From the sequence record OQ973471.1: a stretch of 64,000 nucleotides of DNA. One strand, given 5' to 3'. Numbering within the stretch: the stretch's first letter is position 1; every line of letters begins with the position of its first letter. A model generated the notes under the pieces. That model did not search any database. It was not told the origin of the DNA and saw only the letters and a list, made by a program, of their open reading frames with translations. Source of the DNA: Escherichia phage AV101. The position numbers and the translations under genes are program-made. Of this stretch, positions 1 through 64,000 are shown piece after piece.

Positions 1-9153: not shown

Positions 9154-9495
9154 ATGAAACTCAATAAGATTCTTCTGGTGTGCGCTCTGGCTTTCTCTAC
9201 CACTGCGTGCTCCACCCTTCTGGACGTTGCGTCTACTGTAGACCTTGACGCGCCGACGTTCACCAATGAGCAGGCTGTGTCCAAGATGGAAGACACCATT
9301 AAGGCGCATGCGGCGTTGGATAACGCCACCCCAGGTCCGCTCCAAACTGTCTGCAACTATGACGATTCCATCCAGGAAGACGAAACTTACCACTGCATCA
9401 CCTACGTGAAGCAGGCCTCCGTCGTTCTGTATGCAGATTGTACCGAAGAACAGTGTGTTGCTACAGGCTACGATAAAGTTGAGGAAGACAAATGA
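9154..9495 (+). CDS. Small lipoprotein (putative)
   Basis: MKLNKILLVCALAFSTTACS is a signal peptide with a lipobox-like Cys; AGGTGA RBS. Start placed at the ATG at 9154. Confidence 0.5.
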   Translation: MKLNKILLVCALAFSTTACSTLLDVASTVDLDAPTFTNEQAVSKMEDTIKAHAALDNATPGPLQTVCNYDDSIQEDETYHCITYVKQASVVLYADCTEEQCVATGYDKVEEDK

Positions 9496-10271
9496 ACAAC
9501 CTGGTTTGTATCTATGATATGAAATCAAAGGTCGGTGGCCTGTATCGCGTTCTCGTGGATGTTGACCTGACGTTGGTCGACAGCCTCTCCCCTTGGGTGC
9601 AGTGGTTCAACGAAGAGAACATCGCCGCCGCTGCTATCGCTACGGGGGAACATAAGTCATACCAGTTCCAGCCGATTACCAAAGAGTGTTATATGTCCCA
9701 TGCTGGCGACCTGGCTATTCTGATGCGTGAACGTGCGCATCCGGCGTGGCTATACCATGAAGTCCAATTGGGGGTGCACAAACAACGTGTGCCAAGCGGT
9801 AACGATCCTATGGACTGGTGGCGTCGCCCTGACTTGTACGCCAAGATGAACCCGCTCCCCGGCGCTTACGAGTTCCTGGTAAATCTGAAGGATATCTTGC
9901 TTGAAGATTTCGACAATGTTGAATTCGTTGCGGTGTCGAAGTGCGAGCCGGAACACGAGCGCAGCAAGCGCCAGTTTGTCTACGACAAGTTCCCTGGTAT
10001 CTTCAACGGGTTTGTCAGCACCGACGAAAAGCATCTGCTGGCAGGCGATGTCCTGATTGATGACAATCCGAAGTATGTCGAGCCGTGCGGTCTGAACAAC
10101 ATCTTTGTCATCTTTGTTCCTCAGGGCAATTATGAAAAACTGGATCTTTCGAACTCGGAAGATATGCTTTATATTAAACCAGTAGAAGGTCAGAATCACT
10201 TCGACTTCCTGAATTACAATATTGTTGAAGTGGTTAACCGCCTGATTAGTCATTATCAATACGTCCGATAG
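9492..10271 (+). CDS. HAD-superfamily phosphatase, possibly a 5'(3')-deoxyribonucleotidase
   Basis: HAD motif I VDVDLTLVD (DxDxT) and motif IV VLIDDNP; start overlaps the upstream stop (ATGA). Confidence 0.5.
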   Translation: MNNLVCIYDMKSKVGGLYRVLVDVDLTLVDSLSPWVQWFNEENIAAAAIATGEHKSYQFQPITKECYMSHAGDLAILMRERAHPAWLYHEVQLGVHKQRVPSGNDPMDWWRRPDLYAKMNPLPGAYEFLVNLKDILLEDFDNVEFVAVSKCEPEHERSKRQFVYDKFPGIFNGFVSTDEKHLLAGDVLIDDNPKYVEPCGLNNIFVIFVPQGNYEKLDLSNSEDMLYIKPVEGQNHFDFLNYNIVEVVNRLISHYQYVR

Positions 10272-10280
10272 GAGGACATC

Positions 10281-10586
10281 GTGCAAGATCAGAATAAGTT
10301 CGGGGAAATCCCCGACGAGCGTTTCGGTGATAGCGACATGGATGGCGTGATTAACCATGTGAACAACTTCATTCGCCAGCAGGAGACTCCGACTCCTATC
10401 GGCGCAGCCAAGGCTCTTCATGATGTACTGGTGAAGATCGGCCAGCGCTCTGAAGCGGATGAAATCTTCTATAACTTCGACGACCAGTATAAAGTGAAGT
10501 TTGAAGAGAATGGCCGCCCACAGGTTGCTGTGTTCTGGGCACCTTGGCTGGGCGGCGTGAGCTGGCGTATTGAGGATGCTGTGTAA
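10281..10586 (+). CDS. Hypothetical protein
   Basis: GTG start with AGGAGG RBS; 101 aa. Confidence 0.45.
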   Translation: MQDQNKFGEIPDERFGDSDMDGVINHVNNFIRQQETPTPIGAAKALHDVLVKIGQRSEADEIFYNFDDQYKVKFEENGRPQVAVFWAPWLGGVSWRIEDAV

Positions 10587-11272
10587 TGCTGTCGCTCTAC
10601 CTGATCACGAATCTCGTCAATCATAAATTCTATATCGGTGTCACCTCAGAACCGGATAGGCGGTTGGCTGAGCATAAGTGTGGTCAGGGGAGCATTGCAT
10701 TACAACGAGCGTTCAAGAAATACGGTGAAGACCAGTTCAAGTTTGAAGTTCTGTTCCGAGGGAAAGATTCGGTTATCCTTCAGATAGAGTCTGAACTGGT
10801 CTGCCAGGAGATCCTTGACTCTGGGTGGTGCTACAACATGGTCGTCGGGGGTGGGAAGCCTCCATTGGCCACGCCTAATTCATCTGCAAAGAGTGCTGCA
10901 ACCCGCAAACGTTTGATCGCTGAAGGTAAGATTAAACCTCCACCAAGACTCACCCCTGAAGCACAAGCCAGAAAGGGTAAGATCATAAGCAAATTGATGT
11001 CAGAAGGGAAGATCCCCAAACCACCAAGACCTTCCTCTGAATCTCAAACGCGTGGAGGGGAAACTAGGAAGAGGCTGCATGCTCTTGGCCTGATAGACAT
11101 TGGTCCTGGCCGCGATGAAACGATTTACAAATGGCAGCACAAAGATGGTCGCATTGTTGAGTTAAGAAGATGCGATATGGAACTTCAATATGGCCTCCCT
11201 TCCGGTAATATAACGAATCTCTTGAAAGGTAGGGCTAAAACATGTCTCGGTTGGAGAATATTAAATGGCTAA
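10586..11272 (+). CDS. GIY-YIG homing endonuclease (Seg-like)
   Basis: N-terminal LYLITNLVNHKFYIGVT...RRLAEHK GIY-YIG core; C-terminal tandem basic repeats KIKPPPRLTPEAQ / KIPKPPRPSSESQ; TAATG overlap with the upstream gene. Confidence 0.65.
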   Translation: MLSLYLITNLVNHKFYIGVTSEPDRRLAEHKCGQGSIALQRAFKKYGEDQFKFEVLFRGKDSVILQIESELVCQEILDSGWCYNMVVGGGKPPLATPNSSAKSAATRKRLIAEGKIKPPPRLTPEAQARKGKIISKLMSEGKIPKPPRPSSESQTRGGETRKRLHALGLIDIGPGRDETIYKWQHKDGRIVELRRCDMELQYGLPSGNITNLLKGRAKTCLGWRILNG

Positions 11273-12182
11273 AATAATTGTAGTGAAAGGCACCTCGGCC
11301 ACGGGCAAGGGTACGAGAGTGGTTCAGTTCATCGAATGGCTCCGTACGAAGCTGGAGCCTACCGAACTGACCTACACAGTTGGTGACAAGACTCGCCCGT
11401 TTGGCTTGAAGTTCGGAGAGCTGAAGTTAATCTTCGTTGGACAGTACACCGTGTCTAACAAATCCGGCCTGGCTTCCTGGACTTCAATGGATGCAATCCA
11501 TGCTGCTACAGGCTCAGGCGATATTGCTCGTGATCTAATCAAGTGCTGGTTGGTTCAGGGATACACTCTGGTGTGCGAGGGTGAACCCCTCATGCTGTCG
11601 GACAAATGGCGTCCTGAATGGATGTTCAAGAACTATCCGATTGAATCATTGGCGCTGCTGTACTTTGCGTACCCCGACCGCTATCAGTACGATGCTCGTA
11701 TCCGTGGTCGCTCTGGTAAAGAAGCAGGGAACTCCGGCTGGTCGCGCAACGAATCTTACTCCAAGGAGTTTGAGAAGTCGAAGGCCGAAATGCTGGCGCT
11801 GGGCTTCACTGTGGCTGTTGATGATTACAGCGGACAGGATATCCTGTATAAATCACCGAATGTCAACACCCAGGAGTTCCTGACCAGCCAGCAGTCAGAG
11901 TTGGCGGTACTACCGTTCGACGCCCCGCTTTGGGTGGTGGGTAACGCGATTTGTCATCAGATACGGTCCGAACTGCGTGAAGTTAACATGGACACCAAAG
12001 ACTTCTACGCCTACTGTGAAACCAATCCGATGACCCGTGAGGTCGGCGGTGAGGATCCTTTGGCGCACAGAGTCCCTGAGAAGCCGCAGAAGGCATCCAA
12101 AACTAAAACCAAGGCGAGCGCCCAGCCAGAAGCAACGAAGGCAGCGTCGCGCTCTCTCCTTGACCTGATGAAGAAGGGGTGA
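11265..12182 (+). CDS. P-loop nucleotide/nucleoside kinase-like protein
   Basis: N-terminal IIVVKGTSATGKGT is an NMP-kinase-type P-loop (GxxxxGKGT); 305 aa; overlaps neighbours at both ends. Confidence 0.45.
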   Translation: MAKIIVVKGTSATGKGTRVVQFIEWLRTKLEPTELTYTVGDKTRPFGLKFGELKLIFVGQYTVSNKSGLASWTSMDAIHAATGSGDIARDLIKCWLVQGYTLVCEGEPLMLSDKWRPEWMFKNYPIESLALLYFAYPDRYQYDARIRGRSGKEAGNSGWSRNESYSKEFEKSKAEMLALGFTVAVDDYSGQDILYKSPNVNTQEFLTSQQSELAVLPFDAPLWVVGNAICHQIRSELREVNMDTKDFYAYCETNPMTREVGGEDPLAHRVPEKPQKASKTKTKASAQPEATKAASRSLLDLMKKG

Positions 12183-12184
12183 TC

Positions 12185-12382
12185 ATGAAACGGTTGTCTA
12201 ATTATCTGTTGTTCATCGGTCTGATTATGGCAGCTATTTCAATGTGCGTTGGCCTGGCGTATCATTTCACTTCTCTGGATTTAACGACCTCAGAGAAGTT
12301 GAATGTGACTGTGATGTACTGTATTGGCGCGGTGATGTCTATCGGCGCTGCTGGTTACAAAATATTCAAGGAACCAAAATGA
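12185..12382 (+). CDS. Small membrane protein
   Basis: 66 aa with two hydrophobic helices; ATG at 12185 with AAGGGG RBS. Confidence 0.4.
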   Translation: MKRLSNYLLFIGLIMAAISMCVGLAYHFTSLDLTTSEKLNVTVMYCIGAVMSIGAAGYKIFKEPK

Positions 12383-12756
12383 AAATTCAAATCCCTCGCG
12401 ATGCTGTAGCTATTGCGATTGACTACACCGGAAACGCCAAGCACATTACTGCCGTGCGCCTGATTCCTGAAAAGAACTGCGTCATCCCTCAGTTCCAGCT
12501 GAATGCCAATCCGTCGTCCAAAGACTTCGGCAAGTGGTTACAGGCTGCTCCGTTCCGTACCCAGACGAATGCTCAGATGTTCATCTCGGGTAAGACCCAC
12601 ACTGCAGCCCGTCTGTGGTTCGTGACCGCTGACCGTCGCTTTGTCGATATGTGGGAACGTCCGATGGGGTTCGTGAAGCCGGAAGATATTCAGCTGGCTC
12701 CTGAGCCTGAAGCTGTGGCTCCTGAAGAGGAAGCGAAAGATGCATCATTTATCTAA
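12379..12756 (+). CDS. Hypothetical protein
   Basis: ATG at 12379 overlaps the upstream stop (ATGA); 125 aa. Confidence 0.4.
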   Translation: MKIQIPRDAVAIAIDYTGNAKHITAVRLIPEKNCVIPQFQLNANPSSKDFGKWLQAAPFRTQTNAQMFISGKTHTAARLWFVTADRRFVDMWERPMGFVKPEDIQLAPEPEAVAPEEEAKDASFI

Positions 12757-13975
12757 AATGCCGACGGGCTATACGCCTCCGACTGAATGGAAGTACCCGA
12801 TTGACCTATCTGTTGACTACCGTAAACCTGAGAATCGCATGTACCTGCTCAAGGCTTGGGTGGAGGCGCTGTCCTATACAGAAGAGCACAACCAACAGAT
12901 GCGTCTGATGGACTATGCGATTGAAGTCACTGAAGGCATCAGCCTCGAACAGAAAGTCGAGCGCAAGATCTGGATGGCATTCCTGTGGGGTTGTTGCTAT
13001 AACGCTGTCGGACCGTGGACGATCTACAGTGAGTTCCCTGTGCCGCCTCAGTCTAAGGAAGAGATGCAGCGCTTCTCAGACTGGTACAACCTGAACTTTG
13101 AACGCATGCGATTCGATACCGACTGTCGCTACCGCAAGTCCAAGATGATTCCGTGTGTTCAGTCCTATATTGACTGGCTGGCTGGTCGTACTCAATATGA
13201 CGCTTTCCGTGGGATGCTGGTGTGCATCGATAAGACAGAACAATTCACCCAGCTGTGGGACACGGCGATGTCCTGGAAATACTTCGGTCGCCTGAGCGCC
13301 TGGAACTTCCTGGAAGCCCTGAACATGGTCTTCGGGAACGAATACACCATTGACGTCCCTGGCTTCATGCTGCGTGATCGTGATGGAAGCGAGTCCAACC
13401 GTAATGGCGCGGCGTTCTTGTCTAACCGTGACGATTGGGTGACTAAACACGGGAAGAAAAAGATCAACGGTTGCCCTATCACGGATGAAGAGTGTGACAT
13501 CCTTGAGGCCGACCTTGAGCAGGCGTTCCAGGATTGTGTGGCTGAGTTCGGGCACCTGACGTTCATCAACCGCCTGAACTTTGAAACCTCCGGTGCTTGT
13601 TGGCTGAAGAAATTCTTCCGACTGAAGAATACCCGTTACATCGGGTGGGACGCAGAGCGTACATGGGATGAGATCGACTACATGGAACGCGTCTGGCCTG
13701 AATACTCCTGCGCAGCGCTCTGGGAAGCCCGTTCGCTCTGGCTGCCAGATACCCTGTTGTGCGAAAAGGCTCCTGCAGGGCACGTTCCAGGCGTCCAGAA
13801 GTGGAAGATGCCTGTGTTCTTTGAGACTGGTGTTCCTCTGCATATCTGGCACCTGCAAAAGGGTACGCGCTGGGAACCATCCGAGGTATGTACGAACCTG
13901 AAGATGCCTGTGCGCAAGGTTGAGGACAAGTCGAAGTCCAGCAGCGTCAACCTCATGGCACTCTTGAAACGCTGA
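12740..13975 (+). CDS. Hypothetical protein; candidate base-modification enzyme by context only
   Basis: 411-aa ORF translationally coupled downstream of the P-loop kinase gene; no motif recognised by eye. Confidence 0.4.
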   Translation: MHHLSKMPTGYTPPTEWKYPIDLSVDYRKPENRMYLLKAWVEALSYTEEHNQQMRLMDYAIEVTEGISLEQKVERKIWMAFLWGCCYNAVGPWTIYSEFPVPPQSKEEMQRFSDWYNLNFERMRFDTDCRYRKSKMIPCVQSYIDWLAGRTQYDAFRGMLVCIDKTEQFTQLWDTAMSWKYFGRLSAWNFLEALNMVFGNEYTIDVPGFMLRDRDGSESNRNGAAFLSNRDDWVTKHGKKKINGCPITDEECDILEADLEQAFQDCVAEFGHLTFINRLNFETSGACWLKKFFRLKNTRYIGWDAERTWDEIDYMERVWPEYSCAALWEARSLWLPDTLLCEKAPAGHVPGVQKWKMPVFFETGVPLHIWHLQKGTRWEPSEVCTNLKMPVRKVEDKSKSSSVNLMALLKR

Positions 13976-13983
13976 TATAAATA
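13976..13983 (+). promoter_or_regulatory. T4-type late promoter core TATAAATA
   Basis: Exact TATAAATA directly after the stop of the preceding gene, overlapping a 10-bp perfect inverted repeat (13981-14007). Confidence 0.45.
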
Positions 13984-14011
13984 TCCTCGCCTATAAAGCG
14001 AGGATATTATC

Positions 14012-14179
14012 ATGTTACAAGATCTGCTGGTTTATGCGCTTCCTGGCGCGGTTGTCGGCTTCATTGCTGGTGCTCTGGTCTTCCGTAAACACGCGCAAGA
14101 CGGTGAAGTGATTGTTCAGAAGGGTAAAGATATCCTGGAACAAATCGAAGCCAAACTGGACGAGCTGAAGAAAAAGTAA
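14012..14179 (+). CDS. Small membrane protein (55 aa)
   Basis: Hand-translated MLQDLLVYALPGAVVGFIAGALVFRK...; below the ORF-track cutoff; its GAGGA RBS lies inside the upstream hairpin. Confidence 0.4.
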   Translation: MLQDLLVYALPGAVVGFIAGALVFRKHAQDGEVIVQKGKDILEQIEAKLDELKKK

Positions 14180-14207
14180 TCTGACTGGGGTTGCTTCCTT
14201 CAATAAA

Positions 14208-14248
14208 GGGGAATGGGTTATTATTAGCCCGTTCCCCTTTCTTTTTGC
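14208..14248 (+). terminator. Rho-independent terminator with embedded TATTAT
   Basis: Stem GGGGAATGGG/CCCGTTCCCC, loop TTATTATTAG, then TTTCTTTTT; preceded by TTCAATAAA at 14199. Confidence 0.65.
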
Positions 14249-14261
14249 AAGGATATACATC

Positions 14262-14459
14262 ATGGAAACCCAAGATTATAAGATCTTAGTGACAACTGTT
14301 GGCTTCGACGGGAAGAATCAATCTATTGCAGTAGACACTTCCGTTCTGGAGTTCAAGGACAAGAGTTCGGCAGAAACGGCGTTTGCTCATTTGGTAAAAT
14401 CACAAAGACATATGAGCACTTTTATGTGTGTCAAACAAACATACACCAAACTCTATTAA
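14262..14459 (+). CDS. Hypothetical protein
   Basis: 65-aa ORF after the terminator. Confidence 0.35.
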   Translation: METQDYKILVTTVGFDGKNQSIAVDTSVLEFKDKSSAETAFAHLVKSQRHMSTFMCVKQTYTKLY

Positions 14460-14471
14460 GAGGATTTCACT

Positions 14472-14696
14472 ATGGCAATGCAACGAATTGAAGATATGGA
14501 CTCCCTGGATATCGAATCTATGGTGTCTGTAATGCTCGAAGAAGATCGCAAGACCCCTGTGGTACAGTATCAGATGCCGGAATTGGGCGACGCTGATGGG
14601 CTGTGGAAAATGCTGAACGGCAACAAATCCTCCGGTAAGAGTGGGTTTGTCCGTGGCGAACTGAATATCATTTGTGTCGGAGGGTGTACAAGATGA
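14472..14696 (+). CDS. Hypothetical protein
   Basis: 74-aa ORF. Confidence 0.35.
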   Translation: MAMQRIEDMDSLDIESMVSVMLEEDRKTPVVQYQMPELGDADGLWKMLNGNKSSGKSGFVRGELNIICVGGCTR

Positions 14697-14911
14697 TCAA
14701 GAATACCCGAACAATGAAGCGCGCAATCGCTCACTGTGTCCATTCAGTGGCAACTATTATGTTCCGCCACCACATCACATTTGATGAAGCACTGGACCCA
14801 CAGTACCATGAAGAGCGTTGGGATTTGTTGTTAAAGAACGGTGCCAAACCTGAGCATAAAGATCAACTCCTTGGGATGACCAAGGCGCAGCTCGTCGGTG
14901 AATCCAAATGA
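14693..14911 (+). CDS. Hypothetical protein
   Basis: ATG at 14693 overlaps the upstream stop (ATGA), GGAGGG RBS; 72 aa. Confidence 0.35.
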   Translation: MIKNTRTMKRAIAHCVHSVATIMFRHHITFDEALDPQYHEERWDLLLKNGAKPEHKDQLLGMTKAQLVGESK

Positions 14912-16023
14912 TCTACCTCCTGTTTGGTGTGCCATTGGTACTGGCTATCCTGTTTGTGACCTACCACCGCAAGACCCATGAGCCGAAAGAGACTCTGATA
15001 GCGACCGCGATTGTGGTGGTGCTATCCTGTCTGATTCAGGCGGGGACTTATGCTGCGTTCTCTCTTGGTAGTTCAGGGGATGTTGAGATCCTGAACGGGT
15101 ACGTCACTGCAAAGGAGCGGAATAAGGTGAGCTGTGAGCATTCATATGAATGCAACTGCTACTACACCACATCATGCTCCGGCTCCGGCAGCAGCAAGTC
15201 CTGTACCCGCACTCGCCATTGCAGTACATGTTATGAGCATTCATATGACGTGGACTGGGATGTGTTGACGACTGTCGGTAATCTGACGATTGACCGCATT
15301 GATCGTCGCGGCCTTGGTCAGCCCCCGCGCTGGGCGCAGGTTCAGATCGGCGAACCCGCAGCCCGTGAGCATTCCTACATGAACTATGTGCTGGGTAACA
15401 AGGACTCTCTGTTCTCTCGCTCGGACCAGCAGTTTGCTGAGCGCTTCAAAGACAAGATTCCGAAGTATCCCGAAGTCTATGACTACTATCGCGTCACTCG
15501 TGTACTGAATGTGTCTGGTCTGGCGTTACCGACCACATACTGGAACGACTATCTGAATGATGTCCTGAAGAAGCTGGGCGCAGCCAAGCAGGTGAACATC
15601 GTCTGGGTTGTGACTTCCGGCCAGCCAGTTGAATACTTCCAGGGCTTGGTCTATGCTTGGGATGGTGGTAAAAAGAACGACGTTATCGTCGTGACCGACA
15701 TCAGCAAAGATCTGAAGATCAACTGGGGTAAGAGCACTTCGTTCGCTGATGGTATGCATAACCGTGAACTCCATTCTCGTAATGGCATGGCTCTCACAGG
15801 CCACGACATGGGTGTCGGTGTCATGGCTGATGTTGTCGCTAACATCACCAAAGGCTACAACCGCGTTGAGATGAAGGAAATGGAGTACCTGAAGTGGCGG
15901 GAACTCAAGACCTGGGAAGTTGTGATTGTTGTTCTACTGGGCTGTCTGCCGTTCACCGCAATTTTCATATTACAGCGAATGGAGTACAATGGTGGCCGTC
16001 GTCGTTATCCGTTTAATTTTTAA
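14908..16023 (+). CDS. Membrane protein with N- and C-terminal transmembrane segments and a Cys-rich central domain
   Basis: Hydrophobic N-terminus LLFGVPLVLAILFV and C-terminus VVIVVLLGCLPFTAIFIL; Cys cluster CEHSYECNCYYTTSC. Confidence 0.5.
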   Translation: MIYLLFGVPLVLAILFVTYHRKTHEPKETLIATAIVVVLSCLIQAGTYAAFSLGSSGDVEILNGYVTAKERNKVSCEHSYECNCYYTTSCSGSGSSKSCTRTRHCSTCYEHSYDVDWDVLTTVGNLTIDRIDRRGLGQPPRWAQVQIGEPAAREHSYMNYVLGNKDSLFSRSDQQFAERFKDKIPKYPEVYDYYRVTRVLNVSGLALPTTYWNDYLNDVLKKLGAAKQVNIVWVVTSGQPVEYFQGLVYAWDGGKKNDVIVVTDISKDLKINWGKSTSFADGMHNRELHSRNGMALTGHDMGVGVMADVVANITKGYNRVEMKEMEYLKWRELKTWEVVIVVLLGCLPFTAIFILQRMEYNGGRRRYPFNF

Positions 16024-16041
16024 TCAAAAGAGGAAGTAAGA

Positions 16042-16611
16042 ATGTCTCAATCTAAGGGTATCGCAACAGGTTGGATAGTTGGTTTGGCTTTGCTGGGTAT
16101 AGTGATTCTCGGCATCAGTACAGTCATCAGCTACTTCAACGACTTCAACCGCACTGAGCAGCAGGTCAAGAAGTTCAACAAAGACTCCGAGAACTACCTG
16201 AGCAACTACACGCTCAAAGTTCAGGAGACGGCGCAGATTCCTGACATGTATAAAGACGGCCTGAAGGAAGTGATCAAAGGCACGTTCGAAGGGCGTTATG
16301 GCGCTGATGGTTCCAAGGCCGTCATGCAGTGGATCCAGGAGCAGAATATTCAGTTCGATTCCAGCTTGTACAAAGAGATCCAGGTGGTGATCAGTTCTGG
16401 GCGTGATGAATTCCGCATCAGCCAGACCAAGAAGCTGGATATCTGCACAATATACGAAACCAAGCTGGCTCAGTTCCCTGGTTCGTTAATTGCTGGTATG
16501 TTTGGCTACCCGCGCATCGATCTTGACAAAACCTGTCAGGTGGTGAGTGATACCCGTACCCAAGCCGCGTTCGACGCTGGTATTCAGAAACCGATTAACT
16601 TCAAAGGCTGA
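16042..16611 (+). CDS. LemA-family membrane protein (putative)
   Basis: N-terminal transmembrane helix followed by a region resembling LemA (NDFNRTEQQVKKFNKD...); AAGAGGAAG RBS. Confidence 0.45.
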   Translation: MSQSKGIATGWIVGLALLGIVILGISTVISYFNDFNRTEQQVKKFNKDSENYLSNYTLKVQETAQIPDMYKDGLKEVIKGTFEGRYGADGSKAVMQWIQEQNIQFDSSLYKEIQVVISSGRDEFRISQTKKLDICTIYETKLAQFPGSLIAGMFGYPRIDLDKTCQVVSDTRTQAAFDAGIQKPINFKG

Positions 16612-16615
16612 TGTC

Positions 16616-17029
16616 ATGAGCGTGAAACTCACTGAATCCCTGACACTGGACCAACAGCAGGCTCTGTTGGATGAAGTAGTGATCTCTGCTATCAAGCAAG
16701 GGATCATCAAAGACGACATATTGATTACCCGCCCCGAGATGATCCATCATCTGGTGGTGTGCCTGGGTGAGGCCAGCAACCCTCGCAAGAAGATCGTGCT
16801 GTTTACTGATGGTGTGATCCTTCCGAGCGGGAACTGTGCGTTCTTGGATGTGGTTGAACATCCGAACACGAAAGGCAAAGAGGTCAAGACTTCTGTTCCG
16901 GTGACCCCATACACCGAGGGTGTTGATCAGCTGTCTTGGTTTGAGACAATCAACACCATTTATGTGATGGCACCGGACGGTAAACCAGTTCGGGATCTAC
17001 GAGGCGGCAAAGTAGAATCTGAAGACTAA
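16616..17029 (+). CDS. Hypothetical protein
   Basis: Start placed at the ATG at 16616, just after the upstream stop, instead of the overlapping ORF-track start. Confidence 0.45.
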   Translation: MSVKLTESLTLDQQQALLDEVVISAIKQGIIKDDILITRPEMIHHLVVCLGEASNPRKKIVLFTDGVILPSGNCAFLDVVEHPNTKGKEVKTSVPVTPYTEGVDQLSWFETINTIYVMAPDGKPVRDLRGGKVESED

Positions 17030-17046
17030 TCGTTCTTCAATAAAAG

Positions 17047-17077
17047 GGGATAGGGTATTATTGCTCTATCCCTTTTT
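17047..17077 (+). terminator. Rho-independent terminator with embedded TATTAT
   Basis: Stem GGGATAG/CTATCCC, loop containing TATTAT, then TTTTT; preceded by TTCAATAAA at 17036. Confidence 0.6.
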
Positions 17078-17140
17078 CGTGGACAGGAACATGACAGACA
17101 AGCCAAGAAAGATGAAGAACAAACGCCGGAGCAAACGCTG

Positions 17141-17596
17141 ATGACTACCAAACCAACTTATGAAGAACTGGCGCAGACCGTTCTGACCTTTGACAGCACC
17201 CTGAAGAATCTTTACAAGGTGCTGGGAAATAACCCGACTTCAGAGTCAGGAGAAACAGTTAATCTTCTGTTACTGATGAACCCTCTGTGGGATATTGATG
17301 CCACTATTGCTGCCCTGAAAGATCCTAGGGCACAGGAGCCGGAGCCAACCCCTGTATCCACTGGGATTCAGAAATACCTGGAGAACTTTGACGAGTACTC
17401 CTTCACCGATCTGCTCCTGCGTGATATGATCAACGCAGAACGCCGTCGCCAGGGGAAGAACTGTCCTGTGGTCCAGTCTGATGAAGAAATCGAGCAGAGT
17501 GTTAGAGAAGATCTGAACAGCACCTACTCGCCGATCGATCTGGCTGTAATGATTGTTCAGGCGCTGTCCTACGCCGCCAAAGGAGAAACGAAATGA
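17141..17596 (+). CDS. Hypothetical protein
   Basis: 151-aa ORF. Confidence 0.45.
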   Translation: MTTKPTYEELAQTVLTFDSTLKNLYKVLGNNPTSESGETVNLLLLMNPLWDIDATIAALKDPRAQEPEPTPVSTGIQKYLENFDEYSFTDLLLRDMINAERRRQGKNCPVVQSDEEIEQSVREDLNSTYSPIDLAVMIVQALSYAAKGETK

Positions 17597-17793
17597 AGAA
17601 ATCATCTGCGGCTGTTGCTGCTATGCTAGCGTTGTCAGAAATGGAAATCGTCGCCGCGCATCGTGGTGATGACATGTGGGGGCGTCGTTACACTCAGGGT
17701 GGCACACCCGGCGAACCGGGACATGGTCGCCCATCTGTAACCCGCAAGAAGAAGGCGAAGACCAATGGAAAGAACAAGCGCAAACGTAAGTGA
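17593..17793 (+). CDS. Hypothetical small basic protein
   Basis: 66 aa; Lys/Arg-rich C-terminus; ATGA overlap with the upstream gene. Confidence 0.35.
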   Translation: MKKSSAAVAAMLALSEMEIVAAHRGDDMWGRRYTQGGTPGEPGHGRPSVTRKKKAKTNGKNKRKRK

Positions 17794-17934
17794 GGAGTGC
17801 CTGAAGGATCTTTCTGCAGGCACTCCAAAGTTGGCCAGATCATGGGTGATGTTTGATGACCGACGAGATAATCTTCCTTCGAGCAGAGGTCGCTCGATTA
17901 AGTAAAACCGAACCCAAAAAGTAGAGGATATGTT

Positions 17935-18282
17935 ATGAGTTCTATTGAACAGCTGATCACCCCACAGTATGTGTACTCCAACATTGTTGAGCACCTGCGC
18001 TCACAGTTGAACGTGGGAACCCTGAGCAGCACTGACCTGAAAGATCTACAAATCGTTGAAGTCGAAGTGGCGGCCTTTGGTTCTCGCTATCACTTCAATG
18101 TGGAATACACGCGTGTAGAAGAGCAGCAGTCCTCTATCATCGCGCTGGCTACTCCAGTCAACCCACGCAAAGAGCCTGTGTCGGTCACCCGCACCATCAT
18201 CGGCTATCTGGAAGAGAAGTTGGAACCTGGTGCCCAGCGCCCAACATTCGACTTCCAGGCGCGATTTGCCACCGAAGATTGA
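17935..18282 (+). CDS. Hypothetical protein
   Basis: 115 aa; GAGGA RBS; terminator follows. Confidence 0.45.
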   Translation: MSSIEQLITPQYVYSNIVEHLRSQLNVGTLSSTDLKDLQIVEVEVAAFGSRYHFNVEYTRVEEQQSSIIALATPVNPRKEPVSVTRTIIGYLEEKLEPGAQRPTFDFQARFATED

Positions 18283-18291
18283 TCTGAACAA

Positions 18292-18313
18292 AGCCCTCTG
18301 CTGAGGGCTTTTT
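18292..18313 (+). terminator. Rho-independent terminator
   Basis: AGCCCTC-TGCT-GAGGGCT followed by TTTTT; TTCAAT 15 nt TATTAT element immediately downstream (18312-18338). Confidence 0.6.
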
Positions 18314-18389
18314 CAATTGAAGACACCCACCGTATTATACCCACTCAACCAATATGTTTCCCCTTTGACATTGATAGGATTTCTATACT

Positions 18390-21146
18390 ATGAAAATGCG
18401 CAAGTCCGAGCACTTTATCCGCTCGTCGTCTTCCATTCAGGGGCAGGCGTTCAACGTGAAGATGAACGATAAGATGTTTGAGACTCTGTTCTCATCATTG
18501 TATCGTTACAAAGAGGCTGCAGCCCTGCGCGAAACCGTCTGTAACGCCATCGACTCCCATGGCATGCGTGATCGTATGCACCGTGTGATGGCATCCCACT
18601 ACGCGCCTCTCACTCCGCCTCCTGCCCGCCATAGCAAATACCTTGCACCGAAGGGTAAGCAGGTTGTTGTGCATCTACCTGATGACTTTGAACCATGGCT
18701 GGAAATACGTGATTACGGCATCGGTCTGCCACTTGAGAAGATCATTGGCGAGCCTATCCCAGCGCAGGAAGATGAGGTGCTGCTGGAAGGTAACATGGTG
18801 GTCAAGGAAGATGAGATCCCTGACTCAGCTGAGGTCATCGGCGTGCCTGCGTTCTATAATGGTGGTCTAGTGTTCCGTCGTGAAGATGGTGAAATCATTC
18901 GTACGCCTGGGTTGTATACCACTCTCTTCCACAGTACGAAGGAAGAAGATGATGATCAGATTGGGGCATTCGGTCTTGGCTCCAAATCACCATTTGCGGT
19001 ATCGGATTCGTTCACTGTGGAAAGCCGCATGGACGGTAAACTCCATCGCTTCCTGATGTACCTGAATGCCAAGCGCATCCCGACTGTTGATCTGATCACC
19101 AAAGATCTTGAAACCCGTGATCCTAAGCCGGAAGACACCGATGAGTTCAACGGCATGACGGTGAAGATCCCGGTGAAGAACGCTCGTTTCTCTGCATTCT
19201 CCGATGAACTGGTCCGTCTTGGTCGTGTTATGCGCCCTGAACAGCGTCCAATTGTTGAGAACGCTTCATACCGCTTCAGCTGGGAAGATATCAGTTATGA
19301 ATTCAAGGTCAACAACACGTACATCCAGCCGAAAGGCCAGGGGAACACCCATTATGCTGTAATGGGTGGCGTGTCGTACCCGATTGACCTGAATCAGCTC
19401 GATCCAGACACTTCCTCTATCATGAGCAAGTTTCCATCGTCCTATACGTTCTTCGAACTTGGCTCGCTGAACGTACCGCCGTCGCGTGAAGACCTTTCAT
19501 ATGACGAATTCACGCGTGAGACGCTCTCTGAGGAGTTTAAGGGCACCGCCAATGCAATCTTGACAGAAAAGATGCGTGACCTGGAGCTGGCGTGTAAGCG
19601 CGGTCCTCTTGCCCTGTATATGGAGAAGGCAAGACTGAGCGAAATGTTCGGCAGCGGGTTCCGCAAGATGGTTGAAAAGGAATACCCGGCTGACAAGCGC
19701 TTCCACGATTCATATTACCGTTACCCGCTGCCTGTTGAGATTGATCGCGATTATGACCATACCGCGCCGTTCAATGAGCTGTCATCGCCGTTTTCTATGG
19801 AGATCTTCTATGACTGGGGTGAGTCCAGTACCCTGACCATTTCAGAAATCCAGAAGTGGATTGATCGCGGCCAGCATGTTACTGTGGTGATTGAAGATAG
19901 TGTTCGCGCACGTAATCTGAAGATCAAGCAGCTGAAAGATACAGGGACGATAGTCATCGTGGCCAAGCCGAACACATCCTATGTCACCAAGCGCAACCAA
20001 TCTAAGGACAACCCTGCGTTCAAGAATTCTCAGGCTCTCTATGATTTCTTTGAAACTTGGATTGGTAAAGAAGAAACGACGGTTGATTATCTGTGCTTCG
20101 CTGACAAGTTCGTCGATTGGCTGAGTGCGGTGCTGGAGCCTGCTGAAGTTAAGTTCATGAACGAACTGACGTATGTCACGCCCCCGGTCACCAAAGACCC
20201 TGGCATGTTTCCGTTCACGCGCAGCAACTTCGACATATACCAGTCTGAAGAACTGACGGGCGACCAGATCTCAGATATCATCAACAAGGGCGAGCGCATC
20301 GTCTATATTGAGGTGTCTGGCTATGAGTGTATCCATCAGGTGATGGGCAGAACGTTGACCACAGCTGCGGCGCGAGGCATCCGCGAGTCTCTCTACAAAC
20401 ATGCCGTTCACGCGGATGAAGATGGCAAGCCTGTGTACATCAAAGATATGCTCAATATTCACGACAGAATATTCTTGGCTCGCCGTAAATCCGTGCCAAT
20501 GATGAAGAAGTTCCCAGAAGTCTTCATTCCGATTGATGAGATTCTGAAGATTATGTTGGAGAATGCCAAGCCGATGCTGGAACGCCACAACGCGATACGG
20601 TTGCTGAAATCTCATCAGAGACTTCACCTTGGTTCTAATCGCCTGAAATACGGGTGTCATCTGGTAAAACAGGCGTTCGGTGAAGGGGAAGACGGGCGTT
20701 ATAATCAGCTGGTTAATCGGTATAACCAAATGCTGTATTATGTTGACAATATCTTGGACGAACAAACTATCCGCCATTATCAGGCGATGTCGAAGCGTAA
20801 TGTTTCTCTTCATGAGGTTCGCCGCTTCAAACATTTCCAGGATACGATCAGCACTCTGAATCTGAATCTGTATACCAATGAGCGGGATGAAAGGGTGTTC
20901 CGCGCGGAACAACGTATGTTGCAAATCTTCAGTCGCGCATCGGAAGTTCTGAGGATTCACGGATTCGTACCGTTTGATTTACTGAAGACGCCAACACGGA
21001 ACGCGAAAAAGGCGAACCGCATGACCGTAGAACGTCATCGTGTTGTCCGGTTCTTGAAAGAGAATTACAAACCAAGCGCCCTGAACCCGATTGAAAATTC
21101 TTCGGATTACTTGGACGTTATTTCAAATTCCATTATCAGGGCATAA
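18390..21146 (+). CDS. rIIA: rIIA-like protein (GHKL-type ATPase-like N-terminus)
   Basis: ETVCNAIDSHG, IRDYGIGLP and GAFGLGSKSPFAVSDSFTVESR match the conserved N-terminal blocks of T4 rIIA as I recall them. Confidence 0.8.
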   Translation: MKMRKSEHFIRSSSSIQGQAFNVKMNDKMFETLFSSLYRYKEAAALRETVCNAIDSHGMRDRMHRVMASHYAPLTPPPARHSKYLAPKGKQVVVHLPDDFEPWLEIRDYGIGLPLEKIIGEPIPAQEDEVLLEGNMVVKEDEIPDSAEVIGVPAFYNGGLVFRREDGEIIRTPGLYTTLFHSTKEEDDDQIGAFGLGSKSPFAVSDSFTVESRMDGKLHRFLMYLNAKRIPTVDLITKDLETRDPKPEDTDEFNGMTVKIPVKNARFSAFSDELVRLGRVMRPEQRPIVENASYRFSWEDISYEFKVNNTYIQPKGQGNTHYAVMGGVSYPIDLNQLDPDTSSIMSKFPSSYTFFELGSLNVPPSREDLSYDEFTRETLSEEFKGTANAILTEKMRDLELACKRGPLALYMEKARLSEMFGSGFRKMVEKEYPADKRFHDSYYRYPLPVEIDRDYDHTAPFNELSSPFSMEIFYDWGESSTLTISEIQKWIDRGQHVTVVIEDSVRARNLKIKQLKDTGTIVIVAKPNTSYVTKRNQSKDNPAFKNSQALYDFFETWIGKEETTVDYLCFADKFVDWLSAVLEPAEVKFMNELTYVTPPVTKDPGMFPFTRSNFDIYQSEELTGDQISDIINKGERIVYIEVSGYECIHQVMGRTLTTAAARGIRESLYKHAVHADEDGKPVYIKDMLNIHDRIFLARRKSVPMMKKFPEVFIPIDEILKIMLENAKPMLERHNAIRLLKSHQRLHLGSNRLKYGCHLVKQAFGEGEDGRYNQLVNRYNQMLYYVDNILDEQTIRHYQAMSKRNVSLHEVRRFKHFQDTISTLNLNLYTNERDERVFRAEQRMLQIFSRASEVLRIHGFVPFDLLKTPTRNAKKANRMTVERHRVVRFLKENYKPSALNPIENSSDYLDVISNSIIRA

Positions 21147-21177
21147 TAGTCCTGTTAACCAACGTGGGAACTACAAG

Positions 21178-22743
21178 ATGAACAAGATTGAAGAAAATAT
21201 CCTGAAGCATTTGAAGGAAGGCAAAAGTCAGAGCGCAATTGCTACTCTGTTGGGCATACCCCGCTCGACTGTACAACGTGTTTCCGACACGGAACTCGGT
21301 GTTGACCCTACTTCGCTGAAATCTCTGACAACAGATCAGATCGCCAATATCCAAAGGGATTCGGCGGCAGGTAATGTCAGCAATGCATTCTTGGCCAAGG
21401 TGTACGGTGTGTCCGCCAAGACGATCGCCCGTGCCCTGTTGGTCCGGATTACCGAGGAGAAAAACAAGGTAACTGTGATCTCTCCTATCAAGCCGGAAGA
21501 GCAGGAAGTATTCGAGGTCCAACCGGGCGGCACGGCCAAAGACAAAGATGGCACAGAATGGTATGTTGGGGCATATCTGCCAAACCACAACAAGTATCTG
21601 TGTCTCACTAACGACGGCAATTTCAAAGGGGCTTTCTTTGAAAAGTCTGAATTGACTCCTGTGGAAGGTGATAGTCGCGCTTTCGATGTTGAAGCTATCG
21701 GCGAGATGGCAGAAATTTCTGTGGCACTGTCAGAAGGTGCGGACAAAGTTCCTAGCAACGTTGAAATCAGCGTTGTGGTTGACGGGGAAACCTATCCTAT
21801 CCGTGGATCCTTGGATGCCCGTCGCCGTGTTGGTTACTTCGATGGCATCCTCGGTCGCACCCTGCGTCTGGCTCTGTCTTCTGTAGAATTCACCGTCGCT
21901 GTCAAAGACGTTGAAGAAGTGGCTGATGACAAGAAGACCAAGCAGGACTTCGGTGCGAAAGACCTGGACGTGTTCCTGAACGAACACCAGATCCTGATTC
22001 TGCCTGACAGCGTTGTTATCGCGATTGACGGTAAGCCGGAAACGATCACCACTTCACACCCGGCCTACGACCGCATCGTACAGGCGATCAAAGACAAAGA
22101 CGTGAAGCTGGCCTACTCGCTGATGCGACCTCGTGAAGCCATCGCGAAGTACGCTGCTGGTCTGGTAGACGTGTCTGACAACCGTGTCCGCTGGTCCGGT
22201 CATGACATCACAGGCACATCCATCGCCAAGCGTGTACTGGCGCTGATGCTGAAGGGTGACTTCCACAATCTGGACCGCATGGCGAAGTTTATGGACAAAA
22301 TGTTTCAGAACCCGTCAGCTTCTCTGGTTCAGTCCGGGCGCATCTATGAGTTCATGGCGTACTCTGACATCGAAATTGACGACGATGGTGACATCATCCT
22401 CTACAAATCGGTGCGCGGCAACTACATGGACAAGCACAGCAACACGATCAGCAACGCCCCAGGCACTATCGTGCGGATGGCTCGCTCATTCGTGAACGAC
22501 AACAACGCCACCCTGTGTTCATACGGTCTGCATGTGTGCTCCCTGGCCTACCTGAAGGAGTGTTTCGGTTCTGTGGGACAGCGTGTCGTTCGCTGTAAGC
22601 TGAACCCGCGTGACATCGTGTCGGTCACCGATGATTTTGGTTCAAGCAAAATCCGCTGCTGTGAATACCTGGTGTTGGATGACTACACTGCTGAGTACAA
22701 CCGCCAGCACAAGTCTATTGACGTGACAGGTCTTTACAAGTAA
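21178..22743 (+). CDS. rIIB: rIIB-like protein
   Basis: N-terminal helix-turn-helix (SQSAIATLLGIPRSTVQRV) and C-terminal YKSVRGNYMDKHSN...YGLHVCSLAYL...RCCEYLVLDD closely resemble T4 rIIB; directly downstream of rIIA. Start set to the ATG at 21178. Confidence 0.8.
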   Translation: MNKIEENILKHLKEGKSQSAIATLLGIPRSTVQRVSDTELGVDPTSLKSLTTDQIANIQRDSAAGNVSNAFLAKVYGVSAKTIARALLVRITEEKNKVTVISPIKPEEQEVFEVQPGGTAKDKDGTEWYVGAYLPNHNKYLCLTNDGNFKGAFFEKSELTPVEGDSRAFDVEAIGEMAEISVALSEGADKVPSNVEISVVVDGETYPIRGSLDARRRVGYFDGILGRTLRLALSSVEFTVAVKDVEEVADDKKTKQDFGAKDLDVFLNEHQILILPDSVVIAIDGKPETITTSHPAYDRIVQAIKDKDVKLAYSLMRPREAIAKYAAGLVDVSDNRVRWSGHDITGTSIAKRVLALMLKGDFHNLDRMAKFMDKMFQNPSASLVQSGRIYEFMAYSDIEIDDDGDIILYKSVRGNYMDKHSNTISNAPGTIVRMARSFVNDNNATLCSYGLHVCSLAYLKECFGSVGQRVVRCKLNPRDIVSVTDDFGSSKIRCCEYLVLDDYTAEYNRQHKSIDVTGLYK

Positions 22744-22968
22744 CCAAACCCCCATCCACCAAGGAGGCTCCGGCCTCCTTTCAGTTCGAAGGCGAGACCA
22801 GAGAATACTCCCACAAGAACTTTCCTCCCCGTGAAGTTCATGACCAACAGTTCGTGAAATTGTTCTGTCGCTGTGGTGGTTGCGACTTCACAGGCGAAGG
22901 ATACGCGATGCACGTATACTGTTGCAATTGCTGTGGTAAATACGTAACAGTCTATAGGAGAACCAAAC

Positions 22969-23394
22969 ATGGCGAAGAAACCTGAAGTCAAGAAAGTTGA
23001 AATTAAAACCGAAGCCCCAGTCGATGACATCCAGGCGAAGGAGGAAGGTGTGTTGCCTACTTACCTACAACGCGCCATCGATAACATCCCTCCAGGGGGA
23101 GACGGAGGCGTCGTCTACGCTGGCGGGTACGGTTGGGTGTGCGAATACCAAGACGGCACGAAGGAACTCCTCCAGGAGCTTCCAGGGCTGGCTGCGACCC
23201 TCAAGCGTTATGGTCGCGACAAGTTCGGCAAGCCGTTTGAAACCGGGGCTGTGATTGAAACCAACATCACAGCCGAGACTCTGAACCTGTTGGGGGTTGA
23301 CGATCTCAAGTTGTTGGCTGCGCCGCTGGGTATCACAGAAGAAGATCGCATTCAGCTGATTGCGAAGCTGATCGAAAAATTGCAGATTAAATAA
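22969..23394 (+). CDS. Hypothetical protein
   Basis: 141-aa ORF. Confidence 0.45.
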   Translation: MAKKPEVKKVEIKTEAPVDDIQAKEEGVLPTYLQRAIDNIPPGGDGGVVYAGGYGWVCEYQDGTKELLQELPGLAATLKRYGRDKFGKPFETGAVIETNITAETLNLLGVDDLKLLAAPLGITEEDRIQLIAKLIEKLQIK

Positions 23395-23424
23395 GCCGAT
23401 ATACAACAGCTGAACTTATTCAAT

Positions 23425-23817
23425 ATGCCTATCGTTGACGAAAGCAACTTGATGGATTATGCACTGAGGCATTATATTGTAGATTCTGTCTCGTGGGATG
23501 AACTGCTGGTAGACATTCAGCGGATTTCGCTAATTAATCAATCATTGAAGAGATTTGTCCCTGGTAAGAGTCCTCGGTTGATTCTCAATCAATTGATTAC
23601 TGTCTTCAATACGTTCGAAACAGAGGCCGCTTGCCGCATGCTCGTTTTGAAGGTGGATAAGCCCCAGTTGCCACGCCTCAAGGCTGCTTTGTTGACATTA
23701 GGCGTATGGCGCGATGATTTATGTTCCGGTTCATACGAACCAGATAATGAGCTGATGATGGCTCTGAACAACGATTTGGATGAGTGGAGGAAACCATGCC
23801 AACGATCACTGTATTAG
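23425..23817 (+). CDS. Hypothetical protein
   Basis: 130-aa ORF; 3' end overlaps the next gene. Confidence 0.4.
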   Translation: MPIVDESNLMDYALRHYIVDSVSWDELLVDIQRISLINQSLKRFVPGKSPRLILNQLITVFNTFETEAACRMLVLKVDKPQLPRLKAALLTLGVWRDDLCSGSYEPDNELMMALNNDLDEWRKPCQRSLY

Positions 23818-24605
23818 TAGCACCGGAAGTTGTTCGCAACAAACCGGAAACTGAGCGTCTTCACACTGTAACAGGTACTGCTCGTGGTTGGGAAAAGACC
23901 AGTCTTAACCAAGACCCAGACGAGATCCTGACTGAGTGTAAAGGTCTGGATGCACTGCTGACCAAGAGCAATTTGCAGGCCGATGGCGTCACCAAAGTGG
24001 ATCCAACCAAGCCCGTTGGCTTCCAGCTGTCTTATGAAATCCACGACCCAAGCGCTGTGCTGACCACTGGCCTGACCATCACCCCTGAAACTGCTAATGG
24101 TGAAGTCGGTCAGGTTGTTGAACTGAAGGCGGTCGTCGCTCCGGAGAACGCGACCTACCAGGGTGTCAACTGGTACTCTGGGGATCTGACCAAAGCTGTG
24201 CACATCGGTGGTGGTAAATTCAAGCTGCTGGCGCCGGGTTCAGTGACTGTTTACGGTGTAACCATCGAAGGTGACCACACTGACTCTACCGTCATTACAG
24301 TGGCAGGTGCTCTGTCTCTGTCTACCGATCTGGCTGCTTCTCAGGATGTAACAACAGGTGAATCCGCAACCTTCACCATCGCTGCTACAGGCGGCACTAC
24401 CCCATACAAACACACTTGGTACTTCTCTGATGTCCCTGGTGGTGAAGGTGAGGTGATCGATGCTGGCACTAACCCCACTGCTGCAACTGCGAGCCTGGTT
24501 ATCACTGCAGTTGCTGCCGAAAACGAGGGTGAGTACTGGTGTGTTGTTGAAGACGCTGACGGTCACTCTGTGACCTCTACTCGTTGCGAAATGGCTGCGG
24601 TCTAA
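23796..24605 (+). CDS. Ig-like domain protein (Big_2 / I-set-like), possible capsid decoration protein
   Basis: GGAGGA RBS before the ATG at 23796; Big_2-like segment (ATYQGVNWYSGD...GSVTVYGVT) and Ig motif GEYWCVVED. Confidence 0.5.
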   Translation: MPTITVLVAPEVVRNKPETERLHTVTGTARGWEKTSLNQDPDEILTECKGLDALLTKSNLQADGVTKVDPTKPVGFQLSYEIHDPSAVLTTGLTITPETANGEVGQVVELKAVVAPENATYQGVNWYSGDLTKAVHIGGGKFKLLAPGSVTVYGVTIEGDHTDSTVITVAGALSLSTDLAASQDVTTGESATFTIAATGGTTPYKHTWYFSDVPGGEGEVIDAGTNPTAATASLVITAVAAENEGEYWCVVEDADGHSVTSTRCEMAAV

Positions 24606-24607
24606 TC

Positions 24608-24841
24608 ATGAAAGGCTTCCAGGACTTCCTTGAAGACTCGGCAGCCCCTGGAACCACGACCGCCGATGTGGGGAAACCCGAAGGCGGTATGGTGAAAGAG
24701 CCTGTCAAGAAACCCAAGGATCTTGAGGAAGAACAAGAGCAGACTTCCTTCCAAAAGATCTTTGGAAACATCTTCAAAGACCTCGACCTGAAGAATGCAA
24801 GAAAGTGGAACTTCAGGACAGGAAAATACGAAGAGGAATGA
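24608..24841 (+). CDS. Hypothetical protein
   Basis: 77-aa ORF from the ATG at 24608. Confidence 0.35.
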   Translation: MKGFQDFLEDSAAPGTTTADVGKPEGGMVKEPVKKPKDLEEEQEQTSFQKIFGNIFKDLDLKNARKWNFRTGKYEEE

Positions 24842-24871
24842 GCCATGAACGCGATGATCATGGGTTAACAA

Positions 24872-24895
24872 AAGAGGCTCCGGCCTCTTTTTCAT
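24872..24895 (+). terminator. Rho-independent terminator
   Basis: AAGAGGC-TCCG-GCCTCTT followed by TTTTT; shares the GAGGCTCCGGCCTC core with the hairpin at 22763-22785. Confidence 0.6.
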
Positions 24896-24959
24896 TTCCG
24901 GTATTCGGTGTATAATGGACTCGTTCCCCATGAGCGGAACCTAACTGAGGATACACCAA

Positions 24960-25460
24960 ATGAAATCCATGGTCAAACGTAAAGTCGAAATCTCCCTGAC
25001 TGCCCATATTGAAATGGTCCAACAACTTATCCTGGATGCGTATGAAATCCAGAAAGATCGCCAATCGAGGGGAGGTGTGACGGACCCCACCTGTCCTGGA
25101 AACATACTGTACTATCGCATGCTGCGCCAGACTGGGCACACCGCCGCGCTGAAGAAGATTCTGTCCTATGATTTCCAGACAGAGAACAACCTCAACATCA
25201 TGGGTGTCTTCCATAGCGTTAGTGAACGCGATTCTTTCTTCCGCTCCCGAGCAGGTGCGGATGTATCATTGCCCGATGTAGACAAGAAACAGCACACGAC
25301 AACCATATCCCATTACATGGGCACGGACATCGATAAAGCAAACATCATCGTGTTCTCTGATACGTTGCATGACCCCAAGCGCCTTGCATCTGCGCATGAA
25401 ATGCTGCGGGAAGGTCGCAGCGCCCTCACTAATTTGACTTTAGTAGTGTTTCTGGGCTAG
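24960..25460 (+). CDS. Hypothetical protein
   Basis: 166-aa ORF; TGTATAAT -10-like sequence upstream near 24910. Confidence 0.45.
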   Translation: MKSMVKRKVEISLTAHIEMVQQLILDAYEIQKDRQSRGGVTDPTCPGNILYYRMLRQTGHTAALKKILSYDFQTENNLNIMGVFHSVSERDSFFRSRAGADVSLPDVDKKQHTTTISHYMGTDIDKANIIVFSDTLHDPKRLASAHEMLREGRSALTNLTLVVFLG

Positions 25461-25509
25461 ATAGTTACAGGGGAGTTTCCTCCCCTATTTCCCTAACAGG
25501 AGGTGCGCA

Positions 25510-25707
25510 ATGTACAAGTTCAGAATTAACAGAGAACGTAATTCGTTCAAATTCGGTGTAATCGCTGGGGTGTGTTTGTTCCTGGCGCTCGAAAGCGTTA
25601 TCGGCCTGCTTACAACACCACAAATGCAGGTGACTCGTTACCTTCTTGCCATTATATTTTCTGTTGTCGGTTTACTCTGCTCCTATTTGGGGTGTGTGAA
25701 GAAATAA
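25510..25707 (+). CDS. Small membrane protein
   Basis: 65 aa, two hydrophobic helices; AGGAGG RBS. Confidence 0.4.
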   Translation: MYKFRINRERNSFKFGVIAGVCLFLALESVIGLLTTPQMQVTRYLLAIIFSVVGLLCSYLGCVKK

Positions 25708-25749
25708 ACTGGCTGCACACAGCAATACTTTGATTTGAGAAACTACATC

Positions 25750-26238
25750 ATGATGTTGTTAATGAGCGTTCCACAGAACAAGATGACCCCTGCAACAGAG
25801 GGTAAGAATCACTTCAACATCTACAGCCGGAGCCAGACGGAACTCGGGCGCTTCCTCTCGCATTTTACCCATCATCCAATGACTACCCATGAACATGGTG
25901 TGTTTAACTCCATGGAGGGGTACTGGTATTGGCTGAAGTATAGGGATGACAACCTGCGCCTGCTCGACGGTTATGAGGCCAAGCAATATGGACAGGGATT
26001 GGCGGCTTCCCGCGTCATTGTCCTGGACCCGTCTACCGAAGAATTCAAGCGCGATATCCTATTTGCAACTAGTATGAAACTCCAGACAATGCCTGAACGT
26101 CTGAAGATCAGATTGGCGTACAGTCGCCTACCCCTGATCCATGCATATGTTCAGAACGGGAAATACAGTTTTCAAAACTCTATGGACTATATCATTGCCC
26201 ACATTAATCGTCTCCGCATACAAGGAACTTTGAAATGA
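25750..26238 (+). CDS. NADAR (YbiA-like, DUF1768) domain protein (putative)
   Basis: FNIYSRSQTELGRFLSHF resembles the NADAR F-Y-S...F-S-N-F core; a later W/Y-rich segment roughly matches the second conserved block. From memory of E. coli YbiA. Confidence 0.45.
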   Translation: MMLLMSVPQNKMTPATEGKNHFNIYSRSQTELGRFLSHFTHHPMTTHEHGVFNSMEGYWYWLKYRDDNLRLLDGYEAKQYGQGLAASRVIVLDPSTEEFKRDILFATSMKLQTMPERLKIRLAYSRLPLIHAYVQNGKYSFQNSMDYIIAHINRLRIQGTLK

Positions 26239-26816
26239 AATTTCTACACACTATCGTCGACACTTCTTATGACTGCACTGCTCATACCCCAGACCGTTCG
26301 CCTGTGTTTGTTCTGAACAAACTAGGTGAAGAGATCTGTGAACTGTCTGATGTGTTTCATGGCATAGTATCTTCCGAGCCGTTGAATGGCGAAGTTGCTG
26401 ATGTCATTATCTCTGCTATTGACCTTCTGTACGTCATGGATTATGACGACGTCCAAATGCGCGGCTCTCTGAACAAGGCCGAAATGATCGACTCTGTCAT
26501 CAACCACATGGCGACAGTGAACGATATTTCTTCTAATCTGTTGGAAGAAGACTGGTTCCGTCTGATTGATCGTGATCCTCAAAAGCATCTGAATCTTATT
26601 CATCATTATCATGGCCGGATTATCCGATTGTGCAACCAGCCTTATCGCAGTCAAGACAGATTGGATCAACTCGTCAATGACCTAATCAAGCATGTTGCGC
26701 GCATGGGGTGTGGGGAAGGGGCGATCCGTGGATCCTCTTTGACGGCCACTCGCATTAAAGTGGAGCACGCTATTGAACACAAGGTTGAAAAGTGGCGTAG
26801 CAAATTTGGTCTATAA
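26235..26816 (+). CDS. MazG-like nucleoside triphosphate pyrophosphohydrolase
   Basis: KLGEEICELSD...EVADVIISAIDLLY is the MazG E-x-x-E / E-x-x-D metal-binding motif pair. Confidence 0.55.
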   Translation: MKFLHTIVDTSYDCTAHTPDRSPVFVLNKLGEEICELSDVFHGIVSSEPLNGEVADVIISAIDLLYVMDYDDVQMRGSLNKAEMIDSVINHMATVNDISSNLLEEDWFRLIDRDPQKHLNLIHHYHGRIIRLCNQPYRSQDRLDQLVNDLIKHVARMGCGEGAIRGSSLTATRIKVEHAIEHKVEKWRSKFGL

Positions 26817-26865
26817 GCCGACCCCATACATAATCTTGTGTGTTTACCATTGACGGGATAGGCCG

Positions 26866-28776
26866 ATGTCCAACAAAATTGATATTGAACGCAAGTACAA
26901 GAAGCTCACTCACGTTGAGCATATCCTACTCCGCCCAGAGCGTCATCTGGGCAGTATTCGTTCGTCTGTGGGGACGGTGTGGGTGTATGACCCAACTAAG
27001 GACAAAGTTATCTTCCGTGACAACTTTGAGTACTCCCCCGCGCTGATCAAACAGTTTGATGAAATCATCACCAACTGTGTTGACCACAGCAAGACCCCTG
27101 AGGGCAAATCCCTGACGGAAATCACCGTCACAGTTTCCCCGATGAACGGTCAAATCATCGTTGCTGACAACGGGGGTATCCCTGTGGTCAAACATGGCGT
27201 CACCAACGAGTGGCTTCCTGAAATGTTGTTCGGCTCTCTATATGCGGGATCGAACTTCAACGACGAAGACGAAGAGTACAACAACCAGAAGTCCGGTGGT
27301 CAGAATGGCGAAGGGGCGTCCCTCGTCAACGTGTTCTCCAAATGGTTCCGCGTCACGACTAATGACGGCAAGAAGTCTTATACTCAGACGTTTGAAGACA
27401 ACATGAGCAAGAAATCTAACCCAGTCATCAGCAACGTGAACAGTCCTGGCACATCCATCGCCTGGATCCCCGACTATGCTCGCCTGGGCGTCAAAGGACT
27501 TGACCAGAACAACCTGCTGATGATCTATCGCCGCGCGTTTGAAGTGGCTGCGTGTAACCCGCGCCTGAAGATTGTTCTCAACGGGAAGCAAATCCGGATT
27601 GACCGCTTTGGTCACTTCGTTGATTACTTCCATGCTGGCTCGGCTGTTGACGAAACCGGGGATTGGTCTGTTGCTGTAGCCCCTTCATCCGGTATGTTCA
27701 TGCACGCATCATACGTGAACTCAATTGCCACCCACATCGGTGGTCCTCACGTTGATTATGTTGCCGACCAGATCGTGGCTGCGATTCGTCCTCAGCTGGT
27801 GAAGAAGTTCAAGACCGAGCTGAAACCTGCCATGATCAAGAACCACATGTCCTTGTTCATCGCTGCCGACATCAACAACCCGCGCTTTGACAGCCAGACC
27901 AAGGAGCGCATGACGACTCCTGTGAGCCAGTTTGGTACGTCCTACAAGCCCAGTGACAAGCTGATCCGCAAGGCGCTTGAGTTCGTTATGGCTGGCCTGA
28001 GCAAAGAACTGGCTTCCCTGCGCAATGAGCAGGATGATGCTGAGTTTGAAAAGGCCAAGAAGGATATCAGCAGGCGCGATTATCGTGAGATTGAGAAGTA
28101 TTACCCGGCGACAGCCCGTGGTGACCGCAGCAGTTGTTCCCTGTTGCTGACAGAGGGTGATAGCGCCTCCAACCCTATCCTGAACGCCCGTGACACCAAA
28201 AAGATCGGTTTGTTCCCGCTTCGTGGTAAGTTCATCAACTGTTTGAACGCCCCGCGCTCAAAGGTGATGGCAAACGAAGAGTTCAAGAATCTGTGTACCA
28301 TCCACGGTGGTGCAGTACCAGGCCAGCCCCTTGACATCAGCCGTTACCCACAGACTGTTGTGGCTACCGATGCGGACGACGACGGCATTCACATCCGTGG
28401 GTTGTTGATCACCCTGTATTGTACGTTCTGGCCAGAGTACGTCCGTCAGGGCAGGCTGAAGCTGCTGCGTACTCCTTATATGCGCGTGTGGTGTGGTAAG
28501 GTGATGCATGAGTTCATGAACAACACCGAGTATGAGGAGTTCCTGAAGACCCCCGATGCCAAGAAGATCACGAAGAAGAAATATCTGAAAGGTCTGGGTG
28601 GCAACAGCACTGAAGACTTCAAGCGTATTCTAAACAACCTGGATGCGTATACTACGACGGTCACGCTGGACGATGGCTATCAACAGTCACTGAAGAATGG
28701 CTTCGGTGATGAGGCCGCCGATTACCGCAAAACCTGGTTTAGCGATGTTTGTCTATTTGAAACCGAGGATGAATGA
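26866..28776 (+). CDS. DNA topoisomerase II large subunit (GyrB-like ATPase plus TOPRIM; T4 gp39 and gp60 regions in one ORF)
   Basis: GHKL ATPase N-terminus (EIITNCVDH...ADNGGIP), TOPRIM-like ATDADDDGIH; 636 aa. Confidence 0.85.
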   Translation: MSNKIDIERKYKKLTHVEHILLRPERHLGSIRSSVGTVWVYDPTKDKVIFRDNFEYSPALIKQFDEIITNCVDHSKTPEGKSLTEITVTVSPMNGQIIVADNGGIPVVKHGVTNEWLPEMLFGSLYAGSNFNDEDEEYNNQKSGGQNGEGASLVNVFSKWFRVTTNDGKKSYTQTFEDNMSKKSNPVISNVNSPGTSIAWIPDYARLGVKGLDQNNLLMIYRRAFEVAACNPRLKIVLNGKQIRIDRFGHFVDYFHAGSAVDETGDWSVAVAPSSGMFMHASYVNSIATHIGGPHVDYVADQIVAAIRPQLVKKFKTELKPAMIKNHMSLFIAADINNPRFDSQTKERMTTPVSQFGTSYKPSDKLIRKALEFVMAGLSKELASLRNEQDDAEFEKAKKDISRRDYREIEKYYPATARGDRSSCSLLLTEGDSASNPILNARDTKKIGLFPLRGKFINCLNAPRSKVMANEEFKNLCTIHGGAVPGQPLDISRYPQTVVATDADDDGIHIRGLLITLYCTFWPEYVRQGRLKLLRTPYMRVWCGKVMHEFMNNTEYEEFLKTPDAKKITKKKYLKGLGGNSTEDFKRILNNLDAYTTTVTLDDGYQQSLKNGFGDEAADYRKTWFSDVCLFETEDE

Positions 28777-29222
28777 TGGAATATCCACTAACTCATCAGA
28801 TGCAGCCAACAAAAGACACGTGTATGTCAACGTGCCTGGCGATGTTACTTGAGCGTCCGGTCGCCGAGGTTGCTGAAATATGGCATGAAAGTTTCGCGAA
28901 TTGGGAAACCACGATTGGTGACGTTCTTTGTATGGAAGGGGTTCCGTTCTTGCAAGGGAAAGGGATCAACCAAACCGCCACCATCTATCATGATTATGTT
29001 TATCTGCTTTGCGTGCCAAGTCCAGCAACGCCAGGGTTATTGCACCAGATCATCTTAGACACTCGTCATGAAAAACTTGTTGTGTACGACCCACTGAAGG
29101 GTACTGGCAAAAGATATTACACCCTGGATGAAGAAGACAAATCTCCTCTGGCGGTAAAACTTGAAACTTGGATTGTGGACTACATTGTCGATCCATATGA
29201 AGTGGGAGGTTATCGTGGGTAA
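28773..29222 (+). CDS. Papain-like (C39-like) cysteine peptidase domain protein (putative)
   Basis: Q-x5-C motif (HQMQPTKDTCMSTCLAMLL), downstream His (IYHDYVYLL) and Asp, in the order of a C39 catalytic set; inserted between the two topoisomerase genes. Confidence 0.4.
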   Translation: MMEYPLTHQMQPTKDTCMSTCLAMLLERPVAEVAEIWHESFANWETTIGDVLCMEGVPFLQGKGINQTATIYHDYVYLLCVPSPATPGLLHQIILDTRHEKLVVYDPLKGTGKRYYTLDEEDKSPLAVKLETWIVDYIVDPYEVGGYRG

Positions 29223-29223
29223 G

Positions 29224-30555
29224 ATGGTTGCCAAGAGCATTACTGTAACGGACTTCGTCAACACTGACCATAAACAGTTTTCTGTGGTCAACAGCATCCG
29301 TCAAATCCCTCAGCTGATTGACAGCCTCAAGCCAAGCCAGCGCAAGATCCTTTTCGCTGCTCTTGAGTACAACAAGGAGGAGATTGTTGACCGCCTTGGT
29401 ATGTTCGCCGCCGCTCGCACCAACTACAAGTCTGGTGGTGAGAACATGAGCGGCACTATCGTGAACATGGCTCAGGGGTTCCCAGGCACGAACAACATCC
29501 CGTACTTTGACCGCGATGGCCAGTTTGGTTCTATCATGGGGCGTGATGCTTCATCTGCCCGATACATATCCGTCGCTGTATCTGACGTTATCCGCAAGAT
29601 CTTCCGCAAGGAGGATGAGGGTATCTTGGAATACAACTACCTTGGTGAAGAAAGGCTGGAGCCGAAGTTCTTTCTGCCCATCCTACCCATGTTCCTGGTG
29701 AATGGGATCAATGGTATCGGCACCGGATATTCCACCGACACCCCGTGTCATTGCGTTAAGTCCGTGCTCAGTGCCCTGAGAGCGCTTCTCCGTGGCGAAG
29801 ACCCGAAAGACTTAAAACCGTACTGGAACGGCTTCAAAGGAGAGACAGGCTATACTGAGGAAGGAAGAGCATACAGTCGCGGTATCTTCCGTCGCGTCAA
29901 TGCCACCACCCTGCATATCACCGAAGTCCCAGTGGGTTGGTTCGCCAAAACCTATGAGACCAAGGTGTTGTTGCCTCTGTACAAGGCTGGTATCCTCACC
30001 GAGTACGCCAACGACACGACGGAAGATGGCTGGGATATCACGGTTGTGTTTAAGCGCGGCGAACTCTCTAAGCTGAGTGACGAGCAGGTTGAGCAGATGT
30101 TCAAGCTGTATTCAGCCACCAAGCCTGTTTGGACAGCATGGGATGAAGACGGTGTCATTCATCGTTATTCTGGTTGGCGGGACATGTTGCTGCCGTTCTT
30201 CAATTATCGCCTGTCACGGTACGAAGACCGTCGCCAGTATCTGTTGAAGGACATGGCAGACAGGATCCGCAAGCTGGGTGACCGGGCGGTGTTCATTGAA
30301 TGGGCGACGCGTGTTGATCTCCGCCAAAAGATTGACGTGCTGAAGTCTCTGTTCATGCAGGACTACCCGGACTTTGGTGGTGATCTTGACGAGTTGTTCA
30401 AGATGCCTCTGTCGTCTATTACTCTGGACGCCCGTGAGCGCCTACTCAAGCAGATTGAGAACCTTGAAGCACAACATAAGGAATTAAGTAAGAAAGAGGA
30501 CATCGATCTTTACACTGAAGACCTTGATGACCTTGAAAAGGCTCTTGACCTTTAA
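29224..30555 (+). CDS. DNA topoisomerase II medium subunit (GyrA-like; T4 gp52-like)
   Basis: LKPSQRKILFAAL matches the GyrA-type active-site region; GGGAGG RBS. Start could be the GTG at 29215 or the ATG at 29224. Confidence 0.8.
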   Translation: MVAKSITVTDFVNTDHKQFSVVNSIRQIPQLIDSLKPSQRKILFAALEYNKEEIVDRLGMFAAARTNYKSGGENMSGTIVNMAQGFPGTNNIPYFDRDGQFGSIMGRDASSARYISVAVSDVIRKIFRKEDEGILEYNYLGEERLEPKFFLPILPMFLVNGINGIGTGYSTDTPCHCVKSVLSALRALLRGEDPKDLKPYWNGFKGETGYTEEGRAYSRGIFRRVNATTLHITEVPVGWFAKTYETKVLLPLYKAGILTEYANDTTEDGWDITVVFKRGELSKLSDEQVEQMFKLYSATKPVWTAWDEDGVIHRYSGWRDMLLPFFNYRLSRYEDRRQYLLKDMADRIRKLGDRAVFIEWATRVDLRQKIDVLKSLFMQDYPDFGGDLDELFKMPLSSITLDARERLLKQIENLEAQHKELSKKEDIDLYTEDLDDLEKALDL

Positions 30556-30594
30556 CATAGGAGGGTTCGCCCTCCTCACCTGGAGGGTTGTGCT

Positions 30595-30882
30595 ATGTTC
30601 TATCTCCGTTCTGCAGCACCTATAGTATTCATCATTATCCTATTTGATTTCCTGGTTCCTCGCTTTATCAAAGAGGAGGTAGCGTTTGGTCTCTATAGTG
30701 AGACGGAAGACCCAGAGGTCGATGAATATTATCCAATGTGCGCCCTGAAAGATATCGAGGAAGGGGAAGATGTTGCAATGGTAGGCACTATGCGTTCTTT
30801 CAACCTGTTCGGGATTGCACTCTTTCCGAAACTGGTTGGTGAACTGCGCCCCTACGATCCTGAAGCCACTGTAGATGGTTGA
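30595..30882 (+). CDS. Hypothetical protein
   Basis: 95 aa; GGAGGG RBS that doubles as the stem of a hairpin. Confidence 0.4.
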   Translation: MFYLRSAAPIVFIIILFDFLVPRFIKEEVAFGLYSETEDPEVDEYYPMCALKDIEEGEDVAMVGTMRSFNLFGIALFPKLVGELRPYDPEATVDG

Positions 30883-30917
30883 TCATAACATAGCTTCTGA
30901 GTCCTAAACTTCGGTCT

Positions 30918-31139
30918 ATGGATGATTCCTTGTATTTTCATTGTCCTGGGTGTGATATACTTCATCTATATCGCATTAAGGGCGAAACCCAAGGTCCGAT
31001 GTGGTCGTGGAACAACAATGTTATTGAGCCTACGTTCACACCGAGCCTGCTGGTGAATGCAACTGATCCAGCATCATTTTGCCATCCGTTCCTGACCGAC
31101 GGCAAAATACAATTCCTCGGCGACTGTTCCATGATCTGA
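30918..31139 (+). CDS. Small Cys-containing (possibly zinc-binding) protein
   Basis: CPGC...C...C pattern; 73 aa. Confidence 0.35.
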   Translation: MDDSLYFHCPGCDILHLYRIKGETQGPMWSWNNNVIEPTFTPSLLVNATDPASFCHPFLTDGKIQFLGDCSMI

Positions 31140-31198
31140 AGAACCAGACAGTGGATATGGTCGACATCTCTGAACCTGAAATTTGGATTGAATAGATT

Positions 31199-31609
31199 AT
31201 GAAATTACTGGGATATTTTCGTGAACTCCCAACGGGAACTGAAGGCAAGTTGTTCTCACAGGTGAAGGGGGATGACATCGGTGATACGATGATTCCATTG
31301 TACACTCGTGAACTTCCTGTCGAAGGTGCCTGGGAGCGCCGTGTGGTCGCTGCCGCCAACAAATATGGTGATGTAATCGTCGTTGCTGACCGTCACCACA
31401 GCCGATTCATGAACAACCAGCTCAAGATCCTGAAAGAAGCAGGCGTCATTAAATCCACCCATACCCGCGAACAGGGATTCATCGACAACCAGGGCAACTT
31501 CCTCACTCGTGAAGAGGCATGCATCGTAGCCCGTGAAGCTGGACAGATCAATCAGGTGCGCCTGAAGACAACCCCTTTCCGTGAACTCTTTTCCGAAGAC
31601 CTCTATTGA
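31199..31609 (+). CDS. Hypothetical protein
   Basis: 136 aa; conserved-looking block GFIDNQGNFLTREEACIVAREAGQI that I could not assign. Confidence 0.45.
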   Translation: MKLLGYFRELPTGTEGKLFSQVKGDDIGDTMIPLYTRELPVEGAWERRVVAAANKYGDVIVVADRHHSRFMNNQLKILKEAGVIKSTHTREQGFIDNQGNFLTREEACIVAREAGQINQVRLKTTPFRELFSEDLY

Positions 31610-31615
31610 AGAAAA

Positions 31616-31640
31616 AGGCGGTATTATTACCGCCTCGACC
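31616..31640 (+). terminator. Stem-loop with TTAT loop (terminator-like)
   Basis: AGGCGGTA-TTAT-TACCGCCT directly after the stop codon, preceded by TATTGAAGAA. Confidence 0.5.
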
Positions 31641-31659
31641 TCTTGTTTGGTAACATCAA

Positions 31660-31902
31660 ATGAACCCAGAATTTGAAAATCTGTTCGAGCGATGCTTCGA
31701 ACCAGGTTCTGTGTCCGGTTACATGGACCGTCTTTGCACTGCCATTGTAATACGCCTTGCTGCCAAGGGTATCGTTGTCAACACCATTATCCGCAATGGG
31801 AACAACTTTATCATGCAGATGACTGATTATCACCGCCGCACAGGCATCATCCAGGTGTCATGTGTTGACAATAGCATTATTGAATGGAGACAGTACGCAT
31901 GA
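31660..31902 (+). CDS. Hypothetical protein
   Basis: 80-aa ORF. Confidence 0.4.
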   Translation: MNPEFENLFERCFEPGSVSGYMDRLCTAIVIRLAAKGIVVNTIIRNGNNFIMQMTDYHRRTGIIQVSCVDNSIIEWRQYA

Positions 31903-32498
31903 CCACATATGTAATCAATGGTGGCGATCTACTGAAAGCCGCCTGTAGCTTCAATCTGATCGACATCTTTGCCCACGGTGCCAACTGTTGGTCTACCATG
32001 GGCGCGGGTATTGCCCTGCACATCGGCAACAACTTCCCAGCGCTGCGCGAAGTCGATGCGAACGACCCTCGTGGTCCAGAGCAACGCCTGGGTGGCATGT
32101 CCTATGCATTTGACCACAGCACTGGTGTCTGGGGTGCGAACCTCTACACTCAGTTTTATCCAGGTCCGAACGCTCGCATGCCGTCTGTCATCAGTTCTGT
32201 TCAGACCCTGTTTGAGCAGGTGCATGAAATTGTGGAAGCAACTAAAGACGAAACTGTCTATGTCGGCCTGCCTGCTATCGGCTGTGGCATTGGTGGCCTG
32301 AACCTCTACAGTGTAGTGCGCCATATCAATCGAATCTCTGAAAGCGTGTATGAAGAGACCCGCCGTCGTGTCGTCCCAGTCTTCTATATCAGGGAAGGAG
32401 ACGGGTTCGATGATGATCTGATGGAACTTTCTCATCTGGACACAGAAAGTATCATGATTGTCGAAGATGAGCAAGAAATCATCGACGAGGAGGGGTGA
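31899..32498 (+). CDS. Macro-domain protein (ADP-ribose binding/hydrolase)
   Basis: VINGGDLLKA...FNLIDIFAHGANCWSTMGAGIALHI and LPAIGCGIGGL match the macro-domain N-x6-GGGV and G-x-G-x-G motifs; GGAGA RBS; ATG at 31899. Confidence 0.65.
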   Translation: MTTYVINGGDLLKAACSFNLIDIFAHGANCWSTMGAGIALHIGNNFPALREVDANDPRGPEQRLGGMSYAFDHSTGVWGANLYTQFYPGPNARMPSVISSVQTLFEQVHEIVEATKDETVYVGLPAIGCGIGGLNLYSVVRHINRISESVYEETRRRVVPVFYIREGDGFDDDLMELSHLDTESIMIVEDEQEIIDEEG

Positions 32499-32501
32499 AT
32501 A

Positions 32502-32753
32502 ATGATATGCGCGTTTGATCAAGAATTTTATAAAAAGGTCAATATTCTAAAACTTGTCATGTCTGGAACTAGTTCGAAAGAAGTATCAGAAATTTATTGT
32601 ATTTCACAGGCCAGGGTGAGCCAGATTTTGAGGGAAACTATAGGGTTACTTTGCCCAGAGATAGAAATTAAGCGCGTCAACAAAAAGTTCATTGATGAAA
32701 ATTATTATACAGTAAAAGCCAAAATAAAGTGTTGGGAGAATAAGCATGTATAA
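32502..32753 (+). CDS. Small helix-turn-helix protein (putative regulator)
   Basis: EVSEIYCISQARVSQILRE is helix-turn-helix-like. Confidence 0.4.
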   Translation: MICAFDQEFYKKVNILKLVMSGTSSKEVSEIYCISQARVSQILRETIGLLCPEIEIKRVNKKFIDENYYTVKAKIKCWENKHV

Positions 32754-33378
32754 ATCAAATTTTTTGGCTGTGGCTGACAGTGAAACCTTGGGGCGCTGGG
32801 ATGATGCAGTCATGCTGTCTTGGGCACACACCATCGCTGACTTGACCAAGCGTTATACTCTTCAGCAGCTGGTTGAGGAGCGCACGACGTTCATTAAGCT
32901 GAATGTCAAAGAGCAGATCGAACTCGGTCGCGTGAAGGACCAGGGGACGGTAGAATGGTGGTTGGGGGCGGGCAAGCGCAACCCGTGTGATGCGGCTCGC
33001 GCCGTCAGTCTGTATCCCAAGGAAGATGACATCTCTATCTTCCAGCTGGCCGATGAAATCCGCAAGGGTTGTCATCGTCTTGGGGTAGACCCGCGCTCGG
33101 TTGACTGGTGTGACCGTAACTTGTTCGATCTGCGCAAGGCTCAACACATCATTGAGGTGACGTGTAAGCAGGACTCCAACGAGCCATGGGATTACCACCA
33201 CACGTTCGACATCGTGAGCTGGCTGAAGGGTGTCGGACAACAGGATCGCTACGCTGGCATCAAGGCGTGGGAACTGGAAGGTATGGTCTATCATGACCCT
33301 CGTTATGATGCGGCGCTTGACTGGCTGCGTATTCAGAAGACCATGGAAGATCTGATGGGGCTGGAGGTTGTGGGATGA
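32746..33378 (+). CDS. DEDDh 3'-5' exonuclease (DexA-like)
   Basis: Motif I FLAVADSETLG (D-x-E), motif II region NPCDAARAV, motif III YHDPRYDAAL (H-x4-D). Confidence 0.55.
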   Translation: MYKSNFLAVADSETLGRWDDAVMLSWAHTIADLTKRYTLQQLVEERTTFIKLNVKEQIELGRVKDQGTVEWWLGAGKRNPCDAARAVSLYPKEDDISIFQLADEIRKGCHRLGVDPRSVDWCDRNLFDLRKAQHIIEVTCKQDSNEPWDYHHTFDIVSWLKGVGQQDRYAGIKAWELEGMVYHDPRYDAALDWLRIQKTMEDLMGLEVVG

Positions 33379-33677
33379 TTGTATTCACTGTCATCGGTGT
33401 GATCGTAACAGCTGGGGTGTTCGCAGCCATATTGGGCTACCTGTACTTCATGTTCCTTCATCCGTTATTTCAGGCGTTCAGTCTCACGAATTGGTACTTG
33501 GCCTGCCTAAAGGCCGACGGCGGCGTGAACATGGCCTCTCTTCCTTACTGGCGGCTGGTGGCGCATTACTACTCGGTCGGTGGCTGGCCTGGGGAAAGGA
33601 CATGGAACTCTATCGGTGAGTGGTATGGAATAGGTCGATGGCGTATATTCCCTGATGAAGACGATCAAGCCCCGTGA
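33375..33677 (+). CDS. Small membrane protein
   Basis: Two hydrophobic segments; 100 aa. Confidence 0.4.
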   Translation: MIVFTVIGVIVTAGVFAAILGYLYFMFLHPLFQAFSLTNWYLACLKADGGVNMASLPYWRLVAHYYSVGGWPGERTWNSIGEWYGIGRWRIFPDEDDQAP

Positions 33678-33740
33678 GGGGCTTTTCTATATCCGGGATA
33701 GAGTATCATTGTTCACCAACGAATCCTCGGGAGAGGCGAT

Positions 33741-34082
33741 ATGAAACGTTCGGTTGTTGTAAATGACATCACGAGATTGATAAACCTTGTCAAAGATGTG
33801 TTTCCACAACAGGTGGATGTCGAGTACGTGGGGAAGAACGGGAAGTGTTACCAGGTCGCTCTGTTGTTGAAGCACGTGTACCCTCAAGCAGAGATCCATT
33901 ACAGTCAGATTGAAGGTCATGTGTATACTCTGATTGATGGGCATTACTACGACATCGACGGCATCCACTTCAGTGTCCCACCGGACACGTGTTTGCTCGA
34001 ACACAACAGAGGTCACAAACCACATCGCTGGCATAAAGGGTTTGTGAACGTACCGATTTTAGAATGGTTGAGGAGACCATAA
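33741..34082 (+). CDS. Hypothetical protein
   Basis: 113-aa ORF. Confidence 0.4.
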
Positions 34083-34642
34083 TGGCAGGAATTGTAAAGT
34101 ATCTGGGCGACACCCACCTCGGACACAAGAAGATCTTCAAGCCCCGTGGGTTCGATACCCAAGAGACGCATGATGCTGCAGTCATCGACAGTATCTTTCA
34201 GGGGCTGAAGTCTCGAGACGTCCTTGAACTGGCTGGGGACATCTGCTTCATCGGGGCTGAGGGGTTCATTCGCCTGATGCGCGAGGGTGCCAAGCGGAAT
34301 ATTGATGAGTTCAAGCGCCGCCCGGTTCCCGATGACTGGCGACCGAACTTTATCATCAGGGTGGCACAAGGCAACCATGACAGATTCAAGATGTTGATGC
34401 AGCTGTATCAAGAGGGATGGATTAGATCCTTTGGTGCGATGTATGAGCGTGATACTCCAGTTGGTCGTGTATTGACCACTCACGTTCCTTATCAATTAGA
34501 CCGCTGGGTGTATAATATCCATGGTCATCTTCACGAAAATATTCGCGAAGAGCGCGAATACCTGAACTGCAGCTGGGAACAATTCAAGCGTCCTGTAACC
34601 CTGTCTGAGTTGTTATACACAAATTTAGGAATTGTGCTATGA
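34082..34642 (+). CDS. Calcineurin-like metallophosphoesterase
   Basis: GDTHLGH, GNHD and HGHLH motifs; GAGGAG RBS; TAATG overlap. Confidence 0.65.
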
Positions 34643-34971
34643 AAATATTCTTTCCTGGTCAGAAAGTACCCGAAGAAATAGAAAAGGTCGAGTTATTTGG
34701 TTATAAAATCGGTGATCCGTTCCTGCGATTTTCTTCACCATGTATCGTGAAGCGCGATCATGAAGGGTATTATGTGCGCCCAATCATTCTCATGGGTTCT
34801 GTCATGACGCTGAGAGCCAAAACAGACTCCGTCGTTATTACCGGAAGTCCTAACATACCCAATGGGAAGACCACACTCAATGGAAAGCCTATCCTGTCGT
34901 CTTGGGCGTTAATTGGATTTCTGTCTATAATCTTGTTTTATCGTTACCTTACCGACTTGGGGATCTTATGA
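34639..34971 (+). CDS. Hypothetical protein
   Basis: 110-aa ORF, hydrophobic C-terminus. Confidence 0.4.
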
Positions 34972-35297
34972 AAAAGCCACGCATCACAGGACATCAACTC
35001 TGCGTCCTTTTAGGAATGTTGAACTTTGAGAAAGGTCATTGCCGTTATGGTGAATGGTACTTTCATCCCAAATCCTGGACCAATGACAAGGGCAACACCG
35101 TCTGGACGTTCCGGGTATGCCCGAACGCTGGTGGTTTCACCTCCGTCAAAGGCAACCCCCGCACTGGGGCTTCCCTGTTGTCCAAAGGGTTAATTGAACC
35201 AGCTGGCTCAATGGTTCATGACGGTTCTTACGTGAACTGGCCGAACACTGAGGTGACGTTCTATCGCCTGACCGAACTCGGTAAATCTTATCTCTGA
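34968..35297 (+). CDS. Hypothetical protein
   Basis: ATG at 34968 overlapping the upstream stop (ATGA). Confidence 0.4.
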   Translation: MKKPRITGHQLCVLLGMLNFEKGHCRYGEWYFHPKSWTNDKGNTVWTFRVCPNAGGFTSVKGNPRTGASLLSKGLIEPAGSMVHDGSYVNWPNTEVTFYRLTELGKSYL

Positions 35298-35367
35298 ATA
35301 AAGATTCAGCGGTTATTGAAGAAGGGGGAGTATATACTTCCCCTTAGTTTATTAAGAGGAACCGGAA

Positions 35368-35682
35368 ATGACCCCATTAAAAGAAATGTATGAGCGCCTG
35401 TCTGAACTACAGGCGAAGGAAAAGCGCTTCTCAGAAGAAGAGACAGAGCTGTCCGAGCTGAACACTTTGATCGCCACTCGTGAGAAGTACCTGCAGCGCT
35501 ACATTAATCACCCGCCGCGCATGGTAGACCGCGTCAGCACTATCATGGACCTGGATGAAGTTACTCCTGGCAAAGAAATCATTGTCAGGGAAGTCCACCA
35601 GATGGTCGCCATGGGTCAGATCTTTGGTCGTGCAGACCAAGACGACATGATCTTCCTCCTTGAAAAGAAACTGGTGATGTGA
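35368..35682 (+). CDS. Hypothetical protein
   Basis: 104-aa ORF; GAGGAAC RBS. Confidence 0.4.
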   Translation: MTPLKEMYERLSELQAKEKRFSEEETELSELNTLIATREKYLQRYINHPPRMVDRVSTIMDLDEVTPGKEIIVREVHQMVAMGQIFGRADQDDMIFLLEKKLVM

Positions 35683-36188
35683 TGGCTATCAAACCCCGTA
35701 TGTTGTTTGCGCATATGCGCTCGGCTCATGCATACGCTCTGTCCAGCTATGCACAACGCCTGAAGGTCGGCTGTGTTATCGTTGACCCGCGTGTTGACCA
35801 GCCCCTGTCTATCGGTTGGAACGGGACTGCTCCTGGCGCTCCTAATGTCTGTGAGAAGGAAGTAGACGGTCAACTGGTATCGGTGGGTGTTATCCACGCC
35901 GAGGAGAATGCTCTGAGCAAACTCCCCCAGCACACCGAAGACTGTTGTGGCCTGGTGATGTTTGTCACTCATAGTCCATGCCCAGAGTGCACCCGTCGTA
36001 TTATCGACAGTGGCAAGATCGCTAAAGTATTCTATGACCGACCATATCGTATCATAGACGGTATTATTGAAATGCTGGCTGCTGGGATTGAAGTATATCG
36101 CATGGTCGATCAGATTGTTGTAGTCCAGCATTCTGTGAAGAACGGCGAACTGGTATCCACCCCTGTTTTAGTGAACCCTGACAAATAA
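35682..36188 (+). CDS. dCMP deaminase (cytidine/deoxycytidylate deaminase family)
   Basis: Zinc-binding motifs HAEENAL and SPCPEC; about 168 aa. Confidence 0.7.
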   Translation: MAIKPRMLFAHMRSAHAYALSSYAQRLKVGCVIVDPRVDQPLSIGWNGTAPGAPNVCEKEVDGQLVSVGVIHAEENALSKLPQHTEDCCGLVMFVTHSPCPECTRRIIDSGKIAKVFYDRPYRIIDGIIEMLAAGIEVYRMVDQIVVVQHSVKNGELVSTPVLVNPDK

Positions 36189-36198
36189 GGAATTTATC

Positions 36199-36606
36199 AT
36201 GCGTTATGTAGATCGTATGCTCGGCAAAGACGAGCACGTTATTGCCTTCACCCGCCCGACTTGGTGGAGCGGTTTTTGGATTTACGTTCTGGTTATTTTA
36301 ACGTTTATTCCAACATTTGGATTCAGCTTGTTATTTCTGATACCAACAATTTTAAATGTATTGACAACTGAATTCGCTGTGACTAACAAGCGCGTCATCG
36401 TCAAACGTGGTTTCATCCGTCGTGATGCTGATGAGTTGCGCATTGGTAAGGTGGAGACAGTGAAGGTTGATCAGTCCATCACAGGCCGCATCTTGGGCTT
36501 CTCAACAATCAGCGTGATCGGTACGGGTGGCACCCGCCTGCTGGCCAAGGGTTGTGCTGGTGGTAATGCTTTCCGTCAGAAGATCTACGATCACCTAGAA
36601 GACTGA
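36199..36606 (+). CDS. Membrane protein with bacterial PH-like (YdbS/bPH_2-like) domain
   Basis: Two N-terminal transmembrane helices followed by RVIVKRGFIRRDADELRIGKVETVKV. Confidence 0.4.
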   Translation: MRYVDRMLGKDEHVIAFTRPTWWSGFWIYVLVILTFIPTFGFSLLFLIPTILNVLTTEFAVTNKRVIVKRGFIRRDADELRIGKVETVKVDQSITGRILGFSTISVIGTGGTRLLAKGCAGGNAFRQKIYDHLED

Positions 36607-36608
36607 TC

Positions 36609-36821
36609 ATGATCATTTCAGGTTACACCATCGATCTTTATTGTGAATGCTCAGATTGCAAGGCATGCAGTTGGGCTTGGGAAGAGCATCACCCCAAGTG
36701 CGGGTTCAAACAATACACTGGTGAGACTTGGGGTGAGTGTGTCAGGCAGGCTCGGGCTGATGGTTGGAAAATCGGGCGCGACAGACATACCTGTTACGCC
36801 CCTGGCCACAAGAGAAGTTAA
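36609..36821 (+). CDS. Small Cys-rich protein
   Basis: CECSDCKAC...C...C pattern; 70 aa. Confidence 0.35.
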   Translation: MIISGYTIDLYCECSDCKACSWAWEEHHPKCGFKQYTGETWGECVRQARADGWKIGRDRHTCYAPGHKRS

Positions 36822-37432
36822 GGTAAGAGCAGCCCATCATCCCGCTCCGTTGGGGCGGGTTTAATCTCCTTCCGCATCTGTTCCTTCAGCACCCTGACAC
36901 GTTCGGCATGTCGGCGATCTTGCATCTCCATATCCCGTTTCTTTTTCGACTTCAATTCGAACTGTTTACGAACATCCGGATCTTCACCTGGAACAAGATG
37001 CTCTTCAGTCCAGATAATGAACTTCCAGTTCTTCTTGGCACACAGTTCGCGGGTGGCCTCCCACTTGGCAGAATTGACCAACCAGGTTCGCATCGCATTG
37101 TTGAATGTCGACTCCTTCATGTTCGGAGTCTTCTTCGGCTGCTTGATCTGGTCTTTGGGCTTGATCTCAATGAGGGTGACCTGTAGTTCCTCTTGCCCTT
37201 CACGGCGCGTCCAGACCTTGAGGTCCATGAAGTAACGATGGGTGCGCCCGTCGACTGGGGAAATGTAAGGGATTACGGTCTCCTCACTAGACCACTTCAC
37301 TATCGCGGAGTTCATATCACAGAACTTGAAAGCCACCAACTCCAGCGAAGAGCGGAAGATGATGTTGTTCACATTCCCCTGATACTTCTTGGGATTAACC
37401 GGGGTGTACTTCCCCTGAAGATAGTTGCTCAT
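36818..37432 (-). CDS. Putative endonuclease-like protein (TnsA-N/restriction-fold-like)
   Basis: Lone minus-strand gene in a plus-strand block; pattern RSSLE...W..E...PY...Y..D...E.K resembles TnsA-N-type nucleases. Weak, by eye. Confidence 0.3.
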   Translation of the reverse strand: MSNYLQGKYTPVNPKKYQGNVNNIIFRSSLELVAFKFCDMNSAIVKWSSEETVIPYISPVDGRTHRYFMDLKVWTRREGQEELQVTLIEIKPKDQIKQPKKTPNMKESTFNNAMRTWLVNSAKWEATRELCAKKNWKFIIWTEEHLVPGEDPDVRKQFELKSKKKRDMEMQDRRHAERVRVLKEQMRKEIKPAPTERDDGLLLP

Positions 37433-37482
37433 AATCTAGTCCTAAATAGCCATAACACTCTATCTATTTAAGGGCTGAGACC

Positions 37483-38451
37483 ATGGCCGACTTCAAGAAG
37501 ACAATCGATAAGATCAAGGTTCTGAACACGAAGGGATTGTCCCAGGCTCAGAAGCAATTGTCTTATCCCCTGGACGTTACTGGGGGTAAAACCTTGGGAC
37601 ACTATGTCCTATTCAACATCAACCGCATCTCCGGTTCATCTTATGGCAACACGGCTACTCAGACTATCGAGAACCCAATACAGAACCCTCTGGGGAATAC
37701 TCCTGTGGTCTATGGGTCCAAGTCTGGTTCCATCACCAAATATGCATGGGCGCGTCACGTTCGTTCAAACGAATCTATTGTTCTGTGTATGCCGGAGTCC
37801 ATTACAACCAACTATGGCGTTGGCTGGAACGGTAGCGAGCTGGGGCTGGCTGGTATGGGGGCACAGTTCCTTTCCCGCGCCGCCCAAGACATGACTCAGT
37901 TTAAACTGGGTGATGCGCTCAACGTCGGGAAGGAGATGGGGCGATTCGCTGCCACCAAGGCTATCCAATCTGCGTCGGAGGCTATTCCATTCCTGCCGAG
38001 CATTAACGCCCATGACACCCTTGAGTTGTTCACAGGCACCATGACCAACCCATATGTGGAGATGATCTTCCAGGGTGTACGCAACCGTGAGATTCCATTT
38101 ACATTCAAATTCACGCCGCGATCTCAGAAGGAAGCCAAGATGGTCCGTGAGATCATCCGCATGTTCAAGATGCACATGTACCCAGAGTACAAGTACAACA
38201 AGAACTCCAGTGCCTTCTATCTGCATCCATCGACCTTTGATATCACGTTCATGGTCAATGGTGAGCGTAACCAATGGCTCCACCGCATCTCCACCTGCGT
38301 GCTGTCCAACATGTTCGTCAACGAAACGCCGGACAGTTCATATGCAGTACACAAGGATGATGGGATCGTGTCTACACAGGTTGACATGACCTTCATCGAA
38401 CTGGAGCCTCTGCATAAAGGGCGCTTTGAAACCGAAGGCGATAGCTTCTAA
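37483..38451 (+). CDS. Putative virion structural (baseplate/tail) protein
   Basis: 322-aa ORF at the head of a block that ends in a tape-measure-like gene; no specific motif. Confidence 0.3.
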   Translation: MADFKKTIDKIKVLNTKGLSQAQKQLSYPLDVTGGKTLGHYVLFNINRISGSSYGNTATQTIENPIQNPLGNTPVVYGSKSGSITKYAWARHVRSNESIVLCMPESITTNYGVGWNGSELGLAGMGAQFLSRAAQDMTQFKLGDALNVGKEMGRFAATKAIQSASEAIPFLPSINAHDTLELFTGTMTNPYVEMIFQGVRNREIPFTFKFTPRSQKEAKMVREIIRMFKMHMYPEYKYNKNSSAFYLHPSTFDITFMVNGERNQWLHRISTCVLSNMFVNETPDSSYAVHKDDGIVSTQVDMTFIELEPLHKGRFETEGDSF

Positions 38452-38462
38452 GAGAGGATGCC

Positions 38463-39017
38463 ATGAAATATTTTGAGAAGTTTCCACTTGTTTGGCATCA
38501 ATTGCAAGATGTCCAAGAGAATGATCAGGTGCTGTTACAGAACTTAACGCGCCGGGTGATGATCTTACAGAAAATTAAGGACATCGAAGGGCTTCTCCTG
38601 CCGTATACGATCCAAGAGGGGGAAACCCCAAGGTCTTTTGCAGAACGCGTTTACGGATCCTTCGAGTTGTTTTGGATACCTTGTCTGATAAATGGCATCA
38701 TGGACATCAATAAGGACTGGCCGAAACCGGAACGCCGTATTATTGAAGAACTGACTGCAGATTATGGCATCGATGGTATGTGGGATACAGCCTATTATGT
38801 CGACCAGTTCAACAATGTGACCGACGCCCGTGCTATCAAATTTGCATATAACCTAGACCTGGATGAGCCGTCCATAATTGCTAACTATGGTCTGACGGCA
38901 GTTTCATACCATGATGATGCAATCAGTAAGAATGAAGCCAAACGGAACATCCAAGTACTCGACCCAGATTATGTGTCTTCGTTTGTCAATCAGCTGGAGC
39001 AGGAGTTGGCGAAATGA
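38463..39017 (+). CDS. Hypothetical protein (structural block)
   Basis: 184-aa ORF. Confidence 0.4.
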   Translation: MKYFEKFPLVWHQLQDVQENDQVLLQNLTRRVMILQKIKDIEGLLLPYTIQEGETPRSFAERVYGSFELFWIPCLINGIMDINKDWPKPERRIIEELTADYGIDGMWDTAYYVDQFNNVTDARAIKFAYNLDLDEPSIIANYGLTAVSYHDDAISKNEAKRNIQVLDPDYVSSFVNQLEQELAK

Positions 39018-40402
39018 TCGAAAACAGAGAGACCCAAGACGGTATTGTAACACCGTCAACAACATTTGACCTGAAGTATATGGCGATCCTCCCTCATACG
39101 CCCCAGGGTGGATCACCAACGCCATATGACCTGACGGCGTTGTTTGAGGAGTTCAACGTCTTCCAGGATCTGGGTCTTGAAGGGAAGTCATCTCCATCAC
39201 TTACAGCCAATGTCTTGATAAAAGAGGGGTGGGACATTCTTGACACAATGCCTATCTTGGGTGGTGAAGAAGTTGTGGTGTCATTCAAGAGTCCGGCAGC
39301 CTCGGAATACACCACTCTCTCCCTGCGCGTAGCGCGTGTTGGGCGCGTAGCTGATGAGTCCAACAGCTCGTCCAAGAAAGCATTCTGGTTGCACATGGTG
39401 ACCACCGATGCCTATAAGGACAGCATGATCCGATGCTCCCTCGGTCTTGACGGTTCGTATTCTGACATGGCGAAGACAATCTTCAATCAGCTGGAGTCGC
39501 GCACCAAGTTCGAAGACATCGACCCGTCGTATGGAATTCAAGAGCGGTTCGCCACCCCGCTCTGGCCTGTGCTGCGATCTATTGATTATATGGCGAGCCG
39601 TTCTTATGACGAATTGTTCATGCCATTCGTGTTCTATGAAGACTTCAATGGCTATCACTTCAAGAGCCTGACGACGTTGTTCAACCAGGGCAGCCAGTCA
39701 TTGACAGCAGAAGAGAAGCAGGAACTAGCTCAGCAGAACAAGTTGTTCCGTGATCCTCAGGACGCGCCGCTCATGCAGGATAACAACTTCAACTCTGAGC
39801 GCTTTATGCGCACGATCATCAAGGCAGAGAAGAAGCTGGCGCGTGACCAGTTCATGGCAAACTACCGCGATGTCCTGGCGGTGAACGAGCGCGTCTACGA
39901 CTTTGAGACCAAGACAGTCACCCCAACACAGCGCGTCTACACTGAGTGGTTTGCAGAGACGGCTCACCTTGATCCGTTCCCGATGTTCTCAGATGAATTC
40001 AATCGTCAGAACGTCCGTTACATTGAAGCCCAGCCGGATGGAGCGGAGCAGATTGATTATGCTCGTCGTGTTATCAACTTCAGTCTTGCCAGCACTGTGA
40101 TGCGCGTGTTGCTCGTTGGTGATAACCGCCTGAACGTCGGTCAGGTGTTCTACGTTGAAGACCAGTCCAACCGTCCTAAGAAGAACGAAAACCTGGCAGA
40201 GTTAAGTAAGCTATCGACAGGCCACTATATCGTGACCAAAGTGCGTCACAAGATTTCCCGCCTGACCAAAGATTATCAGTGCATCGCTGAGATTGCCAAG
40301 GACAGTTTGCTGGAGCAGGTGCTTCCACCTCAGACCAATCAGACAACTGCTTCCACCACTACTCCTCAGGCGATTGAGAAAGGCCAAGCACAGAAGGTTT
40401 AA
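39014..40402 (+). CDS. Hypothetical protein (possibly baseplate hub-associated)
   Basis: 462-aa ORF directly upstream of the tape-measure-like gene. Confidence 0.35.
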   Translation: MIENRETQDGIVTPSTTFDLKYMAILPHTPQGGSPTPYDLTALFEEFNVFQDLGLEGKSSPSLTANVLIKEGWDILDTMPILGGEEVVVSFKSPAASEYTTLSLRVARVGRVADESNSSSKKAFWLHMVTTDAYKDSMIRCSLGLDGSYSDMAKTIFNQLESRTKFEDIDPSYGIQERFATPLWPVLRSIDYMASRSYDELFMPFVFYEDFNGYHFKSLTTLFNQGSQSLTAEEKQELAQQNKLFRDPQDAPLMQDNNFNSERFMRTIIKAEKKLARDQFMANYRDVLAVNERVYDFETKTVTPTQRVYTEWFAETAHLDPFPMFSDEFNRQNVRYIEAQPDGAEQIDYARRVINFSLASTVMRVLLVGDNRLNVGQVFYVEDQSNRPKKNENLAELSKLSTGHYIVTKVRHKISRLTKDYQCIAEIAKDSLLEQVLPPQTNQTTASTTTPQAIEKGQAQKV

Positions 40403-40413
40403 CGAGGTGACCC

Positions 40414-42360
40414 ATGGCACAGGAAGCAACGAACAATGATGTTGTCAAAGTTCTAGACAAGATCAAGGCGGAGATGATGCAGCGCAAACAACTCCGTGCT
40501 CAGAATGAAACCAACAGACAGCTTGACCGGATGAACAAGAATCTGGCCAAGCTGGAATCTGCCACTAAACAGGGCACCAAGGCCGAGTCCAAGCCATTTG
40601 AAATCCGTATCCCGACAGTCAATGAGATCGTCATGGGATTCGCTCGCATGTCTCCGATCTTCACCCGCGACTTCAGCGTATGGATGAAGGATACTGTCGA
40701 TGTGGGTAACGAAGGCAATCGGGAACTGGAGAATATCGCAGGCAAGATTGACCGCCTCGGTGAGATCACCCGCATGCCAACAGATGACACGTCCCTGGAG
40801 TATCTTAACCTGATCTCAGACCAGCTGAAGTCTGCCAATGATGACACCCTCAAGCGCATGGACGAGCAGAGCGTGTCTCTGGTCCGCGTAGGATCATTCT
40901 TGAACATGATCGACGGAGTGATGATCGAGGTTCGTGACGATGTTGCTGAACTGAAAAAGAACTCCGATGACAACCTTACTCGCTTGTCTAGCATTGAAAA
41001 CAAGATTGGGCGCACGGGCGGTCATATCGTTGGAGTTCTGACACGCATCTTTGATGAAGACCAGAAGTGGCGTGAGAAGGACGAGATGCGCCGTGGGGAA
41101 ACCGACAAAGAAACGGGTGGTCACCCTCAGGCGGGTTCTGTTATACCCAAAGACGATGACCAGAAAGACGATTCCTCCGGTATCGGGGCTGCTGTGGCGG
41201 CCATGCTTGGCCTGAATGCACTGAAGGGCTTCTTGCTCAAGCCGTTCAAGATCATCGGTGGTGTTGTCGGGACTTTCCTCGGCATGTTCTCCAAGCTGGG
41301 AGAAGGTATCACCAAACTTCTGGGTCCATTTGGGAAGGTGTTCAAGTTCCTGAAAGTCGGCCCACTGGCTCTCCTGTCTATGATCTGGGACTTCGGTAAA
41401 GGCTTCATTGATGCGAAGGAGATCCTGGGTAAAGGTGCTGTCACGATAGTTGACCGAGTACGGGCGGGGATATCAGAACTGGTTGGTGGATTTGGTGATC
41501 TATTTGACTGGGTGTCCAAGATCTTTGGCTTTGATACCAAGGCGGGAGAAACCCTGCGCAAATACACCCTCATGATCACTGAGGCTCCCGCTCGTTGGCT
41601 GAATGGTATTATCGACTGGATTAGCAACGACTTGTTTGCAGGGATCGGGAGAGACACGTCTCTTACGGATATCCCTGGCAAGTTAGCAGACAACCTACAG
41701 TCCGAGTTGATGAAGCTGGTAGACTGGATCACAGGGGGTATCAGTAGTGTGATCGACGAGGGCATGGGTGTGGCCAACAAGGTTATTGACGAAATCAAGA
41801 AGGGATTTGCCGAAAATGTGAAGAAACCTTTCTTCAACATGCTGAACACAATCACCAATGCGATGTTCGATATCGTTGACAAGTTCGTCAGCATCATCCC
41901 TGACGCTCTGGGTGGACAGGCTGCGAAGCAGAAGATGGATGAGGCTCGCCAGTCTATGCTGATTGACACTGATGAGAATCCGTCTCCTAATGTGACAGAG
42001 ACCCAGCAGCCACAGACGCCAGCACAACCGAACGTTGATCCACAAACGCTGACTCCAATACCTTCTGGTGTGTCTTCAGATTACAAGAATATGACTAATG
42101 ACCGCACCTCTCAGCTGAAAGCCGCGTATGGTTCTATCGGGGGTGGTACTCTGGGCGGGGCCATGCCATCACAAGGGAGGGCGCTGTCTAATATCGAGCA
42201 AGTACAAGGCGGCTATTCACCGCCTCCAGCCAGCGTCGTGATGCCAGTACAGCAGAATGTGGATGCTTCTAAGAGGATCAACACGACCAATAACTTCAAC
42301 AGCTCATCTCTTGAGCCTGAGAACAAAACAGATAATTCCCGCATCCTGTGGGAATGGTAA
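40414..42360 (+). CDS. Tape-measure/baseplate-hub-like protein (putative)
   Basis: Coiled-coil-like N-terminus, Gly-rich hydrophobic central segment (GIGAAVAAMLGLNALKGF...GGVVGTFLGMF), 648 aa. Confidence 0.35.
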   Translation: MAQEATNNDVVKVLDKIKAEMMQRKQLRAQNETNRQLDRMNKNLAKLESATKQGTKAESKPFEIRIPTVNEIVMGFARMSPIFTRDFSVWMKDTVDVGNEGNRELENIAGKIDRLGEITRMPTDDTSLEYLNLISDQLKSANDDTLKRMDEQSVSLVRVGSFLNMIDGVMIEVRDDVAELKKNSDDNLTRLSSIENKIGRTGGHIVGVLTRIFDEDQKWREKDEMRRGETDKETGGHPQAGSVIPKDDDQKDDSSGIGAAVAAMLGLNALKGFLLKPFKIIGGVVGTFLGMFSKLGEGITKLLGPFGKVFKFLKVGPLALLSMIWDFGKGFIDAKEILGKGAVTIVDRVRAGISELVGGFGDLFDWVSKIFGFDTKAGETLRKYTLMITEAPARWLNGIIDWISNDLFAGIGRDTSLTDIPGKLADNLQSELMKLVDWITGGISSVIDEGMGVANKVIDEIKKGFAENVKKPFFNMLNTITNAMFDIVDKFVSIIPDALGGQAAKQKMDEARQSMLIDTDENPSPNVTETQQPQTPAQPNVDPQTLTPIPSGVSSDYKNMTNDRTSQLKAAYGSIGGGTLGGAMPSQGRALSNIEQVQGGYSPPPASVVMPVQQNVDASKRINTTNNFNSSSLEPENKTDNSRILWEW

Positions 42361-43020
42361 TCAGATTCCGTGGGCTTGTATTAGCTCACGGAGTCTCTGT
42401 TTTGAATATGTGGTATCCTCATCCGGAACCACAGCATTCGTCTTCCTGAGCAAGAACGCCTCTGAGTTCCAGTAGATGTCATCACGCAGAATCGTATCAT
42501 ATAGATGAATGAAACCAACGATCTTGTTCAGACCGACAAGGAACCAAATCGGGAACTTCTTGATGATGATGTCTGTCAGCAACGGTGGATGGCCTGTACC
42601 CGTCCCCTTGATGTACTCAATGAAGGTGCAGTTGCGCTCCCTTATGGCAGGGATCATCGCCCGCTCGAACTCCTCAAGGAAGTTATATGTGAAGTTCTCG
42701 TACAGCTTACGGTATTCATCATAATTGGCCTGAGCCTGGCGTGTAAGTAATGTCGTCACCCAGGTCTTGGGTGATTTGATGAAGTTGGCAATGATGTAGT
42801 TCTCTACCACTTCACCCTGTGATGACTCGAACCGACGGGCAAGGCGAGCAAACTGTTTGCACACGGCCTCCTTCGCCAAGAACGTCTCGAACTTGTAATT
42901 CATCGGTCCATACAAGCTGTAATCGAAGTCCTTAGTGGTGAAGTGCAGCTTGATCGCCATGAAGACACAGTAAACGTTGAACGCCCGCTCGAACTCCATC
43001 TTCTGCCACTCTGTTAGCAT
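42361..43020 (-). CDS. Hypothetical protein; weak resemblance to a helicase-loader (gp59-like) N-terminus
   Basis: VYCVFMAIKLHFTTKDFDYSLYGPMNYKFETFLAK loosely resembles what I recall of the gp59 N-terminus; low certainty. Confidence 0.3.
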   Translation of the reverse strand: MLTEWQKMEFERAFNVYCVFMAIKLHFTTKDFDYSLYGPMNYKFETFLAKEAVCKQFARLARRFESSQGEVVENYIIANFIKSPKTWVTTLLTRQAQANYDEYRKLYENFTYNFLEEFERAMIPAIRERNCTFIEYIKGTGTGHPPLLTDIIIKKFPIWFLVGLNKIVGFIHLYDTILRDDIYWNSEAFLLRKTNAVVPDEDTTYSKQRLRELIQAHGI

Positions 43021-43268
43021 TTGCGTTCCTCTTCTTTAATAAATTGCAATAACTCTTCCATCAGCCCTTTCTTCTTGATGAACTGTAACACCAGGATGAA
43101 GCGACGGAAGGAGCGGGGGACAACACGATAACCCTTCGCCCAGTAGTTCACAACATTAGAACAATCCAATAAACGAGCCAGCCCAGATTGTGACACCCCG
43201 AGGCTCAGCAGAACCTTGTACATGTACTTCTTGTCATTTACCGGAAGCTCTTTCATTCTTAAACTCAT
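43014..43268 (-). CDS. Small helix-turn-helix DNA-binding protein
   Basis: LGVSQSGLARLLDCSNVVNYWAKG is helix-turn-helix-like. Confidence 0.4.
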   Translation of the reverse strand: MSLRMKELPVNDKKYMYKVLLSLGVSQSGLARLLDCSNVVNYWAKGYRVVPRSFRRFILVLQFIKKKGLMEELLQFIKEEERKC

Positions 43269-43491
43269 GATACTTGTCCGCTAATGTCTTGTAATATTTG
43301 TTAGGATTATACTCCTGTTTGGAATAGTGAAGAGTAAGGGAAGTACTCAGACCTAGGATAATCACGACAACGAGCGCCTTGTGGTTATTGATCTCGGGAA
43401 TAGCTATCCACACCAGCAACAACACGAGCGAGCTGATAATCAAGGACAGCAAGAACGTTAATGTAATCACCAATGCGAATAGCTCGTCCAT
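43234..43491 (-). CDS. Small membrane protein
   Basis: Two long hydrophobic helices. Confidence 0.35.
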   Translation of the reverse strand: MDELFALVITLTFLLSLIISSLVLLLVWIAIPEINNHKALVVVIILGLSTSLTLHYSKQEYNPNKYYKTLADKYHEFKNERASGK

Positions 43492-43495
43492 CAGA

Positions 43496-43729
43496 TCACA
43501 CCTCTTTGTGATTCTTCATCTTGCGGACAGTGCCCACAAACCCAAGATCCTTCCCGCAATGGGTGCAGATAGCATGGCAAGCACGGTTCTCACGATAGGT
43601 GCTGTGTTTGCAGCGCCATTGCTTGAACGCCGAACGGGCAACTGGGATCACGGCGATCAAGAAGACGATGCCGGATATCTGAAGTTCAACCAAGAACTTC
43701 GCCCACCAGAAACTTATGTACTCACCCAT
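43496..43729 (-). CDS. Small membrane protein with C-terminal CxxC
   Basis: Start placed at internal Met (MGEYISFWW...) to limit overlap with the ligase gene. Confidence 0.3.
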   Translation of the reverse strand: MGEYISFWWAKFLVELQISGIVFLIAVIPVARSAFKQWRCKHSTYRENRACHAICTHCGKDLGFVGTVRKMKNHKEV

Positions 43730-45152
43730 TACTCTTCTCCAACAGGAATGCGATGTTTTCGATATACGCTTTCTGTATCGCATAGACTTCATCCAGTGTG
43801 TTGGCCACTTTCTTGTCAATGCGGACTTCTACAAGGCGAGGTAGGAACAAAGACTTCATCGCATCATCTGTCTTATCCTGTACGCCATTGGAGAGCACTG
43901 CGGCGATCTTGCCAATGTAGTCGCCCTGGTTCTCCCACATATGGCGTCTCAGCTCATCTGAGATCCCTGATACACCAACAACAAGCAGGCCGTCGGAAGT
44001 TTTACAAATCAGTGAGCCAAAAGTCTTGGCGTGTTTACCCTTCTTGTCGGCCTCGTTAAAGCCCACGATTTCAAGGTCACACTCAACCTCCATCTTCAGC
44101 TTCAGACCTTCAGAAGAAGTACCATCTTCCCACGGCATGTCTGCGGCCTTACATATCGTGCCTTCTTCTTTGCGAGCCAGCGCGTCTTTGAAGTGGTCGA
44201 CGGCTTCGGCAAATGAGTGAACAACACGAGTTTCCTGAACCTGAACCAGACCGTCGTCTTCATCAAACAGTTGCTGGATGATATCGAAGCGGCGCTCATA
44301 CGGGGTGTCCACGCGCTGGGCGTTGAACCATTGTTCATATGGCACAACATCCCACACCCGGTAGATCACCCGATAACGATCTTCTAGGGGTTCTCCTGTC
44401 TGAATCACGCTGTTGAGTTTACCGTTACCGACAGCACGAGGCAGGATGGTATTCGACTTGAGGTCAACAACGAGAAGTTCACCATGGAACACACTCTCAC
44501 CAATCCCCGCATCGTAGATCAGGTCTTTGAACACCAGTGAAAGGTTATCAACCGAACCACCTGCGATAAGGGAACCGGAGCGAGAGCGAATCTCAGGCTC
44601 TTTATTGTAACGACAGATGATGTTGGCGAACATACCGTCTGACTTCAGCTGGCTGTAGACACCACGCTTGAAGTCCATCTTCTTCAGCAGGTCAATCGTC
44701 ATGTTGTCATAACGATGATATGGAAGGATGTTGATCAGGCGTCCAGTACCTCCGGCGGCGTTGAATGCAGCGTTGATGCCCTTCTCAGCGATACCCGCCT
44801 TGATATCACGGTCTAGGATCATCTGAATGAGTTCGTGGTATTGGGGATCCATCTTCAGGGCGACAGAGGCCAACAGGGCATCAGCCTTTTGGCCACCGAC
44901 AAGGCGCTGCGCCATCTGGTCGAGGACGTCATAGACTTCGCTGATGTCATCAGTCTTCTCACGGACGAGCATGCGAGGATACGCGCTGAGTTTCAACTCA
45001 GTCCGATAGAACGACATCATTGGGTCATAGACATACTGCAGGAAGTCTGCCAAGTCTGGGTTGTTCTTGAATGCTTCGGTCAGCACGGCTTTCTTCGCAT
45101 TGCTGCCTTTGGTTTCGCGAAGTCGGTGGACTGTTTCAAGGATAGGGATCAT
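43722..45152 (-). CDS. ATP-dependent DNA ligase (T4 gp30-like)
   Basis: Adenylation motif I KSDGMF, motif EGTICKA, 476 aa; GGAGA RBS. Confidence 0.8.
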   Translation of the reverse strand: MIPILETVHRLRETKGSNAKKAVLTEAFKNNPDLADFLQYVYDPMMSFYRTELKLSAYPRMLVREKTDDISEVYDVLDQMAQRLVGGQKADALLASVALKMDPQYHELIQMILDRDIKAGIAEKGINAAFNAAGGTGRLINILPYHRYDNMTIDLLKKMDFKRGVYSQLKSDGMFANIICRYNKEPEIRSRSGSLIAGGSVDNLSLVFKDLIYDAGIGESVFHGELLVVDLKSNTILPRAVGNGKLNSVIQTGEPLEDRYRVIYRVWDVVPYEQWFNAQRVDTPYERRFDIIQQLFDEDDGLVQVQETRVVHSFAEAVDHFKDALARKEEGTICKAADMPWEDGTSSEGLKLKMEVECDLEIVGFNEADKKGKHAKTFGSLICKTSDGLLVVGVSGISDELRRHMWENQGDYIGKIAAVLSNGVQDKTDDAMKSLFLPRLVEVRIDKKVANTLDEVYAIQKAYIENIAFLLEKSNG

Positions 45153-45265
45153 GTGGTGTCTCCAGGGTTATATGTGCTGCTATTATAACCCTGGGGACTT
45201 CAATAGATTATTGGCGGGTACGGGATCTTGCCTGGCCGATAATGAGGTCAGTGTGTAGTCCTCGG

Positions 45266-45607
45266 TTATTTCTTCGGGGGTTCAATTGAGGTGAAAGAAT
45301 CCTTCCAACTCTTGAATTTTTCAACCAGAGCTTCTTTACCCAGCTCGTCATTTGACACGCTGTGAATATAGGCGAATGCTCCATAGCCGGATCCTGACAT
45401 AGCCTTGCAGATGCGCAGACTGACCAAAGAATCTCCTACGGAAACAAGATAGTGGTCACGACGATTGTTCAGGGCATAATGGTTGTCGTGAAACTTGTCA
45501 ACAATAACACAGTTCTGAGGTTCGACGTCAATCGGTAGCCCGTTGGCTTCGGATCCGCCGCGCCCAAGTACGCAGCCTGGGAATAATGTTTCTACGAGTG
45601 TGGTCAT
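45266..45607 (-). CDS. Hypothetical protein
   Basis: 113 aa; promoter-like TTCATTAAA 11 nt TATAAT upstream on the minus strand. Confidence 0.4.
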   Translation of the reverse strand: MTTLVETLFPGCVLGRGGSEANGLPIDVEPQNCVIVDKFHDNHYALNNRRDHYLVSVGDSLVSLRICKAMSGSGYGAFAYIHSVSNDELGKEALVEKFKSWKDSFTSIEPPKK

Positions 45608-45859
45608 GGTATGTTCCTTCTGTAAGTTCCCATGTATTATATGGGTGAATCGTTTAATGAATTATTTGTTATGGAAACCCAGAGCCTTGTGGACTTCTTC
45701 ACGATTTTAATTTCGGCCTGAGCCTCTGTGTGATTATCCGGTGCTTGTGATGTCAGACGAGGACTTTGTAAACAGCATTGGCGTCAATGGCATCGATTAG
45801 ACAACGGATCTCAGCGCATCAGGGGCTTACCCAACAGCCAGTTGAAATACTTGCGCATG

Positions 45860-46072
45860 TCACTTCCTCATCAGTGAGAGCAGGTTGACCGTAGCCGGGC
45901 GCGCATCAGGGGCGTAGAAGACGTCCTGAGAGTGCCTCTTACAGCACGGGCAATCCTTCGTGGCGATTACACAGGGAGCCTTGTCCACGGCAAATCCAGC
46001 GGCTTCGGCTTCCTTCACAGTGGTGAACGGCAGGTAAGCACTTGTGCCCTGCCCTCCGCATGAACATTCCAT
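45860..46072 (-). CDS. Small Cys-rich protein
   Basis: MECSCGGQ...CPCCKRH; start at the ATG one codon inside the ORF-track start. Confidence 0.35.
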   Translation of the reverse strand: MECSCGGQGTSAYLPFTTVKEAEAAGFAVDKAPCVIATKDCPCCKRHSQDVFYAPDARPATVNLLSLMRK

Positions 46073-46184
46073 CAACGTTTCCTCTTAAAGGGGATGACCA
46101 GGGCTATGATGAGAAGCATAGCTGTAATCATCCCACATGCTATCAGACCGAAGGCGAACGACTTCAGAACAAACTCAATCAAAT

Positions 46185-47411
46185 TCATAATTTCCTCAAT
46201 TTGGCTCTGGTGACCTGAGTTTGTTTAACGCCGTTGTACTCAGTCAGTTCTTTGACACGACCACGGATGATCATATCGCCCTGCAAGAACTCTGTATCCA
46301 TATAAGAGGTCTTCCAGGTAATTGTATTACCTTCTGCTGTTTTGAAAGTAAACAGGTAGCTATCACCATATTCATTGGAGAAGAGGAAGGTGCGCTTGTC
46401 GAACCTGACTTGCACTTCCAGCATTTCACCGACTTCACCCACCCATTTGTTCTCCGCCTTGCGGTCAGCACGAGGACGATGGATGTAATCGTAATACTTC
46501 TTGGCACCCCAGCGGACTGTGTTGTTATCCTTGATGAGGTGATAACCGGGTTCACACATGCGTTTCAGGCGAACATTGAACTCATTAGATTCGGACAGCG
46601 CACTGATGAAAAGCTTCATATGGTACATTTCCGACTCGGCGTCTTCACAGTATTCGTGTGCCTTGTTTACGAAATACTCTTCATCGGAACCTGCTTTTGG
46701 TTTCTGATGAGACCGGACATAGCCCAGTACTTTGTCAAACAGTTCAGACTTGATATCCACGCCTGCCAGCATCACCTGGAAGCATGCACGCAGGAAACTG
46801 TGGGTGTCAGTGAAGCGCTCATTTTGGACGCGATATATACCCTCTGGGTCGTCCTCGTCTGGCATGAAGAACTCTTGGATTTCCAGATAGTAAGACATAA
46901 TCGCGTCAAGCGATTTCTGATGAGGTACATAATGATGCATACAGGTGCTACCAATCAGCATCTGGGCATGCGTTTCCTCATTTTCAATCACATACGTGTT
47001 CTTGCGACGGATGACTAGATTGCAATGCTGACACCAAGAGACGTTCTCTGTCTCGAAGCGACGGATGAATTCTGGGTTGATGTTGTCAACCAGTTTGTTC
47101 AGAATGACCTTTGGATATTCATGATTGAACTGACCGATGATCTTCCAGCCACCATAAGAGACGGGGCGGTCAATGCCTTCGCCTTCGAGAGTAACAGGTT
47201 TCCACCAGTGAGTAAGGATCTCACCAGTGAAGTCGCGGGTGTGGGTTTTGAAGGGTTCACCATAAGTCACAGTCGGAAACGGAACACCCAACCTTTCGGC
47301 AGTGCGCTCGAGCTTCTTCAGTCGCTCAACTACCAACCCTTCATTGTCGATCGGAATATTGAATGTTTTGACGTTCATTTCCAGCCTCATGATGTAGTTG
47401 TAACTCTTCAA
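46185..47411 (-). CDS. Hypothetical protein
   Basis: 408-aa ORF near the helicase gene; no TOPRIM or ligase motif found, so not called a primase. Confidence 0.45.
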   Translation of the reverse strand: MKSYNYIMRLEMNVKTFNIPIDNEGLVVERLKKLERTAERLGVPFPTVTYGEPFKTHTRDFTGEILTHWWKPVTLEGEGIDRPVSYGGWKIIGQFNHEYPKVILNKLVDNINPEFIRRFETENVSWCQHCNLVIRRKNTYVIENEETHAQMLIGSTCMHHYVPHQKSLDAIMSYYLEIQEFFMPDEDDPEGIYRVQNERFTDTHSFLRACFQVMLAGVDIKSELFDKVLGYVRSHQKPKAGSDEEYFVNKAHEYCEDAESEMYHMKLFISALSESNEFNVRLKRMCEPGYHLIKDNNTVRWGAKKYYDYIHRPRADRKAENKWVGEVGEMLEVQVRFDKRTFLFSNEYGDSYLFTFKTAEGNTITWKTSYMDTEFLQGDMIIRGRVKELTEYNGVKQTQVTRAKLRKL

Positions 47412-47455
47412 TACAGATTAAATATTAGGCGATTATTTCTTGAAAGTAAAGTTAT

Positions 47456-47488
47456 TGAAGTTAAAAAGCCCAGTACTTGACTGGGCTT
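47456..47488 (-). terminator. Rho-independent terminator (minus strand)
   Basis: AAGCCCAGT-loop-ACTGGGCTT followed on the minus strand by TTTTT, then TTCAATAAC. Confidence 0.55.
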
Positions 47489-47505
47489 CTTGGTGTTCTA
47501 TTGAC

Positions 47506-47820
47506 TTATTCGCCACTGGCATTCGGATCTCGATCGGGCTTGGCGTTCGGGAATAGAGACTCGTATAAGTCTTGATATTTCTCGCTCGTTTCGATCGTCT
47601 TATGGTAAGTTCCATTGGCGCGGTCGGATACAACCTTGCGCAAGTCGCTGGCCTTGATACCCGTGTCTTTCGCCAGCTCGGCCAGAGTCTCAGTAATGAA
47701 AGTCTGTTCTGACTTGATGCGGACCTGGGCGGCACGACAGTTTTCAATTGCACCTATCAGCTTGCGACGGGATTCAGGATCAGATGGTAGTACATAAAAG
47801 CCGATTTGTTCTACAGACAT
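47506..47820 (-). CDS. Hypothetical protein
   Basis: 104-aa ORF. Confidence 0.4.
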   Translation of the reverse strand: MSVEQIGFYVLPSDPESRRKLIGAIENCRAAQVRIKSEQTFITETLAELAKDTGIKASDLRKVVSDRANGTYHKTIETSEKYQDLYESLFPNAKPDRDPNASGE

Positions 47821-47835
47821 TTGGTGTTCCTCTTG

Positions 47836-48171
47836 TTAAGATCTCATACCTTGTGGGATCAGATTAGTCCCGCAACGGCGTAAAAAGAAGTTTACGATTG
47901 AGTGATACTGGAACTTCGGGATGATCTCTACACCATCTTCCGTCGTATACCATTCCACTGTGTTGGTGCGCACTGGAAGGGGAAATGACGGCAGATCCAG
48001 CTGTACGAGTTCACCCTCTTGGCATATCATACCAATTCCATATTCCTCCCAGATTTTACGATTGTTGAAGAACTCCAGAGTCTGCTCCGGACTCAGCTCA
48101 ATCGCTTGTTTGGTGTGGCACACCTGTTTGGCGGCCTGCACCAGGCCAGCCATAAAATCATTGTGTGACAT
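47836..48171 (-). CDS. Hypothetical protein
   Basis: 111-aa ORF; TTCAATAAA...TATAAT element upstream on the minus strand. Confidence 0.4.
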   Translation of the reverse strand: MSHNDFMAGLVQAAKQVCHTKQAIELSPEQTLEFFNNRKIWEEYGIGMICQEGELVQLDLPSFPLPVRTNTVEWYTTEDGVEIIPKFQYHSIVNFFLRRCGTNLIPQGMRS

Positions 48172-48235
48172 GATGTGCTCCTGGTTTACATTCAGATCAT
48201 AGAATTATACCCTATGACCTGCTTTATTGAATTGC

Positions 48236-49660
48236 CTAGAATTTCCAATTATTGACTGTTTGGGCTTTCTGCTCATCACTGGCAGTAGCCCCGGACTTGT
48301 TGAGGTCATGTTTGATGTGTACGTTTTCGACATATTTGGCCTCAGCCTCAGTCAGGTCCTTCTTAACTTCGTTCCAGTCCAGGTCAAACAGGATCTGTTT
48401 GTCTTGGTCCATACCAAACAGGAATGATTTCAGCTTCTGCTTGTTGGCATAACGGTTCTTGAGTATTGAGGCTCGGGCTTTCTTGACCGCCGCCAGTTCG
48501 TCAGGAGCATAGAATGCCATGATGAAGTCGGCCACCTTCGGAATACCGATAGCATCTGCCAAATCACTGATTCCACCATCAGTGCTATTCTGATTCTCAC
48601 GATTGAACTGCATACCAGTCCATACAGGGACATCAAACTCAAATCCCAGCGCACGAAACTCACGAGCCACAGACGTGTAATAGACGTTCGTGTTCTGCAT
48701 CAGGTGGGCAGGCAGGCGCGAGGAAGCAGCTTCGCCAAGATAGTCAATAACGATAACATCAGGAGCACGACCAGTTGCCTGGATGTACTCAAGGATATCG
48801 CGGCGGAATAAACCTGTGTGTCCGGTACCGGAAGGATATTCCTTGATGACGATATCACCCTTGGGCGCACCATCTTGGCGACTGCGGAGCTTCTCTATCG
48901 TTGCAATATACTCGTGCCTTGTGAGTTTCTCTAAAGACTCAAAGTCACGACGCATGATACGGGCATCAAGACGGTGTCGCCAGACGTTCTCGGCCACTTC
49001 AAGGGTGAAGACAAAGACGTTCAGCCCCTGCTCCGAGTACCCTGCGGTCAGGTCAATCAGCGTTGTGGTCTTACCTGCGTTGATCGCACCTGTTACGATG
49101 TTCAGTGTCTTCTTACCAACGCCACCACGTGTCGCCTTATTGAATATCTCAACTGCGAACGGGATCTTGGCCTCGTTGGAGTTCATGTGGTCATACTGCT
49201 CTGCCGCCATCTCCCAATAGATGTGACCGAGGTATGAATCAAACCGGATCGCCAGGGCTTCCTGCAACATGGTCGGGATGTTGTTCATCTCGTCCTTGCG
49301 CTTCTCGTCACCGTAGATGTTAACGGCGGTCTTGATTGCGTTGTGTACGGCCTTTTGCCGCGCCCAAGCCTCGGTTTCCTTCGCCAGCCACTCTTCATTG
49401 AAGGTGTTGTCGTTGATGTTCTCCAGGGCAGATACCGCCTGGTCAAACACATATTCGTTCAGCTTTGTCCGTTCAAGAATTATAGATAGTGCTTCGACAG
49501 ACGGGCGGGCATTGTACTCTGAGGTATAACTGTCAATCAGACCAAAGATGACCTTTTCGCCTTCGTTGTCAAAATAATCGGCTTTCAGGTACGGCAGGAT
49601 CTTTCTTTGGTAATCTTCATTGTAAATCAACTGTGAAAGCACGACAGATTCGAGTAACAT
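48236..49660 (-). CDS. DnaB-family replicative DNA helicase (T4 gp41-like)
   Basis: Walker A GAINAGKTT, DnaB-like C-terminal domain; 474 aa. Confidence 0.8.
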   Translation of the reverse strand: MLLESVVLSQLIYNEDYQRKILPYLKADYFDNEGEKVIFGLIDSYTSEYNARPSVEALSIILERTKLNEYVFDQAVSALENINDNTFNEEWLAKETEAWARQKAVHNAIKTAVNIYGDEKRKDEMNNIPTMLQEALAIRFDSYLGHIYWEMAAEQYDHMNSNEAKIPFAVEIFNKATRGGVGKKTLNIVTGAINAGKTTTLIDLTAGYSEQGLNVFVFTLEVAENVWRHRLDARIMRRDFESLEKLTRHEYIATIEKLRSRQDGAPKGDIVIKEYPSGTGHTGLFRRDILEYIQATGRAPDVIVIDYLGEAASSRLPAHLMQNTNVYYTSVAREFRALGFEFDVPVWTGMQFNRENQNSTDGGISDLADAIGIPKVADFIMAFYAPDELAAVKKARASILKNRYANKQKLKSFLFGMDQDKQILFDLDWNEVKKDLTEAEAKYVENVHIKHDLNKSGATASDEQKAQTVNNWKF

Positions 49661-49666
49661 TGGCCA

Positions 49667-49996
49667 CTACCCCACCAAAAATTTATTATATTCCTGAGCA
49701 TTACGCTGCATGAGGTCTACAAGGATATCCCCTGACACCTCAGTGAACAAGTCATTTTCTTTCAAATTCACAAACATCAGACGCAATGGTTTCTTCAATA
49801 TATCAGTCACGAAAGACAGGCGGGGTTCGCCGTCCACTTCGTTGATGGCCACCTTGCCGAACCGGAATTGAACACCACGGAATTTGCCAGAAGTGATCTT
49901 GATGATCGCCAGCTGTTCAGCACCAGGGTCGATGATTGTGTAGTTATTGGGGGAGTCTCCTCCCCCTCCACTGTTATTCGCTTGTGTTGATAACAT
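49667..49996 (-). CDS. Hypothetical protein
   Basis: Small ORF between UvsX and the helicase; start uncertain. Confidence 0.3.
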   Translation of the reverse strand: MLSTQANNSGGGGDSPNNYTIIDPGAEQLAIIKITSGKFRGVQFRFGKVAINEVDGEPRLSFVTDILKKPLRLMFVNLKENDLFTEVSGDILVDLMQRNAQEYNKFLVG

Positions 49997-51059
49997 GGTC
50001 CATTTGCTCCAGCATGTTCGCAGGCATAACAGTACCGTTAGAAACACCGAACATCTTCTTCACGTCATTGGCGAAGTCAACATTCTCCAGTAGCGGATAC
50101 CAGAAATCATCGCCCATCTGGCGCTTCTGATATTTCTTTTCCTTCTCGGGATCGAAACCACCCTTGGCTGTACGCACATACCAGCCGGAAGACGGCATAT
50201 CAACATAACCCAGAGCACGAGCGATCTCAAGCAGGCCGCTCCAGCGATCAATACCGCCGTTGTACAGTACCGTCACAGGGAGCTTGGCTTTCTCTTTGAC
50301 ATGGCGACCTTTCATGATGCTTATGTTGAAGTTCCAGCCCAGCAGATCTTTGTCTTCCTTCACCTGAGAACGGGTGATAAACCAGATCAAGTTGGATGAT
50401 AAGAAGCCCTGCTTGCCGCCTTTGATGTTAGGCTCGGCATACTGGTTGCCGATCTCATCGTAATAGGAGTTGATCCAAACACACACGAGATTTTTGCTGT
50501 TGATTTCAGGAGTCATGACACGCCAGAAGCTGTTGAGGGCACGGGCGCGGGTCATGTCTTGAGTGTCGTTCCCTTTGATCGCATCTTCAACTTCCTTGGT
50601 GGAGGGAAGTTGGCTGATAGAGTCGATGAAGATTATAACATGGTCGCCTTTCTTGACTTCCTGTAGGATCTGCAGCAAGCGGATCTTGGTCTGTTCAACG
50701 TTGTCGATCGGTACGTACAGGACGCGGTCCATGTCAATGCCCATAGAGGTCCAGTAATCAGCGTTGGCACCCTTTTCCGAGTCAGCAAATACACAGATAG
50801 CATCAGGGAACTTGTCCATATAAGCCTTGACGTCCACCAGACCGAACATCGTTTTGAAGGTACGGGAATCACCCACCATCATCTTGATACCGGAGATCAG
50901 GCCGCCGTCAATACGCCCAGACCATGCGATGTCGATCAGGGGAATACCAGTAGAACATATGATAGACGGTTCCAGAGCGTCTGATTGGGACAGTACTGAA
51001 GCCTGGTCGTCATGTTTCTTGGCAACCTTCAGCATGCGGTCCATTAATGAACTGGCCAT
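49974..51059 (-). CDS. uvsX: UvsX recombinase (RecA-like)
   Basis: RecA-fold core (GGLISGIKMMVGDSRTFKT... IFIDSISQL), 361 aa, adjacent to the helicase as in T4-like genomes. Confidence 0.8.
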   Translation of the reverse strand: MASSLMDRMLKVAKKHDDQASVLSQSDALEPSIICSTGIPLIDIAWSGRIDGGLISGIKMMVGDSRTFKTMFGLVDVKAYMDKFPDAICVFADSEKGANADYWTSMGIDMDRVLYVPIDNVEQTKIRLLQILQEVKKGDHVIIFIDSISQLPSTKEVEDAIKGNDTQDMTRARALNSFWRVMTPEINSKNLVCVWINSYYDEIGNQYAEPNIKGGKQGFLSSNLIWFITRSQVKEDKDLLGWNFNISIMKGRHVKEKAKLPVTVLYNGGIDRWSGLLEIARALGYVDMPSSGWYVRTAKGGFDPEKEKKYQKRQMGDDFWYPLLENVDFANDVKKMFGVSNGTVMPANMLEQMDHVINTSE

Positions 51060-51586
51060 TTCACTTCCTCTTTGTTGTTAATCGTCGTTAGTAAGTCTAC
51101 ACCCATAACCTTCTGGGACAAAATGTTAACCGCCTCTTGGATGCTCTTCAGGGACATTGTCTCAACAAGCGACGATGCGTCATTATGCCGGTCGGTTAGG
51201 TACATATTGCGCAGATTGTTGTAGTTCGTGCGGTTGATGCACGCAGTGTTCAGTGCTATATTCAGGATATACATTATCTGTTCAATGGTTACATCCTTTG
51301 GCATAGCGTGGATGTAATAGATCGAGCCTTCAAAATAGACGTCTACCAGTTCATCTGGTATCTTGATGCCACCACTGGCATACTCTTCGATCATTCTGAA
51401 CAGAGACTCTGGTTGCTCGCTGGCGATCTTATGCGTAACAGTCGCCGAAAGACCGTCGCCCGGTTTAACAGGCCTGTTGTATTCAGTAAGGAATACATTA
51501 TGTCCGCCGCCGATGATGTGCTCGGCGAATTTGGAAGATGCCTGAGCAGCGTTCTCCGCATGGTATGAAACGACGACTGTAAACAT
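51044..51586 (-). CDS. Hypothetical protein
   Basis: 180-aa ORF. Confidence 0.4.
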   Translation of the reverse strand: MFTVVVSYHAENAAQASSKFAEHIIGGGHNVFLTEYNRPVKPGDGLSATVTHKIASEQPESLFRMIEEYASGGIKIPDELVDVYFEGSIYYIHAMPKDVTIEQIMYILNIALNTACINRTNYNNLRNMYLTDRHNDASSLVETMSLKSIQEAVNILSQKVMGVDLLTTINNKEEVKWPVH

Positions 51587-52140
51587 TAGAACTCCAGGGT
51601 CAGAGGGGTTTCTGCGGACTTATCGTAATCCGCGCCACCAGCAGCACGCAGGCGATTGCGATCGTTCTTGCGTTTGTGTGCCAGTATGTAAGTCTCAATG
51701 TCGATCTCCATATAAGAACACGCAGACGACAGGAAGAACATGAGAGTCTCAACGCAAGGATCGTTCATGAATTGCCCAAGGCGGTACGTAACATTGCGAT
51801 GCCCTACAACACCCAAAGCAGGTGGGGTGAATTCGCGATTACTAAGGACTTCAAATTCTTCTTCGATCTCACCTTTGGTGCGGTCCACAAGGATGAAGCA
51901 CAACATGAAGTGTACCACGTCCACCAGTTCATAAACTGCGTTCGTATGGTCAAACCCGATGTCGTTGCCATAGACCTTCCAGTCACGGGTGGTTTCATCA
52001 AGGAACTCTGCCCACTCACGATAGATAGAGTTGATGACTGCGTTCTGACTCCATACATTCTTCCACTCTTCCCCAAAGTAGGCCACGTTAGTGGCCTTTT
52101 GGAGTTCGAGCAGGCTTTTGATATGCCCTGCTGTGATCAT
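51586..52140 (-). CDS. All-alpha NTP pyrophosphohydrolase (MazG/dUTPase-2/gp56 dCTPase-like)
   Basis: E-x-x-E / E-x-x-D pattern (IYREWAEFLDETTRDW; ELVDVVHF). Confidence 0.45.
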   Translation of the reverse strand: MITAGHIKSLLELQKATNVAYFGEEWKNVWSQNAVINSIYREWAEFLDETTRDWKVYGNDIGFDHTNAVYELVDVVHFMLCFILVDRTKGEIEEEFEVLSNREFTPPALGVVGHRNVTYRLGQFMNDPCVETLMFFLSSACSYMEIDIETYILAHKRKNDRNRLRAAGGADYDKSAETPLTLEF

Positions 52141-52706
52141 TTACGTTCTCCGTAGAATTTAACGAACGGCTCCCAACCATCAAATGGATTGAGGAATTCG
52201 TAGTCCACTTTCATTTGGTCAATGAAAGCCTCTATATCGTCCTCTATGATACCAGCACGGTCGGCCTTTGAAATACGGGTGATAGGACATTTCGTACTCA
52301 GCGCCCATTCATATTCCTGAGGGGTACGCAGATCGCTCACGATATAATGGACGTGGGGGTTCTGCTCTACCAGAGGAAGCTGGAAACGCTTGAAGAATGC
52401 CAGGAACAGATCGGGTTGTACGTAACGCAAGCCCGTATCGCTGCCTAGATGAAGCCAGATCTGCCGGGGAGTTAAGCCCTTGGGGTTATCAGGGTGCACG
52501 TAAGGAACGTCCTTCACGGCATCCTCTACCTCCGCTGGCAGCCATGGATAGATGAAGTTGGCAACCCGGCGCAGTTCATCTGAGAACGAAAGGCGCTGGA
52601 TGTCCATATCACCCTGTAGTTGGTGATAGCTGATGAGGGACTCCAAACAGAAGTCCTTGCCGGAACGCTTGCGCCCCGTAAAGAATTCAAGATTTGGGTA
52701 CATCAT
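52137..52706 (-). CDS. Deoxynucleoside monophosphate kinase (T4 gp1-like)
   Basis: P-loop FFTGRKRSGKDF compared with T4 gp1 GVKRSGKDT; second block HYIVSDLR. Confidence 0.55.
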   Translation of the reverse strand: MMYPNLEFFTGRKRSGKDFCLESLISYHQLQGDMDIQRLSFSDELRRVANFIYPWLPAEVEDAVKDVPYVHPDNPKGLTPRQIWLHLGSDTGLRYVQPDLFLAFFKRFQLPLVEQNPHVHYIVSDLRTPQEYEWALSTKCPITRISKADRAGIIEDDIEAFIDQMKVDYEFLNPFDGWEPFVKFYGERK

Positions 52707-53749
52707 ACTACACCTTCCAGGAACTTAGGATCAACGATCTTGCGGTCAACCGGAGAATGGGTGAGCGCGGTGTTCAATCCATGATCCTGAATCAGGTCCA
52801 GGTTAATGAGCTTGTTATTCAATTTGCAGTGCAGGCAGTATGCCATCTGCACAATCAGACCGCGATCCGCATCATACTCCTTCAGGAAGGCAACAACAGT
52901 TTCCCAAGGACTACCGAAGTCACAATGAACAAGCACGCCAGTGAACAGATCGCGGATATGGTTCTGGTTGGTCACGTTCGTGAAGTGGATCATGGAGTTG
53001 ATGAACCCAGCTTCTACTTTGGTGTCCTTCGTGATCTTGCCCAGCTGCTTCTGGCTGACTTCATTGTTGTAGTAATGAAGATTGTTGGAGAAGAGCTTGT
53101 ACTGGCCGACGTCAACATCCAACACCCGAGCAATCACTTCCTGAAGAATAGAGAACTCAATGAAGTTGATTGAACTCATACCCCACAGAACATCCTGTGA
53201 GCGATTGATAACCGTCAGGTTCAGGCGACCTTCAACGATGGCGAACAACAGAGCCAGGTTACACACCATGTCCTTGGTCTTTGCTTCGCCACTCTCACTG
53301 AACTTCGCCAGACCAGCATCTGAATCCAGAGCCGGATCATAGATGGTGAGGTACGCCTGGCGAGTGTTTGGATTCTTGCGCAGGCGGTTGATGACGCTAT
53401 CCAGCTGGCCATGGGCGTACAGACGCGGACCATAAGCGGCTCGCCATGTGTGGCCGTTGTCGGAAAAGTTGGCGGCGCGGGGCAACACGCGGGACAGGAA
53501 GCGAACGTCATCGCGCCCGGACAGAACCCAGAAGGTCTCGCCGATGGCGGCGATAGCCGATGAGTTACGACCTTCAACGGATAGCCAGCGGTCACGGATG
53601 TCGGCGACGGTTATGGTCACGCCATCAAGGAAGCGGGTGCTATCAGTATTGATTTCAGCATTACCAGGATCAGATTCGATCCCGAATTCACGGATAGCCA
53701 AGACAGCCTGTTTCAGCATGTCATTGTTGTTTATTGCTTTGATTTCCAT
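52703..53749 (-). CDS. Thymidylate-synthase-family enzyme, candidate dUMP hydroxymethylase
   Basis: TS-family blocks RQAYLTIYDP and MVCNLALLF...NRSQDVLWGMSSINF (catalytic Cys; Q-R-S-x-D; Asn near the TS uracil-specificity position). Confidence 0.6.
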   Translation of the reverse strand: MEIKAINNNDMLKQAVLAIREFGIESDPGNAEINTDSTRFLDGVTITVADIRDRWLSVEGRNSSAIAAIGETFWVLSGRDDVRFLSRVLPRAANFSDNGHTWRAAYGPRLYAHGQLDSVINRLRKNPNTRQAYLTIYDPALDSDAGLAKFSESGEAKTKDMVCNLALLFAIVEGRLNLTVINRSQDVLWGMSSINFIEFSILQEVIARVLDVDVGQYKLFSNNLHYYNNEVSQKQLGKITKDTKVEAGFINSMIHFTNVTNQNHIRDLFTGVLVHCDFGSPWETVVAFLKEYDADRGLIVQMAYCLHCKLNNKLINLDLIQDHGLNTALTHSPVDRKIVDPKFLEGVV

Positions 53750-54408
53750 CAGATACTCCCAAAATCACGACAGAGGAATGCCATCACAGCCTGGTCTACT
53801 GTTAGGCCGTGAGACTTCATCATACCCGCAGCCACCGTAGGGAACAAGTCTTTATGTCGTTGACGATGGTCATGAACTCTCTCCCACTTCTCGACCACCA
53901 GACTTTCATTGAAATCCACACCGCCGTTGCGTGATTTAACGCGGGTGATACACGTTTCAAGAGGAGTGTCCATAAAGAGCACAACCAATTCACGTGGTGG
54001 GCGTGTCAGGCGGGGGATCCAAGAACTCAATAATGTGGATGGAATGATACCTTCGAAAATCACATCATATTTCAAGTATTCTGGTTGGTCAGCAATAGAC
54101 AACGCGAACAACATCTGCTCAGTGTCCTTCAGGGAATCAACCCCCTTGGACTTCGACTTGTCATATTTACCGATACAGACCACGTTGAACGAAGGACAGA
54201 CAGTCAGCATGACCTTGCCGTTATGGGTCACGACATACGCCTGAGGATCCCTCTCCGCCAGCTGAGACGGCACAGTGGATTTACCGCTACCATTGGAGCC
54301 TTTGACGTAGTAGATTTGCCCTCGTGCTGGGTAGATCCCCTTTACGACGGGTGGTTTAAAGAATGTGTGGACGGGGCGCTTCATCAGCCCCTTCAGGGAG
54401 TAGGACAT
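53749..54408 (-). CDS. P-loop kinase (polynucleotide-kinase-like), candidate DNA hydroxymethyl-dU kinase
   Basis: Walker A GSNGSGKST; 219 aa; start overlaps the stop of the TS-family gene. Confidence 0.45.
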   Translation of the reverse strand: MSYSLKGLMKRPVHTFFKPPVVKGIYPARGQIYYVKGSNGSGKSTVPSQLAERDPQAYVVTHNGKVMLTVCPSFNVVCIGKYDKSKSKGVDSLKDTEQMLFALSIADQPEYLKYDVIFEGIIPSTLLSSWIPRLTRPPRELVVLFMDTPLETCITRVKSRNGGVDFNESLVVEKWERVHDHRQRHKDLFPTVAAGMMKSHGLTVDQAVMAFLCRDFGSI

Positions 54409-54483
54409 AAACTGCTCCGATAAACAAAAGGAGCTGCTATTATAGCAACCCCTTCATCTATTGAACAGTTTCTGAACTTAAAT

Positions 54484-55323
54484 TTACACAGCTTTCGCTT
54501 CAGCCAGAGCCTGTGGAAGCCATTCATTGATCGCCTTAACCAGAGACTCAGCATCAGACTCTTTGATCTTCTGACGTTTGGTGAAGGACTTGCCGTTCAC
54601 GTACAGACTGAAGCCCCAGCCACCGGAAACGATAGGCGCAACGTCGACATACGTATTGGTGCGGGCGTGAAGGTTTTCAGGGTTAGCCAGTTCGGTGACC
54701 GGGAACTGGAACCAACGCATGTCTGGGTTCACGTAGCTCAGGAACACGCCGGGGACAACACCAGCTTCAATCGCCGCCAAGACCGGACCGTGATTAGAAG
54801 CGCGAGCCACGTCAACCATTTCCTCACGTTTGGTGTGACGGCGTTTACGCTCTACCAGCGCCGCCTGCGGGGTCAGGGTCTTACCCTTCGATGCTTCTTT
54901 CAGCATAGAAGACGCCAAGGAACCGATTTTCGCGTCGGACGGCTGATTGCCTTCTTCCAGCGCCGCGTTGACTGCATCTTTAACTGCGTCTACCGGGGCG
55001 TCGGACACTACTGGGGCTTCACATGCATCGGCAGAGATCGGTGCTTCAGCATCAACGGTTTCAGCGACTTTCAGGGATACTTCAGCTTGGGCTTGCTCTT
55101 GGGCTTGCGCCAGAGCCTGCTGAGTTTCTTCCTTCTCTTCGGCGCTCAGACCTTCAATCAGTTCGAAGCCGTTGGCAGCCTGAAGAACACCTTCAACCAT
55201 ACGGCGCAGGGTAACGTTTCCGATGATCAGACCTGCTTCTTTGATTTCAGCCTGGATAGCCGCAACGTCTTTGCCTTCAATTTCAATTTTGGTTCCAGAA
55301 TCCACATGAAGAATATATGACAT
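54484..55323 (-). CDS. Hypothetical protein
   Basis: 279-aa ORF, acidic Ala-rich central region. Confidence 0.45.
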   Translation of the reverse strand: MSYILHVDSGTKIEIEGKDVAAIQAEIKEAGLIIGNVTLRRMVEGVLQAANGFELIEGLSAEEKEETQQALAQAQEQAQAEVSLKVAETVDAEAPISADACEAPVVSDAPVDAVKDAVNAALEEGNQPSDAKIGSLASSMLKEASKGKTLTPQAALVERKRRHTKREEMVDVARASNHGPVLAAIEAGVVPGVFLSYVNPDMRWFQFPVTELANPENLHARTNTYVDVAPIVSGGWGFSLYVNGKSFTKRQKIKESDAESLVKAINEWLPQALAEAKAV

Positions 55324-55512
55324 AATAAAAACCCTTTCGTTATTAAGACCGTATCCGCAGCATATTGTTGTTCTGACTGTGTAGTGAGAACATAATATAC
55401 TGCATTTTCATAGATGTAAACTACTTTTTATTGAAAAGAAAGTTAACACCTTAGTGTTATAAGGTGCGCGACCAAGCGGAGCGCGAACTTGCGTGAATAT
55501 TAACTTTCTACG

Positions 55513-55794
55513 TCAATATAGAAAAACCATTTCCGGTGGCCAACAATTTGTTAGCTCGACTTTTGCGAACCGTGGTTGGCAGTACGCATCAACCGACTCA
55601 TCAAACAGACAGTGTTCTACATTTGCAATCATCAGATCATCATCCACCACTTCAACAGAATGGACAATGATCTTGTGGTCATACGTCAGGCAACCGTCTA
55701 AATGCATGTTGTCAGCGCGGAGGTGTTGCATGATGAAATACTCTATGATCGACTCAAGGACAGTCGTCAGCTTCAGATAACGTTTCATACACAC
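55513..55794 (-). CDS. Hypothetical protein
   Basis: 93-aa ORF. Confidence 0.35.
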   Translation of the reverse strand: MCMKRYLKLTTVLESIIEYFIMQHLRADNMHLDGCLTYDHKIIVHSVEVVDDDLMIANVEHCLFDESVDAYCQPRFAKVELTNCWPPEMVFLY

Positions 55795-55808
55795 CTCTCA
55801 CAGTGGAG

Positions 55809-56558
55809 TTATTTGGACAGATAGAAGTTTGGAACTTCAGGGAAATGCTCTGGTAGATATCCCACCAGAACATCCTGTTTCACCTTCCCTTCGATATCTT
55901 CGCGGATACGACGAATCACATCTTCCTGTTGTTCTGCTGCCATCACTTCTTCCATGGCTGAGTACAAGTTTTCTAGAATGACACCTACGTAGTTGTGGAT
56001 GGCACGACAGGAGTTCTGATCATACTCCATATCCGGATGAATCGCCAGGTCGACCTGATCACGCCCTACCAGCAGATGTCCAGACACCAGATTTATCGGG
56101 TATTTGAATACTTCACTAGATTTGACAGCAACTCCGTCGGCTTGCTCCAGCAGGAATTCGGTTTCAGAGAAGCGTTCAAGTAGTTCCGATGGGAATACCA
56201 TATCGAGATTCTGACGCTTGCGACCAAAGAAGTATAGACAATGCGCCAGCTTCAGGCAAGCCTCTGTCGCCATCTTCATATGCGCTTTGGCATGTTCATA
56301 TCCAGCGATCACATCACGGACATAATCGTACAGGTCGGCATGACCAAAACGAATGTCTTCGCTGAACTGAATTGCGGTTTCGCTGTCTTCTTTCAGACCC
56401 AGCACGTCGAAGATATTGTGTTCACGGACAGATCTGCCGTTTCGATCGAAACCCAGAACGCAACCGACTTCGAATCCACTCTTTTCAAAATTTGGGAGTT
56501 TCATATCAAGGCGAGCTGGGGTAAACTCTAACCCGAACATACGATAAATTTGTGACAT
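55809..56558 (-). CDS. Hypothetical protein
   Basis: 249-aa ORF. Confidence 0.45.
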   Translation of the reverse strand: MSQIYRMFGLEFTPARLDMKLPNFEKSGFEVGCVLGFDRNGRSVREHNIFDVLGLKEDSETAIQFSEDIRFGHADLYDYVRDVIAGYEHAKAHMKMATEACLKLAHCLYFFGRKRQNLDMVFPSELLERFSETEFLLEQADGVAVKSSEVFKYPINLVSGHLLVGRDQVDLAIHPDMEYDQNSCRAIHNYVGVILENLYSAMEEVMAAEQQEDVIRRIREDIEGKVKQDVLVGYLPEHFPEVPNFYLSK

Positions 56559-56620
56559 GTTATAGCCTCATCATTTAGGATTACCTGTTCACGAATTATC
56601 CCTCGGAACGGGTTATAGAA

Positions 56621-57325
56621 CTATTTCTTCTTATGCATACGACGTGCATCTTTCCACACAGACATCTGGCTCTGTTTCTGGAAGCGGGCAGTGCGCATGA
56701 AGAGAACGATCTCCCAGTACTGTGGCTCAATCTCGTAAAGCTGTGAACGGAACTGATCGGCGCGGTACAGCTTCACACAGTGATTGTACAGCGGATGGTT
56801 GGCGAAGCGCTTCAGGGCTTCCCAGGTGAGCTTCAGACGCGTCTTTGAGCGGTATGCCCGTTCGTTACGCAACTTGATCAGATCCTCAAACACCAACAGC
56901 CTGAGCTTCGGTGGCAGGTAGTGCATGTTGAGTCCCCAGAGGTATGTCACACCCTTCTCTCCAAAGGTGATACCATCACCCTTGACAAAGTTGAAGAAGA
57001 ACACCAGAGGGTACATATCCCAGTAGGGTAGTTCATTCTTCGTCAGAGCATCATATTTGAAATAGAACATACGCCCGACTATATACCGCACACCTTGTAC
57101 CGGACGTTTATGATCAGCGAATGCCTGTTTCATATGGTTGGGGCTCAGGTTGGCGTCCTTAGACACACGCTCCATGAACCACACATGCGAACGGCGGATG
57201 TTACGCTTCGCCTCTGGGCCGAAGTGTTGACGGTACTTGCGGATGTAACGCTTGACCAGCTCGGGGGCGTCCATCTCGGCCGGAAACAGCAACGGATCTT
57301 CTTCGCCAGCTGCATTCTTTGCCAT
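56621..57325 (-). CDS. Hypothetical protein
   Basis: 234-aa basic protein downstream of the SSB gene. Confidence 0.45.
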   Translation of the reverse strand: MAKNAAGEEDPLLFPAEMDAPELVKRYIRKYRQHFGPEAKRNIRRSHVWFMERVSKDANLSPNHMKQAFADHKRPVQGVRYIVGRMFYFKYDALTKNELPYWDMYPLVFFFNFVKGDGITFGEKGVTYLWGLNMHYLPPKLRLLVFEDLIKLRNERAYRSKTRLKLTWEALKRFANHPLYNHCVKLYRADQFRSQLYEIEPQYWEIVLFMRTARFQKQSQMSVWKDARRMHKKK

Positions 57326-57336
57326 TTGTCAACTCC

Positions 57337-57344
57337 TATAAATA
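57337..57344 (+). promoter_or_regulatory. T4-type late promoter core TATAAATA
   Basis: Exact TATAAATA about 35 nt upstream of the plus-strand structural-like gene at 57379, in a divergent intergenic region. Confidence 0.5.
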
Positions 57345-57378
57345 ATAACAGTTATTTTATTTAAGTGGAGTCCTCATC

Positions 57379-64000: not shown

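Follow-up and report, generated by a model that had tools for sequence, protein, structure and literature searches.

Escherichia phage AV101 carries a small gene in which a sequence-only reading had recognized a NADAR (YbiA-like) domain, and the locus raises the question of whether its product is a NADAR enzyme and, if so, which ADP-ribose linkage it would remove. NADAR domains were found in 27% of myoviruses by a survey that used its authors' own sensitive profiles (PMC9503650), and experiments have identified T4 gp30.3, since renamed AdfN, as a NADAR ADP-ribosylglycohydrolase (PMC11257639, PMC11125620). That phages encode NADARs, and that these act against DarT1, is established. We analyzed the gene within a 64,000-nucleotide stretch of the phage genome (sequence record OQ973471.1), which we call the window; the features discussed below are collected in Table 1.

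A conserved gene in a co-directional block

The window is an Ackermannviridae segment (subfamily Aglimvirinae, Agtrevirus-like): over bases 25000-27000 it shares 99% identity with Enterobacter phage fGh-Ecl02 and with the Escherichia phages YX22 and LHE287, and 87% with Agtrevirus EspM4VN. Translation gives an ORF of 162 codons on the plus strand, from an ATG at 25750 to a stop codon at 26236-26238, and the annotators of 99%-identical phages such as LHE287 called the identical 489-nt CDS (GenBank). Translation, conservation, and the annotated CDSs of relatives thus bear out the ORF that had been proposed from the sequence, together with its motif FNIYSRSQTELGRFLSHF. An opposite-strand ORF of 75 aa (25759-25986) was taken to be a shadow of the conserved plus-strand gene. 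In related phages the CDS is nearly always labeled "hypothetical protein," and PHROGs assigns the protein to phrog_652, "unknown function."

Several lines of evidence indicate how widely the gene is distributed. By tblastn, 575 phage records contain the gene, at 29-100% identity, and when 1.84 billion cluster representatives were searched with a profile, 1838 relatives emerged at E ≤ 1e-3; we conclude from these results that the gene is clearly real and not a chance ORF. The family is overwhelmingly viral, with members in jumbo, Vibrio, and Pseudomonas phages. When one genome per species was scanned for 185,579 prokaryotic species, only 17 loci were found; these lie on Pseudomonas megaplasmids and MAG contigs, and they are flanked by phage-associated genes, among them those for PhoH, ribonucleotide reductase, and a 5-hmdU DNA kinase. 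Conservation was counted over 187 diverse family members, in which the motif positions N23, Y25, S26, T30, G33, L36, and F39 are 96-100% conserved.

The gene belongs to a block of co-directional genes in the order histone-like, small membrane protein, NADAR-like, MazG-like, and topoisomerase II. The ATG of the MazG-like gene overlaps the stop codon of the NADAR-like gene (ATGA, 26235-26238), and both the overlap and the gene order recur in Kuttervirus FrontPhageNews and in Agtrevirus records. A consensus scan placed a sigma-70-like promoter match upstream of the block, which is weak evidence that the block may be transcribed by the host polymerase, early or in the middle of infection.

Table 1. 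Features of the window, with positions counted from its first nucleotide
Feature	Position	Strand	Basis or remark
ART-PolyVal ADP-ribosyltransferase, 154 aa	3534-3998	+	PF18760, E 2.7e-10, 41.6 bits (cutoff 31.2)
HMUD2 (5-hmdU DNA kinase)	11265-12182		
ADDT (amino-acid:DNA transferase)	12740-13975		
Sigma-70-like promoter match, TTTTCA-16-TATAAT	24889-24916	+	10/12; consensus scan only
Histone-like gene	24960-25460	+	co-directional block
65-aa membrane protein gene	25510-25707	+	co-directional block
NADAR-like gene, 162 aa	25750-26238	+	PHROG 652
First beta-strand motif, H21-F-N23-I-Y25-S26	25810-25827	+	aligns to YbiA "INFYS"
Motif FNIYSRSQTELGRFLSHF, residues 22-39	25813-25866	+	translation
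Putative catalytic-helix motif, S54-M-E56-G-Y-W-Y-W-L-K63	25909-25938	+	hhalign, conservation
A77-K78-x-x-G81 motif, near-invariant second lysine	25978-25992	+	conservation
Last-strand motif, L127-P128-L-I-H131-A-Y133	26128-26148	+	conservation, hhalign
MazG-like pyrophosphatase gene	26235-26816	+	PHROG 1247, E 1.6e-35
Tk.4, DarG-like macrodomain	31884-32498		NCBIfam DarG antitoxin model (macrodomain part), E 2.6e-8
HMUD1 (5-hmdU DNA kinase)	53749-54408		

Kinship with NADAR families

The sequence-only reading had proposed a search with PF08719 as its check and had taken the lack of a significant hit to count against the NADAR call. Formally, the outcome goes against the call: hmmscan of Pfam gave no match to PF08719, or to any other model, even at E ≤ 10, and none of 26 family members matched a NADAR model at that threshold. 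As controls, we scanned E. coli YbiA, which matched PF08719 with an E value of 1.5e-38, and T4 gp30.3/AdfN, which did not match PF08719 and was detected by PF08010 only. Because a validated phage NADAR misses PF08719 too, this test was too strict and its negative outcome is uninformative. PF08010 (gathering score 36 bits) did not match the AV101 protein, but it weakly matched two family members (E = 0.013) and scored 27 bits, against its cutoff of 36, over the NADAR-like domain of a long fusion protein (P0123). NCBIfam models gave no match, and neither the protein nor its profile retrieved more than noise from the PDB sequences (E = 0.19-1.1). In view of these misses, membership in the superfamily rests on remote-homology and fold methods.

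We therefore compared family profiles by using hhalign. The query alignment (A1) contained 26 relatives that are 39-91% identical to the AV101 protein, and it was set against family alignments of gp30.3/AdfN (A2) and YbiA (A3). A1 matched A2 at 96.0% (E = 3.9e-9) over 139 columns, which span the whole domain, and matched A3 at 84.1% (E = 7.5e-6) over 95 columns in the N-terminal two thirds. With the 187-sequence profile, the values rose to 97.5% (E = 4.9e-12, 137 columns) for gp30.3 and 95.2% (E = 2.8e-8, 97 columns) for YbiA, and gp30.3 and YbiA matched each other at 97.6% (E = 2.9e-12, 127 columns). Reversed-alignment controls gave 0.1-4.3%. Comparison with the single T4 sequence reached only 57%, and a proper gp30.3 family alignment was thus needed. 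These results indicate homology, at the level of profiles, to established NADAR families. The scores were 60-75 for gp30.3/AdfN and 41-53 for YbiA, which places the protein nearer to the phage NADARs that carry a His in the last strand (His-type) than to YbiA.

In an AlphaFold2 model built from A1 (mean pLDDT 93.7, pTM 0.87), a short strand region at the N terminus precedes a helical core, and a beta-hairpin (132-135/138-141) and a last helix make up the C-terminal part. Its best fold match was E. coli YbiA (2b3w; score 10.1), followed by the P. nicotianae NADAR with ADP-ribose (8bau; 9.0) and the G. lovleyi DarT1-associated NADAR (8bat; 8.8), and the next best match, to an unrelated protein, scored 3.7. 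Foldseek again ranked 2b3w, 8bau, and 8bat at the top. In a viral structure library, the best matches were to the protein's own uncharacterized family, and then to many giant-virus and phage proteins named NADAR. The model thus predicts the YbiA-like NADAR fold, with an alpha-helical core and two small flanking beta-sheets. Taken together, the profile comparisons, the predicted fold, the catalytic positions, and the domain fusions described below uphold the NADAR/YbiA-like call, on grounds other than PF08719.

The link has been noticed before in individual genome annotations, without spreading further: for the homolog in Serratia phage Moabite, an HHpred match of 98% to 2B3W was noted by that genome's annotators, and the Kuttervirus ortholog in Salmonella phage FrontPhageNews is labeled "putative N-glycosidase." The literature in which NADAR and Ackermannviridae appear together consisted of passing co-mentions, with no work about NADAR enzymes.

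Like the AV101 protein, T4 gp30.3/AdfN (PF08010) is small and core-only (152 versus 162 aa) and comes from a lytic myovirus with modified DNA. The NADAR core of the AV101 protein occupies about residues 18-158 of 162, which leaves no N-terminal extension, as in phage NADARs. The two proteins share LSNF, S-x-E-G-aromatic with a Lys at Glu+7, A-K-x-x-G, and an invariant His in the last strand, but they are only ~19% identical in the hhalign alignment, and the activity of AdfN has been demonstrated whereas the function of the new clade is predicted from sequence and model. Two further phage NADARs, from the E. coli phages Bas32 (Markadamsvirinae) and Bas60 (Vequintavirinae), are also stand-alone, lie outside the T4 group, and were acquired independently (PMC11257639), which sets a precedent for multiple unrelated lineages of phage NADARs. 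DELTA-BLAST against the conserved-domain model for NADAR uncovered them, and they group with NADARs of archaea and bacteria (PMC11257639); by these descriptions they are set apart from the clade studied here, which the Pfam NADAR model fails to detect and which groups with gp30.3.

Active-site positions

The first-strand motif was aligned by hhalign to YbiA I17/F19/Y20, and its residues H21 (180/187), N23 and Y25 (both 187/187), and S26 (186/187) are almost always retained. The segment FNIYSRSQTELGRFLSHF, whose likeness to the NADAR core had been pointed out from the sequence, holds the "LS(N/H)F" NADAR signature (L36 S37 H38 F39), and it does align with "ALSNF" of gp30.3 and "FSNF" of YbiA. 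Position 38 is Asn in 154 of the 187 members and His in the Ackermannviridae clade.

The S-x-E motif follows. E56, which is invariant (187/187, as is W59), and K63 align with E36/K43 of gp30.3 and E48/K55 of YbiA, and E56 is accordingly predicted to be the NADAR catalytic Glu. Mutagenesis of the E. coli C7 NADAR singled out three key positions, among them the corresponding residues E88 and K95, and the Lys at Glu+7 is essential in that enzyme (PMC11543638). The equivalents in the P. nicotianae NADAR are E43 and the phosphate-binding K50, again at Glu+7. K63 is present in the AV101 protein and is kept in 33 of the 187 members (the Ackermannviridae clade); a basic residue at Glu+9 is found in 82 of 187. 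Immediately after the catalytic Glu, both the NADAR-like protein and gp30.3 have "E-G," whereas YbiA has "E-H" ("E-H-Y"). The A77-K78-x-x-G81 motif (A77 186/187, K78 184/187, G81 182/187) aligns with "AK..G" of gp30.3 and "AAR.GR" of YbiA, and a further lysine, K110, is present in all 187 members.

In the last-strand motif, P128 is found in 181, H131 in 186, and Y133 in 185 of the 187 members. H131, which DSSP places at the start of strand 132-135 of the model, aligns with H123, the sole invariant His of the gp30.3 family, and a His at this position has been reported for phage NADARs (PMC11125620, PMC11543638). By alignment, H131 thus appears to stand where YbiA has Glu, DarG1 has Asp, and phage NADARs have His. 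E. coli YbiA (PF08719, 2B3W) carries E125 in the last strand, and the His of the AV101 protein lies one position along; DarG1-type (BC4488) antitoxins, such as those of E. coli C7 and G. lovleyi (8BAT), have Asp. YbiA differs in setting as well, being encoded in a LexA-controlled chromosomal operon and not in a phage genome. The D-x-Y-W-G-x-G segment of YbiA is missing from both the NADAR-like protein and gp30.3, and the YbiA invariants E125, D130, Y132, W133, G136, and G137 find no counterpart, as the hhalign match ends before them. The presence of H131, the "E-G-aromatic" sequence as in gp30.3, and the lack of the D-x-Y-W-G-x-G segment mark the protein as a His-type NADAR whose closest kin are the phage NADARs. 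The loss of catalytic residues had been named beforehand as an observation that would speak against a NADAR; E56 and H131 are near-invariant, and K63 is present.

These positions bear on one alternative, in which the protein is a YbiA-like metabolic N-glycosidase that acts on a small nucleotide-like metabolite and is linked to MazG-like, thymidine-hypermodification, and dNTP-pool genes. YbiA has a reported N-glycosidase activity on riboflavin intermediates (PMC11543638), it is the best single fold match, and two GenBank records name homologs "N-glycosidase." The overlap of the stop codon with the MazG-like start, in a gene order kept in Ackermannviridae, would suit such a role, as would dUTPase-family genes nearby in two unrelated contexts and, in the window itself, the 5-hmdU DNA kinases, the amino-acid:DNA transferase, an NT5C-like nucleotidase, and a gene that annotators of related phages call a dCMP deaminase. 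However, the last-strand Glu and the D-x-Y-W-G-x-G segment that define YbiA are absent, the profile scores favor gp30.3/AdfN over YbiA, the MazG linkage was not seen outside Ackermannviridae (in five metagenomic phage contigs), and the "N-glycosidase" labels stem only from the HHpred match to 2B3W. We regard this alternative as improbable.

Unlike gp30.3/AdfN, the clade has invariants of its own, namely D/E-G-x-x-H-x-N-x-Y-S, E-G-Y-W-Y-W, P-x-x-H-x-Y, and K110, and its Lys at Glu+7 is not conserved family-wide.

Partners, substrate, and role in infection

DarG1-type NADARs are encoded in an operon with DarT1 and carry an N-terminal beta-beta-alpha DNA-binding extension, whereas the NADAR-like protein lacks the extension and no DarT-like toxin was found beside a family member, either among the neighbor families listed (25 of 103) at the 17 prokaryotic loci or in five phage-like contigs. 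(The isoelectric point, 9.55 compared with 9.42 for YbiA, is uninformative with regard to DNA binding.) No ART family stood beside the NADAR-like genes among the 25 neighbor families listed, of 103, at the 17 loci, and in the five metagenomic phage contigs we saw neither a constant partner nor an ART or DarT. The neighbors at the 17 loci include DUF488-N3a (3) and Macro (2), and the context survey as a whole found only scattered Macro, DUF488-N3a, and nucleotide-metabolism genes. As no ART or DarT partner was found within this scope, we dropped a toxin-antitoxin pairing and treat the gene as an orphan.

Of 192 family sequences, about 37% carry more than one domain. In a scan of 30 multidomain relatives, the fusion partners were SLOG (YpsA/YAcAr/DprA-like; 8/30), DUF4326 (7/30), Macro (6/30), DUF488-N3a and an Rv2179c-like exoribonuclease (2/30 each), and a calcineurin-like phosphoesterase, DUF1848, and a canonical PF08719 NADAR (1/30 each). 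These fusions match the Macro-NADAR-SLOG-DUF4326 network of architectures that has been described as viral ADP-ribose processing (PMC9503650, PMC7824862).

The main rival reading draws on this network. It holds that the protein is a NADAR-fold hydrolase of soluble ADP-ribose-derived molecules and not of nucleic-acid adducts, the substrates being cyclic ADP-ribose isomers or other NAD-derived signals or toxins from TIR, SIR2, or ART defenses. The repeated fusions to Macro, SLOG, DUF4326, and DUF488-N3a, plus the calcineurin-like phosphoesterase, have been read as a pathway for low-molecular-weight ADP-ribose derivatives (PMC9503650, PMC7824862), and the authors of PMC9503650 proposed that phage NADARs mainly target soluble derivatives of this kind. 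The gene stands alone in phage early-type regions, its product lacks the DNA-binding extension of DarG1 NADARs, and its neighbors in other contigs (Thg1, PTH2, and a weak CTP_transf_like match) are of RNA-repair and NAD-salvage type, all of which would be in keeping with a soluble substrate. Nevertheless, the NADARs tested so far, including three extension-less phage enzymes, all act on ADP-ribose that is linked to a base of DNA or RNA, and the NADAR papers considered here demonstrate no soluble-signal substrate. We consider a soluble substrate unlikely.

The explanation that we favor is that the gene product is a small NADAR-superfamily enzyme with no more than the core, which would belong to a distinct clade, sister to the His-type phage NADARs (T4 gp30.3/AdfN). 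By analogy with other NADARs, the ADP-ribose moiety would be bound in the helical cleft, where E56 would grip the distal ribose and the lysines the diphosphate, and H131 would fill the role of the Glu or Asp of other families. Hydrolysis would then break the N-glycosidic bond that joins ribose C1'' to the exocyclic amine of a base in DNA or RNA, guanine N2 being the most likely site, so that ADP-ribose is released and the base restored. All four NADAR families hydrolyze G-ADPr on DNA and RNA in vitro, and the T4 AdfN, Bas32, and Bas60 NADARs strip ADP-ribose from DNA guanine and defeat DarTG1 (PMC11257639, PMC11125620, PMC12945103); the Bas32 and Bas60 enzymes neutralize DarT1 (PMC11257639). 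We infer from these precedents that the AV101 protein would likewise reverse guanine ADP-ribosylation. In the infected cell, it would act as an orphan antitoxin-like counter-defense, clearing DarT1-type ADP-ribose from replicating phage DNA, and it is most likely a counter-defense enzyme of the type known from other phages. One study found that the T4 NADAR, active in vitro, failed to rescue cells from DarT1 (PMC11125620), which indicates that specificity in vivo can be narrow. The patchy retention of the Lys at Glu+7, the lack of a DarT-like neighbor at the loci covered, and the view in PMC9503650 that soluble derivatives are the main targets also speak against this explanation.

The sequence-only reading had also remarked on a transferase, a macrodomain, and a NADAR in one phage segment, and this proved essentially correct, as the window also contains the ART-PolyVal gene, whose Pfam match is above the cutoff, and the DarG-like macrodomain Tk.4. 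Tk.4, which gave a sub-threshold match to Pfam Macro (E = 0.0086), sits 6 kb downstream of the NADAR-like gene and is a candidate eraser of thymidine-linked ADP-ribose. We hold with moderate confidence that the NADAR-like protein hydrolyzes an ADP-ribose-nucleobase bond, most likely at guanine N2, and that together with Tk.4 it would provide erasers for both known DNA ADP-ribosylation defenses.

The ART-PolyVal gene suggests another arrangement, in which the NADAR-like protein would erase the marks set by the transferase that the phage itself encodes, and the two would form a dispersed writer/eraser pair that limits or reverses modification of phage molecules while host targets stay modified. 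The transferase is conserved in 225 Ackermannviridae records, in some of which it is annotated as a structural protein, and the NADAR-like gene, the ART, and the DarG-like macrodomain co-occur in the genome. One record labels a NADAR-like ortholog "virion structural protein," which would also fit; this label could not be traced to data and was set aside, and the LIMEstone1 ortholog is annotated merely as hypothetical. The NADAR-like family is, however, far wider than the ART (575 versus 225 phage records), and it occurs in jumbo, Vibrio, and Pseudomonas phages, which are nearly absent from the ART matches. Such a pairing seems to us very improbable.

With an eraser of base-linked ADP-ribose as the preferred reading, it is conceivable, if doubtful, that the clade is a NADAR lineage with a substrate of its own and not simply another guanine-ADP-ribose eraser. 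The substrate could be ADP-ribose linked to a base other than guanine or an adduct on the hypermodified phage DNA; it could also be what ART-PolyVal produces, or an immune signal that is soluble and derived from NAD. The co-occurrence of a canonical NADAR and a NADAR-like domain in one polypeptide argues for substrates that are not identical. A separate substrate is also suggested by a contrast in conservation, as most members have lost the Glu+7 Lys whereas the E-G-Y-W-Y-W aromatic face and two other lysines are invariant, and by the repeated SLOG, DUF4326, and DUF488-N3a fusions.

The advance over previous work is modest, and consists in the proposed assignment of this clade to the His-type NADARs with explicit putative catalytic residues, and in the apparent NADAR/DarG-like macrodomain/ART set of Ackermannviridae. 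The clade, present in 575 sequenced phages and ~1800 clusters at 50% identity, has been missed by Pfam, NCBIfam, and PHROG annotation, and as current Pfam NADAR models miss so large a viral clade, surveys of phage ADP-ribose biology that rely on these models would undercount it. Biocontrol and therapy make wide use of the Ackermannviridae (ViI-, CBA120-, and LIMEstone-like phages). An AdfN-like NADAR identity would give a concrete anti-defense hypothesis for a gene that is "hypothetical" in nearly all of their genomes, and it suggests that these phages may carry erasers against both DarT1 (guanine; the NADAR-like protein) and DarT2 (thymidine; Tk.4), in addition to an ADP-ribosyltransferase of their own.

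Genomic and domain context of the NADAR-like gene

Downstream of the NADAR-like gene lies a gene for a MazG-like pyrophosphatase, and the two overlap at an ATGA, in which the MazG-like start codon shares bases with the NADAR-like stop codon. The assignment of this neighbor comes from a PHROG match (Table), and its product had no match in Pfam. The pairing of the two genes is kept across Agtrevirus and Kuttervirus genomes, in which the MazG-like gene is occasionally annotated as a "viral tegument-like protein." Any functional coupling of the two might, for instance, lie in the cleavage of nucleotides or of ADP-ribose that has been set free. In other relatives, homing or HNH endonucleases lie immediately after the MazG-like gene, and this is why many megablast matches end at query position 1810. 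The window itself contains an ORF with a GIY-YIG nuclease domain, flanked by a nucleotidase-like gene on one side and a 5-hmdU DNA kinase gene on the other. Its product is probably a homing endonuclease, and no counterpart is present at the same position in the related phages LHE287 and EspM4VN.

Table. Features in the window and domains of the metagenomic protein P0123
Feature	Position	Strand	Match
PLP-dependent enzyme gene	2300-3493	+	sub-threshold
ART-PolyVal gene, 154 aa	3534-3998	+	Pfam PF18760
GIY-YIG nuclease-domain ORF, 228 aa	10586-11272	+	GIY-YIG, E 5.5e-8
5-hmdU DNA kinase 2 (HMUD2)	11265-12182	+	E 4.8e-157
Amino-acid:DNA transferase (ADDT)	12740-13975	+	E 4.5e-60
MazG-like pyrophosphatase gene	26235-26816	+	PHROG 1247, E 1.6e-35
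Tk.4, 204 aa	31884-32498	+	Pfam Macro, sub-threshold; NCBIfam DarG model
5-hmdU DNA kinase HMUD1	53749-54408	-	E 1.6e-108
P0123, canonical NADAR	residues 10-143		PF08719
P0123, NADAR-like domain	residues 547-699		
P0123, DUF4326	residues 1185-1274		

Outside the window, a domain of the kind encoded at 25750-26238 occurs in P0123, a 1415-aa metagenomic polyvalent protein that carries it in a single chain with a PF08719 NADAR domain and DUF4326. The presence of two differing NADAR-type domains in one polypeptide suggests that their specificities are non-redundant.

The orthologue in Salmonella phage vB_CECAV_050 (1247-1735) is labeled "virion structural protein," a label that is untraced and confined to this one record; other records call the orthologue a "hypothetical protein."

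ADP-ribosyltransferase and macrodomain proteins

The ART-PolyVal protein matched PF18760 (ADP-ribosyltransferase of polyvalent proteins) over the cutoff (E 2.7e-10), and its match to DUF3990 fell slightly under the cutoff for that family. It is kept in 225 Ackermannviridae records. Dickeya phage LIMEstone1 has it labeled as an "unknown structural protein," and Salmonella phage STP-4 as an "ADP-ribose transferase." By analogy with T4 Alt, it may be an ADP-ribosyltransferase that is packaged in the virion.

The Tk.4 protein reached Pfam Macro at a sub-threshold level only (E 0.0086), and it matched positions 6-135 of the NCBIfam DarG antitoxin model, where the macrodomain lies, with an E value of 2.6e-8, far under the equivalog cutoff. 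We regard Tk.4 as a candidate for an orphan eraser of the DarG type, one that would remove thymidine-linked ADP-ribose and so act against DarT2. T-even phages resist DarTG2 by a route that is unexplained (PMC11257639). Judging by the label in related records, T4 too carries a gene called tk.4.

Thymidine hypermodification genes

The PLP-dependent enzyme, HMUD2, ADDT, and HMUD1 genes make up a thymidine hypermodification gene set in the window, and hypermodified thymidines are therefore expected in the phage DNA. Such thymidines could shape the substrate preference of the phage's ADP-ribose erasers.

Follow-up and report, generated by a model that had tools for sequence, protein, structure and literature searches.

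A predicted C39-like cysteine peptidase gene carried as accessory cargo between the topoisomerase II subunit genes of Escherichia phage AV101

Between the two subunit genes of its topoisomerase II, Escherichia phage AV101 carries a gene whose product is probably a small, soluble, cytoplasmic and standalone peptidase of the papain clan, an accessory early protein whose cleavage target would be a protein of the host or, with lower probability, of the phage itself. The window analysed here is a stretch of 64,000 nucleotides (sequence record OQ973471.1), in which this gene and its surroundings are arranged as follows:

26866-28776, plus strand: topoisomerase II large subunit gene (T4 gp39+60-like, GyrB-like), 636 aa, with Pfam HATPase_c, DNA_gyraseB, Toprim and TOPRIM_C
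28765-28769, plus strand: GAGGA, Shine-Dalgarno-like, read from the sequence, within the 3' end of the large-subunit gene
28773-29222, plus strand: C39-like (clan CA, papain-fold) cysteine peptidase gene, phrog_4049, 149 aa, ATG to TAA
29204-29209, plus strand: GGGAGG, Shine-Dalgarno-like, read from the sequence, within the 3' end of the peptidase ORF
29224-30555, plus strand: topoisomerase II medium subunit gene (T4 gp52-like, GyrA-like), 443 aa, Pfam DNA_topoisoIV (E 1.4e-65)

The first-pass annotation had called the 149-aa ORF and described it as coupled between the GyrB-like and GyrA-like genes, and both statements hold on the ORF list and the sequence. The ATG of the ORF (28773-28775) overlaps the TGA stop (28774-28776) of the large-subunit gene in an ATGA arrangement, and its TAA stop (29220-29222) is separated by a single nucleotide from the ATG of the gp52-like gene at 29224, 14 nt upstream of which sits the GGGAGG motif. 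The upstream GAGGA lies 3 nt before the ATG at 28773; a second in-frame ATG, at 28776, follows it after 6 nt and has the better Shine-Dalgarno spacing. Since homologues, e.g., those of Ag3 and P0001, begin at the position matching this second ATG, translation may start at 28776, which would give a product of 148 aa. The ORF has a GC content of 46%, vs. 51-52% in its flanks. The counterparts of the upstream gene in Ag3, fGh-Ecl02 and Maynard are labelled topoisomerase II large subunit, and the start of the medium-subunit gene, TAAGATGGTTGCC, equals that of relatives with an empty junction except at one position (GCC in the window, GCT in fGh-Ecl02). A consensus scan found no terminator-like site on the plus strand among the three genes, and its sole promoter-like site in this region was a weak 9-of-12 match (26850-26879) located 16 nt before the topoisomerase start. 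The peptidase gene is translationally coupled to the topoisomerase II operon and probably shares its transcript, and for this reason its product would be made in the early, replication phase of infection, a timing suggested solely by the position of the gene.

The predicted fold of the protein is papain-like and nearest to that of C39 peptidases, in agreement with the C39-like label that the ORF had first been given. An AF2 model (pLDDT 88.7, pTM 0.86) shows the alpha+beta arrangement of a papain-like peptidase domain, and its top Foldseek matches in the PDB are all PCAT1 (probability 1.0), whereas CHAP/endolysin matches are weak (probability 0.08 in the PDB search; E 0.04 in BFVD). The BFVD matches comprise family members and one Bacillus phage protein labelled 'Peptidase C39 domain-containing protein'. 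The closest known relatives are the C39 domains of PCAT1, the ComA peptidase domain and LahT150 (MEROPS C39, PF03412), although identity in structural alignments to the C39 domains of peptidase-containing ABC transporters is only 13-18%. Unlike these, which form the N-terminal domain of an ABC exporter (PCAT/AMS), the phage protein is a cytoplasmic, phage-encoded standalone ORF without an ABC-transporter fusion, and a crude scan of the window found no credible leader-peptide substrate near its locus. Other papain-clan proteins are more distant: effectors and toxins (YopT/AvrPphB of C58, CdiA-CT, DUF4150-linked papain-like toxins and YopQ) are structurally less similar than C39, and the phage protein has neither a secretion nor an immunity partner; Josephin-type deubiquitinases and bacterial ubiquitin 'clippases' (PaJOS, BpJOS and PcJOS) give weaker scores.

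By sequence, the protein is not a curated C39 member. It gave no PF03412 match, and its Peptidase_C39_2 score of 13.4 bits falls below the gathering cut-off of 24. This latter match, to the standalone C39-like peptidases (Peptidase_C39_2/DUF3335; PDB 3erv from Bacillus anthracis), covers the N-terminal part only, and those proteins are bacterial, whereas the present one is phage-encoded; they are usually secreted or lack an assigned role. Across 142 family members, Peptidase_C39 (PF03412) was matched by 42 at E<=1 (best 5.6e-5), followed by C58 with 9 and C39_2 with 8. PDB sequence searches with the single protein and with two family profiles gave no significant match: the best matches were spurious (a lipase at E 0.65, NTF2 at E 0.5), and the larger family profile reached the papain-like toxin 9l5u (E 0.14) and LahT150 (E 0.5). 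When the family was aligned by hhalign with one LahT150 fragment, just 24 N-terminal columns were paired (54.6% probability). NCBIfam and PADLOC searches returned no meaningful match. The assignment to phrog_4049 is clear and spans the full length (E 6.6e-52, with residues 5-143 aligned to positions 2-142 of a 145-position profile). This family is annotated as "unknown function" and comprises 343 clusters at 50% identity; its fold assignment was already listed in a 2022 paper, and no functional study of it was found in the literature.

The residues of the candidate active site lie at the following positions:

28803-28823, plus strand: QPTKDTC, from Gln11 (predicted oxyanion-hole residue) to Cys17 (predicted nucleophile)
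29043-29045, plus strand: His91, predicted general base, at the start of strand 90-96, aligned with the LahT150 His
29088-29093, plus strand: Asp106-Pro107, predicted third catalytic residue in a C39-type 'DPxxG', aligned with DPakG

A codon-by-codon check placed Gln11 at 28803-28805 and Cys17 at 28821-28823, i.e., a Q-x5-C spacing, and Asp106 at 29088-29090. In an alignment of 176 homologues sharing 24-93% identity, Gln11 is conserved in 170/171, Cys17 in 171/171, His91 in 175/175 and both Asp106 and Pro107 in 174/174 of the non-gap residues, a conservation that places the Q/C/H/D motif beyond chance. The family HMM aligns these residues in register with LahT150, pairing Gln11 and Cys17 with its Q....C motif, His91 with the His of 'nH[FY]vvL', and Asp106-Pro107 with the DPakG motif that LahT150 shares with PCAT1, and the order Gln, Cys, His, Asp, with the Asp in a DPxxG motif, is that of C39. 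The first-pass annotation had recognised the Gln-x5-Cys, His, Asp arrangement from the window alone, and a lack of Cys or His conservation, which would have counted against it, was not observed. In view of the weak similarity to curated C39 models, a catalytically dead binding domain (like the HlyB CLD) or a non-functional ORF was considered. The nucleophile Cys and the other predicted catalytic residues are, however, invariant over about 175 homologues, the family is widespread, and the ORF shows purifying selection, with a dN/dS of 0.13 relative to Ag3 and of 0.17 relative to Se-J. Either reading is very improbable.

The product is presumably active as an enzyme. Cys17, with which helix 17-26 of the structure model begins, would serve as the nucleophile, His91 and Asp106 on neighbouring strands would complete the triad, and Gln11 would form the oxyanion hole, such that a peptide or isopeptide bond could be cut via a thioester intermediate; by analogy with C39 peptidases, cleavage may occur after small residues, e.g., Gly-Gly. 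The same fold and triad are also used by deamidases, acyltransferases and transglutaminases. It is conceivable, though unlikely, that the protein modifies rather than cuts a host protein, acting as a glutamine deamidase (Cif, OspI, 'papain fold toxin 1'), an acyltransferase or transpeptidase (NAT, phytochelatin synthase) or a transglutaminase. Against such non-proteolytic chemistry, C39 peptidases account for all of the best structural matches, Peptidase_C39 leads the Pfam matches (42 members vs. 1-2), and the combination of Q-x5-C and DPxxG, in register, is a C39 signature. A cell-wall hydrolase, namely an NlpC/P60-, CHAP- or PeiR-like endopeptidase acting on peptidoglycan at entry or lysis, was considered as well. 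The protein lacks a signal peptide, a transmembrane segment, a cell-wall-binding domain and any extra domain, its family sits in early/replication modules and not in lysis or tail modules, and the C39 matches far surpass those to CHAP and NlpC/P60; neither the fold, an export or wall module nor the genomic context of these hydrolases was found, leaving this reading with very little probability.

The gene itself is accessory. In an even sample of 60 Ackermannviridae relatives, the topoisomerase junction was empty in 47, carried the peptidase ORF in 7, an HNH endonuclease gene in 3 and unrelated ORFs in 2, with at least five alternative contents of this junction in the Ackermannviridae. The HNH gene occupies exactly the same slot in SKML-39, LIMEstone1 and RC-2014, which upholds, for these relatives, the earlier remark that the junction carries homing endonucleases. 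The relative with the closest flanks, fGh-Ecl02 (96.5% and 98.4%), lacks exactly 446 nt, whereas the peptidase ORF of 4HA11 is 99.1% identical to that of the window between flanks of 90.1% and 95.0%. Additionally, junction alignments show that the opening codons of gp52 differ in version from one insert type to the next. By these comparisons, the peptidase gene is an accessory, mosaic gene of the Ackermannviridae that is swapped horizontally between phages.

Such a pattern recalls free-standing homing endonucleases, one of which, T4 mobA, is encoded at the gene 60/39 topoisomerase junction. Like the peptidase ORF, the HNH genes of SKML-39 and LIMEstone1 combine an identical intergenic slot with presence/absence polymorphism and mosaic flanks. 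The ORF could be a selfish gene, i.e., a new homing element or a passenger whose slot reflects homing and not phage benefit, a view to which the shared slot, the excess of ORF over flank similarity and the insert-specific gp52 codons all lend themselves. The product, however, has a peptidase fold: it contains no HNH, GIY-YIG or LAGLIDADG nuclease domain, searches of Pfam, NCBIfam and PHROGs returned no nuclease family, and its structural matches are all papain-like. Moreover, no endonuclease gene adjoins the ORF in the window, the family occupies many unrelated loci in other phages, and its predicted catalytic residues are under strong purifying selection, so that selfishness is a most unlikely explanation of the gene.

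The family extends well beyond this junction. It was found in 178 phage records from several unrelated groups (Ackermannviridae, Queuovirinae, Vequintavirinae, and Pseudomonas and Vibrio phages), among early/replication genes and nearly always as standalone proteins of 130-195 aa. Just two plasmid records matched in a plasmid search and none of the complete E. coli genomes did, and on these bacterial-side searches the family appears to be phage-only. Pfam scans of the genes flanking ten loci in other phage families revealed no shared partner gene, only one YAcAr/SLOG and one WDGH protein. Metagenomic family proteins with MazG-like, YunG-like and zinc-ribbon fusions exist, none recurrent enough to indicate a function, and some of them may be gene-calling merges. 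A topoisomerase-specific role (subunit processing, or action on trapped cleavage complexes) was rejected as the main reading because most phages with the family place the gene elsewhere and because most Ackermannviridae manage without it. No topoisomerase II gene was present in the fetched flanks of the non-Ackermannviridae loci examined. The peptidase does not belong to the topoisomerase; its gene is accessory cargo that occupies a hot spot of recombination.

The most likely interpretation is a protease made early in the cytoplasm, with a protein of the host or of the phage as its target. No credible double-glycine leader ORF was found within the 64-kb window: when every ORF of >=30 aa was scanned with a regex, a crude pattern, a single implausible 40-aa GTG ORF on the minus strand came up. 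The substrate could be host-encoded. Most probably the enzyme would cut a protein of the host, with one of the phage as the less likely target, in host takeover or counter-defence. As a narrower version of the latter, the protein could be a Gly-Gly (iso)peptidase that strips or pre-empts the Ubl conjugates of Bil, Bub or type II CBASS Cap2, or could cleave another immune protein, a proposal that we regard as doubtful. Only circumstantial observations speak for it: the nearest folds cut after Gly-Gly, Josephin-type DUBs are among the structural neighbours, virulent phages carry the gene as an early accessory that is shuffled horizontally, and the same early region encodes a BubE-like DUF6527 protein (30918-31139), the protease BubE having been demonstrated to strip Bub Ubl conjugates. 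Against a specific link, DUF6527 belongs to the core of about 287 phage records, for the most part Ackermannviridae, of which only ~1/8 have the peptidase gene, and the two families differ in the other phage groups that carry them. A specific link between them was rejected, co-occurrence not being specific.

Early regions of phages are rich in small accessory genes, many of which prove to be host-takeover or anti-defence factors. The peptidase gene encodes an enzymatic fold that can be assigned with confidence and a predicted active site that is intact, and marks the topoisomerase II subunit junction of the Ackermannviridae as a hot spot. Since near-isogenic phages with and without it exist in nature, its effect is directly testable. 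Were it merely another protease, the gain would be one of annotation, from 'hypothetical protein' to 'C39-like cysteine peptidase'; if the reading as a Ubl-directed (iso)peptidase is true, phages would possess an analogue of viral 'deubiquitinases'. Its substrate, once found, could point to a host target or an immune pathway not recognised before.

The 149-aa reading frame that the first-pass annotation had placed between the two topoisomerase II subunit genes is present in the window, preceded by a ribosome binding sequence:

28765-69, + strand: Shine-Dalgarno sequence GAGGA
28773..29222, + strand: C39-like ORF, ATG to TAA, 149 aa

The ATG of this single-copy gene (28773-75) shares bases with the TGA stop (28774-76) of an upstream 636-aa gene, whose HATPase_c, DNA_gyraseB, Toprim and TOPRIM_C domains (Pfam) identify it as the topoisomerase II large subunit. 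Its TAA stop (29220-22) is separated by one base from ATG 29224 of the next gene, which encodes a 443-aa DNA_topoisoIV protein (Pfam, E 1.4e-65), the gp52-like medium subunit. Spacing from GAGGA is better for a second in-frame ATG (28776), and the Ag3 homologue and another family protein (P0001) begin at the equivalent codon; thus, the product may be 148 aa long. Consensus scanning of the + strand detected nothing resembling a terminator between the three genes, and the sole promoter-like site in this stretch was a weak 9-of-12 match directly before the topoisomerase start (26850-26879), which fits a single transcript and translational coupling of the ORF with the topoisomerase genes. Within the medium subunit (29224..30555), residues 373-429 show a sub-threshold match to the Pfam immunity-protein family CdiI_2 (E 0.0021, 19.2 bits vs cut-off 26.7), which is probably spurious. 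Elsewhere, the window carries a cluster of four tRNA genes (230..1203, + strand; Met-CAT, Asn-GTT, Tyr-GTA and Ser-GCT) called by ARAGORN and confirmed by Rfam.

The closest DNA to this region is found in Ackermannviridae phages (Agtrevirus/Kuttervirus: Ag3, Gloob, 4HA11, fGh-Ecl02 and others; 83-97% DNA identity). The protein belongs to phrog_4049, annotated as 'unknown function' (full-length, E 6.6e-52); Pfam returned just Peptidase_C39_2 (E 0.12, residues 3-28), NCBIfam gave no meaningful match, PADLOC gave none, and sequence searches of the PDB with the protein or its family gave no significant one. The family occurs in 178 phage records (tblastn), and searching 1.84 billion representatives exhaustively with HMMER gave 343 clusters (E<=1e-3), nearly all of them 130-195 aa long. 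Plasmid matches were limited to two large 'plasmid' records, and a DNA-level search of complete E. coli genomes found no match to the gene. In 4HA11 (MN445184.1; locus L013, 2081..2527), the deposited CDS of the homologue begins at an internal codon (locus position 2150), dropping the first 23 codons and the Gln-x5-Cys motif with them; the full ORF, like that of the window, begins directly behind the topoisomerase stop.

The residues on which a peptidase had been proposed, Gln11-x5-Cys17, His91 and Asp106, are all present and conserved. Eleven diverse phage homologues (24-62% identity) share invariant Q11, P12, C17, A23, M24, S83, H91, D106, P107, G112 and Y116, and non-gap counts in a 176-sequence alignment are 170/171 for Q11, 171/171 for C17, 175/175 for H91 and 174/174 for both D106 and P107. 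AlphaFold2 modelling from an alignment of 27 sequences gave a confident prediction (pLDDT 88.7, pTM 0.86) in which Cys17 lies at the N-terminal end of helix 17-26, His91 opens strand 90-96 and Asp106 falls just past strand 103-105, a predicted placement that is the classical papain-like arrangement. In agreement with the annotation's peptidase claim, the predicted fold is papain-like, with PCAT1, a C39 peptidase domain of an ABC exporter, as the top Foldseek match (probability 1.0). The best structural matches are all C39 peptidases; ranking behind them are other papain-like proteins, namely PeiR (8.6), the C39-like 3erv (8.3), a phytochelatin-synthase-like protein (8.2), staphopain, CdiA-CT and YopQ (8.0 each) and Josephins (6.1-7.4), and BFVD matches comprise uncharacterised family members and a Bacillus-phage 'Peptidase C39 domain-containing protein'. 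At the sequence level, 42 of 142 family members match the Peptidase_C39 family of Pfam with E<=1 (the best at 5.6e-5), other Pfam families being C58 (9), C39_2 (8) and DUF3335 (2). When the family HMM is compared with LahT150, another exporter C39 domain, the Q, C, H and 'DPxxG' motif coincide, the last being seen also in PCAT1. Two further conserved residues do not clearly correspond to any of the C39 catalytic residues: Cys21 (28833-35; 161/174 homologues), one helical turn past the nucleophile, and His38 in helix 2 (28884-86; 157/176). They may contribute to a site for regulation, redox chemistry or metal binding.

Assignment to the clan-CA cysteine peptidases is well supported. The protein would be a cytoplasmic, standalone enzyme in which Cys17 acts as nucleophile, His91 and Asp106 complete the triad and Gln11 forms the oxyanion hole, and it is predicted to cleave probably after small residues, like C39 enzymes. 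That the papain fold instead serves a non-proteolytic chemistry is unlikely. Neither a signal peptide nor a transmembrane segment was found in the sequence, and a cell-wall hydrolase is a highly improbable reading. Equally improbable is a dead domain or non-gene: the ORF has a dN/dS of 0.13 when compared with the Ag3 allele and of 0.17 with that of Se-J (the comparison with the Maynard allele is saturated at synonymous sites). Taken with the invariance of the active-site residues, these values exclude both decay of the ORF and loss of activity in a C39-like domain. Although the peptidase is taken to work like a C39 domain, it falls below the Pfam threshold of the curated C39 family and lacks its ABC-transporter architecture, and is therefore filed under a separate, C39-like family and not under C39 itself. 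A pattern scan of the window's ORFs of at least 30 aa turned up no credible double-glycine leader.

The junction itself is demonstrably polymorphic. An 804-nt 'empty junction' probe matched 284 phage records, 60 of which were sampled evenly.

Junction contents in the 60 sampled records
Empty (span about 803-805 nt): 47/60
Insert of about 440 nt: 7/60
Insert of about 580 nt: 3/60
Other inserts: 2/60
Partial match: 1/60

Four of the seven inserts of about 440 nt were confirmed as the C39-like ORF (KEP4, maane and CRW-SP2 by coordinates; Se-N by the same full-length match as in Se-J), and the identical span length of the remaining three suggests the same content. In SKML-39, LIMEstone1 and RC-2014, the roughly 580-nt insert is annotated as an HNH endonuclease gene (loci L002, 3488..4060, and L018, 713..1285), so that the homing endonucleases expected at this junction do occupy the same slot in relatives; for the SKML-39 protein, Pfam shows only a sub-threshold AP2 DNA-binding domain. 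Serratia phage Kevin carries an unrelated 132-aa ORF without a Pfam match (L016, 763..1161), and Erwinia phage phiEa2809 an unannotated ORF for a putative membrane protein of about 88 aa (L017, about 701..967). In fGh-Ecl02, a single base lies between the topoisomerase genes, and exactly 446 nt present in the window are absent. Across Ackermannviridae, the junction thus has at least five alternative contents, including the empty state and two divergent C39-like alleles.

Judged by sequence identity, the history of the ORF conflicts with that of its flanks.

Identity of the ORF and its flanks to other phages
4HA11: ORF 99.1%; upstream flank 90.1%; downstream flank 95.0%
fGh-Ecl02 (closest flanks): ORF absent; upstream flank 96.5%; downstream flank 98.4%
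Maynard-type Kuttervirus: ORF 60.6%; upstream flank 88.5%; downstream flank 80.4%

Per-100-nt identity profiles likewise reveal a fine-scale recombination patchwork across the topoisomerase operon (26900..30500, compared with loci L001, L013, L015 and L014). Positions 26900-27500 and 30200-30400 almost match fGh-Ecl02 and differ from 4HA11 by 11-30%, 27500-28700 is equally distant from both, and the ORF itself matches 4HA11. Moreover, the first few gp52 codons are specific to each insert type, and the ORF has a GC content of 46% vs 51-52% in its flanks. Collectively, the variable junction contents, the discord between ORF and flanks, the insert-specific codons and the GC offset show that the gene is not a topoisomerase component and is cargo swapped by recombination at a slot that also draws homing endonucleases. 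That it is itself a selfish homing-type element is very unlikely.

In other phages, the surroundings of the homologue differ: it belongs to a series of small early genes in Seuratvirus, Samunavirus, Mydovirus and Vibrio phages, is flanked by RNase H and DNA ligase in Pseudomonas phage MiCath, and lies close to a helicase in Vibrio phage K292 and to a clamp-loader gene and SbcC in an Erwinia jumbo phage; no neighbour was common to the flanking genes of these loci. A few metagenomic relatives carry an additional MazG-like, YunG-like or zinc-ribbon segment; in P0120 and P0174, an N-terminal segment matching the PHROG 'MazG-like pyrophosphatase' precedes the C39-like domain, and these could be either real fusions or gene-calling merges. 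The window gene at 26235..26816, directly before the topoisomerase gene, has homologues annotated as MazG-like in relatives, and no Pfam domain was detected in its product. Such fusions are too sporadic for assigning function. We infer substrate and role by analogy, from the accessory early-gene status and from small papain-fold effectors and toxins: the peptidase would be expressed early along with the topoisomerase and would cut a host protein, a phage protein being the less likely target.

A second putative protease gene lies about 1.7 kb downstream of the C39-like gene:

30918..31139, + strand: DUF6527/PF20137 ORF, 73 aa (full-length Pfam match, E 2.3e-11, 43.9 bits vs cut-off 23.6)

DUF6527 corresponds to BubE, recently demonstrated to be a Ser-His protease that removes ubiquitin-like (Ubl) conjugates in bacterial Bub (6E) operons (bioRxiv 10.1101/2024.11.21.623953). 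The phage gene, labelled 'hypothetical', 'anaerobic dehydrogenase' or 'ammonia monooxygenase' in records, is a core gene in about 287 phage records, most of them from Ackermannviridae and a few from others such as 9NA and Pseudomonas, Burkholderia and Erwinia jumbo phages. Its product may be an anti-Ubl-conjugation factor, and the presence of a BubE-like gene in a phage points to counter-defence against Ubl conjugation. A cysteine peptidase close by that is directed at Gly-Gly could in principle serve a similar purpose; the two families show no specific co-occurrence, being carried by different phages outside Ackermannviridae, and a counter-defence isopeptidase is a rather improbable identity for the C39-like protein.

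The fold assignment of the family is not new, since a paper of 2022 gives it, and a literature search found no functional study of the family. The observation of the gene at the topoisomerase junction is confirmed, and its interpretation as a peptidase, here a standalone, phage-specific form of a known enzyme type, is supported. With a clear active site and phages that naturally carry or lack it, the gene is open to direct testing.

Follow-up and report, generated by a model that had tools for sequence, protein, structure and literature searches.

A conserved TTCAATA box in inverted orientation marks candidate promoter/stem-loop cassettes in an Agtrevirus-like phage genome

In the 64,000-nt stretch of the Escherichia phage AV101 genome analyzed here (OQ973471.1; hereafter the window), three short intergenic sites combining a TATTGAA box, a hairpin and a TATAAT-like hexamer are real, conserved promoter-like cassettes, their promoter function being what we infer from the sequence. 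As the box corresponds in reverse complement to TTCAATA, around which the cassette TTCAATAAA (class 1) is built, the sites represent an orientation variant of class 1 and not the distinct promoter class which a previous sequence-only reading had considered. We interpret them, at a probability of roughly 0.55, as composite promoter/stem-loop cassettes similar to the promoter-early stem-loops (PeSLs) of T4-type phages, bearing a sigma70-type -10 element together with a TTCAATAR box and probably depending on an activator.

Results

Genomic Setting and Compared Phages

The region shows 96–97% identity to Enterobacter phage fGh-Ecl02 and the Escherichia phages YX22, A221, and LHE287, and about 90% identity to AG3, a Shigella phage. 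Hence, the window can be assigned to an Agtrevirus-like member of the Ackermannviridae (ViI-like phages). The coding strand is plus between about 6 and 42 kb and minus between about 42 and 57 kb, and all sites described below, including a fourth one upstream of rIIA, are located in short intergenic gaps in the same orientation as the surrounding genes. With gap lengths of 50–113 nt and hexamers placed 29–51 nt upstream of the ATG, all four occupy the interval separating the upstream stop codon from the downstream Shine-Dalgarno (SD) sequence or ATG, the intergenic position also typical of PeSLs. Orthologous regions were compared from AG3, Vi01 (Kuttervirus), T765 (Taipeivirus), and Ds23CZ (Limestonevirus) as well as from 14–21 IMG/VR contigs per site, the latter retrieved with the neighbouring proteins as queries. 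When the window was searched against Rfam at gathering thresholds, no known RNA family was found at the hairpins, the matches being four tRNAs only.

Enrichment and Orientation of the Box

The box TATTGAAG is present in 12 copies in the window compared to 2.0 expected, several of these copies being intragenic or merely class-1 CTTCAATA sites read in reverse. Combined with the hexamer as TATTGAAG-N9-11-TAnnnT, on the other hand, the box is matched exactly at sites 1, 2, and 3 (3 matches versus 0.04 expected), and three matches were reached in 0 of 100 shuffles. All three occurrences of a box preceding a G-rich hairpin with a TA-rich, -10-like hexamer that the sequence-only reading had pointed out are thus present, and their enrichment is clearly beyond chance. 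The third of them, however, agrees with the motif TATTGAAGAA given there at only 8 of 10 positions (TATTGAAGTC).

Reverse-complementing TATTGAA gives exactly TTCAATA, an independently enriched 7-mer, with the match extending to CTTCAATAR. Read on the complementary strand, sites 1, 2, and 3 are CTTCAATAG, CTTCAATAA, and CTTCAATAG, respectively, corresponding to the extended class-1 consensus (c)TTCAATA(A/G). The relationship to the class-1 cassettes proposed previously and the view of a coherent, non-random promoter-like group are corroborated by this, whereas descent as a diverged direct copy has to be abandoned in favor of an inverted box. Taking both orientations together, 15 of the 30 TTCAATA copies in the window are intergenic, with non-coding DNA accounting for about 7% of the sequence, and in the complete Vi01 genome the corresponding ratio is 34 of 89. 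An exact scan of IMG/VR for CTATTGAAG-N10-TATAAT yielded more than 120 mostly unrelated contigs with one match each, which is the chance level for 15 specified bases and therefore uninformative on the distribution outside the family. A literature search combining TTCAATAA with phage retrieved nothing relevant.

In Agtrevirus, Kuttervirus, and Taipeivirus, all four sites retain the box, the hexamer and the distance separating them, and Limestonevirus retains them at sites 2 and 3, amid intergenic flanks that diverge or are even replaced. Likewise, the hexamer stays TAnnAT or TATAAT while other bases of the loop change. Such conservation across four genera despite diverging flanks, the mere 0.04 matches expected, and the exact reverse-complement match to a 7-mer enriched on its own account render it exceedingly improbable that the resemblance of the three sites results from coincidence combined with close kinship of the genomes and coding constraint at site 1, even when considering that just 3–4 sites are concerned, that the comparison includes many close relatives, and that the site 1 box overlaps a Tyr and a stop codon.

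Cassettes Downstream of the Arn.3-Like Gene and at Site 2

At site 1 on the plus strand, downstream of an Arn.3-like gene, the box TATTGAAG is found at 31604-31611, corresponding to the inverted 8-mer CTATTGAA (reverse complement TTCAATAG) at 31603..31610. The -10-like hexamer TATTAT (31622..31627) follows 11 nt after the 8-mer and is part of the hairpin AGGCGGTA-TTAT-TACCGCCT (31616..31635; RNA folding z = -3.5), and the next ATG is at 31660. As the final TAT codon of the upstream gene and its TGA stop (31607-31609) overlap with the box, coding could account for part of the box conservation. All 11 distinct orthologues, representing three genera, retain TATTGAA, whereas the Leu codon next to it is either CTC or its synonym CTT. 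The orthologous hexamers are TATAAT, TAATAT or TATCAT, with T1, A2, A5, and T6 always being kept. Changes in the stem are restricted to wobble pairs, and the gene downstream of the cassette differs between genera. A sense-strand U-tract after the hairpin was not found in any genus. On the opposite strand, the hairpin is followed by TTTTTCTTC, and the terminator-like scan is passed on this antisense strand only.

The site 2 box, also on the plus strand, is located at 35314-35321 (TATTGAAG), with the inverted 8-mer TTATTGAA (reverse complement TTCAATAA) spanning 35313..35320. It is conserved in Agtrevirus, Limestonevirus, and Kuttervirus, and reads GTATTGAA in Taipeivirus. The hairpin AAGGGGGAGT-ATAT-ACTTCCCCTT (35322..35345; RNA folding z = -2.9) is followed by the U-rich tail AGTTTATT and passes the terminator-like scan on the sense strand. 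Between genera, its stem has been rewritten with pairing kept (GGGGGAG/CTTCCCC, GGGGAAG/CTTCCCC, and GGAGAG/CTCTCC). Two overlapping hexamers, TATATA (35331-35336) and TATACT (35333-35338), precede the ATG at 35368, the latter being the one kept at N11 in Kuttervirus.

A Predicted Hairpin Pairing the Ligase Shine-Dalgarno Sequence

Site 3 is located on the minus strand upstream of the DNA ligase gene, with the box TATTGAAG at 45205-45198 and the inverted 8-mer CTATTGAA (reverse complement TTCAATAG) at 45199..45206. The box is kept in 17 of 19 Ackermannviridae contigs, and the sequence farther upstream is unrelated between lineages. Four such unrelated upstream contexts converge on (A/T)ATAA(T/A)(C/T)TATTGAAGTC. 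In the two exceptions, L020 (TATTTCAG) and L023 (TATTGATG), the box is degenerate and the hexamer is intact. The hexamer TATAAT (45182..45187) is invariant in all orthologues, most other loop bases being variable. Also invariant within this otherwise variable loop is an AC dinucleotide 7–8 nt after the hexamer (columns A31 and C32), and the predicted transcription start is the A at 45175, 7 nt after the hexamer and thus within the loop.

The hairpin GTCCCCAGGGTTATA / TATAACCCTGGAGAC (45158..45198) consists of a 15-bp stem, which extends from the G ending the box to GGAGAC, and an 11-nt loop, with a predicted RNA folding energy of -20.4 kcal/mol (z = -4.8). Its 3' arm pairs the ligase SD sequence GGAG (45160..45163), located shortly upstream of the ligase ATG (45152-45150). 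Site 3 is the only one of the four at which an SD sequence is contained in the 3' arm and the predicted start would give transcripts devoid of the 5' arm; such an arrangement was not found at sites 1, 2, and rIIA. Across 8 distinct orthologues, pairing is realized in 91.7% of cells, compared to 30–51% in slid registers. A compensatory change was detected in one pair (A-U, G-U, G-C) and three further pairs vary one-sided via wobble; the observed covariation score was reached in 166 of 500 shuffles and is thus non-significant, which can be attributed to the low divergence. There is no sense-strand U-tract in any genus and the terminator scan does not call the hairpin. The hexamer TATAAT is neither TATAAATA nor the CTAAATA motif present at late genes of the window, so that the putative internal promoter is not of the gp55 late type.

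A Fourth Member Upstream of rIIA

A further site of equal geometry, absent from the sequence-only reading, was found upstream of rIIA at 18314-18338 (plus strand). Here, the palindrome TTCAATTGAA (18312..18321) combines the inverted 8-mer CAATTGAA (18314-18321) with a forward TTCAAT (18312-18317), and the hexamer TATTAT (18333..18338) is located 11 nt after the 8-mer and upstream of the rIIA ATG at 18390. At the same position, Vi01 shows CTATTGAG-N11-TATCAT and T765 CAATTGAA-N11-TATCAT. The palindrome directly adjoins the T-run of a terminator hairpin (18290-18311), which runs into TTCAATTGAAG. A hairpin around the hexamer was not found at this site. Consequently, box, spacing and hexamer are the constants of the class, while the hairpin is not obligatory.

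Promoter-Like Geometry

The modal distance to a downstream TATAAT-like hexamer is 12 nt for the 8-mer in forward orientation (TTCAATAR) and 11 nt for its inverted counterpart (YTATTGAA). The corresponding spacing peaks, TTCAAT-N14 and TATTGAA-N11, are sharp and rise above a flat background. From N12 in the forward and N11 in the inverted case it follows that the box has been flipped essentially in place at about -30, a near-equal position relative to the hexamer which is not in favor of a promoter class distinct from class 1. If the hexamer indeed is the -10 element, the box would be centered near -28. In the complete Vi01 genome (157 kb), the intergenic sites with an inverted box at N11 are exactly the orthologues of the four sites of the window, and the forward class comprises about 15–20 members. 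Since TAnnnT at N12 from the box is absent from the opposite strand at every site, leftward transcription driven by the inverted box was ruled out.

With hexamers such as TATAAT, TATTAT, and TATACT, good sigma70 -10 elements are available, whereas TTGACA-like hexamers at N16-18 and a TGn extension are lacking at these sites, and a scan with the sigma70 consensus does not call them. The arrangement therefore is not that of PeSLs, with a sigma70 -35 element about 17 nt from the -10 hexamer; instead, the box is placed at N10-N14. In this respect, the cassettes resemble T4 middle promoters, which combine a good -10 element with the MotA box at a distance of 12 ± 1 bp and possess no -35 element (Hinton 2010, PMC2988021). 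The distances of the forward (N12) and the inverted box (N11) are both within this range; the sequence TTCAATAR/YTATTGAA, however, does not contain the TGCTT core of the MotA box.

Properly spaced TTTAC(A/T)-N16/17-TATAAT promoters are present in the same genomes and could be the true early class, so that a second class of different geometry is likely regulated differently. Moreover, TTCAAT is found at N8 inside the spacer of canonical TTTACT-N16/17-TATACT promoters, and the inverted box just upstream of their -35 element. The coexistence of these promoters speaks against the unlikely explanation that host sigma70 RNA polymerase alone uses the cassettes as weak, -10-driven early promoters, with the box being a poor, mis-spaced -35 element or irrelevant. 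In its favor, the -10 hexamers match well, TTGAAG agrees with TTGACA at 4 of 6 positions, and ViI-like phages must rely on the host polymerase early, with few canonical promoters having been found by earlier authors. Nevertheless, TTGAAG and TTCAAT are located 10 and 14 nt from the hexamer, respectively, not at 16–18 nt, and TGn is not present.

The -35 core recognized by sigma32 is CTTGAA. A sigma32 promoter was ruled out on account of the TATAAT-like hexamer and of the sequence preceding it, which is G-rich instead of CCCC. Also on the basis of sequence, binding of IHF as well as N4-type and late gp55 promoters were ruled out.

Hairpins Associated With the Hexamer

At three of the four sites, the hairpin extends over the -10-like hexamer and at the rIIA site it is positioned immediately upstream, with G·U pairs being observed as in PeSL stem-loops. 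Among the intergenic hairpins of the window and Vi01, the box is found just upstream in 9 of 12 with a -10-like loop hexamer but only in 3 of the 41 others (Fisher p = 9e-6). Ordinary terminators in the same genomes show GNRA- or UUCG-type tetraloops, for example, TTCG and GAAA. The cassette hairpins share with rho-independent terminators the GC-rich stems and, at site 2, the U-rich tail, and differ from plain terminators of the same genome by the conserved -10-like loop hexamer at fixed distance from a conserved box.

In AG3, the hairpins of sites 1 and 2 have been listed as rho-independent terminators (Torf021 and Torf031 in Table S2; Anany 2011, PMC3121705), while the ligase hairpin is unlisted and none of the sites is called a promoter in this table (PMC3121705). 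In line with this annotation, with the scan results for site 2 (sense) and site 1 (antisense), and with G·U pairs favoring a role at the RNA level, the hairpins might be RNA elements only, i.e., terminators, attenuators or 3'-end stabilizers, with TA-rich loops that resemble -10 hexamers by chance. The box would then be unrelated to them, serving, for instance, a nucleoid or regulatory protein as binding site or belonging to an A-rich tract that flanks a terminator. We consider this rather unlikely. A sense-strand U-tract is absent from sites 1 and 3 in every genus, box-N11-hexamer persists in the rIIA member although no hairpin encloses its hexamer, and the hexamer in the loop does not change while the remaining loop bases do. 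In addition, neither the fixed spacing between box and hexamer nor the association of TATAAT loops with the box would be explained.

The stems are maintained via G·U pairs and compensatory changes, with covariation being statistically weak. At most variable positions of the stems, the sense strand has G·U, for which the antisense strand would have A·C. Folding favors the sense strand in 14 of 19 comparisons, also with the more uniform energies; an exception is the stem of site 3 in the window, for which the antisense strand gives the better fold. For an action at the DNA level, via extruded cruciforms or hairpins with single-stranded -10 in the manner of N4 or as recombination hot spots for gene shuffling, the mostly G·T positions would represent mismatches in one cruciform arm. 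Inverted repeats do flank the -10 hexamer, gene content changes beside the cassettes, affecting the gene that follows at site 1 and the sequence that precedes at site 3, and recombination at PeSLs is documented in RB49 and phi1; still, we regard such a mechanism as highly improbable, since the hexamer of the rIIA member is not flanked by an inverted repeat and the indel adjoining the ligase cassette leaves a remnant of an upstream ORF, indicating that the breakpoint is elsewhere than at the cassette.

The hairpin promoters of the N4 virion RNA polymerase, a phage-encoded enzyme, have stems of 5–7 bp and 3-nt loops. A promoter element within a short hairpin is common to both systems; in contrast to N4, the stems described here tolerate G·T, pointing to RNA. 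An N4-type virion RNA polymerase is not annotated in any of the related genomes examined.

Discussion

Resemblance to PeSLs

PeSLs have been described from the T4-type phages RB49, phi1, T4/PST, and KVP40/nt-1 (Arbiol 2010, PMC2839356; Comeau 2014, PMC4122927). In these elements, the promoter may share its -10 box with the stem-loop, and polyG/polyC stems with G-T pairs are observed (PMC2839356). Similarly, the cassettes of the window are short, extend intergenically from stop codon to SD sequence or ATG, consist of a putative promoter and a G-T-containing polyG/polyC stem-loop, and recur many times in a genome. PeSL stem-loops often overlap the -10 box and act as terminators or attenuators of upstream transcription, a role that may apply here as well. 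In contrast to the consensus sigma70 -35 and -10 elements of PeSLs, however, TTCAATAR is found 11–12 nt from the -10 element and in either orientation. Furthermore, promoter and terminator activity of PeSLs was measured and their involvement in indels and mini-circles is characteristic, whereas promoter and terminator roles of the cassettes presented here are predicted. As membership in the PeSLs fails on the -35 element and membership in the MotA class on the sequence of the box, the resemblance to both is functional and architectural only.

Proposed Function of the Cassettes

In our preferred interpretation as activator-dependent promoter/stem-loop cassettes, the promoter would be made up of a sigma70-type -10 element (TATAAT, TATTAT or TATACT) and the 8-bp TTCAATAR box near -28 replacing the -35 element, with the box being flipped (YTATTGAA, 11 nt upstream) in the four cassettes and forward (12 nt upstream) in the common class. 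The hairpin around the hexamer would act in RNA coming from upstream promoters. At site 2, it could be a terminator or attenuator for read-through RNA, and at site 3 it would sequester the ligase ribosome-binding site in such RNA. Transcripts from the cassettes themselves are predicted to start about 7 nt after the hexamer inside the loop, hence the 5' arm would be missing and, as proposed here, these transcripts would be neither terminated nor translationally blocked. Specifically, only transcripts started inside the site 3 hairpin would leave the ligase SD sequence free.

A comparable principle has been established for the T4 genes e, soc, 49, and I-TevI, where a promoter inside a hairpin sequestering the ribosome-binding site is the sole source of translatable transcripts (Uzan and Miller 2010, PMC3014915). 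As in these cases, the 3' arm harbors the ligase SD sequence, and the hexamer is part of the 5' arm and loop, so that read-through RNA is predicted to be shut and internally started RNA to be open. Differing from the T4 internal promoters, which are gp55 late promoters (TATAAATA), the ligase cassette has a sigma70-type hexamer and precedes a replication gene, and the SD sequence is covered in just one of the four cassettes.

Candidate Middle Promoters and Their Regulator

In the studies on AG3 and CBA120, only eight sigma70-like promoters were recognized and early and middle promoters could not be identified (PMC3184105, PMC3121705). LIMEstone promoters were assigned via similarity to T4. Data on transcription starts, RNA-seq or reporter constructs for any Ackermannviridae phage, including Kuttervirus, CBA120, and Viunalikevirus, were not found in the searchable literature. 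Given that the -35 element and TGn are absent and that the spacing between box and hexamer equals that of the T4 MotA box, the cassettes are most likely delayed-early or middle promoters requiring a box-bound phage factor. Besides a good -10 element without -35, they would share with T4 middle promoters a phage-specific box centered near -30 and the genes driven, i.e., genes of replication and nucleotide metabolism as well as rIIA. Unlike the MotA box (a/t)(a/t)(a/t)TGCTTtA, TTCAATAR is present in both orientations, and a MotA or AsiA homologue has been reported in no ViI-like phage, with Kutter et al. stating their absence from CBA120, ViI, and AG3 (PMC3184105). An asymmetric box active in both orientations is also unusual for a monomeric activator of the MotA type.

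The scan for a regulator covered a few ORFs of the window, among them the ORF at 47506-47820, the one which PHROGs calls a "transcriptional regulator" (PHROG 639). For this ORF, neither a Pfam domain nor a PDB sequence nor a significant Foldseek match (single-sequence model, pLDDT 77.5) was obtained. The location of the box within the spacer of TTTACT-N16/17-TATACT promoters and, inverted, upstream of their -35 element implies that one and the same factor could shut early and activate box/-10 promoters. Tentatively, and with the odds rather against it, a switch similar to sigma appropriation might thus operate in the Ackermannviridae, in which a candidate phage protein would bind TTCAATAR near -30 in either orientation, shut early promoters and activate the box/-10 promoters, while the hairpins would couple promoter choice to termination and ligase translation.

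ViI-like phages (Kuttervirus, Agtrevirus, Limestonevirus, and Taipeivirus) are widely used in biocontrol and therapy. For these phages, the box/-10 cassettes in both orientations provide concrete promoter candidates with predicted starts and a DNA bait for the missing regulator. In the four inverted-box cassettes, these starts are predicted near 18345, 31634, and 35345 on the plus strand and at 45175 on the minus strand. Likewise, hairpins annotated as terminators may here be dual-purpose, which bears on genome annotation, phage engineering and the reading of transcriptomes.

As a side observation, a similar hairpin design is found at late-promoter-like CTAAATA sites of the window (3501-3534 and, on the minus strand, about 61122-61080), where the 3' arm reaches the start codon.

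Class-1 cassettes and the composite intergenic region

The class-1 cassettes, in which the TTCAATA-type box lies in the forward orientation, follow the form TTCAATAR-N12-14-TATAAT/TATTAT with the hexamer placed inside a G-rich hairpin, and are found on the plus strand at about 1507-1560, 9092-9125, 14199-14250 and 17036-17080 and on the minus strand at 48231-48190, 54465-54420 and 59459-59420. Since several of them are followed by a T-run, promoter and terminator would overlap in these cases. In the published annotation of Shigella phage AG3, the orthologue of the 54465 cassette has two entries, promoter Porf067 and terminator Torf069, on which the authors do not comment. A TTCAATAA-N11-TATAGT site (444-468) is also present directly upstream of the second of four clustered tRNA genes detected with Rfam on the plus strand (230-303, 478-550, 811-891 and 1115-1200).

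In the intergenic region 47391-47505 (minus), a terminator hairpin (AAGCCCAGT...ACTGGGCTT with a T-run) is found together with a forward box, TTTACT-N17-TAATAT and an inverted box, the latter only 17 nt ahead of the ATG of the next gene. Directly upstream, ORF 47506-47820 is assigned to PHROG 639 ('transcriptional regulator'), and Pfam, PDB and fold comparison gave no match for it.

Early- and late-promoter-like elements

At 5090-5184 (minus), a canonical promoter resembling T4 early promoters, TTTACT-N16-TATACT, is predicted from the sequence (TTTACT at 5166-5161, TATACT at 5144-5139), with a TTCAATAA box in the spacer (TTCAAT at 5158-5153) and an inverted box (TTTATTGAA) directly upstream of the -35 element. 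The 100-nt stretches around both boxes are the same at every base in the window and in Vi01, a phage of a different subfamily with an overall identity of about 78%, in which about 11 TTTAC(A/T)-N16/17 promoters of similar type occur.

Long hairpins at 3501-3534 (plus) and about 61080-61122 (minus) hold the late-promoter-like motif (C)TAAATA(C/G)CC in their 5' arm, and the 3' arm (GGGGTATTTA or GGGCTATTTA) extends into the start codon of the gene that follows, the same promoter-in-hairpin layout as in T4 genes e and soc. With similar CTAAATA motifs at about 4002-4012 and 37448-37456 (both plus) and about 56580 (minus), (C)TAAATA(C/G)CC is a candidate late-promoter consensus for the Ackermannviridae (ViI-like) family.

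Surroundings of the inverted-box cassettes

Upstream of the inverted-box cassette preceding the DNA ligase gene, a 113-nt spacer (45206-45265, minus) terminates in ...GATCCCGTACCCGCCAATAA, matching the 3' end of a small AG3 ORF (orf00046). Genes for small membrane proteins that take up about 1.7 kb here in AG3 are missing from the window, so that the spacer carries a gene remnant adjoining the cassette.

The inverted-box cassette at about 31604-31635 (plus) would serve a small gene (31660-31902, plus), the product of which is a DUF7234 protein of full length (Pfam E = 7e-41). This cassette is followed by another gene in Kuttervirus and in most Taipeivirus genomes. Preceding the cassette at about 35314-35345 (plus), a second small hairpin, CTGAAT-AAAG-ATTCAG (35293-35308, plus), lies over the stop codon of the preceding gene; Agtrevirus and Limestonevirus conserve it, whereas Kuttervirus and Taipeivirus do not.

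Follow-up and report, generated by a model that had tools for sequence, protein, structure and literature searches.

A predicted dUMP hydroxymethylase and 5-hydroxymethyl-dU DNA kinase as a gene pair for ViI-type thymidine hypermodification in an Aglimvirinae phage

Does a phage that carries a thymidylate synthase (TS) homologue next to a P-loop kinase simply make thymidine, or does it replace it? The question is raised by two minus-strand open reading frames of Escherichia phage AV101, one of 219 aa at 53749..54408 and one of 348 aa at 52703..53749, in a stretch of 64,000 nucleotides that was analysed as a whole (the window). A preliminary description had read them as the core of a thymidine-hypermodification pathway and had reported that the TS-like start overlaps the kinase stop; the open reading frame listing reproduces the limits of both frames exactly, and the overlap is one base common to the stop and the start in TGATG (GGG AGT ATC TGA / ATG GAA). 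Chance open reading frames are excluded for both, because the kinase matches PF18748 at E 1.6e-108, and the TS-like protein matches PF00303 at E 1.5e-15 and has 116 homologues at E <= 1e-5. Judged from its sequence, the window is that of a ViI-like phage of the Aglimvirinae (Ackermannviridae), with a nucleotide identity of 97.3% to Escherichia phage A221, itself a member of the Aglimvirinae, and of about 91% to SKML-39/Ag3. A scan of 49500..56000 for promoters and terminators gave counts no higher than in shuffled sequence.

The thymidine hypermodification pathway of the Ackermannviridae is already known from work published in 2011-2021. In phage CBA120 no incorporation of 3H-thymidine was seen, and its TS, like those of ViI and Ag3, falls in a cluster with dUMP hydroxymethylases (PMC3184105); the gene pair itself has been noted in Ag3 (2011), PP35 (2019) and SW16-7 (2023), and Lee et al. 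(2018, PNAS; 2021, NAR, PMC8989533) elucidated the pathway in Salmonella phage ViI (Vi01), together with the enzymes and the product. With high confidence, we take the two genes described here to encode the first committed pre-replicative and the first post-replicative enzyme of a ViI-type pathway in an Aglimvirinae phage.

The 348-aa protein is best described as a putative dUMP hydroxymethylase of the TS superfamily (52703..53749, minus strand) with a C-terminal helical domain of ~110 aa, a reading that draws on PF00303, SPO1 gp29, the AF2 model and MilA. Although the Pfam gathering score of PF00303 is passed, all seven NCBIfam TS equivalog models stay below their cut-offs (16-57 bits against 108-427), the top score being 56.6 bits against a cut-off of 327. 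The dUMP hydroxymethylase gp29 of Bacillus phage SPO1 scores 110 bits (E 5e-31, 34% over 204 aa), and E. coli ThyA half of that, 55 bits. With Vi01_060c of ViI, annotated 'thyA', the protein shares 75% identity, distributed unevenly over a core at 86% and the C-terminal ~110 aa at 48.5%; against SPO1 gp29 the same C-terminal ~110 residues are unalignable. Both Vi01_060c and SPO1 gp29 share with it the sequence FSD(D/N)G where TS has its W-D-E-W block, C-N after the nucleophile (C-H in TS), R-Q (R-R in TS), N-R-S-x-D and Asn195.

The likeness to E. coli ThyA, at 21% identity, extends to the core fold, the Cys nucleophile and a set of aligned residues: Glu71, Tyr106, Arg130, Cys163, Arg183 and Ser184 correspond to Glu58, Tyr94, Arg126, Cys146, Arg166 and Ser167 of ThyA, and Asp186, Gly190, Asn195, His225 and Tyr227 to its Asp169, Gly173, Asn177, His207 and Tyr209. 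Cys163, Arg183, Asp186 and Asn195 are invariant among 30 homologues. The TS blocks claimed in the preliminary description hold for the catalytic Cys (Cys163), the uracil-type Asn (Asn195) and R-S-x-D (R183-S184-Q185-D186), but not for Q-R-S-x-D as a whole: the block reads N-R-S-Q-D, with Asn182 at the position of E. coli Gln165. Further differences from ThyA are the change of Arg127 to Gln and a folate site with no Trp at the Trp80 position, Phe95 for Trp83 and Asn164 for His147; ThyA residues ~220-264, the C-terminal lid, have no counterpart in the alignment and are replaced by an unrelated domain. In TS, Trp80/Trp83, His147 and the C-terminal lid have a role in hydride transfer. The dCMP hydroxymethylase gp42 of T4 belongs to the same superfamily and shares the nucleotide-level hydration chemistry, but it is cytosine-specific with Asp179, has 246 aa and lacks the C-terminal domain. 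It gave no significant BLASTP match to the TS-like protein, and a dCMP hydroxymethylase was rejected on this ground and on the specificity position, which is Asn and not Asp. Searches of the window by tblastn with ThyA, T4 gp42 and SPO1 gp29 lead to one locus, and no second ThyA-type gene was found there.

The structure prediction that the preliminary description had proposed is in line with this picture. The AF2 model (pLDDT 93.6) matches TS folds, and its top PDB match over the full length, with 347 columns and TM 0.74/0.80, is MilA, the CMP 5-hydroxymethylase of Streptomyces rimofaciens (PDB 5jnh, 5b6d), which is also the top PDB sequence match (E 8e-18). The match extends over the helical C-terminal domain, which is absent from classical TS; MilA differs in its identity of about 21%, its CMP substrate and the Asp at the base-specificity position, where Asn195 stands here. 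The searched PDB copy held no solved structure of a dUMP hydroxymethylase. An ordinary TS was rejected on the failed NCBIfam cut-offs, the absence of Trp80, of His147 and of the C-terminal lid, and the full-length MilA-like fold, so that both profile and active-site comparison bear out the dUMP hydroxymethylase proposed from the first reading, with SPO1 gp29 outscoring ThyA and Asn195 kept. From homology, the missing TS features and pathway logic, we infer that the 348-aa protein would act as a dUMP hydroxymethylase. Our literature search returned no report in which the TS homologue of a ViI-like phage was assayed for activity.

The 219-aa protein (53749..54408, minus strand) is well supported, by sequence comparison, as a 5-hydroxymethyl-dU (5-hmdU) DNA kinase (5-HMUDK, clade 1) and ortholog of ViI gp67, as had been proposed. 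It matches Pfam PF18748 (HMUDK_HMUD1) at 361.1 bits (cut-off 27) and over profile positions 1-195 of 196, has its Walker A P-loop GSNGSGKST at residues 37-45, and is syntenic with and 88% identical across 219 aa to gp67 (YP_004327432), an enzyme that was shown in vitro to phosphorylate 5-hmdU residues in DNA (Lee et al. 2021, PMC8989533). The two share the P-loop, the PF18748 match and a place directly upstream of the TS homologue with overlapping stop and start, and differ by point substitutions only; gp67 comes from the Cvivirinae, and the present kinase, known here from sequence, from the Aglimvirinae. Genes for 5-HMUDK co-associate with those for dUMP hydroxymethylases and aGPT-Pplase/ADDT transferases (PMC5889632), and here the kinase adjoins the TS homologue, with an ADDT transferase in the window at 12740..13975. 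A grouping with polynucleotide or RNA-repair kinases, raised earlier as the outcome that would count against this assignment, did not appear: AAA_33 reaches 20.1 bits, under its cut-off of 27, and covers the P-loop alone, and no PNK is among the PDB sequence matches at E <= 1, so PNK and RNA-repair kinase were rejected. The label 'terminase small subunit' (RefSeq, phrog_800) was likewise rejected as a propagated mislabel, in view of the kinase activity of gp67 and of a separate small terminase gene in ViI, Vi01_162c, adjoining the large terminase. The kinase annotation in the closest genome omits the P-loop.

Three further genes for the post-replicative part of the pathway lie in the same window; the preliminary description does not mention them. 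A second 5-hmdU DNA kinase (HMUD2) is encoded at 11265..12182 (plus strand; PF18747 E 4.8e-157; 85% identity to YP_004327565), the ortholog of ViI gp243, which phosphorylates 5-hmdU DNA (PMC8989533). It is followed at 12740..13975 (plus strand) by an amino acid:DNA transferase (aGPT-Pplase2), the ortholog of the serine:DNA transferase gp247 of ViI (PF18724 ADDT E 4.5e-60; 90% to YP_004327568), with Cys conserved at 10 of 11 positions; a PDB sequence search with it gave no matches. The gene at 2300..3493 (plus strand) encodes the ortholog of gp226, a PLP-dependent decarboxylase that converts O-SerT to 5-NeOmdU (92% identity to YP_004327553). Its match to PF00291 (E 4.9e-7, 29.8 bits) lies under the gathering cut-off of 35, and Lys65, in an identical context, takes the place of Lys92, the residue predicted to form the aldimine in gp226. 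In ViI, gp247 transfers serine and gp226 decarboxylates the product to 5-NeOmdU (PMC8989533), and 5-NeOmdU was reconstituted with five ViI gene products (PMC5889632). For the fifth of these genes, gp160 (aGPT-Pplase1), tblastn of the window returned nothing below E = 1; it lies outside the window, and the PP35 and SW16-7 papers report it as conserved among relatives, at another place in the genome.

On the pre-replicative side, the dNMP kinase, the two NTP pyrophosphatases and the dCMP deaminase listed in the preliminary description were all recovered. The hydroxymethylase stop overlaps the start of the dNMP kinase (52137..52706, minus strand; phrog_139 E 1.8e-47; 91% identity to ViI 'dnk'), a probable 5-hmdUMP kinase, as ATGA, and ATGA also joins this gene to the next, an all-alpha dUTPase_2-type NTP pyrophosphohydrolase at 51586..52140 (minus strand; PF08761 E 8.9e-9; phrog_173 E 3.2e-40; 61% to ViI Vi01_058c). 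The latter would be a dUTPase and possibly a dTTPase too, as was proposed for CBA120 (PMC3184105). A dCMP deaminase at 35679..36188 (plus strand; PF00383 E 4.2e-16; 64% identity to that of ViI) would serve dUMP supply. The MazG-like pyrophosphatase at 26235..26816 (plus strand; phrog_1247 E 1.6e-35; 51% identity to ViI Vi01_011), which has no Pfam match, may take part as well. By analogy with hmU phages, an NT5C-like 5'(3')-deoxyribonucleotidase at 9492..10271 (plus strand; PF06941 E 1.2e-8; 76% identity to ViI orf239) is a candidate dTMPase; the logic of pool depletion is laid out in PMC8989533. The phage DNA polymerase at 6092..9091 (plus strand), 87% identical to that of ViI across 997 aa, would incorporate 5-hmdUTP.

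Taken together, gene identities, orthology, conserved catalytic residues and fold are established by the present analysis, and they can be arranged into the following scheme. The dCMP deaminase and the NTP pyrophosphatases would supply dUMP, whose C6 would be attacked by Cys163 of the TS homologue; after transfer of a methylene from methylene-tetrahydrofolate, water rather than hydride would add to the exocyclic methylene, giving 5-hmdUMP. The translationally coupled dNMP kinase and the host NDP kinase would then make 5-hmdUTP, which would enter DNA via the phage polymerase. On DNA, the 219-aa kinase and the second kinase (11265..12182) would phosphorylate the 5-hydroxymethyl group to 5-PmdU, the transferase would swap the phosphate for the side-chain oxygen of L-serine, and the PLP enzyme would decarboxylate the product to 5-(2-aminoethoxy)methyl-dU (5-NeOmdU). 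Part of the thymidine would thereby be replaced, and the modified DNA would resist many restriction enzymes. For the ViI orthologues, the literature demonstrates the activities of kinases, transferase and decarboxylase as well as 5-NeOmdU as the product; by analogy, the end product in the phage studied here is probably 5-NeOmdU. The literature search found no nucleoside analysis of the DNA of any Aglimvirinae phage, and the PP35 paper describes the structure of the modification as 'yet to be determined'.

Public annotation would suggest a simpler story, in which an ordinary TS sits beside a nucleotide kinase or a small terminase and the phage contains canonical thymidine. GenBank and RefSeq mostly label the first gene 'thymidylate synthase' and the second 'terminase small subunit', 'thymidylate kinase' or 'hypothetical protein', with phrog_800 also reading 'terminase small subunit', and PF00303 does reach its gathering score. 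Yet the TS equivalog models fail badly, the ThyA residues and lid named above are missing, the second protein is a full-length HMUDK orthologous to a demonstrated 5-hmdU DNA kinase, ViI has a small terminase of its own beside the large one, and 5-NeOmdU is present in the DNA of ViI, CBA120 and phiHS2; this account is scarcely credible.

Somewhat less implausible, though still very improbable, is a pathway that ends at 5-hmdU, which is the situation in SPO1 and was the initial proposal for CBA120 (2011), with the kinase in another role. Kutter et al. (2011, PMC3184105) considered further modification unlikely from restriction patterns, and the end product of the Aglimvirinae is a prediction from their genes; against this stand the intact transferase, PLP decarboxylase and both kinases in the window (85-92% identity, catalytic Lys and Cys conserved) and the later finding that CBA120 carries 5-NeOmdU (review PMC11721090). 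A slim chance, a little above the last, attaches to the same machinery yielding a different end product, through another nucleophile used by the transferase, or a modified fraction far from the ~40% of ViI. The extent of modification does vary, from about 40% in ViI to 16.4% in phiHS2, transferases of this family use glycine, serine or putrescine depending on the phage (PMC8989533), and the hydroxymethylase has diverged from that of ViI more in its C-terminal domain than in its core. A change of transferase substrate is nevertheless unlikely, because the transferase and the decarboxylase are so close to the ViI enzymes (90% and 92% identity).

The ViI-type reading of the gene pair leaves room for differences between lineages. 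We speculate, as a long shot, that the Aglimvirinae pathway may share its parts with that of ViI and yet have a different outcome: the fast-evolving C-terminal domain of the hydroxymethylase (48.5% identity against 86% in the core) and the two non-redundant DNA kinases could determine, for each lineage, how far modification goes or in which sequence pattern it occurs, or could couple the enzyme to the dNTP-synthesising complex of the phage. Public records mislabel the gene pair as 'thymidylate synthase', 'terminase small subunit', 'guanylate kinase' or 'hypothetical protein'; in therapy, restriction mapping and nanopore sequencing with such phages, modified thymidine is to be expected.

Two minus-strand open reading frames, encoding a thymidylate synthase (TS)-like protein of 348 aa (52703..53749) and a kinase of 219 aa (53749..54408), have in the ORF listing exactly the limits assigned to them in the preliminary description, and the proposed overlap of kinase stop and TS-like start is a single shared base (TGATG). 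The pair is confirmed as observed, and its reading as a dUMP hydroxymethylase and a 5-hmdU DNA kinase is supported. The coupling extends from the TS-like gene through ATGA overlaps to a dNMP kinase (52137..52706) and from there to a dUTPase_2-type pyrophosphohydrolase (51586..52140), then through TAATG to a gene for an ACT-like protein, which overlaps a UvsX-like recombinase gene at the far end of the run. This 180-aa "phage ACT-like domain" protein (51044..51586, minus strand; PF24021, E 2.6e-79) is thus coupled to nucleotide-metabolism genes; such a fold would be appropriate to a pathway regulator that senses small molecules. The gap separating the 279-aa gene upstream from the start of the kinase contains a 13-pair hairpin with a T-rich tract behind it (54427..54455, minus strand), which ends about 18 nt before the kinase ATG and has TATAAT within its loop region; terminator-like sites around it are no more numerous regionally than in shuffled sequence.

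The kinase carries the predicted P-loop, GSNGSGKST, at residues 37-45, and matches Pfam PF18748 ("HMUDK_HMUD1, 5-hmdU DNA kinase") over its full length (E 1.6e-108; 361 bits, cut-off 27). Over 219 residues it shares 88% identity with YP_004327432 of Salmonella phage ViI, listed as "gp67" in Table 1 by Lee et al. 2021 (PMC8989533). There, gp67, the second ViI kinase (gp243) and the M6, phiW-14 and SP10 enzymes each turned 5-hmdU in DNA into a phosphorylated nucleotide of 418 u, with 32P moving from ATP to DNA. The refuting case named in the preliminary description, a place among repair kinases acting on RNA or polynucleotides, does not arise, because the generic AAA_33 match falls under its cut-off and covers the P-loop only, and no polynucleotide kinase is found among the PDB sequence matches at E <= 1; a repair kinase is rejected on these grounds, and the assignment as a 5-hmdU DNA kinase holds.

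Database labels for these kinases are misleading. RefSeq and phrog_800 name the 5-hmdU DNA kinase (Vi01_061c in ViI) "terminase small subunit", and the second kinase (11265..12182; Vi01_196) is named "guanylate kinase" (phrog_4409); both are propagated mislabels, and ViI has a separately annotated small terminase, Vi01_162c, beside the large one. In the closest genome, that of Escherichia phage A221, the equivalent CDS (ON862890, 91093..91617) is labelled "hypothetical protein" and has been given an internal GTG as its start, 45 codons further downstream, so that the Walker A motif is lost; the frame upstream of that GTG is open and the same as the N-terminus of the kinase described here.

Family scores set the TS-like protein apart from ordinary thymidylate synthases. 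PF00303 covers only residues 67-235 (E 1.5e-15), all seven NCBIfam thymidylate-synthase equivalog models score far under their cut-offs (best 56.6 bits against 327), and in BLASTP the annotated dUMP hydroxymethylase SPO1 gp29 (110 bits, 34% over 204 aa) exceeds E. coli ThyA (55 bits, 21%), with nothing significant to T4 gp42. These scores support a dUMP hydroxymethylase, whose activity is predicted. In an alignment of eight sequences, ThyA E58, Y94, R126, C146, R166, S167, D169, G173, N177, H207 and Y209 correspond to E71, Y106, R130, C163, R183, S184, D186, G190, N195, H225 and Y227, respectively, and C163, R183, D186 and N195 are invariant in 30 homologues with identity down to 24%; as in the preliminary description, the protein therefore possesses the nucleophile, a dUMP site and an Asn of the uracil type. 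The proposed Q-R-S-x-D block stands in its R-S-x-D part, whereas the leading Q (ThyA Q165) is N182, giving N-R-S-Q-D. Further departures from ThyA are N164 for H147, Q131 for R127, the lack of a counterpart to the C-terminal lid, and, in place of Trp80, a conserved F-S-D-(D/N)-G block that SPO1 gp29 also has. In TS, Trp80 and the C-terminus keep solvent from the exocyclic-methylene intermediate and set the folate in place for hydride transfer. Their absence fits a reaction in which hydration would replace reduction.

The structural comparison points in a similar direction. A confident AlphaFold2 model built from a 30-sequence alignment (mean pLDDT 93.6, pTM 0.93) has as its top Foldseek match in the PDB the CMP 5-hydroxymethylase MilA (5jnh, 5b6d, 5jp9; E 3e-19), with TM 0.74/0.80 over 347 columns, so that the helical C-terminal domain is included, whereas with classical thymidylate synthases the alignment reaches only about 240-270 columns (query-normalised TM around 0.52). 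MilA is also the best PDB sequence match (E 8e-18; the TS matches lie at 1e-8 to 1e-6); no solved dUMP hydroxymethylase is among the PDB matches. The top BFVD match is a homologue from Aeromonas phage phiA8-29, also of the Ackermannviridae. The ViI homologue is 86% identical in the catalytic core (residues 1-240) but only 48.5% in the C-terminal domain.

The pre-replicative helpers named in the preliminary description are all located: a dCMP deaminase (35679..36188), a MazG-like protein (26235..26816), the pyrophosphohydrolase and the dNMP kinase. Genes for post-replicative enzymes, which it had overlooked, lie near that of the DNA polymerase (6092..9091, 87% identity to the ViI polymerase): a PLP enzyme (2300..3493; PF00291, below cut-off; 92% identity to the decarboxylase gp226), whose Lys65 corresponds to the conserved predicted aldimine Lys92 of gp226; an HMUD2 kinase (11265..12182; PF18747, E 4.8e-157; 85% to gp243); and an amino acid:DNA transferase (12740..13975; PF18724, E 4.5e-60; 90% to gp247), in which 10 of 11 Cys are conserved. 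A candidate dTMPase, proposed by analogy with hmU phages, is an NT5C-like deoxyribonucleotidase (9492..10271). No match to the fifth ViI gene, gp160 (aGPT-Pplase1), occurs in the window; the PP35 and SW16-7 papers place it in another part of the genome in relatives.

Together, these enzymes would supply dUMP by dCMP deamination and dUTP hydrolysis, hydroxymethylate it with the TS homologue, raise 5-hmdUMP to the triphosphate with the dNMP kinase and host NDP kinase, and incorporate it through the phage polymerase. The two kinases would then phosphorylate the hydroxymethyl group on DNA, the transferase would form a covalent Cys-C6 adduct from which phosphate leaves and serine hydroxyl adds to the exocyclic methylene, and the PLP enzyme would remove CO2 to yield 5-(2-aminoethoxy)methyl-dU (5-NeOmdU). 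The steps from phosphorylation onwards have been demonstrated with the ViI orthologues (PMC8989533). For all ViI-like phages we infer the dUMP hydroxymethylation, an inference supported by the failure of CBA120 to incorporate 3H-thymidine (PMC3184105). 5-NeOmdU makes up about 40% of T in ViI and CBA120 (2024 review, PMC11721090); in phiHS2 it is 16.4%.

The gene order parallels that of ViI, where the equivalent pair is Vi01_061c / Vi01_060c. Megablast of 51500..55500 against a phage collection matched 269 records in all, with A221 (Ackermannviridae, Aglimvirinae) at 97.3% identity with the query fully covered and SKML-39, Ag3 and MK-13 at about 91%. Identity to A221 is 92.6% at 9400..12300, around the second kinase, against the 97.3% at the TS/kinase pair, which suggests mosaicism among close relatives. 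Immediately upstream of the second kinase, overlapping its start, is a gene for a 228-aa GIY-YIG (SegD-like) homing endonuclease (10586..11272, plus strand), absent from ViI at this junction; it looks like a mobile insertion because its presence among relatives is patchy (A221, Ag3, ChubbyThor and XF4, not SKML-39, MK-13, EspM4VN or LHE287). The ViI QueC-like gene (Vi01_023; ViI 15375..16037) has no tblastn match anywhere in the window, although its surroundings, from dexA through the dCMP deaminase gene, keep their synteny. Four tRNA genes (Met-CAT, Asn-GTT, Tyr-GTA, Ser-GCT) cluster at 230..1203 (plus strand).

Neither the pair nor the pathway is new. Kutter et al. 2011 (PMC3184105) grouped the "TS" of CBA120, ViI and Ag3 with dUMP hydroxymethylases, and Lee et al. 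2018 (PMC5889632) described the co-association of 5-HMUDK with dUMP hydroxymethyltransferase. According to the PP35 paper, conservation of ORF43 (hydroxymethyltransferase) and ORF44 (kinase) extends to all Ackermannviridae; the SW16-7 paper gives the same set of five genes, and the 2024 review (PMC11721090) states that their conservation is family-wide. SW16-7 itself is about 90% identical over the TS/kinase locus. The only gap found by literature search was direct chemistry for the subfamily Aglimvirinae. The remaining value of the locus lies in the correction of annotation and in the enzymology of the hydroxymethylase, whose activity is predicted.
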